Below are positions 1 through 34,154 of a stretch of 34,154 bases of DNA, one piece after another. Each line of letters begins with the position of its first letter. Positions within the stretch are counted from its first letter, which is position 1. Under the pieces are notes generated by a model. The model ran no database searches. It was not told the DNA's origin and saw only the letters and a list, made by a program, of their open reading frames with translations. Location: IMG/VR virus record IMGVR_UViG_3300023184_000332, positions 1 to 34,154 of that record; one strand, written 5' to 3'. The position numbers were made by a program, and so were the translations under genes. This DNA comes from a virus (taxonomy: Duplodnaviria; Caudoviricetes).

Positions 1-1
1 C

Positions 2-337
2 GTGCCGGTCGTGGAGCCATCGGTGGAGCCGGTTAAACCGCCAGAAACGCTTGCCGGTGGCGTCAAGTGGTTCGTTGTGGTCGTTGACCCATCCGACATC
101 TCACAAGCGATCTGGCGCACCGACAGAGGCCTGCGGGATGCACTCGCCTCCAAAGGTGTCCAGATCCGGTCATACGTCTCGACCGAAGAAGACCTTGATC
201 AGCTTGGATACCGTGCGACGGTTCGGGGCGTGGGTGTACCGTGCGTGATACTTCAGGACGGAAACGGCAAACTGGTAAAGGCGATACGACCGACCACCCT
301 GGCGGACGTTGTGGCGATCGCGGAGGCCATTCGATGA
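2..337 (+). CDS. 5'-truncated hypothetical protein (possible thioredoxin-like fold)
   Basis: Open frame from the window edge; Pro-rich linker then 'GVPCVILQDGNGKLV'; its stop overlaps the next ATG (ATGA 334-337). Confidence 0.55.
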   Translation: MPVVEPSVEPVKPPETLAGGVKWFVVVVDPSDISQAIWRTDRGLRDALASKGVQIRSYVSTEEDLDQLGYRATVRGVGVPCVILQDGNGKLVKAIRPTTLADVVAIAEAIR

Positions 338-1128
338 GCGGCAACCAACTCTGGCCAGTTCTTGGCGACGAGTGGCGGGGCATGGGCAACAAACCACCGT
401 CGATCAGTCTCAAACTGGGTTCAAGCCAGCCATTGCCTGATATTCCTGAGTCAGAATGGCGAGAGTTTGATTACACGAAAGACCCGAGTTTCCCGGTCAA
501 AATCAAAGATCAAGGCCAGTCCAGCGGATGTAACGGGCACGCTGCAGCAACATGCTCGGAAGTGGCCAGGTGGATAGCGGGCCTGCCACATGAGGAGTTA
601 TCGCCATGGTATATCTACGCCAATCTATGCCGCGGATGGGACACCGGATCAAGCATTGCGGACGCTTTGCAATTCCTTGTTTCCAAGGGCGTTTGCAATA
701 GCAAATACGTTCCCTACGGGACGATCAACCCCTCACGAATCAAACCAGACGCGACAACAGACGCCGCCAAACACCGCATCGAAATAGGCCACACTCTGAC
801 AAGCTTTCGGGACCTCTGTATATCGGCACAATTGCGACAACCTTTTAATTTCTCGATCTCAGTGAATACGGGATTCAATTCACTCGACAAGAACGGCTGT
901 CCATCGAATATCAGTGGGGGCCACAATCATGCGGTCATGGGCGGAATTGGAATGAAACGGATCAATGGGAAATGGTATTTCCTCTTTCCGAATTCGTGGG
1001 GAAATAGATGGGGCATCAACGGGTACGCTTGGGTGGGCGAAAAGAACCTTGAAGGGTGGGGTTTTGACGCTTATTCGGTGATCGCAACACGAGAGGACAC
1101 AGCGGGCGGGCCGCCTGCGATAATATGA
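334..1128 (+). CDS. Papain-like (C1 family) cysteine peptidase
   Basis: Motifs DQGQSSGCNGHA (Gln/Cys), GGHNHAV (His) and NSWG (Asn); start placed at ATG 334 (GGAGG at 322-326, ATGA overlap) rather than 241. Confidence 0.85.
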   Translation: MSGNQLWPVLGDEWRGMGNKPPSISLKLGSSQPLPDIPESEWREFDYTKDPSFPVKIKDQGQSSGCNGHAAATCSEVARWIAGLPHEELSPWYIYANLCRGWDTGSSIADALQFLVSKGVCNSKYVPYGTINPSRIKPDATTDAAKHRIEIGHTLTSFRDLCISAQLRQPFNFSISVNTGFNSLDKNGCPSNISGGHNHAVMGGIGMKRINGKWYFLFPNSWGNRWGINGYAWVGEKNLEGWGFDAYSVIATREDTAGGPPAII

Positions 1129-1239
1129 ATACCCCAAAATACGTATGTGTTAAAAAAAACACACATCAAGTCATATAAGCATGTTATCATGTATTCTAGG
1201 CGATGATATAAGCAAGAGCTTTGTCATAGGAAAACGTAA

Positions 1240-2001
1240 GTGCAAAACAACGAACTCGAAAGAATATTCAAGCGTGCGGCTGTACCTCGCGTAGACGACA
1301 TGGACTCTGGCGGATTCTCTGGGTACGCAAGTACGTTCAATTTTATTGACTACGACAACGATATTATTGCACCTGGTGCTTATGCATCAGACATACAAAG
1401 ATTTCTTACCAAAGGATTTATCGGCGGCGTTGGCCACGACCATAAAAATCCAATAGGTAAACCCGTAGAGCTTTTTGAAGACTCAAAAGGATTGTTTCTT
1501 GAAGCGATACTTATTGACACAGAAAAAGCGCGTGAAGCCAGAAAGATGATTACTTCTGGTGTGGTACAAGAGTTGTCAGTAGGAATACTTCCATTGCAAG
1601 TACGAAAGCTATCTACACTTAAAGATGTAAAAGAGTATTGGTCAAAATCTGGCCATACACCTACATCAGAAGAGCTTTCTAGGGCAGAGGGTGGAGCAAG
1701 ACTTATCAAGAGGGCGAAGCTTCTTGAAGTATCTCCTGTTGCCATTGCAGCAAATGAGCAAGCGGAAATTATGACTTTCAAGGCTGGAAGAAAGATATCC
1801 CAGTCTACGGCTGATAGATTGTCGCAAATTTGTGCGCAAGTCGAATTAGTCTATCAAATGCTTGAAACACTACTTGCCGACGCTGGTATTTCAACCGATT
1901 CGGAAAAAGTGGAACCTATGGATAAATCCATAGAAAAGACGGCACCGGCAGATGACTTCTCTCATCTTTTTGAGCAATTCCGTTCTTACATAAAGGGGTA
2001 G
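1240..2001 (+). CDS. HK97-family prohead (capsid maturation) protease
   Basis: FSGYASTFNFIDYDNDII, HDHKNPIGK, LSVG and LLEVSPV motifs; lies directly before the capsid gene. Confidence 0.9.
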   Translation: MQNNELERIFKRAAVPRVDDMDSGGFSGYASTFNFIDYDNDIIAPGAYASDIQRFLTKGFIGGVGHDHKNPIGKPVELFEDSKGLFLEAILIDTEKAREARKMITSGVVQELSVGILPLQVRKLSTLKDVKEYWSKSGHTPTSEELSRAEGGARLIKRAKLLEVSPVAIAANEQAEIMTFKAGRKISQSTADRLSQICAQVELVYQMLETLLADAGISTDSEKVEPMDKSIEKTAPADDFSHLFEQFRSYIKG

Positions 2002-2005
2002 AGCT

Positions 2006-3355
2006 ATGGCAGCTTCGCCAAAACTACGTGCTGAATTCAAAAGTGCGTTCGCAGAAGCCGAATCACTTCGGCTAAACGATGATCGAACAGAAGAACAAAC
2101 GGCACGATACAAGTCAATCTTGCAGGTAATTCTACCTGAACTCAAAACGAAGATTGATGAATCGGATCAGCTTGATTCTTTAAACATTGACTCCTATCGA
2201 GATTTGACAAATAAGTCAATTGGGACGCCGTATAGTGCGTCAACGCAATCCGCAGGATCATTTTCTTTTAACCAATCTGGTGAAGCTGATGATGTTGGCC
2301 CTGGTGTTCTTACGAACAAGCAGATTGCCAAGATTTCTACCAAAGAGTACAAAGCTTCTTTTAAAGCATTCTTGCACTTTGGGGAAGAAAAGCTAAAAAA
2401 CTCTTATCCAAGGTCTTACAAAGCTTTGGTCGAAGGCATTGATGAAAGTGCCGGTTATTTTGTACCGCCTGACGTTCTCAATGAGATCGTTATGCGAAAG
2501 GCGGCACCAACTACGCTTCGCGGTCGCGTACGACAAATTACGACCAACAGTAATCGTATTGTGATGCTTAGGACAACTTATCGTGACGACATTCACACAA
2601 GTCCAATTCAAGGTATGTGGACTGGTGAAGCTGGATCTCCTACGGAATCACTTCCACCAACATTTGGTGAAGTCAGTATTCCGATCCATGAATACATGGG
2701 CAGGATTTCGATGTCGAATACGCTTCTGGATGACAGCGGTTTCAATCTTGAAGCCTATTTTAACCAAGAGCTTCAGACGTGGCTTGAACTGCACTACGAA
2801 AAACACCTTGCGTATGGAACTGGCGTAGGCCAACCAAGGGGCATTTGGAACTCAATTTCCTCAAGTGCGGGTGGAGAAGCCGGTAAGTTTGGCTTTGTGA
2901 CTACCGGCACATCAGGTTCAATTGATGCCGACACTGTTAAAACCATGGGTTTTAGCATTCTTCCCCAGTATGCTCAACCAAATTTTGCCTACGTCATGAA
3001 CCAACAAACAGCTAAAGCTATCAGCCTTCTGAAAGCCTCAACTGGGTCGGTAAATAACGGAATCTACCTGTTCCAACGTGGTCAATTGTATCCCGGCATC
3101 GTTGAGCGTACACCTGACCAAATTGACGGCTTCCCAATCGCCTACAGCATGTTTGCTCCGGCAGTCGCATCAAGTGCATTCCCAGTTTTCTTTGGGTCGC
3201 TTCAAGGAGTGTTCATGCCGATCAGAATGGGCTTGTCTGTTCGCGTTCTAAACGAAATTGAAGCTTTGAGCAACAGACGTGTTTATCTGTTCCGTCTTCG
3301 ATGGGGTTCAGACACGATCCAAGAACAATACGGCAAATTCATCAAGGTACTTTGA
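2006..3355 (+). CDS. Major capsid protein, HK97 fold
   Basis: N-terminal coiled-coil delta domain, AGYFVPPD, ISMSNTLLDDS and GTGVGQPRGI motifs; 449 aa. Confidence 0.95.
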   Translation: MAASPKLRAEFKSAFAEAESLRLNDDRTEEQTARYKSILQVILPELKTKIDESDQLDSLNIDSYRDLTNKSIGTPYSASTQSAGSFSFNQSGEADDVGPGVLTNKQIAKISTKEYKASFKAFLHFGEEKLKNSYPRSYKALVEGIDESAGYFVPPDVLNEIVMRKAAPTTLRGRVRQITTNSNRIVMLRTTYRDDIHTSPIQGMWTGEAGSPTESLPPTFGEVSIPIHEYMGRISMSNTLLDDSGFNLEAYFNQELQTWLELHYEKHLAYGTGVGQPRGIWNSISSSAGGEAGKFGFVTTGTSGSIDADTVKTMGFSILPQYAQPNFAYVMNQQTAKAISLLKASTGSVNNGIYLFQRGQLYPGIVERTPDQIDGFPIAYSMFAPAVASSAFPVFFGSLQGVFMPIRMGLSVRVLNEIEALSNRRVYLFRLRWGSDTIQEQYGKFIKVL

Positions 3356-3378
3356 TATAAGCACAATAGGAGAACTAT

Positions 3379-3885
3379 ATGTCCCGTCATAATCAGGTAT
3401 TAAGCGGTGTCCAAGTCAAGAACCTTGTGTTTACCTCGGGAAACAGTTCGTCTGTTCAGGTAAACAGTGCCAACGGACTCTTCGGTGGAGTGACCTTTCT
3501 GGTCAATTTTGCTCTAGCTGCATCCTCGGCAATCAAGGTTCAGGAATCAGCCGATAATTCTACGTGGACTGACCTTACGGTCGGTTATCAGGTATCAACC
3601 ACATTTGGCGTACCAATCACTACCGCTCCTGCTGTTCCTGGTGCCGCAATCTCTGCATCTGCCACAACATCAGCAGTTAACCAGTTTTTGGCAATTAGCG
3701 TCAATCACCAAGGCAAAGATACTGGCGTTCAAACGTCAAACATAACTGCCTTTGTGAGCAAGGTTTACTTGAGAGTTGTGGCGACATCTGGAACTGCCAC
3801 TTACGGTGTTGCATTGCTTCATAACGCCAATCTGACTCCGGTTCCGCAACCTGATATTGCCATCGAAGTCAAGGGAACCAACTGA
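3379..3885 (+). CDS. Probable head decoration/cement protein
   Basis: Follows the capsid gene; beta-rich with 'IKVQESADNSTWTDL' and 'YLRVV'; AGGAG RBS. Confidence 0.5.
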   Translation: MSRHNQVLSGVQVKNLVFTSGNSSSVQVNSANGLFGGVTFLVNFALAASSAIKVQESADNSTWTDLTVGYQVSTTFGVPITTAPAVPGAAISASATTSAVNQFLAISVNHQGKDTGVQTSNITAFVSKVYLRVVATSGTATYGVALLHNANLTPVPQPDIAIEVKGTN

Positions 3886-3905
3886 GTCCCGCCTTTCGGC
3901 CCTCT

Positions 3906-3931
3906 GGGGTACACCTTGCGTGTACCCCTTT
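3906..3931 (+). terminator. Hairpin, probable intrinsic terminator after the head genes
   Basis: GGGGTACAC-CTTGC-GTGTACCCC followed by TTT (short U tract). Confidence 0.5.
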
Positions 3932-3959
3932 GGGTCCATAGGTTACACAGGAGAATAAT

Positions 3960-4613
3960 GTGCCCGACACGCTTCTGACCTACTCTGAGTGCATAAACTA
4001 CATACCAGCCATATCGGACGCCCCACAAGCAACCGTACAGGCTTATGTAGACGTTGCATCACGGATGGTAGAATCGTACTGCAACAGAAAGTTTTTATCA
4101 CAAACAGTATCAGAACGCTACGTAATTCTTAATAGTCAAAGAGTTTACCTAAAATTAACACCAGTTACAAATGTATCAAGAGTTGCGATGTACCAACAAT
4201 CTGATCCAATTTTGGCTGACAGTTGCGGGTACGTATCGGGATACAATTCAACAGAAACAAACATGACAGAGTCCAAGGTTGACATAAATCTTGAATATTT
4301 GCTTGAAAACCGATCAGGAGTAATGACGCTTATAAACATGAAGCTACCCTATTACTCTCCAAGAGATTCTCAATATTCTTACGTAGTTGATTACACTGGC
4401 GGTTTTGACGTATGCCCAGATCAGGTAAAGCTTGCAATAGCTCAACTTGTGAACGGAATGTACGCAGCCGCAAAGTACGACAACGCGCTTCAGTCTGAAA
4501 AGATTGGCGATTACTCTTATTCGAGAGCAAGTTTTAATCCTTTTCTTTCGTCAAAAAATCCAGTTGCACACCTATTGGCACCTTACGTGAGGTACGGCGT
4601 CAATGGCATTTGA
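3960..4613 (+). CDS. Head-tail connector (gp6/gp15-like adaptor)
   Basis: ASRMVESYCNRKF, YTGGFDVCPDQVKLAI, SEKIGDYSYS and LLAPY motifs; synteny. Confidence 0.8.
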   Translation: MPDTLLTYSECINYIPAISDAPQATVQAYVDVASRMVESYCNRKFLSQTVSERYVILNSQRVYLKLTPVTNVSRVAMYQQSDPILADSCGYVSGYNSTETNMTESKVDINLEYLLENRSGVMTLINMKLPYYSPRDSQYSYVVDYTGGFDVCPDQVKLAIAQLVNGMYAAAKYDNALQSEKIGDYSYSRASFNPFLSSKNPVAHLLAPYVRYGVNGI

Positions 4614-4926
4614 CAACTTCCTAAAGCAAACTGCAACAATAAAACTTCTTGTGTCCGCAAAAGACGCAAATCAGGGTACAATTCAGGTATGGAATACGAT
4701 AGGGACTGCCAAGTGTATGGTTCAGCCGTGGTCAGGTGGGATTGGAAGGGAAGAGGAAAAAGATATGTCTCTTGCAACACACAAAATACTTATGGCGGGA
4801 ACATACGACTTAAACGCAAAACATCAGGTGCATGTCGGATCTCTTGTTTACAATGTACTTAAATGCAGGAATTGGAACAGCATTGGACACCACACAACAA
4901 TCGAATGCGTGGTCGAAACATCATGA
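4603..4926 (+). CDS. Head closure/stopper protein (SPP1 gp16-like)
   Basis: 107 aa, beta-rich, ends HHTTIECV; follows the connector. Confidence 0.7.
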   Translation: MAFDNFLKQTATIKLLVSAKDANQGTIQVWNTIGTAKCMVQPWSGGIGREEEKDMSLATHKILMAGTYDLNAKHQVHVGSLVYNVLKCRNWNSIGHHTTIECVVETS

Positions 4927-5540
4927 ATATCAAATCTGCAATTGACGGATTGAATTCTTTGTCAAATAACACAAAATCAAAGTTTACGCCTAGCGTAAGT
5001 TTTGCAGAGTGGGATAAGGCAAAAGAGATTGCTCTTAACGCCGTTGCACAAGCAGCCAAGAGTTTTATCGTATCAAACATGCAAAGACAGTGGCCACCTT
5101 CAAGCAAAGGTGGAGAGCCGCCTGCAAAAAGGACAGGAACTCTTTCGGATTCTATTTCCGTAGTGCCTTACTCGGACGTTTCAAAAATGTCTTCGGTTAC
5201 AGTAAATGTAAACTCTCAAGACAGGTCTAAAGGCAAAAGGCTTCCACTTTACAGCAAGTATCTTCAAACAGGTTGGACGATACCCCATAACGGATTGCCG
5301 AGAAATCTTCCCAAAGGAGCAAACGGAAATACTCCAAAATCAATAAGAAGAACAGGAATTGCGGAACCTGGCAAAATTCAGCCAAGGCGTCCATTCTTGG
5401 ATCTTCCAATACGCATGGGGTACACTCCGCATTTAGCACTAATCTACAGGAGAAGTCTATTTGCAAATTTGCCTCACAGGTTCAAGTCGAAAGCACTCAA
5501 GGCAAAACTCACAATTCAGTACATCAGGCCCAGTCTTTAA
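4923..5540 (+). CDS. Neck/tail-completion protein (HK97 gp10-like)
   Basis: PPAKRTGTLSDSI, YLQTG and PRRPFL motifs; basic; start at ATGA overlap 4923. Confidence 0.55.
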   Translation: MNIKSAIDGLNSLSNNTKSKFTPSVSFAEWDKAKEIALNAVAQAAKSFIVSNMQRQWPPSSKGGEPPAKRTGTLSDSISVVPYSDVSKMSSVTVNVNSQDRSKGKRLPLYSKYLQTGWTIPHNGLPRNLPKGANGNTPKSIRRTGIAEPGKIQPRRPFLDLPIRMGYTPHLALIYRRSLFANLPHRFKSKALKAKLTIQYIRPSL

Positions 5541-5554
5541 TCTAGGAGTAGGAA

Positions 5555-6088
5555 ATGGCTTTAACGATCAGCGGATCAGCAGGTCAAAGCGGAAGTCTTT
5601 CGCTTAACGACACCACGTTAAGCAGTTCAGTTACAATCTCTTTGGCCGGATCATTGTCAACGGTTACTCAACCAGCAACAATCCCGGCAAACACAAGCGA
5701 TTCGAATTGGACATTGACGGGTATGTATGCGAACTCTTTTTACAAAGGAAATCTCGCAAATCTTACCACTTCAAAGACTTCTGGTGGAAATATCACGTTC
5801 AACACAATTCCCAACGCATTGTGCATTTCAGGCAACTGCACATACGTAAACACATTGTACGTAAAAGATGTTGGCGGAGGCGGAGTGCGTATTTATTGGC
5901 CAAGCGTTTTGCATTCAGGCGCAGCAAACGATACAGCCAATTACACTATTGTCCCGCCATATGGAACACTTCAGATTACTGTTCCAATGCAAGGATTGGC
6001 TGTTGCTACTTCTTTATTGTCGTTGACATCAAATGCAAATACGACATCTGCTTTTGTCGTTCTTGCTTATAAAGATGCGGCAAACTAA
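5555..6088 (+). CDS. Putative virion structural protein
   Basis: Ser/Thr/Gly/Asn-rich beta protein within the neck module; AGGAG RBS. Confidence 0.45.
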   Translation: MALTISGSAGQSGSLSLNDTTLSSSVTISLAGSLSTVTQPATIPANTSDSNWTLTGMYANSFYKGNLANLTTSKTSGGNITFNTIPNALCISGNCTYVNTLYVKDVGGGGVRIYWPSVLHSGAANDTANYTIVPPYGTLQITVPMQGLAVATSLLSLTSNANTTSAFVVLAYKDAAN

Positions 6089-6456
6089 TGAGTCCAATAT
6101 CTGATATCTCTAACAGATGGTCTACAAATAGCGCGGTACCGTGCTTCATAGGTGCAGCCATAAACGGCACCCTACCGCCATATGTAGTATTTACGTCTAT
6201 GGGGAATTTAGAGGTCAGATCTTCTCCAAATATAGTCAACTGGACCGAAGAAACGATATCTTTTATGGTTGTAACGAATACATCTGTGGAGTCTAATGAC
6301 TTATCAATGTATGCTTTACAGCTATTCAACTTAAAGTCATTCGGTTCAGTAGCAGACATGAAAAAAAATTCGGGGTCTACCTATTACACTGATAACCCTA
6401 TACTTACGGGGTCAAAAGGGTGGGTAGGAATAATTGACTTTACAATCAAATACTGA
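6088..6456 (+). CDS. Putative tail terminator protein
   Basis: 122 aa, 'LPPYVVF' motif, immediately upstream of the tail tube gene. Confidence 0.5.
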   Translation: MSPISDISNRWSTNSAVPCFIGAAINGTLPPYVVFTSMGNLEVRSSPNIVNWTEETISFMVVTNTSVESNDLSMYALQLFNLKSFGSVADMKKNSGSTYYTDNPILTGSKGWVGIIDFTIKY

Positions 6457-6470
6457 TAGGAGAATCAGAT

Positions 6471-6920
6471 ATGGCCTCACCAGCCGCAACAAAGTACGCG
6501 CTCGGAAGAAATGAAGTTGTAACGGTGACATACTTGGGTGTCACAAAATCTATCTGTATATCAGAAGGTAGTATAGATATTACTACTGACACGATAGAGA
6601 TTTCAAATAACTGTAATGCTGGATGGAAAATTAAACTTCCAGGCCAGTCTTCCGGTAGCATGTCAGCAACGGGATACGTTGCTACTCAAGCGGGGCAAAG
6701 CCCTCTTTTATGGAGAGGAAATATTGTGTACGTATCGTTTACTGCATACGATAGCGATCCTGTTGCACAAAGTTCTCCCATGGTATTCTCGGGATTTGCA
6801 GTTTGCTCTCAGGTAAGAACGTCAATTGACGCAAATGACGCTTTGCGTGTAGAATTGACATTTGATCTTACGGGCGCACCAGACAACACGAGTTATCTAC
6901 AAATTGCAGGTAACGTGTAA
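6471..6920 (+). CDS. Major tail tube protein
   Basis: IDITTDTIEIS, GWKIKLPG..SGSMSATGY and FSGFA..ELTFDLTG pattern typical of siphovirus tube proteins; synteny. Confidence 0.7.
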   Translation: MASPAATKYALGRNEVVTVTYLGVTKSICISEGSIDITTDTIEISNNCNAGWKIKLPGQSSGSMSATGYVATQAGQSPLLWRGNIVYVSFTAYDSDPVAQSSPMVFSGFAVCSQVRTSIDANDALRVELTFDLTGAPDNTSYLQIAGNV

Positions 6921-6967
6921 GGCAAGAGTTCGTATGTCAAAACCCACTCCGAAAGGTGGAGCATCTC

Positions 6968-7414
6968 ATGTCAGTATCGTTTAGTATTGATAAGCTTGCA
7001 AACAGCGGAACCCCTATAGAAATTGACGGAAAAGTGTGGTTGGTAAGCCAACTTACATTGAGAGACCAAGGAAAACTTCAGACTACCTTGAAGACAATCC
7101 AGCCGTCTCCTATGTCTCAAATAGCACCTATGTCACGAACCTTATCGCCAGAAAGCTACGCAATGGTGGTAAGGGATGCAAGAAAAGATATGCTATTTTG
7201 GCCAAGCCCAATTACAACGCCTGAAGGACTGAATCTTGTCCTTACGAATGAGGAAGGTCAAAAGGCACTCTTGAGTTTATCGCTTGGAAAACTACAAGAA
7301 ATGTCCGAAGCAATTATTGCAGATCTTGTAGAAAAGATCACCTATCCACAGTTCATCAGGATTGCAACAATAGCTATATCAGGTGAGGACCCAGAAAACG
7401 ACCCAAAATCTTGA
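6968..7414 (+). CDS. Tail assembly chaperone (lambda gpG analogue)
   Basis: Follows the tube gene; GGAG before ATG 6968; ends in slippery C CCA AAA (..DPKS*). Confidence 0.7.
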   Translation: MSVSFSIDKLANSGTPIEIDGKVWLVSQLTLRDQGKLQTTLKTIQPSPMSQIAPMSRTLSPESYAMVVRDARKDMLFWPSPITTPEGLNLVLTNEEGQKALLSLSLGKLQEMSEAIIADLVEKITYPQFIRIATIAISGEDPENDPKS

Positions 7415-7608
7415 CGGGTGAGGCTCGCGGAGAACAAAAGCCTGTGAACTACCATGAGTTCATCAGAAATCTTGTAGTGGATGGAAGCATGAGATACCAA
7501 GACGTGCTTGATCTTACATCCACTCAGATTTCGGCACTGTTGACCAAAGAAAGCACACCCCCAGGATTCATAAGCGAAGAGCAGAATAAAGAATTCATGA
7601 AAGAATAA
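7402..7608 (+). CDS. -1 frameshift extension of the tail chaperone (gpGT analogue)
   Basis: CCCAAAA at 7402-7408; the -1 frame is open to TAA 7608 and encodes 'VLDLTSTQISALL'. Confidence 0.7.
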   Translation, partial: PKILTGEARGEQKPVNYHEFIRNLVVDGSMRYQDVLDLTSTQISALLTKESTPPGFISEEQNKEFMKE

Positions 7609-8802
7609 ATGCCAAACAAACCGTCTCCATACCCTAAATATCAATATACAAATCCACTTTTGGAGGAAGTGATACCGGCTGTTACCAAAAACTGGCAGCC
7701 AGACTTAACGCAATTTGCGCTAGATTATTCTATGGATGGCATGGCGTCTTTGAATCAATCATGGATTGCACCAAGGGATAAAAACCTTGCGCTTGCAATC
7801 CGCCAAATGCTTTCATGGAATAGAAATCTTTATAAAGGAGGGCTTGGTTATTCGGCAACAATATTTAACGACCACACGTATTTTCCTAAAGGTGGCATAA
7901 CAGATCCGGCGTGCAGAAGGTTAGTGCCGGTGTCTGCCAAAGTTACGCCAATGCTTACAAATCAAACGCCTGAATTTATGGAAGGACACATGGGTGCTCC
8001 AATAAATGCATCTACCTACACCGCATGCGCTTTTCCTGCAATGCTTACAGATAAGTATAAAGTCGATATAACTTGGGCACCAGATGAGTTTACAAATACA
8101 TTTGACATTCAGTACGCAAGAATAGAGATTGAGCCGTCTGTTCGTCTTGAATCAATTTCTGGAAACAACCTTGGAATCGTCTCGCTTGACGCTAAAGGAG
8201 ACGCCAATAAAGATGGCAAAGTATTCAAAATATCTACCGGATTCCCAATCCGAGAAGCACAAATAATGATAAAAATAACTTATCCGTGGGTGTCAAAAGA
8301 TTGGGACTTTCCTACAGTACCTGCCATAGAAAAAGCTGGCCCTATTGGAGATTGGTGGGGAAGACAGGACGTGGGACCGCCAATGGGAGTTCTTCCCCCT
8401 GGACAGTATTTAGGTACGGTCAACAATAAAGAGTTTCTAGGCTTCCCAAGGGGTAGAGTCCTTTATCAGTCAGCGGAAATGGTGGATCGGCAAAGTCCTG
8501 TCACTACAAGACTTGGATACCAGATAACACACGTTTTTCTTGTTCTTGCCGGTGCGTCTTGGAACTACTCAAGATACGAAGGTTGTATTGGAGAAAACGG
8601 ATTTGTAGTGCAAACAAACGAAGGCCAAGAAAACGAATATTACTGGCCCTACGGAGCTACCGTAGCAATCACAAAAGACGGCAAAGTGTATCAAAATAAC
8701 GGGAAAGCTATTTATCCATATATCCATAAAGATTTTGACAATCTACTATATTACGGTGGACCCGGTAACGCAAAAAATCCAGCAACTTTTTACAACGCAT
8801 AA
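7609..8802 (+). CDS. Putative tail/baseplate protein, 397 aa
   Basis: Long ORF within the tail operon, abutting the gpGT stop; no family recognised. Confidence 0.5.
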   Translation: MPNKPSPYPKYQYTNPLLEEVIPAVTKNWQPDLTQFALDYSMDGMASLNQSWIAPRDKNLALAIRQMLSWNRNLYKGGLGYSATIFNDHTYFPKGGITDPACRRLVPVSAKVTPMLTNQTPEFMEGHMGAPINASTYTACAFPAMLTDKYKVDITWAPDEFTNTFDIQYARIEIEPSVRLESISGNNLGIVSLDAKGDANKDGKVFKISTGFPIREAQIMIKITYPWVSKDWDFPTVPAIEKAGPIGDWWGRQDVGPPMGVLPPGQYLGTVNNKEFLGFPRGRVLYQSAEMVDRQSPVTTRLGYQITHVFLVLAGASWNYSRYEGCIGENGFVVQTNEGQENEYYWPYGATVAITKDGKVYQNNGKAIYPYIHKDFDNLLYYGGPGNAKNPATFYNA

Positions 8803-8827
8803 CCACAAAGTGCAATGAGGATATACT

Positions 8828-11704
8828 ATGGCTGGAAACGGTAATCTGAATTTAACCGGAGAATCGTTTGAAAAGCTAAAGAGCCTTATCGACGATCTTA
8901 CAAAATCAGCCAATCAAGCAAAAGAAGCTATAGCCGGAATATTCAATTCTGGAAAAATAGGAAAAGATTGGTCAAAATCGTTAAACGATGCTGTCAAGGC
9001 ATTGAATGGAGTTTCCAAAAAGAACTCGAATAAATCTTCTGATAGTAGTAAATCTAAAGATAAATCTGATGCCGCAAAAGCAGCGGCTAAATTAATTGAA
9101 AAGGCTGCCCGTGTCGATGCAAAATTGAAGGATGCTGCTGCAAAAGCAGCAGCTAAAGTAATTGCTCAAGCGGCAAGCCTGTCTGCTAAAGCAACAAAGC
9201 AAGCGGCAAGTGCGTCTGCTAAAGCAACAACGCAAGCGGCAAACCTGTCTGCTAAAGCAACAAAGCAAGCGGCAAACTTGTCTGCTAAAGCAATAAAGCA
9301 AGCGGCAAACTTGTCTTCCAGAATGACAAAGCAAGCGGCAAATGCGTCTGCAAGATTAACCAAACAGGCAGCAAGTCTGTCCGCTAAAATAACCGCTCAA
9401 TCTGCCAGTACAGCAGCCAGAATGACAACGCAAGCGGCAAACTTGTCTTCCAGAATGACAAGGCAAGCGGCAAATGCGTATGCAAGAGCAACAGCCCAAG
9501 CGTCGGCACAGCAAGCCGCACAAGCAAGGGCAGCAGCCAGAATGACAACGCAAGCGGCAAATGCTTCTGCCAGAATAACAATTCAGGCGGCAAATGCGTC
9601 CGCAAGATTAACCAGCCAAGCGGCAAGAGCAAGAGCGGCACAGGTAATTTCTGCGGCAAGAGCAGCTAATGCTGCGGCTAAACCGGCTGCAACCAAAAAA
9701 TCGTTCTTGAATATGGGATTCATAGATAGGCTTGTCCAAGCATCTACATTAAAAGAAAGGATTCGGATCGCTTCATCAATGTTTTTTGGTGGAAAAAGTG
9801 CAGGACAACAATATAGAAACCAAAACGGAAAAGGTGGAAGTTTTGCCAACACGGGCGGAAACTTGTTTTCAAGGTATGGCGGCGCAGGTGCTTTAGGTGG
9901 AGTCCTTGGAAAATTCCGTGTGTTTCAAAAACCGTTCCCAGGATCAGAAAGAAACCAGTTTGCACTTGGAGACAGCACGGCGGCATTTGCCAATATAATA
10001 CATGGTGCTGGAATGACAGTAAAAGGTGTATTTTCCGGTTTAACTTCGGCGGCATCGTTGGCAGCAAAAGGATTGGCTTCTATACCTGTAGGAATAGTAT
10101 CGTTGCTCAATCCTGCTGTTGGCGCACTTCTTTCAAGCGTAAACGATATGTTTTTTGGTATATTTAACACACTATCAGCCGCTATATCAGGCGTTATAGG
10201 GTCTCTTACCAACCTTTCTACAGCACTTCTTGGATTTGCATCAAGAGCGGTTGAATCTGCATCAAAATTTACCGAAACCGTTAATGCTGCAAAAGTTGTA
10301 ACAGGGGTTGAAACTGGCAATAAATTAAAAACAACTGCAATTGAACTTCAAAGAAATTACGGATTGTCGGCCATAGATAGTATGCGTGGCATGGGAAGAA
10401 TTGCCGGAATGCTTGTCCAGCAAGGCGGGTTTACCCAAAAAGAAGCCGGAATCCAGTCCGAAGAAATAGCCAGACAGTTGGCTGACGTAGCATCTGTCAA
10501 TAACAGAAACATAGAAGATCTTATGCGCGATATGATGTCCGGTCTTGCCGGACGATTTACGCCTATGAGAAAAAACATGATGGGATTTCAAGCTCCTGTT
10601 CTTGATATTATGGCCAAAAATAAAGGGATAGCAAATCCAAATCTTCGTACCGATTTAGTCGCAAGAACAAAAATGTTCATAGGGGAATTTACACGCCAAG
10701 CGGGACTGTTTGCAGGCGACTTGGAAAACACAAGGTTTGAATTTGCCAACCAGAAAAGGAAATTCCTTGGAGGATTTGAGGCACTTTTTATGTCTGTAGG
10801 CCAAATACTTGAGCCGTTTGCCAAAGTTGTGCTATTTGCTGCAAATGATCTTATGGATCAATTGCTTTCAATAATAGAACCGTTCGCAGTTAATCCGTTC
10901 CAGACATTCAAAACGGAAATAGAAAGTTTTGCGTCGTATGTGTCTTACGCTAAAAACGTAATTATTTCTATGGTAAAACAAATATGGAGTTTAAGACAAG
11001 AGATTTCTGAACTTGCCATAAACTTAGCAAATTTTGGATTGGAAATAGCTAGGGCAGTTTTGAATATCACTTTGGCTGTACTTAATGGGGCATTTGCAAT
11101 TACCGATGCGTTTGGCGGGATAGTCGCTACAAGCGAACTTCTTGCGTCGTCATTGCAAGGACTTTCCCGTTTGATAAATTTTCTTTCTGGTGGTCCGATG
11201 ATGGGAGCGATAGTGGGAGGAATGGCGGCTCCGCTGTTGGCTCCACTGGTGGGTCCGGTGGGTCCACTGGTGGGTCCGCTGATTGGAGCGATGGTGGGAG
11301 GAGTGGGTAAACCAAATAAAAACAAGCCATTTGATCGTGTTGACGTTATGCAAAAAAAACTTATGGATAATCTTGGAAAGATTGATTTAGATATGAACGA
11401 TGTGCTTGACTGGTTCAAAAACGCTGCGCCAGCGGCAGCAAAAGCGGGCAACGTAGCACCACAAGACCCCCTTGCGGCGGCAGGAAGAATGGTACAATAT
11501 TTTGATCCTGCGGCCTTTAGAGATGCCGTGCAAGAGAGAGAAATGGGCGTTCAAACAAGGATTGCAAATGCGGCAGAAAAAATACTTCTGGTTCTTGAAA
11601 AACCAGACCCATTACACCCAAAAATTGCAGGACCAATGGCTGTGCCTATCGGCCTTGGCGCGATGGGCGTGCTTGAAGGAATGAAACGAGTAGCTAAACC
11701 ATGA
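8828..11704 (+). CDS. Tail tape measure protein
   Basis: 958 aa, Ala/Gly-rich and helical, with core 'ASKFTETVN..LADVASVNN..SGLAG' and hydrophobic segments; GAGG RBS. Confidence 0.85.
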   Translation: MAGNGNLNLTGESFEKLKSLIDDLTKSANQAKEAIAGIFNSGKIGKDWSKSLNDAVKALNGVSKKNSNKSSDSSKSKDKSDAAKAAAKLIEKAARVDAKLKDAAAKAAAKVIAQAASLSAKATKQAASASAKATTQAANLSAKATKQAANLSAKAIKQAANLSSRMTKQAANASARLTKQAASLSAKITAQSASTAARMTTQAANLSSRMTRQAANAYARATAQASAQQAAQARAAARMTTQAANASARITIQAANASARLTSQAARARAAQVISAARAANAAAKPAATKKSFLNMGFIDRLVQASTLKERIRIASSMFFGGKSAGQQYRNQNGKGGSFANTGGNLFSRYGGAGALGGVLGKFRVFQKPFPGSERNQFALGDSTAAFANIIHGAGMTVKGVFSGLTSAASLAAKGLASIPVGIVSLLNPAVGALLSSVNDMFFGIFNTLSAAISGVIGSLTNLSTALLGFASRAVESASKFTETVNAAKVVTGVETGNKLKTTAIELQRNYGLSAIDSMRGMGRIAGMLVQQGGFTQKEAGIQSEEIARQLADVASVNNRNIEDLMRDMMSGLAGRFTPMRKNMMGFQAPVLDIMAKNKGIANPNLRTDLVARTKMFIGEFTRQAGLFAGDLENTRFEFANQKRKFLGGFEALFMSVGQILEPFAKVVLFAANDLMDQLLSIIEPFAVNPFQTFKTEIESFASYVSYAKNVIISMVKQIWSLRQEISELAINLANFGLEIARAVLNITLAVLNGAFAITDAFGGIVATSELLASSLQGLSRLINFLSGGPMMGAIVGGMAAPLLAPLVGPVGPLVGPLIGAMVGGVGKPNKNKPFDRVDVMQKKLMDNLGKIDLDMNDVLDWFKNAAPAAAKAGNVAPQDPLAAAGRMVQYFDPAAFRDAVQEREMGVQTRIANAAEKILLVLEKPDPLHPKIAGPMAVPIGLGAMGVLEGMKRVAKP
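9167..9631 (+). repeat. 33-bp (11-aa) tandem repeats in the tape measure gene
   Basis: About 14 units like CAAGCGGCAAACYTGTCTGCTAAAGCAACAAAG (QAANLSAKATK), starting 9167, 9200, 9233 ... 9497, then 9551, 9584, 9617. Confidence 0.9.
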
Positions 11705-13083
11705 GTAGCAAATTTCACTACGGCGAGCCGTTATCTGCAAGCAAGCTGAACAGCCATTCAGCTAAATTGGCAGAATATGTACCAGGCGGCCCGCCAGCAT
11801 CAACTTCAAAAGTCGGATCAGCGACAGCTCAAGTCCAGTACAATATGACAAATACTGGGTTCTGGTTAAGAGCAACAGAAGAAGTCGGACCTACAACAAC
11901 AACATATGGACCGGGGGGACAAACAAGAAAAACGTATTCGTATTCATGGGAAGTCATGTATTACGACGAAACCACTCAAAACTGGGTACGAGATGAATGC
12001 CATGGTGGTCATGAATCAGTAGACGCACTAATAAACTCTGATCCAACGCAAAAACTTGTTGTTACTCAAGATACAGCATTTGACAACACGATAACTGTAG
12101 ATAGGCCAAAAATAACACCGTATCACGCAATCAAAGACCCAATTACGCACAAAATGGTTGTGGTGAACTCTGGTTTTAGTGGCGAAATCAAAGCCGACAA
12201 CCTAGTTATTATGTTGCTTGGCACTTACAATGATTACAAAAATTGCTCAGGCGTACCACCAAAACCACCAACACATACGCAAACAGCAAACGCTACGGAT
12301 TTTTGCAATGAGCCTTATGCGTGGTCGGCTTACGAGGTCTGCGAATATCAGTTCATCAAAAAATTTGACATGCGGAGTTATGGAAAATGGGCAGAAGAAC
12401 TTAACGGCGGCACAGCGACAGCCATGCGTCGATTTTATCAACCATTTTTTGGGAACTCGACTTTATCTGCAAATTTGACGGAAAACACTACAACGAATTG
12501 TAAAGGGATTCGATTTCTTGGTTTTTCATCGCAAGGTTCGCTAACTTGCACTTGCCCAGATTGGTTATCAAATGTTAAATGCTTTAAGTTTTCTGCAAAA
12601 TTTGTGTCGCAACTTTTTGACAACCCAAATGATAATTGTCCAGTACAATTCTATACCGATATGGCTCCGTGGTGGGGCGTAACAACGTCTGCAACTGCAT
12701 GTAGTGACAGTGGATGTCTTTGGCAAGGCGAAATTGGGCCATTTTCCATTTCAATGATTTACCAAGAAATACCAATTGGTGAAAATTCATGCATTTGGGG
12801 TCCAGACGTTTTTGATCCGTGTAATCCGTGCGATGCGTTTGGCCGATTAACAATAAGTGTTAATAAAGGTGCAAATTCTGGCGGAACCGGAAGCAGTTGG
12901 TATTCAGGGTATGCGATCAACCAAAGTGTTATCCGAGGTCTTGTAGCTGACTGCACTAAAGGACCAATTCAGCTTTCGGTGTCAAACTATTGGTCGGCTT
13001 GTCCAAATGTTTTTGAGTGGCTAAAGATTGAATGCTGTACGCAAGGTGAAATCAACGCATGCATAGCTCCACAAGTCCCATGA
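11701..13083 (+). CDS. Cys-rich putative tail tip/receptor-binding protein
   Basis: 460 aa directly after the tape measure gene (ATGA overlap); about 19 Cys, mostly in the C-terminal two-thirds. Confidence 0.5.
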   Translation: MSSKFHYGEPLSASKLNSHSAKLAEYVPGGPPASTSKVGSATAQVQYNMTNTGFWLRATEEVGPTTTTYGPGGQTRKTYSYSWEVMYYDETTQNWVRDECHGGHESVDALINSDPTQKLVVTQDTAFDNTITVDRPKITPYHAIKDPITHKMVVVNSGFSGEIKADNLVIMLLGTYNDYKNCSGVPPKPPTHTQTANATDFCNEPYAWSAYEVCEYQFIKKFDMRSYGKWAEELNGGTATAMRRFYQPFFGNSTLSANLTENTTTNCKGIRFLGFSSQGSLTCTCPDWLSNVKCFKFSAKFVSQLFDNPNDNCPVQFYTDMAPWWGVTTSATACSDSGCLWQGEIGPFSISMIYQEIPIGENSCIWGPDVFDPCNPCDAFGRLTISVNKGANSGGTGSSWYSGYAINQSVIRGLVADCTKGPIQLSVSNYWSACPNVFEWLKIECCTQGEINACIAPQVP

Positions 13084-13538
13084 AATGCCAATGCCAACAG
13101 CCTGGCCACTGCCCTATCCGTGGCATTCAAGTTTCGCCCTACGACATATCTGTTTGTGTACCGTACAGTCCTTTGCCAAAAGAGGTCAAGAAAGTGCCTG
13201 CATCTTGCAAATGCTTGTCAGCCGGATATTGTAGCGTATTCGACAGGGAAATGTCTGAGTCAGAATGGAACGCATGCTGTAGGGCTATACACTCGGTCAA
13301 AGAAGATTATTACAAGTCTTGGTGCCGAGAAAAGCGTACAAAATCTGGAACAATCAGTGGATGCGTATTTAGCGATGGAGCCGCTCTTGATGAGTTTGGA
13401 AACCAAAAAACAAGGCGTACTTGTGGATGTGGTGGCTTGCGTACAATTGAGCCACTAATTACATGCTTGCACCCAAGTCATGAAGATCCAATGCCAGACA
13501 ATTGCTACGAAAGATGTAACCACTTTTCTCCAATATGA
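13080..13538 (+). CDS. Small Cys-rich protein
   Basis: ATGA overlap at 13080; about 16 Cys in 152 aa; twice CxCxxxGxC. Confidence 0.6.
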   Translation: MKCQCQQPGHCPIRGIQVSPYDISVCVPYSPLPKEVKKVPASCKCLSAGYCSVFDREMSESEWNACCRAIHSVKEDYYKSWCREKRTKSGTISGCVFSDGAALDEFGNQKTRRTCGCGGLRTIEPLITCLHPSHEDPMPDNCYERCNHFSPI

Positions 13539-14096
13539 TTACGACCTGAAAATATGACCGTCTTCGAGTTTGTAACCATTCAATTCAGCAAACTTTTTCA
13601 TTTTTTCCACGCTTTTGGAAACAATGCTATGTGCCCGTGCTGACGATATGCCGCTTTGTATAGCAATATTTTTAAGTGTCTGTTTTTTACATCCAATCCC
13701 GTAATACTTACACAAAAACGACTTATATCTTTTGCTAAGACAATCCATAAGGTCTTCAAGTCTTGAGTAGTCTACTGAATGAAAATCGTGTTCGTATGTT
13801 GAAGCCAAATTTTCAAAATCCCAATTGTTTGATACTGACATTTCATTTCGCTTTTTCCTGAATGAATGTCTCAATTCTGAAGTTATTGCGTGCTTTACAT
13901 GCTTGTAGGCATAGGTCGAAAACTTCCCCTTTTCAGGGTCAAATGATCTGGATGCCCTCACTACAGCCATTAACGCTATCGACTTGTAATCTTCGATATT
14001 ACGTTTTGCCGAATCAGGAAGCCGAATCCTTTTGAGTGCAAAGAAAGCTATGGCCATATTGTCTTCCACTAAAGAGTTGAGCTCAGATTCTTCCAC
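13539..14096 (-). CDS. Phage sigma-70 family RNA polymerase sigma factor
   Basis: Region 2 'FDPEKGKFSTYAYKHVKHAI' and region 4 HTH 'TLKNIAIQSGISSARAHSI'. Confidence 0.85.
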   Translation of the reverse strand: MEESELNSLVEDNMAIAFFALKRIRLPDSAKRNIEDYKSIALMAVVRASRSFDPEKGKFSTYAYKHVKHAITSELRHSFRKKRNEMSVSNNWDFENLASTYEHDFHSVDYSRLEDLMDCLSKRYKSFLCKYYGIGCKKQTLKNIAIQSGISSARAHSIVSKSVEKMKKFAELNGYKLEDGHIFRS

Positions 14097-14099
14097 TTG

Positions 14100-14906
14100 T
14101 TACACCTTTTTGCAAGCAAACGATATGCTTTGGTATCCGTCAGCATCTCCGAATATCTCCATGTCTTGGAAAACATTTGGCGACAATCCAGTCATGATTG
14201 TACCAATAGTTACGAATAGTCGCCTTATCTCAAGATCCGCATGGATGCACGCTCTTTGCTCGATTATGTTTCTCCATGCCCTAAGATTACCGCTCATGAC
14301 GATGTGGGTCTCTACGCAATTTGGCAGCAAAGATCTTGCGGCTTCTCTAGCTTTCTTTCTGGTGTATGTAAGATCCTGACGGGTAGGGGTAACTCCCGGA
14401 TTATCTTTTACCCATTTATCTCCAACGATTGATACATACGATTTCACCGCAGATTCGTAATTATTTTTTGCAGTCCATACTGACTTAGAAAACTCATTGA
14501 TAAATTCCGGCTTATCTACAATAAGGGGAGGTACAACAAAATTCATTTCTTTGGTGTCAACATATCTCTGGGATAGCTGAGAGAAGCCCGTACCGGCCCT
14601 GTGGCGGACCAGTTCATGTGTGAGGCTTCTGGACACACCTGTAATCAATAGAGTGACTACAGAGTGTTCCAGAACACTTCCATGACCAGACTCAAGGATG
14701 TGACCAATGTACGTTTTGTTTCCGCCAGGACGTGGATTGGCAAAAGACTGGTAGCATGTACGTCCAGCAATTTCTGGAATCAAATCAAGATCACTGGACT
14801 CAAAATCTGGTTCTGAAACACCTGTGTAGTTTTGTAACGCCTCGGTGTCATACAACTCAGATTTTGATACTACCGTAACTTCTGGTTTGTAAATGTATTG
14901 GCTCAT
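14100..14906 (-). CDS. thyX: FAD-dependent thymidylate synthase
   Basis: GHGSVLEH, RSLTHELVRHR..FSQLSQRY and EAARSLLP motifs; start set at MSQYIY. Confidence 0.95.
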   Translation of the reverse strand: MSQYIYKPEVTVVSKSELYDTEALQNYTGVSEPDFESSDLDLIPEIAGRTCYQSFANPRPGGNKTYIGHILESGHGSVLEHSVVTLLITGVSRSLTHELVRHRAGTGFSQLSQRYVDTKEMNFVVPPLIVDKPEFINEFSKSVWTAKNNYESAVKSYVSIVGDKWVKDNPGVTPTRQDLTYTRKKAREAARSLLPNCVETHIVMSGNLRAWRNIIEQRACIHADLEIRRLFVTIGTIMTGLSPNVFQDMEIFGDADGYQSISFACKKV

Positions 14907-14916
14907 ATGTTCTCTC

Positions 14917-15198
14917 TTAGTTAGCAGTATAATTGTTGATTGGAATAGAAAACGGCGGTTGCGATTTATCTTGCAAAACACGTATGACATCCATAGCGTG
15001 AATTTCTGCTAACGTCCTGTTAGCACACGCTTTGTGGCTTACAAGATCGACAAATTCCCCGTCTTCGTTTAGGCCCATCACCTGAGATATATAACAGTAA
15101 TATCCAGGAACGGTCTCTGTCAACGATATCCTGATGCGGAATTTTTCATTCCCTATTTCCCAAACTTGTCCGTCAATTGTTGACCAGCGAAAACTCAT
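14917..15198 (-). CDS. Hypothetical protein
   Basis: ORF tiling the minus-strand operon; start MSFRW. Confidence 0.55.
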   Translation of the reverse strand: MSFRWSTIDGQVWEIGNEKFRIRISLTETVPGYYCYISQVMGLNEDGEFVDLVSHKACANRTLAEIHAMDVIRVLQDKSQPPFSIPINNYTAN

Positions 15199-15406
15199 TT
15201 TCAGACCCTTTGTTTTGAGAAACCTTGTCGTCATTTGGATCGTTTCGTCTTTTGATAGGTTTGGCGATTACCGCTTTTTCTATCGCTTGCTCGTCAGCCT
15301 TGAACCATTCGGAAGCCCCATCGTAAGTCCAATATTTCAAATCGGACTTTAAGCCGCTCCATTTACCGGATTCGATTGATCCGTTTTGTCCCATGTAGTA
15401 ATTCAC
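15173..15406 (-). CDS. Hypothetical protein
   Basis: ATGA-coupled to the helicase stop. Confidence 0.55.
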   Translation of the reverse strand: MNYYMGQNGSIESGKWSGLKSDLKYWTYDGASEWFKADEQAIEKAVIAKPIKRRNDPNDDKVSQNKGSENEFSLVNN

Positions 15407-16965
15407 TTGGAATTACCAAGACGCTTGCCTATTTCGATGGACGCCTTTTCAAATGTCATATGTCTTGCTGTATGGGCATTTACGCCAAGAGACACAAGAA
15501 GGTTTAGCTGCCTGATCGAACATAGGCCCGACTCTTTACGCTCAAACATCGTTTTTATGATTCGACTGGCCTGTATTTTTGAAAGTTGTTGCGAGTCCGC
15601 AAAGCCAAACTTTTTAAGGAGATTGACTTGAGGAAGCGTAGCGTGTGCAGACAACGATTGACCTACCGAAAGAACACCAAGATTCTCAGCGGCCTGAAAT
15701 GGATTGACTTCAACCCGCCTGTAGTTTAGATCCAGCTTTGCAACGGAAACAGAAAGCAGTTCGCGTTGTTTTTTTACCTCATTCTCTGCCCTTTCTATCG
15801 CGTCCCACAGATTCACCTCTTTTTCTTCCTTGGAAATCTTGTCAACAATCTTTTTGACATCAAAGGGAAGTTCAGCAAGAGAACTTGGCCCGATCAAATC
15901 CATGTCTGTTGTGTGGTTGAAGTCGATAATCTTGGCAAATTTCTTGCCAGCAAACAGTCTGGTTGAACGTCCTACCTGTTGAGCGTAAACAATTCGGCTT
16001 TTGGTCGGACGAACGACAACACATTCGGTCGCCTTATCGTCAAAACCTTCGCCCAAAAGATTACAGTTTACAATCACTTGGAACTCAGCGGCCTGATAGC
16101 CACGGATGATATCGGATCTATCTTTGCAATCTCCGCTAACCCATTTAGATCTTACTCCAAGCTGATTCAAAGCAGACGACATAGCCATAGAACTTGCCAC
16201 GCAAGGCATAAAGACCATCGTTTGAGCATTGCCTATTTCTTTCGTAATGGCATTGCTGAAAATTTCAATGAATGGCTGTATCGCTTTGCCAAGATCACCA
16301 AGATTGTAATCGCCGCCCTTGCCTATCGTCCTACAGTCTCTAAGATCAGCACCAACATTGATGCGGATAAACTTCAGCGGCGTCAAGAAAGGCCCTTCTT
16401 GATCGTGTATGGCGTCCCATAGGTTATAAGAATAGATGACTTCAGTAAAATGCCTTAGACTCTTTTTGTCGGATCGGTCTATTGTTGCCGTGATGCCAAG
16501 CCGCTTTGCCTTATGGAAATGCTCAAACACGGTCACATAAGTAGACGCTGATGCGTGATGACATTCGTCAACAATAATCAGATCGAACTCGTCTTCTTTC
16601 CAGTTTTTTATTCTGGATGACATAGTTTGCACTGTAGCAACAACAACCTGGGCTGGATAAAGGGCATCAGCACGCCACTTTCCTTGCTCTCTTCCTGTAG
16701 ACAAACCGCTATTGTCAAAGCAGTTACAAGCTTGAGTAATAAGTTCGTGCCTGTGTGCCAAAACAAGAACTCGATTGACTTTGTTTTGCTGAAAGCACCT
16801 TCTTATAAGCTCTCCGGCCATTGGAGTTTTGCCGGTTCCGGTAGCCATCTGAAGAATTCCGCTCGGCATTTCCTTTTCGTAAAGCCAATCTATCGCTGCA
16901 TCTACGGCTTTATCTTGGTAATGTCGCATGGTAAACAAAGAAGGCCCAATTGTGTCAAATAGCAT
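15403..16965 (-). CDS. Superfamily 2 DExH helicase
   Basis: MRHYQ Q-motif, MATGTGKT, DECHH, TAT, LGEGFD and QQVGRSTR motifs. Confidence 0.92.
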   Translation of the reverse strand: MLFDTIGPSLFTMRHYQDKAVDAAIDWLYEKEMPSGILQMATGTGKTPMAGELIRRCFQQNKVNRVLVLAHRHELITQACNCFDNSGLSTGREQGKWRADALYPAQVVVATVQTMSSRIKNWKEDEFDLIIVDECHHASASTYVTVFEHFHKAKRLGITATIDRSDKKSLRHFTEVIYSYNLWDAIHDQEGPFLTPLKFIRINVGADLRDCRTIGKGGDYNLGDLGKAIQPFIEIFSNAITKEIGNAQTMVFMPCVASSMAMSSALNQLGVRSKWVSGDCKDRSDIIRGYQAAEFQVIVNCNLLGEGFDDKATECVVVRPTKSRIVYAQQVGRSTRLFAGKKFAKIIDFNHTTDMDLIGPSSLAELPFDVKKIVDKISKEEKEVNLWDAIERAENEVKKQRELLSVSVAKLDLNYRRVEVNPFQAAENLGVLSVGQSLSAHATLPQVNLLKKFGFADSQQLSKIQASRIIKTMFERKESGLCSIRQLNLLVSLGVNAHTARHMTFEKASIEIGKRLGNSK

Positions 16966-17350
16966 AACCGTTCCCTTCGCAATTTCGACAGTAACCTATA
17001 TCACCGGCCCCCGTGCCACGACATTTACTGCATACGTGCCACATCCTCGGAGACCTTACCAGCGGCTTGCAAAGACGTTTTTTTACAGGCGAATCCAATC
17101 CGCTGTCGTCTTCTATGACTTTTGCAGAAATCGTGTTCATCATGATCTTTACGTTCTTCCAGATTTTGTAGTCTTGTTCGATTTTTGCTCTCTGCTGACC
17201 AGAAAGCATGTTCCTGATTAGGCTATAGGCCATTTCATCTGCATCGGGTGGTTCTGGTGCAAGAGAAACGACCTTGACCACAAGCGGAATATCGGGTGCA
17301 TCATTCTCTGATTTACGGATAGCCGCTTGGATCATGGCGTTGTAATTCAT
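16955..17350 (-). CDS. Hypothetical protein with C-terminal zinc finger
   Basis: CSKCRGTG...CRNCEGNG (DnaJ-type CxxCxGxG pairs). Confidence 0.65.
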   Translation of the reverse strand: MNYNAMIQAAIRKSENDAPDIPLVVKVVSLAPEPPDADEMAYSLIRNMLSGQQRAKIEQDYKIWKNVKIMMNTISAKVIEDDSGLDSPVKKRLCKPLVRSPRMWHVCSKCRGTGAGDIGYCRNCEGNGYAI

Positions 17351-17366
17351 TCAAATATCCAACCAA

Positions 17367-18029
17367 TCAGAATGGGGGATCATCACCATCTTGAAAAGAA
17401 CTTGAAGGAATTATCGCAGATTTTAAAGAACTTGGATCATTGGTCGCATATTTAGCGACGGCTTCACCAAGTCCGGTTTTTGGCTTTGGAACTCTTGGAA
17501 CAGAAGGCGGCTTGAAGTCTTTAGACTTCTCGTATTCTGACCAGATCCAGTTTGGTGCATCGTTTGGATTCGATGTCCGATAGTCCCACTTTTCAGGCGT
17601 TACAGCAGGAGTAAGTACCGTATCGCAAGGCATTATATTGATAATGCTGTATTTAAGAGAACCGTCGGCTTTTGATTTTTGGGTCGTCTGGATAAATACA
17701 GACCTTCCAAGAATATTGCCAACGGAATAAGCAGCCGCTTCGACTTCCGAAAGATCCCTACCTTCAATAGAATGAACCAGTTTCCGAAGGTTGGCCTTAG
17801 CACCCATAGATGCTGTGTAATCCTGATAGATCACAAAAGGCTTGCCTTGAGAAGTTAGCGTATCAAGTTCAAACTTAAACTTGAGCGATCCATTCCACGT
17901 CTGGTAAAAGGAGTTGAACTGACGGCCAATGTTGTAAATGCCCGTGATACATCCGCGATGCAACTTTGCAGGTGGAAGTTCACGATCAAAAACACCCATT
18001 CCAATAACCAGTTCTTCATGGCTTGACAT
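17367..18029 (-). CDS. Putative ssDNA-binding/replication protein
   Basis: Beta-rich core and acidic tail ending DGDDPPF; lies between primase and helicase. Confidence 0.6.
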   Translation of the reverse strand: MSSHEELVIGMGVFDRELPPAKLHRGCITGIYNIGRQFNSFYQTWNGSLKFKFELDTLTSQGKPFVIYQDYTASMGAKANLRKLVHSIEGRDLSEVEAAAYSVGNILGRSVFIQTTQKSKADGSLKYSIINIMPCDTVLTPAVTPEKWDYRTSNPNDAPNWIWSEYEKSKDFKPPSVPRVPKPKTGLGEAVAKYATNDPSSLKSAIIPSSSFQDGDDPPF

Positions 18030-18030
18030 C

Positions 18031-18936
18031 TTATTTTCCTTCTGAGTAGATCTGCTTGATATGACTGATGCAGTCATGAACACTTGAAAACGCTCCAAGT
18101 GCAACGCACACATCAACTAACGACATTGTTCCGCACGTAGAAGACCATACTTGTCCAGTATCAGGACGAACAGAAGCGGAAGGCGTCTCGTCGTTTTCTC
18201 CCGGCCTGTGACATGGTATCCATCCGCTGGCGTTTTGTTTATTACCAGCCAACCTAAGTCCGCACCGTTTGAGGAATTCTATCTTGTCTGGTATCGCATT
18301 TACACAATCCGAAAACAGACCAGAATTAGACCTGACAGGGAACGTCCACGGGTCGCGATTGGCAATTTCGGGAAAAGACTTATCTACTTCCCTATCAACG
18401 ATTTCTTTCATAAGCCATCCAGGAGCATAAGCAATCCGTGATTGAAGCGGATTCAGCCCTGATTCAAACCTGTATCTCCTTCCATCAGTAAAACAACTTG
18501 GAGGGCATATCGCCATACATTTATCTCCAAGACATAAGACCTCTTCGTGCTTACCTACTCCTTTCCACAATTGGGTTTTCGGTATGCTTCTTTTCCACCA
18601 ATCCGGTTGGCGGAAATACAAATGGAGTCCACCACCACCAGTCTTGACAGACCAAGTAGACGGCAATACTGGGTGAGACGTAAACCAGTCTGAAGCTTTA
18701 GACGGGTTATCAATGTCGATCACAATAAGCCTGTTTACGGTTCCGGTAGCCAAGGCGATATTGCAATCCATTCCAAGAATCATATCGAGAGGAACATGCT
18801 TGCCCCACCATTGAGAGGTTCGTATGATCGGTTTTTTTGCATCTTTTGACATTGGTATGCAACTCAAACCAAATTCACCATAAAGCTTGGAAGCCCAAGC
18901 GTTTATCGAGTCTTTATGAGAAGTTGTGCTACTCAT
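18031..18936 (-). CDS. Bifunctional DNA primase/polymerase (Prim-Pol) domain protein
   Basis: NIALATG..LIVIDID, VKTGGGGLHLYF and ICPPS motifs; C-terminal zinc-ribbon-like 'IPCHRPGENDETPSASV'. Confidence 0.85.
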   Translation of the reverse strand: MSSTTSHKDSINAWASKLYGEFGLSCIPMSKDAKKPIIRTSQWWGKHVPLDMILGMDCNIALATGTVNRLIVIDIDNPSKASDWFTSHPVLPSTWSVKTGGGGLHLYFRQPDWWKRSIPKTQLWKGVGKHEEVLCLGDKCMAICPPSCFTDGRRYRFESGLNPLQSRIAYAPGWLMKEIVDREVDKSFPEIANRDPWTFPVRSNSGLFSDCVNAIPDKIEFLKRCGLRLAGNKQNASGWIPCHRPGENDETPSASVRPDTGQVWSSTCGTMSLVDVCVALGAFSSVHDCISHIKQIYSEGK

Positions 18937-19130
18937 AGACGAAAATCTTTTCGAGTGACAAGTTTTATATTGTCACGGCGGATCCTGATATCTACTGGCG
19001 CGTCGATACCTATTCTTGCCTTGTCTCTTTGAATATCAATAAGAGATATTACAACCACAACCGGATTCCCGCTTTGGTCATAAGCGTCGATCATGAATTT
19101 TTCAGTCACCTGCCGTGTTATCACCAGCAT
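18933..19130 (-). CDS. csrA: Carbon storage regulator (CsrA/RsmA) homologue
   Basis: MLVITRQ..E...I..VVISL...ARIGIDAPVDIRIRR. Confidence 0.88.
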   Translation of the reverse strand: MLVITRQVTEKFMIDAYDQSGNPVVVVISLIDIQRDKARIGIDAPVDIRIRRDNIKLVTRKDFRL

Positions 19131-19165
19131 ATCGAATTCCTTTCTGAGAACAGTTTTAGATCCGT

Positions 19166-19720
19166 TTAAGATTGTGGCTGCTTGTCAAGGTTATCAAAAA
19201 CAGACTTTAACGCTTCCTCGAACACCTGCAATGCAGTATTACCGCAAGCAACCCAACGTGCAGACAACGCCAAACCTTGCTGCTTCCAGTCGGTACAAGT
19301 ACCTGCTGGGATAAGCACTCCGTAAACTCCATTCACAAGATGGTGCAAAGGTATAGCGTATTTATCTGAGTGACTCTTGAACCATGCGCCGCAATCAGAA
19401 GTTTTTGGCGGAACCTGTGGCGGAGCAATTGCGGTTTCTGGTTCTTTCGTATTGGCCTGTGGTGAACCAGGTTTTACATGCTTGCTTAACTGAAGGTTAA
19501 TCTGGGACTCAACCGAATCAAGACAAAGGCTGTACATCTGATTGCGAACTTCGTCCAACTTCTCAGGAGAAGAAAGAAGACCAATATCAGTTACAAGTTC
19601 AACCGAACACTCGGCTCCAAAGGAACCAAAATTCGGTAGACCTACCTTTTTTGTAAGCCCCGTTCTTATAATGAACGTAGCATTATTATTCTGCATGATC
19701 CCGTCCTTTCGTGGATACAT
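19166..19720 (-). CDS. Hypothetical protein
   Basis: 184-aa ORF; the start could be the second Met (MQNNN). Confidence 0.65.
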   Translation of the reverse strand: MYPRKDGIMQNNNATFIIRTGLTKKVGLPNFGSFGAECSVELVTDIGLLSSPEKLDEVRNQMYSLCLDSVESQINLQLSKHVKPGSPQANTKEPETAIAPPQVPPKTSDCGAWFKSHSDKYAIPLHHLVNGVYGVLIPAGTCTDWKQQGLALSARWVACGNTALQVFEEALKSVFDNLDKQPQS

Positions 19721-19758
19721 CTTTGTTTTTCGTTTCGCTTACCAACCCTTACGTTATT

Positions 19759-19786
19759 AATTTACTACCTTATTCCATGAAGTCAA
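19759..19786 (-). promoter_or_regulatory. Putative sigma-70 promoter
   Basis: TTGACT-16 bp-TAAATT in an AT-rich intergenic gap, upstream of the replication operon. Confidence 0.45.
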
Positions 19787-19885
19787 TAATTAAACTGTAA
19801 GATTTTTGTAAAAAGTCATAATGCTTTATTGTGCATGCATTTGCGTAAACGATATTTATAGTTGGAGCTTTACGAGAAGCAAAGA

Positions 19886-20185
19886 CTAAATGTTGAAGTT
19901 GTTTACGCAGTTCGTAATGTCAGGCACATGATTTGGCCAAGAGTTTTTTATGGCCGGATTTTCTTTTGACATTCTGGCTGATTCTAAAACCTCTATTGCA
20001 GATAAAATTTCTTTATGCGAAGCCGTATAAACAAACATAAGCCTTGATATTCCTTCAGCAAGAAGCCTTATTCTGGTCTGGTCGATTTCCTTTTGGCTTT
20101 TGTGCTGATCTCTTGATCTTCTCCCTGTAGACGCAATATAGTCAGACGAATTGAGTGCTTTTCCAAGCGAGTCATCGGTACTCAT
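19886..20185 (-). CDS. Hypothetical protein
   Basis: ATGA-coupled to the YqaJ gene (MSTDDSL). Confidence 0.55.
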   Translation of the reverse strand: MSTDDSLGKALNSSDYIASTGRRSRDQHKSQKEIDQTRIRLLAEGISRLMFVYTASHKEILSAIEVLESARMSKENPAIKNSWPNHVPDITNCVNNFNI

Positions 20186-21075
20186 AGAGTAATTCCTGTT
20201 CTTGAAATGGAAAGCCTTAGAGAGCAAGGTTTTTCCCTGAATTCCTTCTCCAGTTCAGGGTACTTTAGCACTAGACGCTTTTCAGTAGGTTTGTTTGACG
20301 GTACGGTAGTCACATCGACCTTGTACAAATGATTTTCAACGTGTAAATCAGATGGCGAGCCAAGATCTTCTAAGATTTGTGTTTTAAGGTTTGACTTCTC
20401 GGCGGTCAGTTTTTTGATTTCAAGATCAATTTCAAGGTATCTTTGAAGTTTTGAATCTGGAAGAAAATCGCAATCAGACCTTTGCTTACGTGGTTTAACA
20501 TCCGGTGGAGTACGTTGTAAAACATTGTATGTCCAAAACTTAGTACATACTTCTATACATTCTTGCAGAAGATCAAAATGATCTTCGACCTTGATATGAT
20601 AGTCGTGGTATTTTGCATCTTTTGTTGACCATACCGCAAGCCAGCCCTCAACAAACCCCGTAACCCAGCACTGCCAAAGAACTTGTATGATGTAGTAAAT
20701 TGGCGGCGTTAAGTATAAGGAAGTCGTGATTGTTTTGGCTTCCACAGGTCCAACAGCAAGAAAACCACTGTAAGCCACTCCGTCAAGTGTTGCTGATGCC
20801 CAAGCGAGACTTGGTTCGCAGTGATTTACGGCAAGCTGATAATTTCTTACATCCATCCCATGTTTTGCGGAAAACTCTGCTATTACAAACAGTTCATGGC
20901 GATTACCACGGGTCATCGAATCTGTTTGAAAAATGACTCCACCTGTGGAAACACCAGTTTTGTAATTGTAAACGTCAAGGATGTTTCCAAAAGGAGATAG
21001 CCCCATAACTTTAGCAACTTCAGAAGCTCCAAGGCTTTTCATCCTTCGTGCGTGAAATTGTTCGTTTTCAGGCAT
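20182..21075 (-). CDS. YqaJ/lambda-exonuclease family nuclease
   Basis: RRMKSLGASEV..VMGLSPF, RGNRHE, ATLDG, VEAKT and YYIIQV..Q motifs. Confidence 0.88.
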   Translation of the reverse strand: MPENEQFHARRMKSLGASEVAKVMGLSPFGNILDVYNYKTGVSTGGVIFQTDSMTRGNRHELFVIAEFSAKHGMDVRNYQLAVNHCEPSLAWASATLDGVAYSGFLAVGPVEAKTITTSLYLTPPIYYIIQVLWQCWVTGFVEGWLAVWSTKDAKYHDYHIKVEDHFDLLQECIEVCTKFWTYNVLQRTPPDVKPRKQRSDCDFLPDSKLQRYLEIDLEIKKLTAEKSNLKTQILEDLGSPSDLHVENHLYKVDVTTVPSNKPTEKRLVLKYPELEKEFREKPCSLRLSISRTGITL

Positions 21076-21091
21076 GGTGCATTCCTGTTAA

Positions 21092-21167
21092 ATTCATGGG
21101 GAAGGGGTCGAACCTTCTGTACAGAATAGAGATCGGTATCCTGTATGCGTGCCTTTCGCCCCACGAA
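21092..21167 (-). ncRNA. tRNA-like element (non-canonical)
   Basis: Acceptor-like stem TTCGTGGG/CCCATGAA, D-like arm GCG-AAAGGCA-CGC, 9-bp arm with 8-nt loop, perfect T arm GAAGG-TTCGACC-CCTTC; no CCA. Confidence 0.6.
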
Positions 21168-21260
21168 ACAGCGGGATTGTACTCGCAAAACGCAGAGTGC
21201 AGGATTAGGCGTCCATAAGTGTGGCCGTTTTATTTCCTTCTTTCCACACTGCTAACAAAC

Positions 21261-21289
21261 AGAATACGTAGAAAGTGACCACAAGTCAA
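21261..21289 (-). promoter_or_regulatory. Putative sigma-70 promoter for the tRNA-like element and yqaJ
   Basis: TTGACT-17 bp-TATTCT. Confidence 0.55.
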
Positions 21290-21350
21290 TGGTGAATTTG
21301 TGCTAAGATGGAAAAGTGAGCGCACAACTTTTGGATCAAAAAGGGCGAAC

Positions 21351-22055
21351 GTGATAAAAAAAACCAAACCACACAAATCAACCAACGACAAAACCGCAAC
21401 TGTTATAGATTGGAAAAAAGATGTAGACCTTGACGGGAAAGTATTTTCTGGAAGAAGCGATGGACTGGACGCAAATAATGTTCCGTCTATTGAGGTTCTT
21501 GCGTCAACGCAGGCTCCTGTAAAGATTGATCCAAGGTTAAATTATGGGAGAGTCAAAGAAAGAATCGAAAAGCAATGGCCCAATTTGATTTTAGCCGCAA
21601 ATAACGGCTACGAGTTTGCTTCGATGGCCAAGGCTATTGGTATTTCGCTGCGGGCAATGCAGATCTATTTACAAAAAAATCCTGAGCGAAAACGCGAACT
21701 TATCCAGGGTCGATTGAAGATTAGGGATGTGGCTATCGGGGTAATCCTTAATGCCGCAAATAAAGGAAACTGGATACCAGCCGCATGGCTTCTTGAGCGA
21801 CTTTACTGGCAAGAGTTCGCAAAACCTGAAGTAAGGTTGCAGTTACTTGACAGAGTGACAAATCTGACCGAAGTATCTCAGACATTTGGCGGAAAATCTC
21901 TCCAAGAAATCGGCAACGAATTAAGGGAAGTTCATGGCGAAAACCCAAATTACAAACGAAGAATTGAGCAGTCGCAGGTTTGCGCTTCAGAAAATGGAGC
22001 CAAACTGGATCATGGAAGGATCAAAAACGGTCAAGAAGAGGGTGAACCAAACTGA
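21351..22055 (+). CDS. terS: Terminase small subunit (putative)
   Basis: HTH-like 'ASMAKAIGISLRAMQIYL' and 'WIPAAWLLER' motif; directly upstream of terL; start uncertain (21300 or 21351). Confidence 0.65.
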   Translation: MIKKTKPHKSTNDKTATVIDWKKDVDLDGKVFSGRSDGLDANNVPSIEVLASTQAPVKIDPRLNYGRVKERIEKQWPNLILAANNGYEFASMAKAIGISLRAMQIYLQKNPERKRELIQGRLKIRDVAIGVILNAANKGNWIPAAWLLERLYWQEFAKPEVRLQLLDRVTNLTEVSQTFGGKSLQEIGNELREVHGENPNYKRRIEQSQVCASENGAKLDHGRIKNGQEEGEPN

Positions 22056-23211
22056 GTGGACTGTTCCTCAGATGCTGTTCTGGACTGACGAATCAAGGCA
22101 AAGGCTGTTTTGTGGTGGTGTTGGAGCAGGAAAAACCTACGCTGGATGTGTAGAGATTGTAAATCAGCCTCCAAACACACTTGGCATAGCCATAAGTCCT
22201 ACTTACACAATGCTTAAAGATACGACACTAAGGACGTTTCTTGAACTTTATGAAGGTTCTGGACTTATTGTGTCGTTCAATAGGACTGATATGTCCATGA
22301 TTCTGAAAGGAAATCGCACAGTTTTATGGAGATCAGCAGATAAACCTGAAAAGCTTCGCGGAATCAATGCGGGGTGGGCATGGATGGATGAAGCGGCCTT
22401 TTGCGAAGAGGAAGCGTACAATATTGTTTTGGGAAGATTGAGGCGTCAGCCTGGAAAGCTGTGGCTAACAACGACTCCAAACGGAAAGCAGAATTGGGTT
22501 TACAGAATTAGCCAAGGCCATGCCGTTTCTGTAACAAGGGCTTCAACCAGAACCAATCAGTTTAACCCAGAATTTTATGTAACCCAAATGCTTTCGTCGT
22601 ATGATCCCAAAAGGGCACTCCAAGAAATTGATGCTGAATTTGTGGACACTGACGGAGCATTAATGAAACGAGCCTGGTTCCAAAAATGGGAAGGCCTTGT
22701 CCCCGAAAGGTTGCAGTTATGCCGATCATGGGATTCGGCGGCTACTGAATCCGGTGGAGATTATACAGTCGGTATGCTTATGGCAAACGTGGTCGGAACC
22801 GACAAGATTATCATTACGGATGTACTTAGAGGGCAGTATTCTGCGGACACTGTAGACGCAATGATCCGGACTTGCGCGGACACTGACGGCCAAAAAGTAT
22901 CGGTAGTTCTTGAGCAAGAACCTGGCAGTGCCGGTAAAAGGCTCTTAACGCAACAGGTGAGGGCTTTGCACGGTCATAGGGTTCAATGGTACGCTTCTGG
23001 TCAAAAGAAGCTTGCAAGGGCTGTTCCGGTCGCAAGAGCAGCCGCACAAGGCAGAGTGTACTACCTTGAGGGCGAATGGAATGAAGCGTTTTTTACAGAG
23101 ATTGAGTCCTTCACTGGTACTGTTGTCGATGAACACGATGACCAAGTTGACGCAATGAGCCTTGGATTTACGCATCTTGAAGGAAACATGCGAAGGGTTA
23201 TTGCTGTGTGA
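21934..23211 (+). CDS. terL: Terminase large subunit
   Basis: Walker A GGVGAGKT, Walker B WAWMDEAA, TTTP coupling motif, nuclease RSWDSAA...HDDQVDA; start may be 21994 or 22012. Confidence 0.92.
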   Translation: MAKTQITNEELSSRRFALQKMEPNWIMEGSKTVKKRVNQTEWTVPQMLFWTDESRQRLFCGGVGAGKTYAGCVEIVNQPPNTLGIAISPTYTMLKDTTLRTFLELYEGSGLIVSFNRTDMSMILKGNRTVLWRSADKPEKLRGINAGWAWMDEAAFCEEEAYNIVLGRLRRQPGKLWLTTTPNGKQNWVYRISQGHAVSVTRASTRTNQFNPEFYVTQMLSSYDPKRALQEIDAEFVDTDGALMKRAWFQKWEGLVPERLQLCRSWDSAATESGGDYTVGMLMANVVGTDKIIITDVLRGQYSADTVDAMIRTCADTDGQKVSVVLEQEPGSAGKRLLTQQVRALHGHRVQWYASGQKKLARAVPVARAAAQGRVYYLEGEWNEAFFTEIESFTGTVVDEHDDQVDAMSLGFTHLEGNMRRVIAV

Positions 23212-23217
23212 TGAGTC

Positions 23218-23682
23218 TTAATCAGTGATATTGTGATATGAAAGTGCTATGCAAATAGCGTCAGACTCACCATCGGTAAGATCATCAAGTGAAGGGTATT
23301 TTTCTTTGCAATAAACGATTGAGCGTTTTTTGCCAAGTTTTTTGTCAATACCATCGAGAACTTTTTGCCAAGTTTTAGGCATGACGAATTCGTATGGTAT
23401 TCCAAGTCCCGAAGACAACCCCTGCAAGATTCCAAAGCATTGCCCGAAAGTAAACATTGACAAAACTCCCTGCTTAGGCATTGCGTGAACCCTTTCGATG
23501 ACGATTGACGTTCCATGTGGAAGTGTTCGCCAATCTTCAAATATTTTTTTTATAGATTGGCAGTCAATCACTTTTTTTGTACCGAATTTTACAACTGGCA
23601 TTTCGTATGTCGCTAGGACATCGCGGTTTTTAACAATTGCAATTCCGCCAGATAAGCTGGGGTCAACTCCGATGATTATCAT
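23218..23682 (-). CDS. RuvC-like Holliday junction resolvase
   Basis: IIGVDPSLSGGIA, IVIERVHAMPKQGV..FTFG, PKTWQK and DGESDAICIA motifs. Confidence 0.85.
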   Translation of the reverse strand: MIIIGVDPSLSGGIAIVKNRDVLATYEMPVVKFGTKKVIDCQSIKKIFEDWRTLPHGTSIVIERVHAMPKQGVLSMFTFGQCFGILQGLSSGLGIPYEFVMPKTWQKVLDGIDKKLGKKRSIVYCKEKYPSLDDLTDGESDAICIALSYHNITD

Positions 23683-23966
23683 GCATCCATCTTCTTTCTA
23701 CGCTTGACTTCCTGATTCAGATACCAGATCGCCTTTTCGATATCCTCAATCGCGTTGCCCTTCAAATCTGCTCGCCAAATGTATTTGATTGCATTCCCAG
23801 TGTTAAACATCATGTGTTGGGTGATTTCAATACACTCAACGCCTGACGGGTGGCTTGTGTAATGCTTCGGATGGTTGACCGGGTCAGGTGGAGTCGGCCC
23901 TGTTGTCCATTGAAATTCCAGAGCATTAAACCTTGCCGAAAGTTCGTCTAATTCCTCTGTGCTCAT
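23679..23966 (-). CDS. DUF3310 protein (T7 gp1.7-like nucleotide kinase family)
   Basis: DPVNHPKHY...ECIEI...FNTGNAIKYIWRA..K...EDIEKAIWYL; start at ATG 23966 (GGAGG, ATGA overlap). Confidence 0.85.
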   Translation of the reverse strand: MSTEELDELSARFNALEFQWTTGPTPPDPVNHPKHYTSHPSGVECIEITQHMMFNTGNAIKYIWRADLKGNAIEDIEKAIWYLNQEVKRRKKMDA

Positions 23967-24223
23967 TCGACCGGCCTCCAGTGTGTGGGTGTTTTGCCTA
24001 TCCCGTTCATAACAGGATTTATCGACTTCGGGAACATCCTTTGACTGATATGGCTCCAATAGGCCGTATTAGAATGGAACCACATCCAGTCATCGGGGAA
24101 CCGTCCATCACGTAAACCGAACATCTCGCCGCCGCCGCTGTCGGCATTCATGCGGACAATCACCGTCTGCCCCACCTCCGGCAATGTTGCCGGATCGTCT
24201 GTAATCTCGGTCCATGTGCTCAT
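23963..24223 (-). CDS. DUF551-like protein (module C)
   Basis: WTEITDDPATLPE..TVIVR...THWRPVE. Confidence 0.65.
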   Translation of the reverse strand: MSTWTEITDDPATLPEVGQTVIVRMNADSGGGEMFGLRDGRFPDDWMWFHSNTAYWSHISQRMFPKSINPVMNGIGKTPTHWRPVE

Positions 24224-24555
24224 TCAACCGGCCTCCAATGTGTAGGTGGGACAGGTCCAACTGGTCTTATATGGTCGCAACACAGGGACTTGTCGTACTT
24301 AGACCATGCCGCCAATGTCGAATAATACCATGGCCAGTCGCTGCCCGTGCGGCGGTAGTCTGGCCGAAGACCGAAGCACTCGCCGCCCGCATTGCGTATT
24401 ACAACAAGTCGGCTCAACTCCGGTAACGTGGCCGGGTCGTCTGTGATCTTGATCCATTCCGGCTCCGGCTTCACCTGCATCATGTTGAACACGGTCAACG
24501 CCGCGGCCTTAGCCTCGCCATGTGGTAGGCTGGCGATAAAATCAAGCGTTATCAT
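24220..24555 (-). CDS. Module B + DUF551-like module C fusion
   Basis: LDFIASLPHGEAKAAALTVFNMM followed by WIKITDDPATLPE...THWRPVE. Confidence 0.7.
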   Translation of the reverse strand: MITLDFIASLPHGEAKAAALTVFNMMQVKPEPEWIKITDDPATLPELSRLVVIRNAGGECFGLRPDYRRTGSDWPWYYSTLAAWSKYDKSLCCDHIRPVGPVPPTHWRPVE

Positions 24556-24631
24556 CTTGTAGATCTCCTATAAAACTGTCGATTCTGCTGTCCAGAACAC
24601 GTAAATCGTCGATGGTCGCCACTATCGGCAT
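24542..24631 (-). CDS. 29-aa mini-ORF (MPIVATIDDLRVLDSRIDSFIGDLQDDNA)
   Basis: Hand-translated; AGGAG 5 nt upstream; stops inside the junction motif. An alternative frame (24552-24635) is also open. Confidence 0.4.
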   Translation of the reverse strand: MPIVATIDDLRVLDSRIDSFIGDLQDDNA

Positions 24632-24841
24632 TCATGCTCCTAGGTATGTCGCGACCCGATGCCAACTTCGGCGCCAATGCCTAGCAACTTCGACTTTATC
24701 TGCGGAGCTTGAGGATAAACTCGTAACCTTGAGTTCAGATCCTACCGGATCCGGCCTTGCTTGCATCATGTTGTAAACAGTCAGGGCTGCGGCCTTAGCC
24801 TCGCCATGCTCCAGCGATGCGATAAAATCAAGCGTTTTCAT
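24632..24841 (-). CDS. Module B protein with unique C-terminus
   Basis: MKTLDFIASLEHGEAKAAALTVYNMM. Confidence 0.65.
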   Translation of the reverse strand: MKTLDFIASLEHGEAKAAALTVYNMMQARPDPVGSELKVTSLSSSSADKVEVARHWRRSWHRVATYLGA

Positions 24842-25061
24842 CAGTGTTCTCCTTTGCTTTGTCGATCTCTTTCAAACAGGCTTCCTTGGCTTCTTCAAGG
24901 CTTTTGGATTCCGGCATAATTAGCTTGCTAAATTGGCTCCATCGAACTTCTGATCTATAGGTCAGATTGTCGGTAAGTAGCCAGATTTGGGCGATGACTT
25001 CTCCTCGCCTTATTCGCCACTGGTTGCCGTCTACCGTGATCCATCGTTCAAGCGGTGTCAT
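24828..25061 (-). CDS. Module A protein
   Basis: MTPLERWITVDGNQWR...SEVRWSQFSKLI...LEEAKEACLKEI; start at the motif ATG 25061. Confidence 0.7.
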   Translation of the reverse strand: MTPLERWITVDGNQWRIRRGEVIAQIWLLTDNLTYRSEVRWSQFSKLIMPESKSLEEAKEACLKEIDKAKENTDENA

Positions 25062-25399
25062 TGGATCGGCCTCCATTGTGTGACAATGCAATCCTGCGGT
25101 TCCAATTCTTCCTCGTAACAAACAATGGCTTGTTTGTCCGTATCCCAAAACGGGTTGACAACTTTTGACCAGCACCAATCGCTATTCTTTTCCGTCGCCG
25201 CTTTACGCGATGCCAGAAATTCGCATCCTTCAATTGTCCGAACCACGATCAGCAGGCAAGGCGGCGGCAACCTGTCGGGCGAGCCCTCGATGGTGATCCA
25301 TATCGGTGTCCACACCGGCAGCATCAAATTGAAAATGGCCTTCGCTGCGGCCTTGGCTTCGCCGTGCGGCAGGCTGGCGATAAAATCAAGCGGTGTCAT
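25058..25399 (-). CDS. Module B + DUF551-like module C fusion
   Basis: MTPLDFIASLPHGEAKAAA...WITIEGSPDRLP...VTQWRPIQ. Confidence 0.7.
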   Translation of the reverse strand: MTPLDFIASLPHGEAKAAAKAIFNLMLPVWTPIWITIEGSPDRLPPPCLLIVVRTIEGCEFLASRKAATEKNSDWCWSKVVNPFWDTDKQAIVCYEEELEPQDCIVTQWRPIQ

Positions 25400-25646
25400 C
25401 AATGTGCTCCTTTGCTGCTTCAATCGCTTTCAAACAGGCTTCTTTAGCTTCTTCAAGGCACATGAAATCCGGCAAAATCAGCTTGCTAAATTCGGACCAG
25501 CGAACTTCTGACCTATATGTTGGATTATCGCTGCGCAGCCAGTATGTTAGATTATCGCTGCGCAGCCAGATCACGGCAATAATCTCGCCGCACCTCAGCC
25601 GCCACTGGTTGCCGTCTACCGTGATCCATCGTTCAAGCGGTGTCAT
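25386..25646 (-). CDS. Module A protein with internal 9-aa duplication
   Basis: Paralogue of 24828-25061; WLRSDNLTY-WLRSDNPTY. Confidence 0.7.
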   Translation of the reverse strand: MTPLERWITVDGNQWRLRCGEIIAVIWLRSDNLTYWLRSDNPTYRSEVRWSEFSKLILPDFMCLEEAKEACLKAIEAAKEHIDDTA

Positions 25647-25803
25647 TGTTTTCCTCGTTAGCCTGAATCTTCTGGATCATGGCAAGCAAGAGTGTTGTGG
25701 GAATGGTGATGCGTTCCCGTTTGTTTTCCAATTGCATAGTTGCGCAACGCTTCCATCCATCAATAACTTCTGGTGTCAGCAGTTCTTTCTCAGTCGGTGT
25801 CAT
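25633..25803 (-). CDS. 56-aa ORF (MTPTEKELLTPEVIDGWKRC...ENNDTA)
   Basis: Hand-translated; starts and stops inside successive junction motifs. Confidence 0.6.
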   Translation of the reverse strand: MTPTEKELLTPEVIDGWKRCATMQLENKRERITIPTTLLLAMIQKIQANEENNDTA

Positions 25804-25895
25804 TGTCGTCTCTCTCTAAGCATGTTGTAAACGGCCAGCATTAAAGCTGCGGACATGCCGGCTATCGAAGATACGATAATATCAAACGGCGTCAT
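25800..25895 (-). CDS. 31-aa putative membrane peptide (MTPFDIIVSSIAGMSAALMLAVYNMLRERRQ)
   Basis: Hand-translated; ATGA-coupled at both ends; hydrophobic stretch followed by a basic tail. Confidence 0.55.
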   Translation of the reverse strand: MTPFDIIVSSIAGMSAALMLAVYNMLRERRQ

Positions 25896-26371
25896 TGCAC
25901 TTGGCCCTTCTTAAACTCGTGATACTTGGCGATTGCAAACGCTGAACGCTTATCGCTTGCTCCCCGTAGCAGGTATAGCGGATCGCCCTTCTTGCCGGAC
26001 GGCCCGTAGATTGATTCCAAGCCAGCCCTGAGCGTTGCATCGTTAAGCTTGCCGCCAGCCGTAATCCACTGACCATATTCGCGGCGTGTGTACACGGCAA
26101 GCGTCAGGGCCTCATAGATGGCAACCCTCTTCAGTTCCCCGATAAAATACATCGTCTGGATCGACGATTCACCTACCGGACGGCCTTGGCAAGCAAACCC
26201 CTCGACTGCAAATTCGTGAGATTTTGCCCAAGGCGATTGCATGATTTTAACGAGTTCGGCGTTTTCAATCTTATCCGCCATTTGGATGTTAAAGATTTTG
26301 CTATGATCGCATGCAATTATCATGCATATTCCGCTATGCGTGCTTCCGGGGTCGATTCCGGTAATTACCAT
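25892..26371 (-). CDS. Second RuvC/RNase H-fold nuclease
   Basis: ITGIDPGSTHSG, FAVE, TMYFIGEL and SDKRSAFAIA. Confidence 0.7.
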   Translation of the reverse strand: MVITGIDPGSTHSGICMIIACDHSKIFNIQMADKIENAELVKIMQSPWAKSHEFAVEGFACQGRPVGESSIQTMYFIGELKRVAIYEALTLAVYTRREYGQWITAGGKLNDATLRAGLESIYGPSGKKGDPLYLLRGASDKRSAFAIAKYHEFKKGQVQ

Positions 26372-26751
26372 GATTCTAACTCCTTGATATAAACAACAGG
26401 TCGCTTGGTAAGTTCGGCCTCAAGATCGGCAACCTTGGCCTCAAGGTTGATAATTTGCAATCCTGCATATTCAAGCGGTGTCATTTTCGTCTTTAATTCT
26501 TGTTTCTCGCGTCCTGTCCGTTCGTATTTGTCAAAATTTTTAATGAGATGGCAGGCGATCTCGTCAAATCTCAAACTCAAAAGTTCGCCTGGTTTTAAAT
26601 TGAAATTTACATACCATTGCGACTGGTAATCGAATATGAAACGGACGTACACGTCCCATTCAGACCAGCTAATCTTGTAACCAGCCAGCGGCGTTAGTGT
26701 GCGAAGATAGTTGATAAAGTTATCTGCTGCTTTGCGTTCAAACGGTGTCAT
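26365..26751 (-). CDS. Module D + coiled-coil fusion
   Basis: MTPFERKAADNFINYLR...LIKNFDKYERT, then an in-frame internal MTPLEY...LEAKVADLEAEL. Confidence 0.7.
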   Translation of the reverse strand: MTPFERKAADNFINYLRTLTPLAGYKISWSEWDVYVRFIFDYQSQWYVNFNLKPGELLSLRFDEIACHLIKNFDKYERTGREKQELKTKMTPLEYAGLQIINLEAKVADLEAELTKRPVVYIKELESW

Positions 26752-26968
26752 CAATATTCTCCTTTGCTCTTTCGATCTCTTTCAAACAGGCTTCTTTGGC
26801 TTCTTCAAGGCATTTGGATTCCGCCATAATTAGCTTGCTAAATTGGCTCCAGCGAACTTCTGACCATCGTTCAAGCGGTGTCTCCTCGCAATCACAGCAA
26901 TTTGTGCATAAGTTGCAGACCTTGCAAAGTTTATAATCTCGGTGTTTGTGGCATTCCGGGCAGTTCAT
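26738..26968 (-). CDS. Cys-rich zinc finger + truncated module A fusion
   Basis: CPEC..CKVCNLCTNCCDC then TPLERW-SEVRWSQF...EAKEACLKEI. Confidence 0.7.
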   Translation of the reverse strand: MNCPECHKHRDYKLCKVCNLCTNCCDCEETPLERWSEVRWSQFSKLIMAESKCLEEAKEACLKEIERAKENIDDTV

Positions 26969-27234
26969 ACCGTCCTCAATTCTCGTTTCTTGTGTGCTGT
27001 CCGTTCGTATTTGTCAAAATTTTTAATGAGATAACAAGCGATATCGTCGAAGTTAAGACTCAAGAGGATGCTTGGCTGTAAATCGAAAGTTACACACCAT
27101 TGCGACTGGTAATCAAATCTGGTACGGGCGTTCAAGTCGAACTCGAACCACGTAATCTTGTAAGCATCAAGCCTCGGCAGTGCCCGAAGATATTTGATAA
27201 AGTTATCTGCTGCTTCGCGTTCAAGCGGTGTCAT
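26965..27234 (-). CDS. Module D protein
   Basis: MTPLEREAADNFIKYLR...LIKNFDKYERT; paralogue of 26365-26751. Confidence 0.7.
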   Translation of the reverse strand: MTPLEREAADNFIKYLRALPRLDAYKITWFEFDLNARTRFDYQSQWCVTFDLQPSILLSLNFDDIACYLIKNFDKYERTAHKKRELRTV

Positions 27235-27448
27235 TTTCGTCCTCAGTTCTCGTTTCTTGTGTGCTGTCCAAGCCGTCCTTTGGTTGGATGAAACTTGCCA
27301 TTGAGCAAGCGTGGCAGTAGCAGCCCGGTACAACCTTGTTTTTACGCCCTATCATATTTGCCAGATGCTCAATCGAGCTTTGACCGTGAAGGGCCTGAAA
27401 TCGTTTCTCGATTGTTTCTGCTTTTCTGCGTATTAAGTTTTCTTTCAT
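27221..27448 (-). CDS. Hypothetical protein
   Basis: ATGA-coupled; CYCHAC motif; ends ENDTA* in the junction motif. Confidence 0.6.
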   Translation of the reverse strand: MKENLIRRKAETIEKRFQALHGQSSIEHLANMIGRKNKVVPGCYCHACSMASFIQPKDGLDSTQETRTEDENDTA

Positions 27449-27669
27449 TTTGGCCCCTTGTTTTTGCCGCGAGAAAAGTGGTTTTCAAACGACGATTCCC
27501 GAATCAAATTGACGTTCTCTATTTCGCGACCAACGTATTGAGTTAGCATCTTTTCGTACCAAAATTGCACGATTGGCGGCCCGTTGTCAGGTTCCAAGTA
27601 GGACTCAATAACGGAATAGCCTGGGAAACCTTTGACCTTTACGATGTCGCCACGCTCAAATCGTGACAT
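27445..27669 (-). CDS. Small hypothetical protein (SH3/KOW-like start)
   Basis: MSRFERGDIVKVKG. Confidence 0.6.
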   Translation of the reverse strand: MSRFERGDIVKVKGFPGYSVIESYLEPDNGPPIVQFWYEKMLTQYVGREIENVNLIRESSFENHFSRGKNKGPK

Positions 27670-28000
27670 TATTTATGTTCCCGTATTCGTTTGAGTACCC
27701 TTGCCAAGGAACCGCAAGCTGCGACTCTTCAGCGTAAATTTCGTATCCGTTTTTGGTTGTGCAAACATGCACAAGTCTTTCAGCACGTGGCATTTGCATT
27801 ACTTGTTTGGTGATCTCTGCATCGCTTAGGCTGGCCAAATCTGGATTATTGGCCCGTTCAATCATTATATGGCTTGCAAGGTAAGCCAGATCACGCTTAC
27901 GTTTTGCAACCAAATATGGAGTCTGCATCCAAGGCGTCATCAGGAAGGAGTACATGGCTTTTTCATGGCCTAAGTCCTTCATTGGTATCAAGTTTGGCAT
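27656..28000 (-). CDS. Hypothetical protein
   Basis: ORF tiling the minus strand; AAGGA RBS. Confidence 0.6.
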   Translation of the reverse strand: MPNLIPMKDLGHEKAMYSFLMTPWMQTPYLVAKRKRDLAYLASHIMIERANNPDLASLSDAEITKQVMQMPRAERLVHVCTTKNGYEIYAEESQLAVPWQGYSNEYGNINNVTI

Positions 28001-28036
28001 CGTTTAGGATCCTTAAAAGTGTCCAAACCGGCAACG

Positions 28037-28396
28037 TCAGTTAGATGAGTTCTGGCCGGACCTGGCGGCAAATCGGCTGTCGCCGCCAATTGGTTGCCAG
28101 CGTGCCCTTTTTCCACCAGTTTGATAATACAACCGATTGGCTTGAATTTTCAAAAGGCAAGCCTTGAGTTTTGCTTTGTATTTGAAGTAATCAGCAAGAT
28201 TACTTCGGCGCCATTCTATTGAGGATTCGCCGTTAAATAAAGCGAAGTCAATCGACATGGTTGCAAGCCTGTGCAAGCATCTTGCCCGTTCAAAATCGAA
28301 TTCTTGAAAACCAGTCCATCTTTTGGGCTGGAGATTTGCCAAATTTTTTCGGATTGCTTTTTTTGGATTTGTGCTAGCTGTGGCGAATTGGATCAT
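28037..28396 (-). CDS. Hypothetical basic protein
   Basis: ATGA-coupled ORF. Confidence 0.6.
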   Translation of the reverse strand: MIQFATASTNPKKAIRKNLANLQPKRWTGFQEFDFERARCLHRLATMSIDFALFNGESSIEWRRSNLADYFKYKAKLKACLLKIQANRLYYQTGGKRARWQPIGGDSRFAARSGQNSSN

Positions 28397-28614
28397 TGTG
28401 ATTTTCCTGCAGATAAAGCTTTCAACTCATCCATGCTGATACCTTGAGAATTCAAGTAGTGCAGCCCAGAATACTTTGCTGCAACCATCCCTGAATATGC
28501 GTCCAAAGAGTCCAGGTTGCACCTAGAGAACTGCGGGTCGTCCCGTAAAACTGCAACCATGAGTGCAATTTTTTGGGTCATATCTTTTATTAGACGATCT
28601 CTCTTATCAATCAT
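28393..28614 (-). CDS. Hypothetical protein
   Basis: Overlap-coupled ORF with GGGGA RBS. Confidence 0.6.
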   Translation of the reverse strand: MIDKRDRLIKDMTQKIALMVAVLRDDPQFSRCNLDSLDAYSGMVAAKYSGLHYLNSQGISMDELKALSAGKSQ

Positions 28615-28831
28615 TGACTTTCCCCTTTATTTTTGCCTCAACAACGTCCCCGTGTTCAGTCAGGGAAAATCGTTTGAGGTGCTTTTTCTTGGCTCCAAAA
28701 AAGTCAACTGTACGGGCAGTAAGGTCGATCTTGCACGTAAGAGTCTTTTTAGATAGGTTTGGGTAATACGTTTCGAGCCTTTTTTTTCCTTTGTCCTCGA
28801 CCTTTTCAAGGAACGCTTCAAGTGGCGTCAT
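28607..28831 (-). CDS. Hypothetical basic protein (starts MTPLE)
   Basis: Begins in a junction-motif copy. Confidence 0.6.
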   Translation of the reverse strand: MTPLEAFLEKVEDKGKKRLETYYPNLSKKTLTCKIDLTARTVDFFGAKKKHLKRFSLTEHGDVVEAKIKGKVND

Positions 28832-29219
28832 TTCGAGAAACCGCCATTCTGCTTTCGACCACCAAAAGACCAGTCCGAACGAGTTTTTTTCGTGGAGTGG
28901 AATTTTTTGTAAAGTATGAAGCCAGTAAAGAGTTTACGATGGAATCTTGGGTAACGGGTCGGCCTTGGAATTCAAGGCTCCTGTCGTTCTTAAAAACGGA
29001 CGCCTCGATAGAAAGCATCGACGCAATCTCAGGAAGAATGTGGAAAGTCAAAGATTTTCCATTTTTTGAGAGTCTTGGCCGAGACTCTTTAGGCAGTTTT
29101 ACGAGCATCATTGGCTTGATTTCTTGAAATGGTTCTGGAGGAACGATTTCTGGATTGTCTAGCCACACCTCTTGATTGATTGGCAAGGTTTCCAAGTTAT
29201 CAGCATCAACGGTTTCCAT
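28818..29219 (-). CDS. Hypothetical protein
   Basis: AAGGTG RBS; ends RNDAT* in the junction motif. Confidence 0.6.
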   Translation of the reverse strand: METVDADNLETLPINQEVWLDNPEIVPPEPFQEIKPMMLVKLPKESRPRLSKNGKSLTFHILPEIASMLSIEASVFKNDRSLEFQGRPVTQDSIVNSLLASYFTKNSTPRKKLVRTGLLVVESRMAVSRNDAT

Positions 29220-29249
29220 GTCACACCTTTCGCTAGAGTCAAATATGGG

Positions 29250-29528
29250 TCAAGAATGAACCCAAGTAGTGTCGAATGCGGACTTTGCGTTTACAAGAAG
29301 TCGGCTGGATGCACTCTTACTCATAAGGCTGAGTGCCTCGTGAAAGTTTTTGTGAATCCAGTTTTTTCCATCCCATGCAAACTCAAACTTGATATCCAAC
29401 GGAACATAAACGACTTCAGGTCGATCTATGTTCACCACAAAATCCTTTTGTTTCAGCCTCATGAGCATTTTCCTTGTTGGTTGTTTTGTCTCGTCACATA
29501 TTATTGATTCAAAAATTTTGAAAGTCAA
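29250..29528 (-). CDS. Hypothetical protein
   Basis: ORF tiling the minus strand; TTG start uncertain. Confidence 0.45.
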   Translation of the reverse strand: MTFKIFESIICDETKQPTRKMLMRLKQKDFVVNIDRPEVVYVPLDIKFEFAWDGKNWIHKNFHEALSLMSKSASSRLLVNAKSAFDTTWVHS

Positions 29529-29564
29529 TAACGAGACTAGAAAAATCTTGTTTTTTGATGCTAC

Positions 29565-29990
29565 TCATACTTGAAAATCGTCGGTTTCAAGTATGTGATT
29601 CCAAGTTCCAAGAAGTACCGATTTCAGCACTTCGCGGGTCTGGAGGCCATCCATGTGTTCTGTAATACGCTCCCAGTATCCTTCTCCTGCGGTCTTTGTC
29701 GTCTTGAGATAGTGAAGAATCAGGTTTTTGTCGCCGCTATGAAAAGCAGCCAAAGATGCTTGTTTATTGGTCAAAGAGTAAACCAGCTGTTCCTTTGGCG
29801 TGTCGGTTATGCCTGGGTCGAACTGAATTTCGACGCATATTTTTTTGTTGGATATTTCCACGTCATCGGGACCAAAATATGCAAAGTCCCTTATTGAGCC
29901 AAGGAAGTATTCAACAATTTGGGAATGCGTTCCGTTTATAGACGTTACGCAAGAATATCCGTCGTGGTATTTTACTGTTATTACGTTCAT
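29565..29990 (-). CDS. Hypothetical early protein
   Basis: GGGA RBS; 141 aa. Confidence 0.65.
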   Translation of the reverse strand: MNVITVKYHDGYSCVTSINGTHSQIVEYFLGSIRDFAYFGPDDVEISNKKICVEIQFDPGITDTPKEQLVYSLTNKQASLAAFHSGDKNLILHYLKTTKTAGEGYWERITEHMDGLQTREVLKSVLLGTWNHILETDDFQV

Positions 29991-30024
29991 CGTTCTGGAT
30001 CCCTGTAGTCAAACCTGTAAAAAT

Positions 30025-30552
30025 TCAAGACTCGAACAGGCCGCAATGTTTCATGCTGACATAAAACACGGTACATGAACAATCACCGCTTACAACTGTC
30101 CCAAGCTTTGCCAGTTCTTCCCGACATGCCTGGCGGTAGGCCAAGAACGACAAAGCGTCCGCCCAATCAATGATGGATACGGCCATCTGAAGAAGTCGAT
30201 TCGGCCTAATATCTAGCCCTCGTGGGCTTTTAGGGCAATCCGTGCATGATCGGGCAGCGGCAGCAAGCCTCGCAAGACCCCTGGACGAGTGGGCGGTTGG
30301 CAGCATTCTATGGTCAAGCCCTTCGGCATTGTCTTTTATGGCTTGAACCCATAGAGGGAGCTTGTTGCGGTCAAGAGCGTGGTTGCCCATATATAGAAGC
30401 CCAACAACGGCATCGCCATCAATAGCGGCCCAAGCACGTCCACAGCCCCTGTAAAGGTCTGGCGAGACGCTGTAGGACGTTTCAATCTTGGCTGCAGCCG
30501 TGGTCATAGTCTTGGCTGTGGTCGTGGTCGTGGTCGTGGTCGTATCTGACAT
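30025..30552 (-). CDS. Hypothetical early protein with N-terminal poly-Thr
   Basis: AAGGA RBS before MSDTTTTTTTTT; ACGACC repeats. Confidence 0.6.
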   Translation of the reverse strand: MSDTTTTTTTTTAKTMTTAAAKIETSYSVSPDLYRGCGRAWAAIDGDAVVGLLYMGNHALDRNKLPLWVQAIKDNAEGLDHRMLPTAHSSRGLARLAAAARSCTDCPKSPRGLDIRPNRLLQMAVSIIDWADALSFLAYRQACREELAKLGTVVSGDCSCTVFYVSMKHCGLFES

Positions 30553-30575
30553 GGTTCTTGTTCCTTGTTTGACCG

Positions 30576-30914
30576 TCATGCGGTTTCTTGGTTCGTATCG
30601 GGTGGTTCGGTAAAGTAGATGTTCATAAAATCTACCCCTGCGTTTGTAAGTGTGACATATTGATCGTTATTTGGTGAAACCACCAATGTAGCAACCACCG
30701 ATGCCCATGTAAGCCATATTAACAGGCCGGACTTTGGCCCGCCTGTTATCAAGGAGGCCATTTGTTTTGGTGTATTGCTAACCACCTTGCGGCCATATAT
30801 GGCCGTTTTGTTGCTTACCATCAATCCGTGATTGGAAGCAAAATAGTTGGTTCCTGGCGGCAGCATTCGGCGGAGTGCAGCAACCGATATTCGGGTTTTT
30901 ATAGGTCCTCGCAT
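30576..30914 (-). CDS. Hypothetical early protein
   Basis: ORF tiling the minus strand; AAGGA RBS. Confidence 0.6.
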   Translation of the reverse strand: MRGPIKTRISVAALRRMLPPGTNYFASNHGLMVSNKTAIYGRKVVSNTPKQMASLITGGPKSGLLIWLTWASVVATLVVSPNNDQYVTLTNAGVDFMNIYFTEPPDTNQETA

Positions 30915-31135
30915 GATCTAAGATCCTTTTCTTTGTCTTTGTAAGCCCTTCTTGCGTCTTTTATGCTGAAATAGCAATCATCGGTGCGATTGCCCTCTTG
31001 CCATGCCGCGACGACATAGACGCCATTCCTGTAGAACATTCTTACGCCAGTGTTGGACACTTGAGTGTGGCCGCTTTTGAGGGCGGCGTCCGTCAGTTCG
31101 CCCGACCTTGTGAATGATTTATTGGTCCGTGCCAT
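30899..31135 (-). CDS. Hypothetical early protein
   Basis: AGGTGA RBS. Confidence 0.6.
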   Translation of the reverse strand: MARTNKSFTRSGELTDAALKSGHTQVSNTGVRMFYRNGVYVVAAWQEGNRTDDCYFSIKDARRAYKDKEKDLRSCEDL

Positions 31136-31141
31136 GATGGC

Positions 31142-31357
31142 TCACCTTTTTCTATCCGCAACCAAGCGGATTTTGTTGCCAAACGTAGGCTTTTCTTGAG
31201 GGTCGAATTGTGATATACGAAACCGGTCGTAACCGTTTTCTATGGCCCATTTTGTGGCCTTGTCAATGGCGTTGGCGTCTGTTGTGATGATTTCTTCCTG
31301 CCAGTCTTCGTTGTCGATCTTGACGGCATAGAGTATCGTCTCGATTTTGGAATTCAT
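31142..31357 (-). CDS. Hypothetical early protein
   Basis: AAGGTGA RBS; 71 aa. Confidence 0.65.
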   Translation of the reverse strand: MNSKIETILYAVKIDNEDWQEEIITTDANAIDKATKWAIENGYDRFRISQFDPQEKPTFGNKIRLVADRKR

Positions 31358-31369
31358 AATATTTCACCT

Positions 31370-31966
31370 TTAGTTGAACGGACGAAGTTCTGATAACGCT
31401 TTAGAAAGTGCGTTTTCAGCATCTCGGTACCGCTTTCTTTTTTCCAAAACCTCTGCAACCGTGTAATTGGTCCTGTGGCCATCACCAAACGGAGGGGAGA
31501 TCGAATCTAGGAATAAGATAAACTCACGGCTCCCATGCGTTCCGATACATACGTCAACCTCGTGGCAGATGCTAATATTAGGGACTGAATAAGAGACTCT
31601 CCACGCAAGAAAGCTCAAATTAGTGACACGACGGCACACTGTAATGTTACCAGTGTTTGGAAGGTCAGGAATTTTGATGCCGGCAACGAAAGTGCCGTCA
31701 GCCTTTAAGATCTTTTTTCCGACATATGGCGCGAAGAATTTAGTCAATTCCTCATAAACCTTATTTGCGCAATCATTTGCAAGATTTACGGCAGAAACTT
31801 GGGCAGTCACTGCGGCCAAATCTGATTCTTTACCACGGATAAGTGCGGTGGATTCCAGCGTGTCGGCTCCTTTGAGTGCTGATATCAGCGCGTCATAAAA
31901 ATCGGCGGCGTCTTCGAGTTCTTCTTCCGTCGTGTGTTGTAGTTCTCTACTGTTGCGATCAATCAT
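31370..31966 (-). CDS. Hypothetical early protein
   Basis: GGGAG RBS; 198 aa. Confidence 0.65.
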   Translation of the reverse strand: MIDRNSRELQHTTEEELEDAADFYDALISALKGADTLESTALIRGKESDLAAVTAQVSAVNLANDCANKVYEELTKFFAPYVGKKILKADGTFVAGIKIPDLPNTGNITVCRRVTNLSFLAWRVSYSVPNISICHEVDVCIGTHGSREFILFLDSISPPFGDGHRTNYTVAEVLEKRKRYRDAENALSKALSELRPFN

Positions 31967-31990
31967 TGAACTATCTCCCTGTTAGCGGTG

Positions 31991-32020
31991 AAAACCGGAC
32001 GCAACAACACGTTGCGCCCG
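31991..32020 (-). terminator. Putative intrinsic terminator/processing hairpin
   Basis: Minus strand CGGGCGCAAC-GTGTT-GTTGCGTCCG followed by GTTTT, in an intergenic gap. Confidence 0.45.
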
Positions 32021-32027
32021 CTGCTGT

Positions 32028-32297
32028 TTATCTGTTGGCCCAAACCAGCTGGACGCCTGCGTGGGTAAGAGTGTCAAGGTCATCCAAGAGCTGATACCCG
32101 TCAATGTCATCGACATACAAAGCCTTTTCACCCCTCAAAATAATCACCTTTGCGTCAGCCATGTTGACCCACTCCATCGTCCCGTCGTCTTGTTCTCCGA
32201 AGCTTTCGACTCGGTAGACCGCCTCCGGGTGGGCGGCGGCTACAGCCTCGAAAACGTCAGCCCATGTCAAAATATCCGGCACAATTTGATCTTTCAT
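32028..32297 (-). CDS. Acidic hypothetical early protein
   Basis: GGGAG RBS; ATGA overlap. Confidence 0.65.
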   Translation of the reverse strand: MKDQIVPDILTWADVFEAVAAAHPEAVYRVESFGEQDDGTMEWVNMADAKVIILRGEKALYVDDIDGYQLLDDLDTLTHAGVQLVWANR

Positions 32298-32665
32298 TTC
32301 TGGCTCCCGTTAGTTGTTTCAAAGGCCAGCCAAGCGGCTCTAAAGACCGTCATGAATCGATCGCAGATTGCGGGGTTCGTTTCGTACTGCCACCCCGACC
32401 AATTTGCAATAAAATCTTGCTTCGGCTTAGGAAGTGACAAAAACTTGTCAACTGTAAGCGACTCAAAGAATCTGATGCGGCGGTCTTCAATGTCATGGCT
32501 GTTGAGGACCGTGTTGAACAAAACCGGGCTGGATACCGTGATTGTTACCTGACCGGACCCGTTGCAAGCGTAGCACATGCCGTTGTTAATGTGGCGAAAG
32601 GCTTGAATCACGCCGGTTCCGTCACATTTTCCACATGAATCAAAGATCTTTGTTGTTGCGTTCAT
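32294..32665 (-). CDS. Zinc-finger early protein
   Basis: CGKCDGTG...CYACNGSG; start MNATTK. Confidence 0.7.
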   Translation of the reverse strand: MNATTKIFDSCGKCDGTGVIQAFRHINNGMCYACNGSGQVTITVSSPVLFNTVLNSHDIEDRRIRFFESLTVDKFLSLPKPKQDFIANWSGWQYETNPAICDRFMTVFRAAWLAFETTNGSQK

Positions 32666-32679
32666 CGTTCTGGCTCCCG

Positions 32680-33066
32680 TTAGTTGTTGCGAAACACCCA
32701 AAAATCCCCGTTGTGATCGGAAGTGGAATAATCATGCCTTAAATTGGCCTCCCATGTGGCCTCGTAATCAACCTGTAGCCACGCCGGGAGCTTGATTCCA
32801 TCGTTTTCCAAAAATTCATCGACCAACTCTTGCCAACAAGCTCGCTCGCTGTCATATTTGCCCTGTAAATCATCTCGGGCAGTTCTGAGGTCACAAACAA
32901 CATCTGAGAGGTTTTCACTGGTGGCATCCATCCAGGCCGTCAAAAGGTCTCGATCCTCTTCTTTTAGCTCGATCCAGTCGAAATCAAACGGACTTACTCG
33001 GTTTTCATTGCCGGTTTCGTTTCCGTTGGTGTTTTCCGCTGTTTCGGTTCCGGCTGTGTCTTCCAT
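32680..33066 (-). CDS. ArdA-like acidic anti-restriction (DNA-mimic) protein
   Basis: Very acidic; QGKYDSE...ELVDE...LPAWLQVDYEA...L..DY...WVFRN resembles the ArdA C-terminal region. Confidence 0.65.
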   Translation of the reverse strand: MEDTAGTETAENTNGNETGNENRVSPFDFDWIELKEEDRDLLTAWMDATSENLSDVVCDLRTARDDLQGKYDSERACWQELVDEFLENDGIKLPAWLQVDYEATWEANLRHDYSTSDHNGDFWVFRNN

Positions 33067-33119
33067 CGTATCAGTCCTTGTTTGTCAGGTCGTTTCTATT
33101 CCCTTCGTCCCACACCAAT

Positions 33120-33147
33120 AGATTAGCACAGAATAAACAGGAGTCAA
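33120..33147 (-). promoter_or_regulatory. Putative strong early promoter
   Basis: TTGACT-16 bp-TAATCT with extended -10 TG and an AT-rich upstream tract. Confidence 0.6.
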
Positions 33148-33213
33148 CAACAAAAGAATATATATTTTTATAAATTGTATAGAAAGTTATAAACGGTATG
33201 GAATTAAAACTTG

Positions 33214-33242
33214 TAGACAAATTTTGGAATCCGTGTTAAAGT
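33214..33242 (+). promoter_or_regulatory. Putative promoter of the large ncRNA
   Basis: TAGACA-17 bp-TAAAGT with TG extension; ends about 7 nt before the first hairpin at 33250. Confidence 0.5.
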
Positions 33243-33249
33243 GGTAAGT

Positions 33250-33830
33250 AGTCAGAACGGACCCAGGTTGACCCCTATCACCTGCCTTACCGATTCTGGC
33301 TTGACGTAACTACAATCGGGTACAGGCTTTCGGTCGATATCCGGTACGTTGCGTAACAGAAGGTACGATAAGAGCCCGATTCGGGCACACCTAGACGCGA
33401 AATGGATCGCATACTGTTACGCAGCGGTGAGATAGGGGAAATGGCTTTTGAGAGTTGGATCACTGAACACAAACGAGATTCGCCAAGGCGTATCAGAATT
33501 TTGTGAAGCCTACAAAACATAGCCCCCCATTTGGGCCACTTGGTCAGACCACCAGTAGGCGAGAGGTGAGGTATAGTGCTTGAGGGAAAAAGGTTTAACA
33601 AACCTGAGCGAGTTAGTCGCATCAAGCAGGGTCACAGTGGTGGTCGTCCCGTATCCGCAAGTGGTTGACGCCAAAATTGAATCGCGGCTCTGTTCGAACC
33701 TAACAACCGCGCCCGTGCATGGCCCCCAAAGGGCAAAATCAGTCAACGACAGCAGATGCTAGACCTTCCCCATCTCGCAGCGTAACGCCAGTGGAACAAA
33801 CGGTTTGATCCACAGGCACACATGCACGGG
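33250..33830 (+). ncRNA. Candidate large structured non-coding RNA (~580 nt)
   Basis: More than 12 hand-found helices, including 13-bp 33347-33359/33414-33426, 33427-33440/33766-33778 and 10-bp 33712-33721/33821-33830; G-U pairs favour the + strand; no credible ORF. Confidence 0.7.
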
Positions 33831-33928
33831 ATAAAGGTTGTTGCTTGACTTTTCGTAAAACAGTTGTAAAACCTACAGTGGACGTTAGTACATTACTTTA
33901 GTGGCAATTTTGGTGTCCATTTTAGGAC

Positions 33929-34154
33929 CCGCCAGATGGCCCACCGGATGGCCCACCGGATGGCCCACCAGATGACCCACCAGATGGCCCACCGGATGAC
34001 CCGCCGGATAACCCACCGGCGGCCCATCACCAGATGACTCACCGGCGGCCACCACCGGCGGCCCGCCAGATGACCCACTAGATGGCCCACCGGCGGCCAC
34101 CACCAGATGACTCACCGGCGGCCACCACCGGCGGCCACCACCAGATGACTCACC
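33929..34154. repeat. GC-rich short tandem repeat array
   Basis: About 18 units of CCACCRGATGRC (12 nt) and (C/T)CACCGGCGGC(CA) (11-13 nt), running off the window end. Confidence 0.9.

Follow-up and report, generated by a model that had tools for sequence, protein, structure and literature searches.

The locus

Why should one short sequence stand at the starts of many unrelated genes of the same phage? The accessory block in question belongs to a tailed phage (virus record IMGVR_UViG_3300023184_000332; by the window we mean the whole stretch of 34,154 nucleotides analysed). Here the 14-mer ATGACACCGCTTGA occurs 12 times at two or fewer mismatches, always on the minus strand, from 24542 to 28831, and five copies are exact (25048, 25386, 25633, 26471 and 27221); shuffles gave a mean of 0.19 copies and a maximum of 2. 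This bears out the original prediction of 12 copies, five of them exact, on this strand; the positions it gave (25047, 25385, 25632, 26470, 27220) are ends of a 15-mer and not positions of the 14-mer. The motif has one orientation only, begins at the start codon and lies wholly within the first five codons of small, non-structural accessory genes.

A cassette spans the distance between successive motifs (median 186 bases), and its end is usually a ribosome-binding-like sequence for the following gene, 28 of 38 tails having a ribosome-site-like word of their own. Following the minus strand, on which all features described here lie, the first copy (28818..28831, two silent differences) starts a 74-aa ORF, the upstream 133-aa ORF stopping at the second TGA; among the compared junctions, no exchange of partners was seen at this copy. 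A degenerate copy with four mismatches (27656..27669) also starts a 74-aa ORF and stops the upstream ORF at the second TGA. The exact motif at 27221..27234 starts cassette A (26965..27234, 89 aa). Next comes a Cys-rich domain (26738..26968); a decayed motif (26871-26884) links it in frame to a shortened cassette B, and relatives have the same domain fused to four other partners. A copy with one mismatch (26738..26751) starts a second cassette A, which is fused in frame to a short cassette C through the exact motif 26471-26484 (26365..26751). The RuvC-like resolvase gene within the array (25892..26371) ends at the first TGA within the motif 25882-25895, with which a 31-aa hydrophobic cassette (25800..25895) starts. 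Cassette K (25633..25803, 56 aa; motif 25790-25803) is present in many other phages, in some of them with a motif-less start. Exact motifs then start cassette B (25386..25646, 86 aa; motif 25633-25646), a cassette D head with a DUF551-like domain (25058..25399, 113 aa; motif 25386-25399) and a second copy of B (24828..25061; motif 25048-25061). Two more D heads follow, one with a different tail (24632..24841, 69 aa; motif 24828-24841) and one with the DUF551-like domain (24220..24555, 111 aa; motif 24542-24555), the latter having additional swap points at its WxEITDDPATLP start and THWRP end. A stand-alone DUF551-like gene (23963..24223, 86 aa) is joined by a THWRP-tail/ATGA junction and not by the 14-mer.

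We call the C-terminal domain of the D cassettes DUF551-like rather than DUF551: three of ten proteins with this domain reach 14-15 bits over most of the PF04448 (DUF551) profile, for which the cut-off is 22 bits, and many DUF551 proteins are found among its weak structural matches (best E 0.007). A fold search of cassette D against solved structures was uninformative (best Z 3.9). Family searches gave no match for cassettes A, B, K or the 74-aa ORF, Rfam gave none in the window, and the GenBank phage collection none to 25058-25803.

Three bodies are duplicated in the window (A twice, B three times, D three times) and account for eight of the 12 copies, so that there are seven unrelated downstream bodies here and not 12. 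The claim that whole-gene paralogy is insufficient still holds, since paralogy covers these eight copies but not the 20 downstream families found among relatives.

The upstream ORFs end in three ways, exactly as first listed from the window's ORF table. Those ending at 25058, 25800 and 25892 use the first TGA. Those ending at 24542, 24828, 25386, 25633, 26738, 27221 and 28818 use the second (C-termini, in this order, DNA, ENA, DTA, DTA, DTV, DTA and DAT), the 29-aa ORF ending at 24542 being doubtful, as the first TGA of that copy closes a 27-aa ORF in a different frame. In-frame read-through occurs at 26484 and 26884. All three outcomes recur among relatives, where 97 junctions comprise 51 second-stop, 22 first-stop, 15 ending just before, 8 fusions and 1 unassigned; cassette K stops at the first or the second stop depending on small tail changes. 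That every variant keeps the second TGA is correct for the window (12 of 12) but too strong for the relatives: of 24 distinct motif forms, a single one reads TAA, which also terminates, and another has no stop there. At the site of the second stop, the T is the same in all 24. Conservation of the second stop is also expected from copying alone.

Conservation of the DNA

If only the MTPLE peptide were selected, silent positions of the motif should vary freely, a possibility that the original prediction had itself raised. In 45 distinct cassette D starts, found by their protein body, they are nearly fixed: Thr is ACA in 35 of 35, Pro is CCG in 33 of 34 and Leu is CTT in 43 of 43, against a silent diversity of 0.51-0.74 at codons 8-10 of the same genes. 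Amino-acid changes inside the motif are common among these starts, and since the silent positions are almost fixed while the residues vary, it is the DNA that is conserved and not the peptide. As a baseline, only 10 of 89 viral protein families starting with MTPL[DE] have the exact 14-mer (three of them being these cassettes), and 26 use CTT. Together, the codon fixation and the baseline rule out peptide-level selection on MTPLE.

Exchange of cassettes among relatives

The carriers of the motif are uncultured freshwater phages. Arrays occur in at least five terminase groups (29-53% identity between groups), and cassette D is found in all eight of the groups defined by flanks. Nine of ten carrier records contain a tyrosine integrase, which is consistent with prophage life, and most of the carriers tested look temperate. 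The host is probably a planctomycete. A search of GTDB genomes found no D cassette; with the RuvC-like gene as query, two loci came up there, one in a Planctomycetaceae MAG and one in a Geobacter MAG, and both lack a motif array. The cluster containing this gene is carried by 18 of 40 other arrays. No copy with two or fewer mismatches was found in the examined DNA of L003 and L004 (75% terminase identity).

The 97 distinct junctions join 38 upstream to 20 downstream sequence families in 63 pairings. Families were clustered on 40-base flanks, which splits some related tails and inflates these counts; junctions less than 45 bases from a locus end were dropped, and the junctions, being related by descent, cannot be counted as independent events. 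In the resulting network, 51 of 58 families belong to one connected component with nine independent cycles. The edges of the exchanged pieces are sharp. For 62 pairs with the same left and different right sides, identity is 0.90 before the motif, 0.94 in it and 0.16 in the next three bases; for 355 pairs with the same right and different left sides, it rises from 0.35 over the last three bases ahead of the motif to 0.93 both within and beyond it.

We also took alignment ends irrespective of the motif in 41 non-redundant arrays (34 of 75 sequences were excluded as redundant or motif-less, and L277, which is as long as the window, was dropped, being treated as self). The motif, with 2.3% of the bases, holds 131 of 867 ends (6.7-fold enrichment), and the breakpoints peak on its first and last base. 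Other ORF boundaries are enriched 1.6-fold, about four times less. Two further short shared segments are enriched 4.2- and 4.5-fold, thus the 14-mer is not the sole swap point but one of at least three; 85% of the ends lie outside the motif.

Individual contigs agree with these counts. L001 shares with the window a block, 26751-25633, that starts and stops exactly on motifs; it lacks cassette B, so that K is joined straight to D at the motif, and its similarity to the window breaks at 27667, by the degenerate copy. In contigs from other studies, X4 and X6 skip 400 bases (26468 to 26869), and X6 skips 1431 (25788 to 27220), each exactly a motif-to-motif distance; X4 and X6 carry the same variant. 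Some fusions in relatives go through partial motif copies. All crossovers are inferred from contigs. Based on the re-pairing, the sharp edges, the ends of the L001 block and the two skips, we retain the idea that the motif is a cassette exchange site: relatives reassort their genes rather than keep one order, and the breaks map to the motif. On this point and on the silent positions, the checks set by the original prediction came out in its favour.

Origin of the exchanges

The explanation that we prefer, with a probability of roughly 65%, is that the 14-mer is a shared joint where genes and domains have been exchanged, probably by ordinary short-homology recombination between phages that co-infect a cell or are co-resident in it, and not by a dedicated recombinase. 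M-T-P-L-D/E is a common start of viral proteins, and a few such starts in one accessory block may have provided the first microhomology, at which repeated crossovers would have homogenised the DNA and carried it over to new genes. The joint would give a start codon, inherit the ribosome site of the left piece and stop both other frames; most products would therefore be translatable and survive, and the motif would accumulate. Crossover may be due, at low frequency, to phage single-strand-annealing or host enzymes, and a junction, once made, could spread through the longer homologies of shared cassettes.

General rather than site-specific recombination is suggested by the enrichment at two other short segments, by the fusions through partial motifs and also by the presence of tyrosine integrases in nine of ten carriers, of YqaJ (in the window and in L247) and of RecT (in L237). 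The YqaJ/RecE-like exonuclease of the window (20182..21075, outside the array) is a candidate helper. According to the available text of PMC3945230, efficient pairing requires at least 23-27 bp for Red-beta and 31-34 bp for RecA; with 14 bases, the events must be rare or another enzyme is needed. An annealing protein was not identified in the window (estimated 71% complete). Atlas and NCBIfam searches gave only a DUF669 lead and a match to the NGO0469 family below cut-off; the single-sequence model of 17370-18074 was unusable (pLDDT 39), and no name was obtained for 19166-19720.

Tentatively, one may go further and suppose that the 14-mer is selected as a frame-proof universal linker, its start and two-frame stops letting any accessory gene or domain follow any other, in an integrase-free cassette pool of several unrelated planctomycete-phage lineages, possibly with a phage annealing protein efficient on 14 bases. 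In our opinion this is possible but falls well short of an even chance.

Rather unlikely, in our view, is that illegitimate joins occur anywhere and only those at gene starts survive, the motif being a copied by-product with no role in pairing. The enrichment at other ORF boundaries and the 405 of 867 alignment ends in no recognised feature speak for such joins, as does L252, where a tail that borders a motif-less gene in the window (at 27448) precedes a gene with the motif, the shared bases being limited to those around ATGA; boundary sequences are absent from most mosaic boundaries, as far as the available part of PMC3029335 describes them. Against this stand the roughly fourfold stronger enrichment at the motif, the base-sharp drop of identity at both its edges, the skips of exactly 400 and 1431 bases, and the nine network cycles, which require re-pairing of pieces that already bear the motif.

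We give little credence to a dedicated site-specific recombinase or DNA-binding protein that recognises the motif, which would make the array truly integron-like. The base-precise edges would fit, 14 bases are too short for efficient general recombination (PMC3945230, available text), and the tyrosine integrases and the RuvC-like gene in or beside many arrays offer candidates. However, five integrases of other carriers reach 19-36 bits with the integron-integrase model TIGR02249, whose cut-off is 265, differ widely in sequence and vary in their distance from the array; behind one of them we read an apparent tRNA 3' half, as at an ordinary attP. The lineage with most copies gave no PF00589 match in either the window (12 copies, 71% complete) or G001 (8 copies, 90% complete), and some carriers have no RuvC-like gene in the fetched DNA. 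The site itself has no dyad symmetry or palindrome by inspection, and no attC-like hairpin was found when the 94 bases ending in the motif, from 37 left families, were folded as DNA against shuffles (mean z 0.18 for the top and -0.13 for the bottom strand, with 1 and 2 of 37 below -2).

Similarly improbable is a translation or regulatory signal, whether an SAS-like binding site or a favoured N-terminal peptide, to which shuffling is secondary. The constant position at starts of non-structural genes in one orientation does resemble SAS (PMC3203893, available text), MTPL[DE] starts are common in viruses, and the first helix of a predicted model would start at residue 3. But residues vary more than silent bases, which excludes peptide selection, the motif lies downstream of the start codon and not at the ribosome site, cassette K occurs with or without it, and copies persist in fusions that need no start.

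The region contains internal repeats of up to 328 bases. The copies at 25048 and 25633 are within 14 bases of X1 contig ends, and the copy at 26471 is unbridged in the X1 pieces shown, yet the chance of an assembly artefact is negligible: X1 contigs, possibly from the window's own source sample, cover the array in window order, L001 bridges 26471 by carrying 25633-26751 in one piece, the same junctions recur in separately assembled contigs, and a 14-mer is shorter than the usual assembly word length.

Comparison with known systems

Integrons are defined by IntI, attI, attC and Pc. The array resembles them as a one-orientation series of short promoterless cassettes that are reordered and exchanged as units from a pool shared between genomes, and to this extent the first description as integron-like stands, but as an analogy only. 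No IntI was found in the carriers searched, so that no attI can be defined, and no attC hairpin was seen, which speaks against membership; the joint belongs to the gene itself.

Among other systems, the SAS of Cluster K mycobacteriophages (Pope et al. 2011, PMC3203893) are likewise asymmetric repeats of 13-14 bases with a single orientation, found where non-structural genes of various families begin. In the available text they are placed 3-7 bases ahead of the start, include the ribosome-binding core and were proposed to act in translation initiation, whereas our motif begins at the ATG and marks exchange points; upstream of it, families differ in sequence (identity 0.32-0.39). In relaxed homologous recombination, carried out by Rad52-like phage recombinases (De Paepe et al. 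2014, PMC3945230), temperate phages and prophages swap small gene fragments through short diverged homology, and this is the likely engine of the exchange suggested here; however, its quoted minima of 23-34 bp exceed 14 bases, and the available text describes no universal reusable joint. The ea22/DUF551 genes of lambdoid and Stx phages are also mosaic small accessory genes with a portable C-terminal DUF551, as the D cassettes end in a DUF551-like domain, but the accessible part of PMC10834534 mentions no shared junction motif, and no Ea22 match was found here.

In the PeSL cassettes of the T4-type phages RB49 and phi1 (Arbiol et al. 2010, PMC2839356), as far as the available text shows, insertions, deletions and replacements are marked by a motif that recurs through a hypervariable stretch of small genes of unknown function, no dedicated recombinase is known, and the authors likened the system to integrons; here, too, breakpoints map to the repeat, by alignment ends and by L001. 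But PeSLs are intergenic promoter and stem-loop units that isolate transcription, while the 14-mer is much shorter, coding, and links genes by overlapping stop and start. Our repeat is the 14-mer only, identity among copies dropping to background on both sides, and no stem-loop terminator was found in it. Promoter-like matches are near chance (11 against 6.6 expected) and form no shared part of the repeat; one 10/12 match lies upstream of the block, at 29528-29500. Lacking promoter and stem-loop, the motif is not a PeSL. Excised mini-circles were shown for PeSLs (PMC2839356), and the arrays described here come from contigs only.

Last are the boundary or linker sequences of lambdoid phages (Susskind and Botstein 1978; Clark et al. 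2001, on HK620; via the available text of PMC3029335 and PMC2839356). There as here, a short conserved sequence at gene boundaries is common to different phages, mosaic joints coincide with it, and modules are exchanged with placement and expression intact. The difference is that one 14-mer serves many unrelated genes, which allows pieces to be combined freely and in no constant order; moreover, it lies within coding sequence, stops both other frames and produces domain fusions as well. We found no paper on this 14-mer or on a coding double-stop linker in the literature searched, which included few subscription papers. It has been disputed since 1978-80 whether phage mosaicism arises from recombination at conserved short linkers or whether joins are random and selection filters them (PMC3029335, PMC2839356, available text). 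The 14-mer offers an unusually clean natural linker case, with base-precise edges, dozens of re-paired genes, several lineages and silent-site conservation, and the linker question can be tested here by simple reporter assays. A common protein start may thus become a self-spreading joint that creates new operons and domain fusions without an integrase. The best reading of the 14-mer, in our opinion, would be as a boundary or linker sequence in the sense of Susskind and Botstein and of Clark, and as an analogue of the PeSLs of T4-type phages.

Cassette order and breakpoints

The motif, a 14-mer within the first five codons of small accessory genes, is a real and well-supported shuffling joint. 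Between 24542 and 28831 the window holds 12 copies at no more than two mismatches, all on the minus strand and five of them exact, where shuffled sequence would be expected to give 0.19. This agrees with the original prediction, as do the three fates it described for the upstream gene: three end at the first out-of-frame TGA of the motif, seven end at the second, and two are read through in frame. Eight of the 12 copies head bodies that are duplicated inside the window, so that the number of unrelated downstream bodies is seven. Within this array, cassette B carries a 27-base tandem duplication (25519-25572), and a shortened B (26871-26865) falls about 130 bases short of the full form; the deletion appears to span from one short G(A/G)TCA word to another.

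A search with the terminase (21934-23211) returned two related contigs, L001 and L002, with 99% terminase identity. Outside the array L001 is 98% identical to the window across 11.8 kb. The arrays of both differ from that of the window: cassette K is joined straight to cassette D, and B is absent. The block common to the window and L001 (26751-25633) extends precisely from the first base of one motif to the last base of another. Hence cassette order does differ among relatives, with breakpoints at the motif, as had been anticipated.

Pattern scans brought up more contigs, in which the exact motif occurs up to five times. In order not to select on the motif, loci were gathered by the D and K protein bodies without their first five residues; one record, which we treated as the window itself, was left out. 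The resulting 74 loci plus the window have 97 distinct junctions. Clustered by the 40 bases on each side, these fall into 38 families on the left and 20 on the right, which combine in 63 pairings; the family counts are upper estimates, because such clustering splits some related tails. Thirteen left families pair with two to six right families, ten right families pair with two to 22 left families, and a single network with nine independent cycles holds 51 of the 58 families. Terminase is present in the retrieved DNA of 21 of the 41 non-redundant arrays and sorts into five groups that are 29-53% identical to one another; therefore the cassette pool crosses phage lineages. Arrays have 8-12 motif copies in the lineage of the window and 1-5 in other lineages.

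Sequence identity changes abruptly at the motif. Where the left side is the same and the right side differs (62 pairs), identity is 0.90 across the preceding 30 bases and 0.94 within the motif, and drops to 0.16 over the three bases that follow; where the right side is the same and the left differs (355 pairs), the values are 0.35 immediately ahead of the motif and 0.93 both inside and beyond it. Since these paired junctions were defined by the motif, we also gathered alignment ends irrespective of it in the 41 arrays. The motif zone, 2.3% of the bases, holds 131 of 867 ends (6.7-fold enrichment), with peaks at the first base (55 starts, offsets -1 and 0) and the last base (28 ends). Two more short shared segments show enrichment, both from a DUF551-like domain: its tail (THWRP) has 51 ends (4.2-fold) and its head (WxEITDDP) 85 (4.5-fold). 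At other ORF boundaries the enrichment is 1.6-fold, and 405 ends fall outside all of these. Genes of this domain stand in tandem in the window (23958-24458) and in the related locus L224 (7273-8674); their ends (WxEITDDPATLP ... THWRP) are conserved, and their middles vary. The THWRP tail holds a GGAGG word immediately 5' of the next ATG, and both gene ends are rich in breakpoints.

Contigs were also compared from the best-matching sequencing run, a lake metagenome that may be the sample of origin, and from four runs of other freshwater studies. In run X1 the contigs cover the array piece by piece in the window's order; the copy at 26471 is unbridged in the X1 pieces shown and is spanned by L001. 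Contigs of runs X4 and X6 skip exactly 400 bases, the distance between the motifs at 26884 and 26484, and in X6 a skip of exactly 1431 also occurs, the distance between those at 27234 and 25803. More joints or loose ends fall on motifs at 24555, 25399, 25804, 25893, 26473-26482, 26751 and 27221 and on a degenerate copy at 27667; some fall off the motif too, e.g. at 26998, 26360 and 27430.

Selection on DNA or on the peptide

If only the peptide were selected, synonymous positions of the motif would vary freely. They do not. Among 45 distinct starts of D, the codon of Thr2 is ACA in 35/35, Pro3 is CCG in 33/34 and Leu4 is CTT in 43/43, while residue 2 is changed in ten and residue 3 in eleven; silent diversity at codons 8-10 of the same genes is 0.51-0.74. 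K starts are similar (13/13, 9/9 and 8/8), and across the genome the three codons are used at 0.24, 0.30 and 0.21. A control scan for codon-degenerate MTPL[DE] starts behind GGAG, with CTN leucine only, yielded 120 loci out of an estimated 700 stretches. The 105 ORFs in these loci form 89 families, of which 10 have the exact 14-mer (three being these cassettes) and 26 have CTT. Such a start, which we take to be a helix-capping one, is thus widespread in viruses, where its codons are chosen freely; only in these arrays are they fixed. In a structure model the first helix starts at residue 3.

The double stop and domain fusions

Of the upstream genes at the 97 junctions, 51 run to the second TGA, 22 stop at the first and 15 end just 5' of the motif; eight are read through and one is unassigned. 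K stops at either TGA depending on small changes of its tail. The 24 forms of the motif are invariant at positions 3, 12 and 14 and vary two to six times at each of positions 5-11; at position 13 one form has TAA and one has lost the stop. The claim that every variant keeps the second TGA is hence correct for the window and too strong for its relatives. The invariance of position 12 fits selection on the stop, because this position is silent in the downstream gene, with the caveat that most junctions use the second stop and that motif copies are related. That the double stop was selected as a universal linker for the sake of interchangeability is, in our view, less likely than not. A ribosome-site-like word occurs in 28 of the 38 left tails, and we infer translational coupling at the junctions.

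A decayed motif links a Cys-rich domain (26968-26885) in frame to five fusion partners: shortened B in the window, full B in L267, another cassette in L001, K in L220, and cassette C in X4 and X6, for which X3 and X10 have loose ends that match. Of 57 intervals between motifs, eight have a length divisible by three; fusions look rarer than one third of junctions, in a count that loses fused copies, which decay. Partial copies (CCACCGCTTGA) lie at mid-gene in-frame fusions in L229 (2433-2446) and L224 (about 5690-5704), which points to microhomology joins that may do without the whole 14-mer.

Cassette K has a motif-less start (MSIELLTP) in L253, L255 and L265, where its ATGA aligns, with a one-base offset, with the second TGA of the motif in L203. 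To judge from this alignment, it is possible that genes acquire the motif by such a route. In L254, L255, L265 and L253 the cassette after K begins ATGAAC...TTGA, with the same start-to-second-stop spacing and different middle bases.

The phage, its accessory block and its host

The window (34,154 bases, 45% GC, estimated 71% complete) comes from a tailed phage. Besides genes for a prohead protease, an HK97-type capsid and the tail, it encodes ThyX, a helicase, a primase-polymerase, a sigma factor, CsrA and a YqaJ exonuclease. A papain-family cysteine protease gene (241-1128) lies directly 5' of the prohead protease; the sigma factor and the CsrA-like regulator are phage-encoded at 13539-14096 and 18933-19130. 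The tape-measure gene has internal repeats (9140-9627), and the contig end (33926-34154) has degenerate direct repeats.

The array block consists of small minus-strand genes, mostly of unknown function. Its last genes, which face the terminase, are of DUF3310 and RuvC-like type. Two distinct RuvC-like resolvase genes (23218-23682 and 25892-26371) flank or sit within it; other carriers have one, or the other, or RusA. Near the terminase, carriers vary in DNA-modification genes (TET-associated glycosyltransferase, Mom, methylases), e.g. at L236 4121-5008, L217 10189-11070 and L235 8619-9404.

On weak evidence, the host is probably a planctomycete. Relatives of the array's RuvC-like gene occur in a Planctomycetaceae MAG (47%) and in a Geobacter MAG (42%). 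Just two named bacteria, from Phycisphaerales and Singulisphaera, have relatives of a carrier integrase, and the nearest structural models of one window protein, at TM below 0.5, are from Planctomycetota clusters.

Mechanism

A tyrosine integrase match was found in nine of ten carrier records, and none in the window or in locus G001, which are both incomplete and have the most motif copies. Five carrier integrases scored far below the integron-integrase cut-off, and their distance from the array varies. Searches revealed no hairpins at cassette ends and no promoter or terminator repeated along the array. In L410 (467-1900) an integrase gene is followed by sequence reading like a tRNA 3' half, as at a prophage attachment site.

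Some carriers have YqaJ or RecT genes. According to excerpts of PMC3945230, phage recombinases of this kind are the driving force when temperate phages and prophages exchange DNA over short stretches of diverged sequence, and the minimal efficient lengths quoted there are 23-27 bp for Red-beta and 31-34 bp for RecA. A 14-base match, being below these lengths, would recombine rarely; each new pairing would need to originate only once and could then spread via longer shared cassettes. In our opinion, short-homology recombination, with products filtered by translatability, is the mechanism with a probability of about 0.65.

Comparison with known systems

The array was originally described as integron-like. 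Indeed cassettes are exchanged at the motif, but by the tests that define integrons the array is not one, given the integrase scores and the lack of cassette-end hairpins. SAS, as presented in excerpts of PMC3203893, are similar in size and placement, and PeSLs, as presented in those of PMC2839356, work alike, yet by their defining tests the motif is neither. It also works like the lambdoid boundary or linker sequences, in the form in which excerpts of PMC3029335 and PMC2839356 cite that proposal, and it agrees with those boundary-sequence criteria that could be tested. No description of this motif was found in the literature outside subscription papers and supplements. Compared with known systems, the joint here is coding, it is common to unrelated genes, so that gene order is free, it stops both other frames, and it makes domain fusions.

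Follow-up and report, generated by a model that had tools for sequence, protein, structure and literature searches.

A predicted structured RNA gene of a tailed phage likely represents a new family of large phage RNAs with a small recurring core

The phage locus and the extent of the RNA element

The window, which is the whole 34,154-base contig that was analyzed, belongs to a tailed phage, and the scan of its 53 proteins showed an HK97-type head, terminase, primase, helicase, sigma factor and thymidylate synthase. At least half of the window's words were present in two sequencing runs, which were labeled as lake or freshwater metagenome and of which one may be the source of the contig. The terminase large subunit gene and a 251-aa ORF upstream of it (21300-23211) are the sole + strand genes in a long minus-strand replication/early region, and a diverged group of related phages (clade B, see below) likewise has its terminase upstream of the RNA and oriented in this way. 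Two separate Holliday-junction-resolvase-like genes are located at 23218-23682 and 25892-26371, and a tape-measure-like gene contains arrays of a 33-bp repeat (9167-9633). Within 31357-33092 the strains in runs X3 and X4 swap two blocks of small genes and keep the RNA.

The element studied here is ~590 bases long and is without a credible protein gene. It is flanked by a leftward cluster of small genes on one side and by a repeat array at the contig end on the other. The initial annotation had proposed a noncoding RNA at 33250..33830; its 3′ boundary was ~10 nt short, because the element reaches ~33840. On comparative grounds, this stretch is a conserved structured RNA gene on the + strand, from about 33249 to 33840. 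The features are as follows.

33214..33242, + strand: sigma-70-type promoter, TAGACA-17-TAAAGT with extended TG, 9/12; probable start near 33249
33249..33840, + strand: predicted RNA gene of ~590 nt, both ends estimated; conserved block in contig L001, nhmmer matches in clade B, no Rfam match
33250..33345, + strand: variable 5′ domain with two hairpins, swapped among clade B variants (three different versions there)
33347..33426, + strand: multi-arm domain with conserved GAUAAG and a GCGA/UCGC arm; compensatory changes read from the sequences
33427..33440, + strand: 5′ strand of the long-range helix, partner 33766-33778; both strands located at these positions
33547..33645, + strand: middle domain of three nested helices with full compensatory change; alignment of 11 sequences
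33664..33747, + strand: GUUGAC/GUCAAC helix around the module, crossing helix X; both strands located at these positions
33680..33711, + strand: conserved core module of AAUC, 4-bp variable stem, CUC/A internal loop, 4-bp stem and 7-nt loop; pattern and covariance-model searches
33712..33830, + strand: helix X (33712-33721 with 33821-33830), immediately 3′ of the module, around a variable 100-nt insert
33831..33839, + strand: A-rich linker and tail; predicted pairing of 33835-33839 with loop 33697-33701; loop–tail scramble test
33926..34154, strand not given: degenerate 12-13-bp repeat array that runs off the contig, neighbor of the RNA gene

Pairing and folding within the window

All helix strands listed in the initial annotation were found where it had placed them, with the long-range 14/13-nt helix requiring one bulged base. 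Perfect Watson–Crick helices of at least 10 bp were more frequent than in shuffled sequences (2 observed, shuffle mean 0.13, 0/100 shuffles reaching 2), and those of at least 8 bp were not in excess (4 observed, shuffle mean 1.9, 13/100 shuffles reaching 4). The folding of the whole region gave a z value of -2.98 on the + strand, with 1/100 shuffles as good, and of -1.36 on the - strand (7/100). While the + strand as a whole thus folded better than shuffled controls, three 200-nt windows across 33401-33800 did not (z +1.9, +0.4 and +0.3), and the description of the region as almost fully base-pairable was overstated. Because the thermodynamic signal is modest, with shorter helices not in excess and a middle 400 nt that folds at shuffle level, the case for the RNA rests on comparison.

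Covariation between two diverged clades

The contig L001 carries the RNA almost unchanged behind upstream genes that differ from those of the window, and the first helix of the 5′ domain survives two one-sided changes there. When the RNA was compared with 23 phage records found through their capsid, blastn gave one weak match, which was real by nhmmer and corresponds to a single diverged copy (clade B; E 1.2e-7); more clade B variants were added by pattern and terminase searches. In the alignment of the middle domain and the module, which contains 11 sequences from two clades only, 99.4% of the cells were paired, as compared to 29-44% in slid controls, and 13/31 pairs were changed on both sides. 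In helices 1-3 of the middle domain the pairs changed on both sides were 3/7, 5/7 and 2/6, respectively. Since the 11 sequences fall into two clades, most of the double changes represent one event per pair.

Changes of the same kind were present outside the aligned region. In the GAUAAG domain of clade B, AACAG/CUGUU is replaced by GACGG/CCGUC, AGGU/ACCU by AGGC/GCCU, and GCCCG/CGGGC by GGUGA/UCACC; these changes were read directly from the sequences, the automatic alignment having misregistered two of the three helices. In clade B, both bases differ in six of the ten pairs of helix X. The 3′ strand matching 33766-33778, as read by eye, appears to pair in clade B with the transcript start instead. 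Covariation in homologues, with compensatory changes kept between two diverged clades, thus supports a structured noncoding RNA on the basis of the sequences compared. Together with the conserved promoter position (see below), it supports a structured noncoding RNA on the + strand, as initially proposed, and one whose class Rfam does not contain. The proposed pairing CCCCTATC/GATAGGGG did not hold up in the same way: it is identical in L001 and is without a counterpart across the clade B variants, so that comparative support is absent. A palindromic kissing loop at 33693-33700, which L001 keeps and clade B loses, was also rejected.

The surroundings of the RNA show several further features. 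Short-repeat arrays are present just 3′ of the RNA in both clades (window 33926-34154; L026 1000-1150), with unrelated units, and both clade A contigs end inside the array. In relatives that do not have the RNA, the divergent slot is occupied by other noncoding DNA (L179 16430-17165; L155 7900-8470). In L179 the part at ~16800-17100 is hairpin-rich, with z down to -4.1, and the L155 stretch contains a duplicated 30-nt repeat beside a recombinase-like ORF. In one clade B relative, a tRNA-like gene whose anticodon loop is enlarged lies ~8 kb away from the RNA (L167 1852-1925).

A small core module recurs in other phages

The core of the RNA, which the initial annotation had missed, consists of the 32-nt hairpin module at 33680-33711, the 10-bp helix X, and a 3′ tail predicted to pair with the module loop. 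The initial search pattern was based on the best-conserved segment, and in other contigs that it matched complementarity was retained at the four free positions of the stem. A looser pattern scan of IMG/VR gave at least 118 stretches, at least 78 of them distinct, and among the 78 distinct matches listed 22 had a perfect variable stem of four Watson–Crick pairs, as compared to ~0.3 expected, with one of the 22 being the window RNA's own family. Five additional copies of the core were found in metagenome contigs. The AAUC, CUC, UGU and ACAA sequences and the closing G of the module were imposed by the search pattern, and hence several seemingly invariant core bases are not evidence of conservation. 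A covariance model of the module (R1) found exactly one copy per record in 28/28 records. The members of the family range from ~330 to 700 nt, and their peripheries are unrelated.

One of the carriers is in culture. The Pseudoalteromonas phage Pq0 contains one module copy (E 1.6e-10) followed by helix X and the tail, and it shows a further compensatory change, which is outside the search pattern. The Pq0 element (L396 1255-1720, KR060090) is located between the terminator of the capsid gene and the next gene and is unannotated as RNA; in KR060090 the module is overlapped by a hypothetical ORF of 37 codons, annotated on the other strand.

The distribution of the module has limits. Model R1 found it in 0/28 related virus records with 45-52% terminase identity, five of which are at least 90% complete, which suggests that the module is dispensable or replaced in that lineage. 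The same model found nothing in the whole records of phages Alma and RedRock, and none in 151 genomes of one bacterial class, a search that scored only 39 candidates in each genome and had no positive control. In a pattern scan of GTDB the full module was present in 0/13 matches. The single match in plasmids was due to chance, matches in E. coli prophages near dicF contained no module by the covariance model, and those in Arthrobacter phage Casserole and Salinibacter phage M8CRM-1 covered the inner hairpin only.

Helix X, the tail and the predicted pseudoknot

A strong helix directly follows the module in 33/41 module copies, as compared to 5/88 controls, and an A-rich tail follows this helix in 32/41 copies and 4/88 controls, where the controls were pattern matches without the stem and matches with <200 nt downstream were left out. 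The inserts within helix X span 97-211 nt among the members. In 21 representatives the module loop formed a mean of 4.9 pairs with its own tail and 3.74 +/- 0.16 with other tails, and 0/5000 scrambles reached the former value; these representatives were chosen by eye for a clear helix X and tail and include a few related pairs, each sequence being counted as an independent case. The data suggest a conserved pseudoknot, which is predicted to form between loop 33697-33701 and tail 33835-33839. Helix X corresponds to the 10-bp pairing (33712-21/33821-30) that the initial annotation had described as the pseudoknot; this pairing is real and conserved, while the conserved pseudoknot appears to lie between the loop and the tail.

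Helix X crosses both the GUUGAC/GUCAAC helix and the long-range helix, and nested folds forced to hold either helix X or the crossing helices are 0.8 kcal/mol apart. An enclosing helix, formed between the upstream sequence and the interior of helix X, was favored on average in the 21 representatives (20/5000 scrambles reach this level) and was weak in many of them. The crossing of helix X could reflect a true pseudoknot, a switch between alternative folds or a contact made between molecules. A G-rich run followed by an AGUA motif recurs inside helix X of L258, L290, L294, L299, L321, L322, L334, L339, L342 and L396; it is absent from helix X of the window and is possibly a second, loop E-like conserved element.

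Searches against known RNA families

No match to Rfam 15 at the gathering level was found in the window, and at E up to 10 the element region had one match only, to DUF3268 (E 4.4), which was rejected as chance. The covariance models of OLE, GOLLD (RF02032) and ROOL (RF03087) were unmatched in the window, in clade B and in 36 other loci, at thresholds of E up to 10 in the window and looser than gathering in the 37 other loci. ARAGORN found 0 tRNA genes and no tmRNA in the window, and neither ARAGORN nor Rfam gave a tmRNA, RNase P or SRP match there. With 0 tRNA genes, the window does not have the tRNA-island location of GOLLD and ROOL; tRNAs were present in 3/11 and 1/20 other loci scanned at the gathering level.

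Introns were considered as well. In the element region there was no match to the RF00029 D5/D6 model or to the D1-D4 models of group II introns, and a custom scan without a positive control found a D5-like hairpin in 0/22 cases. A group I or group II intron was rejected, as there is no interrupted gene, the upstream ORF points away, a repeat array follows downstream, and the neighbors differ between close relatives. The ribozyme and riboswitch models of Rfam did not match over the core module in the window or in the 36 loci scanned. A weak hammerhead-like match (E 0.11, below gathering) is located at L299 415-492, ~700 nt upstream of the module.

The element region had no blastn match among 50,697 GenBank phages, and a stretch of L258 gave short chance matches only. 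A literature search, which mostly covered papers open without subscription, found no published description of the window RNA or the module. The supplementary files searched of one study contained no match, and its alignments may hold members (PMC10690425). The initial annotation had left the choice between a member of a GOLLD/ROOL-like class and a new one; with the models of GOLLD, ROOL, OLE, RNase P, tmRNA and introns unmatched, the first branch falls and the second is kept. The window RNA is not GOLLD, ROOL, OLE, an intron or tmRNA. Its pairing is preserved in evolution, Rfam is unmatched, and the small predicted knot is common to RNAs of many other phages, so that the window RNA likely forms a new family among the large orphan phage RNAs, a kind that is already known. 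In the searches made, this family was not yet catalogued.

Promoter, transcripts and neighboring genes

The promoter-like TAGACA-17-TAAAGT that had been noted upstream of the first helix is present, with a 9/12 match and an extended TG, but by itself it is not above chance, as a mean of 1.2 such sites is expected. The case for it comes from clade B, where an 11/12 promoter is located at -450 from the module, as compared to -466 in the window. This conserved position supports the window promoter and fixes the + strand. Promoters of at least 9/12 were present upstream in 14/21 elements, which is a modest excess over the 7.3 expected from shuffles and the 8 on the opposite strand. In a simple scan, 0/18 elements had an intrinsic terminator within 250 nt downstream.

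A lake metatranscriptome contains three contigs inside 33263-33791 and, at similar depth, five listed pieces elsewhere in 20 kb. These contigs give a hint only of transcription of the window RNA, as they are unstranded, of low depth and mixed with fragments of further genes, and their run had been selected by its match to the window; the parts of the window without cover by RNA contigs do not indicate silence.

The neighbors of the module vary and include primase-helicase, terminase small subunit, HNH, portal, holin, ribonucleotide reductase and RNA ligase genes, among others. L196, L291 and L327 have a convergent gene next to the element, which together with the lack of a fixed neighbor fits a free-standing RNA. 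On the same strand, an ORF begins within 55 nt of helix X in 7/18 representatives that have at least 200 nt downstream.

Possible roles of the RNA

The reading that we favor, at less than even confidence, is a free-standing, stable RNA that has its own promoter, is knotted at its end and binds a conserved host factor during infection. Transcription would start at ~33249, likely from the RNA's own promoter, and the 3′ tail would be tied back into the hairpin loop as the predicted pseudoknot. As no intrinsic terminator follows, the 3′ end may be set by trimming up to the knot, which would protect the processed end. The binding surface would combine the two linkers, AAU and AAA, with the CUC/A loop and the short stem whose sequence is conserved. 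Peripheral domains would be freely swapped around the core, and the RNA would persist as a stable molecule that likely binds the putative host factor. The ORF starts near helix X in 7/18 representatives argue against a stable free RNA, as they would be expected of a leader. A cis-acting leader or put-like antiterminator, whose target would be RNA polymerase or the translation of the gene that follows, is quite improbable. The element often lies between a promoter and a same-strand gene and heads a transcription unit in both clades, but no protein gene precedes the repeats in the window or clade B, the downstream genes of three loci are convergent, a terminator within 250 nt is lacking in 18/18, the neighboring genes have no common function, and the core is 170-470 nt from the promoter. 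A compact predicted pseudoknot whose short stems and linkers are conserved in sequence, a helix X that tolerates inserts of 97-211 nt, the lack of a downstream terminator and gene starts close behind in 7/18 would all suit a new small ribozyme, in which the core cuts or defines an RNA end and the size comes from inserts in variable stems. We consider this unlikely, given that none of the ribozyme models matched the module in the loci scanned, that D5-like hairpins were found in 0/22 by the scan without a positive control, and that the conservation of the core is partly built into the search pattern; contigs are also a data type that cannot reveal a cut site.

It is similarly doubtful that the RNA is an RNA-primed replication origin, whose transcript would refold, invade the template and prime synthesis or load the phage primase-helicase, in the manner of ColE1 RNA II or of the RNA-based origins of mycobacteriophages. 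The position of the element is consistent with this role in L258 and its relatives, where it is directly upstream of primase-helicase, but the complete genome G049 has a P-like helicase loader ~7 kb from the RNA (among the 114 proteins scanned from five genomes, a part of their total), and its RNA is ahead of the terminase region. The module is present as one copy per record (28/28), and no initiator gene was recognized among the 53 proteins of the window, which include primase and helicase; on the other hand, in a relative that is 92% complete the corresponding slot is without the RNA and also without an obvious initiator. Repeat arrays come after the RNA in both clades, but repeats follow in only 3/18 elements, and only 2/7 genomes have their GC-skew minimum at a distance of ~1 kb or less from the RNA, the skew of the window being uninformative. 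The two crossing folds of near-equal energy would fit a refolding transcript, and there is a precedent in mycobacteriophages (PMC7157519), although model R1 does not find the module in Alma and RedRock. A self-assembling RNA cage like ROOL or GOLLD, with the loop–tail and crossing pairings formed between molecules, is very unlikely. Its size and phage origin are similar, some of the covarying kissing loops of ROOL and GOLLD proved to be intermolecular (PMC12286853), and a 10-bp helix that crosses a closed loop might form more easily between molecules. However, neither family is matched by sequence or model, the members of ~330-700 nt have unrelated peripheries, and the sole self-complementary loop of clade A is not kept in clade B.

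It is possible, though rather doubtful, that the core is the active center of a widespread phage RNA machine not catalogued so far. This would be a ribozyme of a new class or an RNA that starts phage DNA replication with no initiator protein, and it would occur once per genome in dozens of unrelated lineages, with exchangeable domains of up to 700 nt. To our knowledge, large structured RNAs are rare, and most of those explained do chemistry or run central processes. With these findings an orphan gap becomes a family that has a conserved core of defined extent, a predicted pseudoknot that covaries and is open to mutation and rescue, and the cultured carrier Pq0, which together make the role of phage orphan RNAs directly testable. 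The core could also be used as a search handle for RNAs that have no overall sequence similarity.

Comparison with known systems

The small self-cleaving phage ribozymes twister, pistol and theta have a pseudoknot between a loop and the 3′ strand and A-rich linkers, and they tolerate large inserts. The core resembles them in its compact predicted loop–3′ strand pseudoknot, A-rich linkers and insert-tolerant stems, while it differs in having no model match, another helix order and a single copy. Phage group II introns (PMC12350094) are similar in their length of ~600 nt, and the variable pairing of a loop with a distant strand recalls EBS1-IBS1; unlike them, the window RNA is without a D1-D4 or D5/D6 match, a D5-like hairpin or an interrupted gene.

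The prophages of parABS mycobacteriophages have RNA-based origins (PMC7157519). Such origins and ColE1 RNA II are like the window RNA in being promoter-driven, noncoding, 400-600 nt long, present once per genome and sometimes beside replication genes. The window RNA differs in that its module is absent from Alma and RedRock, which carry such ori RNAs, parABS and integrase are unrecognized in the window, and the position relative to replication genes is inconsistent.

ROOL and GOLLD are described as large, multi-domain, pseudoknotted phage RNAs of unknown function (PMC12286853). The window RNA is likewise large, multi-domain, predicted to be pseudoknotted and phage-borne, and it shares with GOLLD, as described there, a variable 5′ part and a conserved 3′ part. 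In contrast to ROOL and GOLLD, it is unmatched by either model and has no tRNA gene in the window, and it is defined by a small portable core surrounded by unrelated peripheries.
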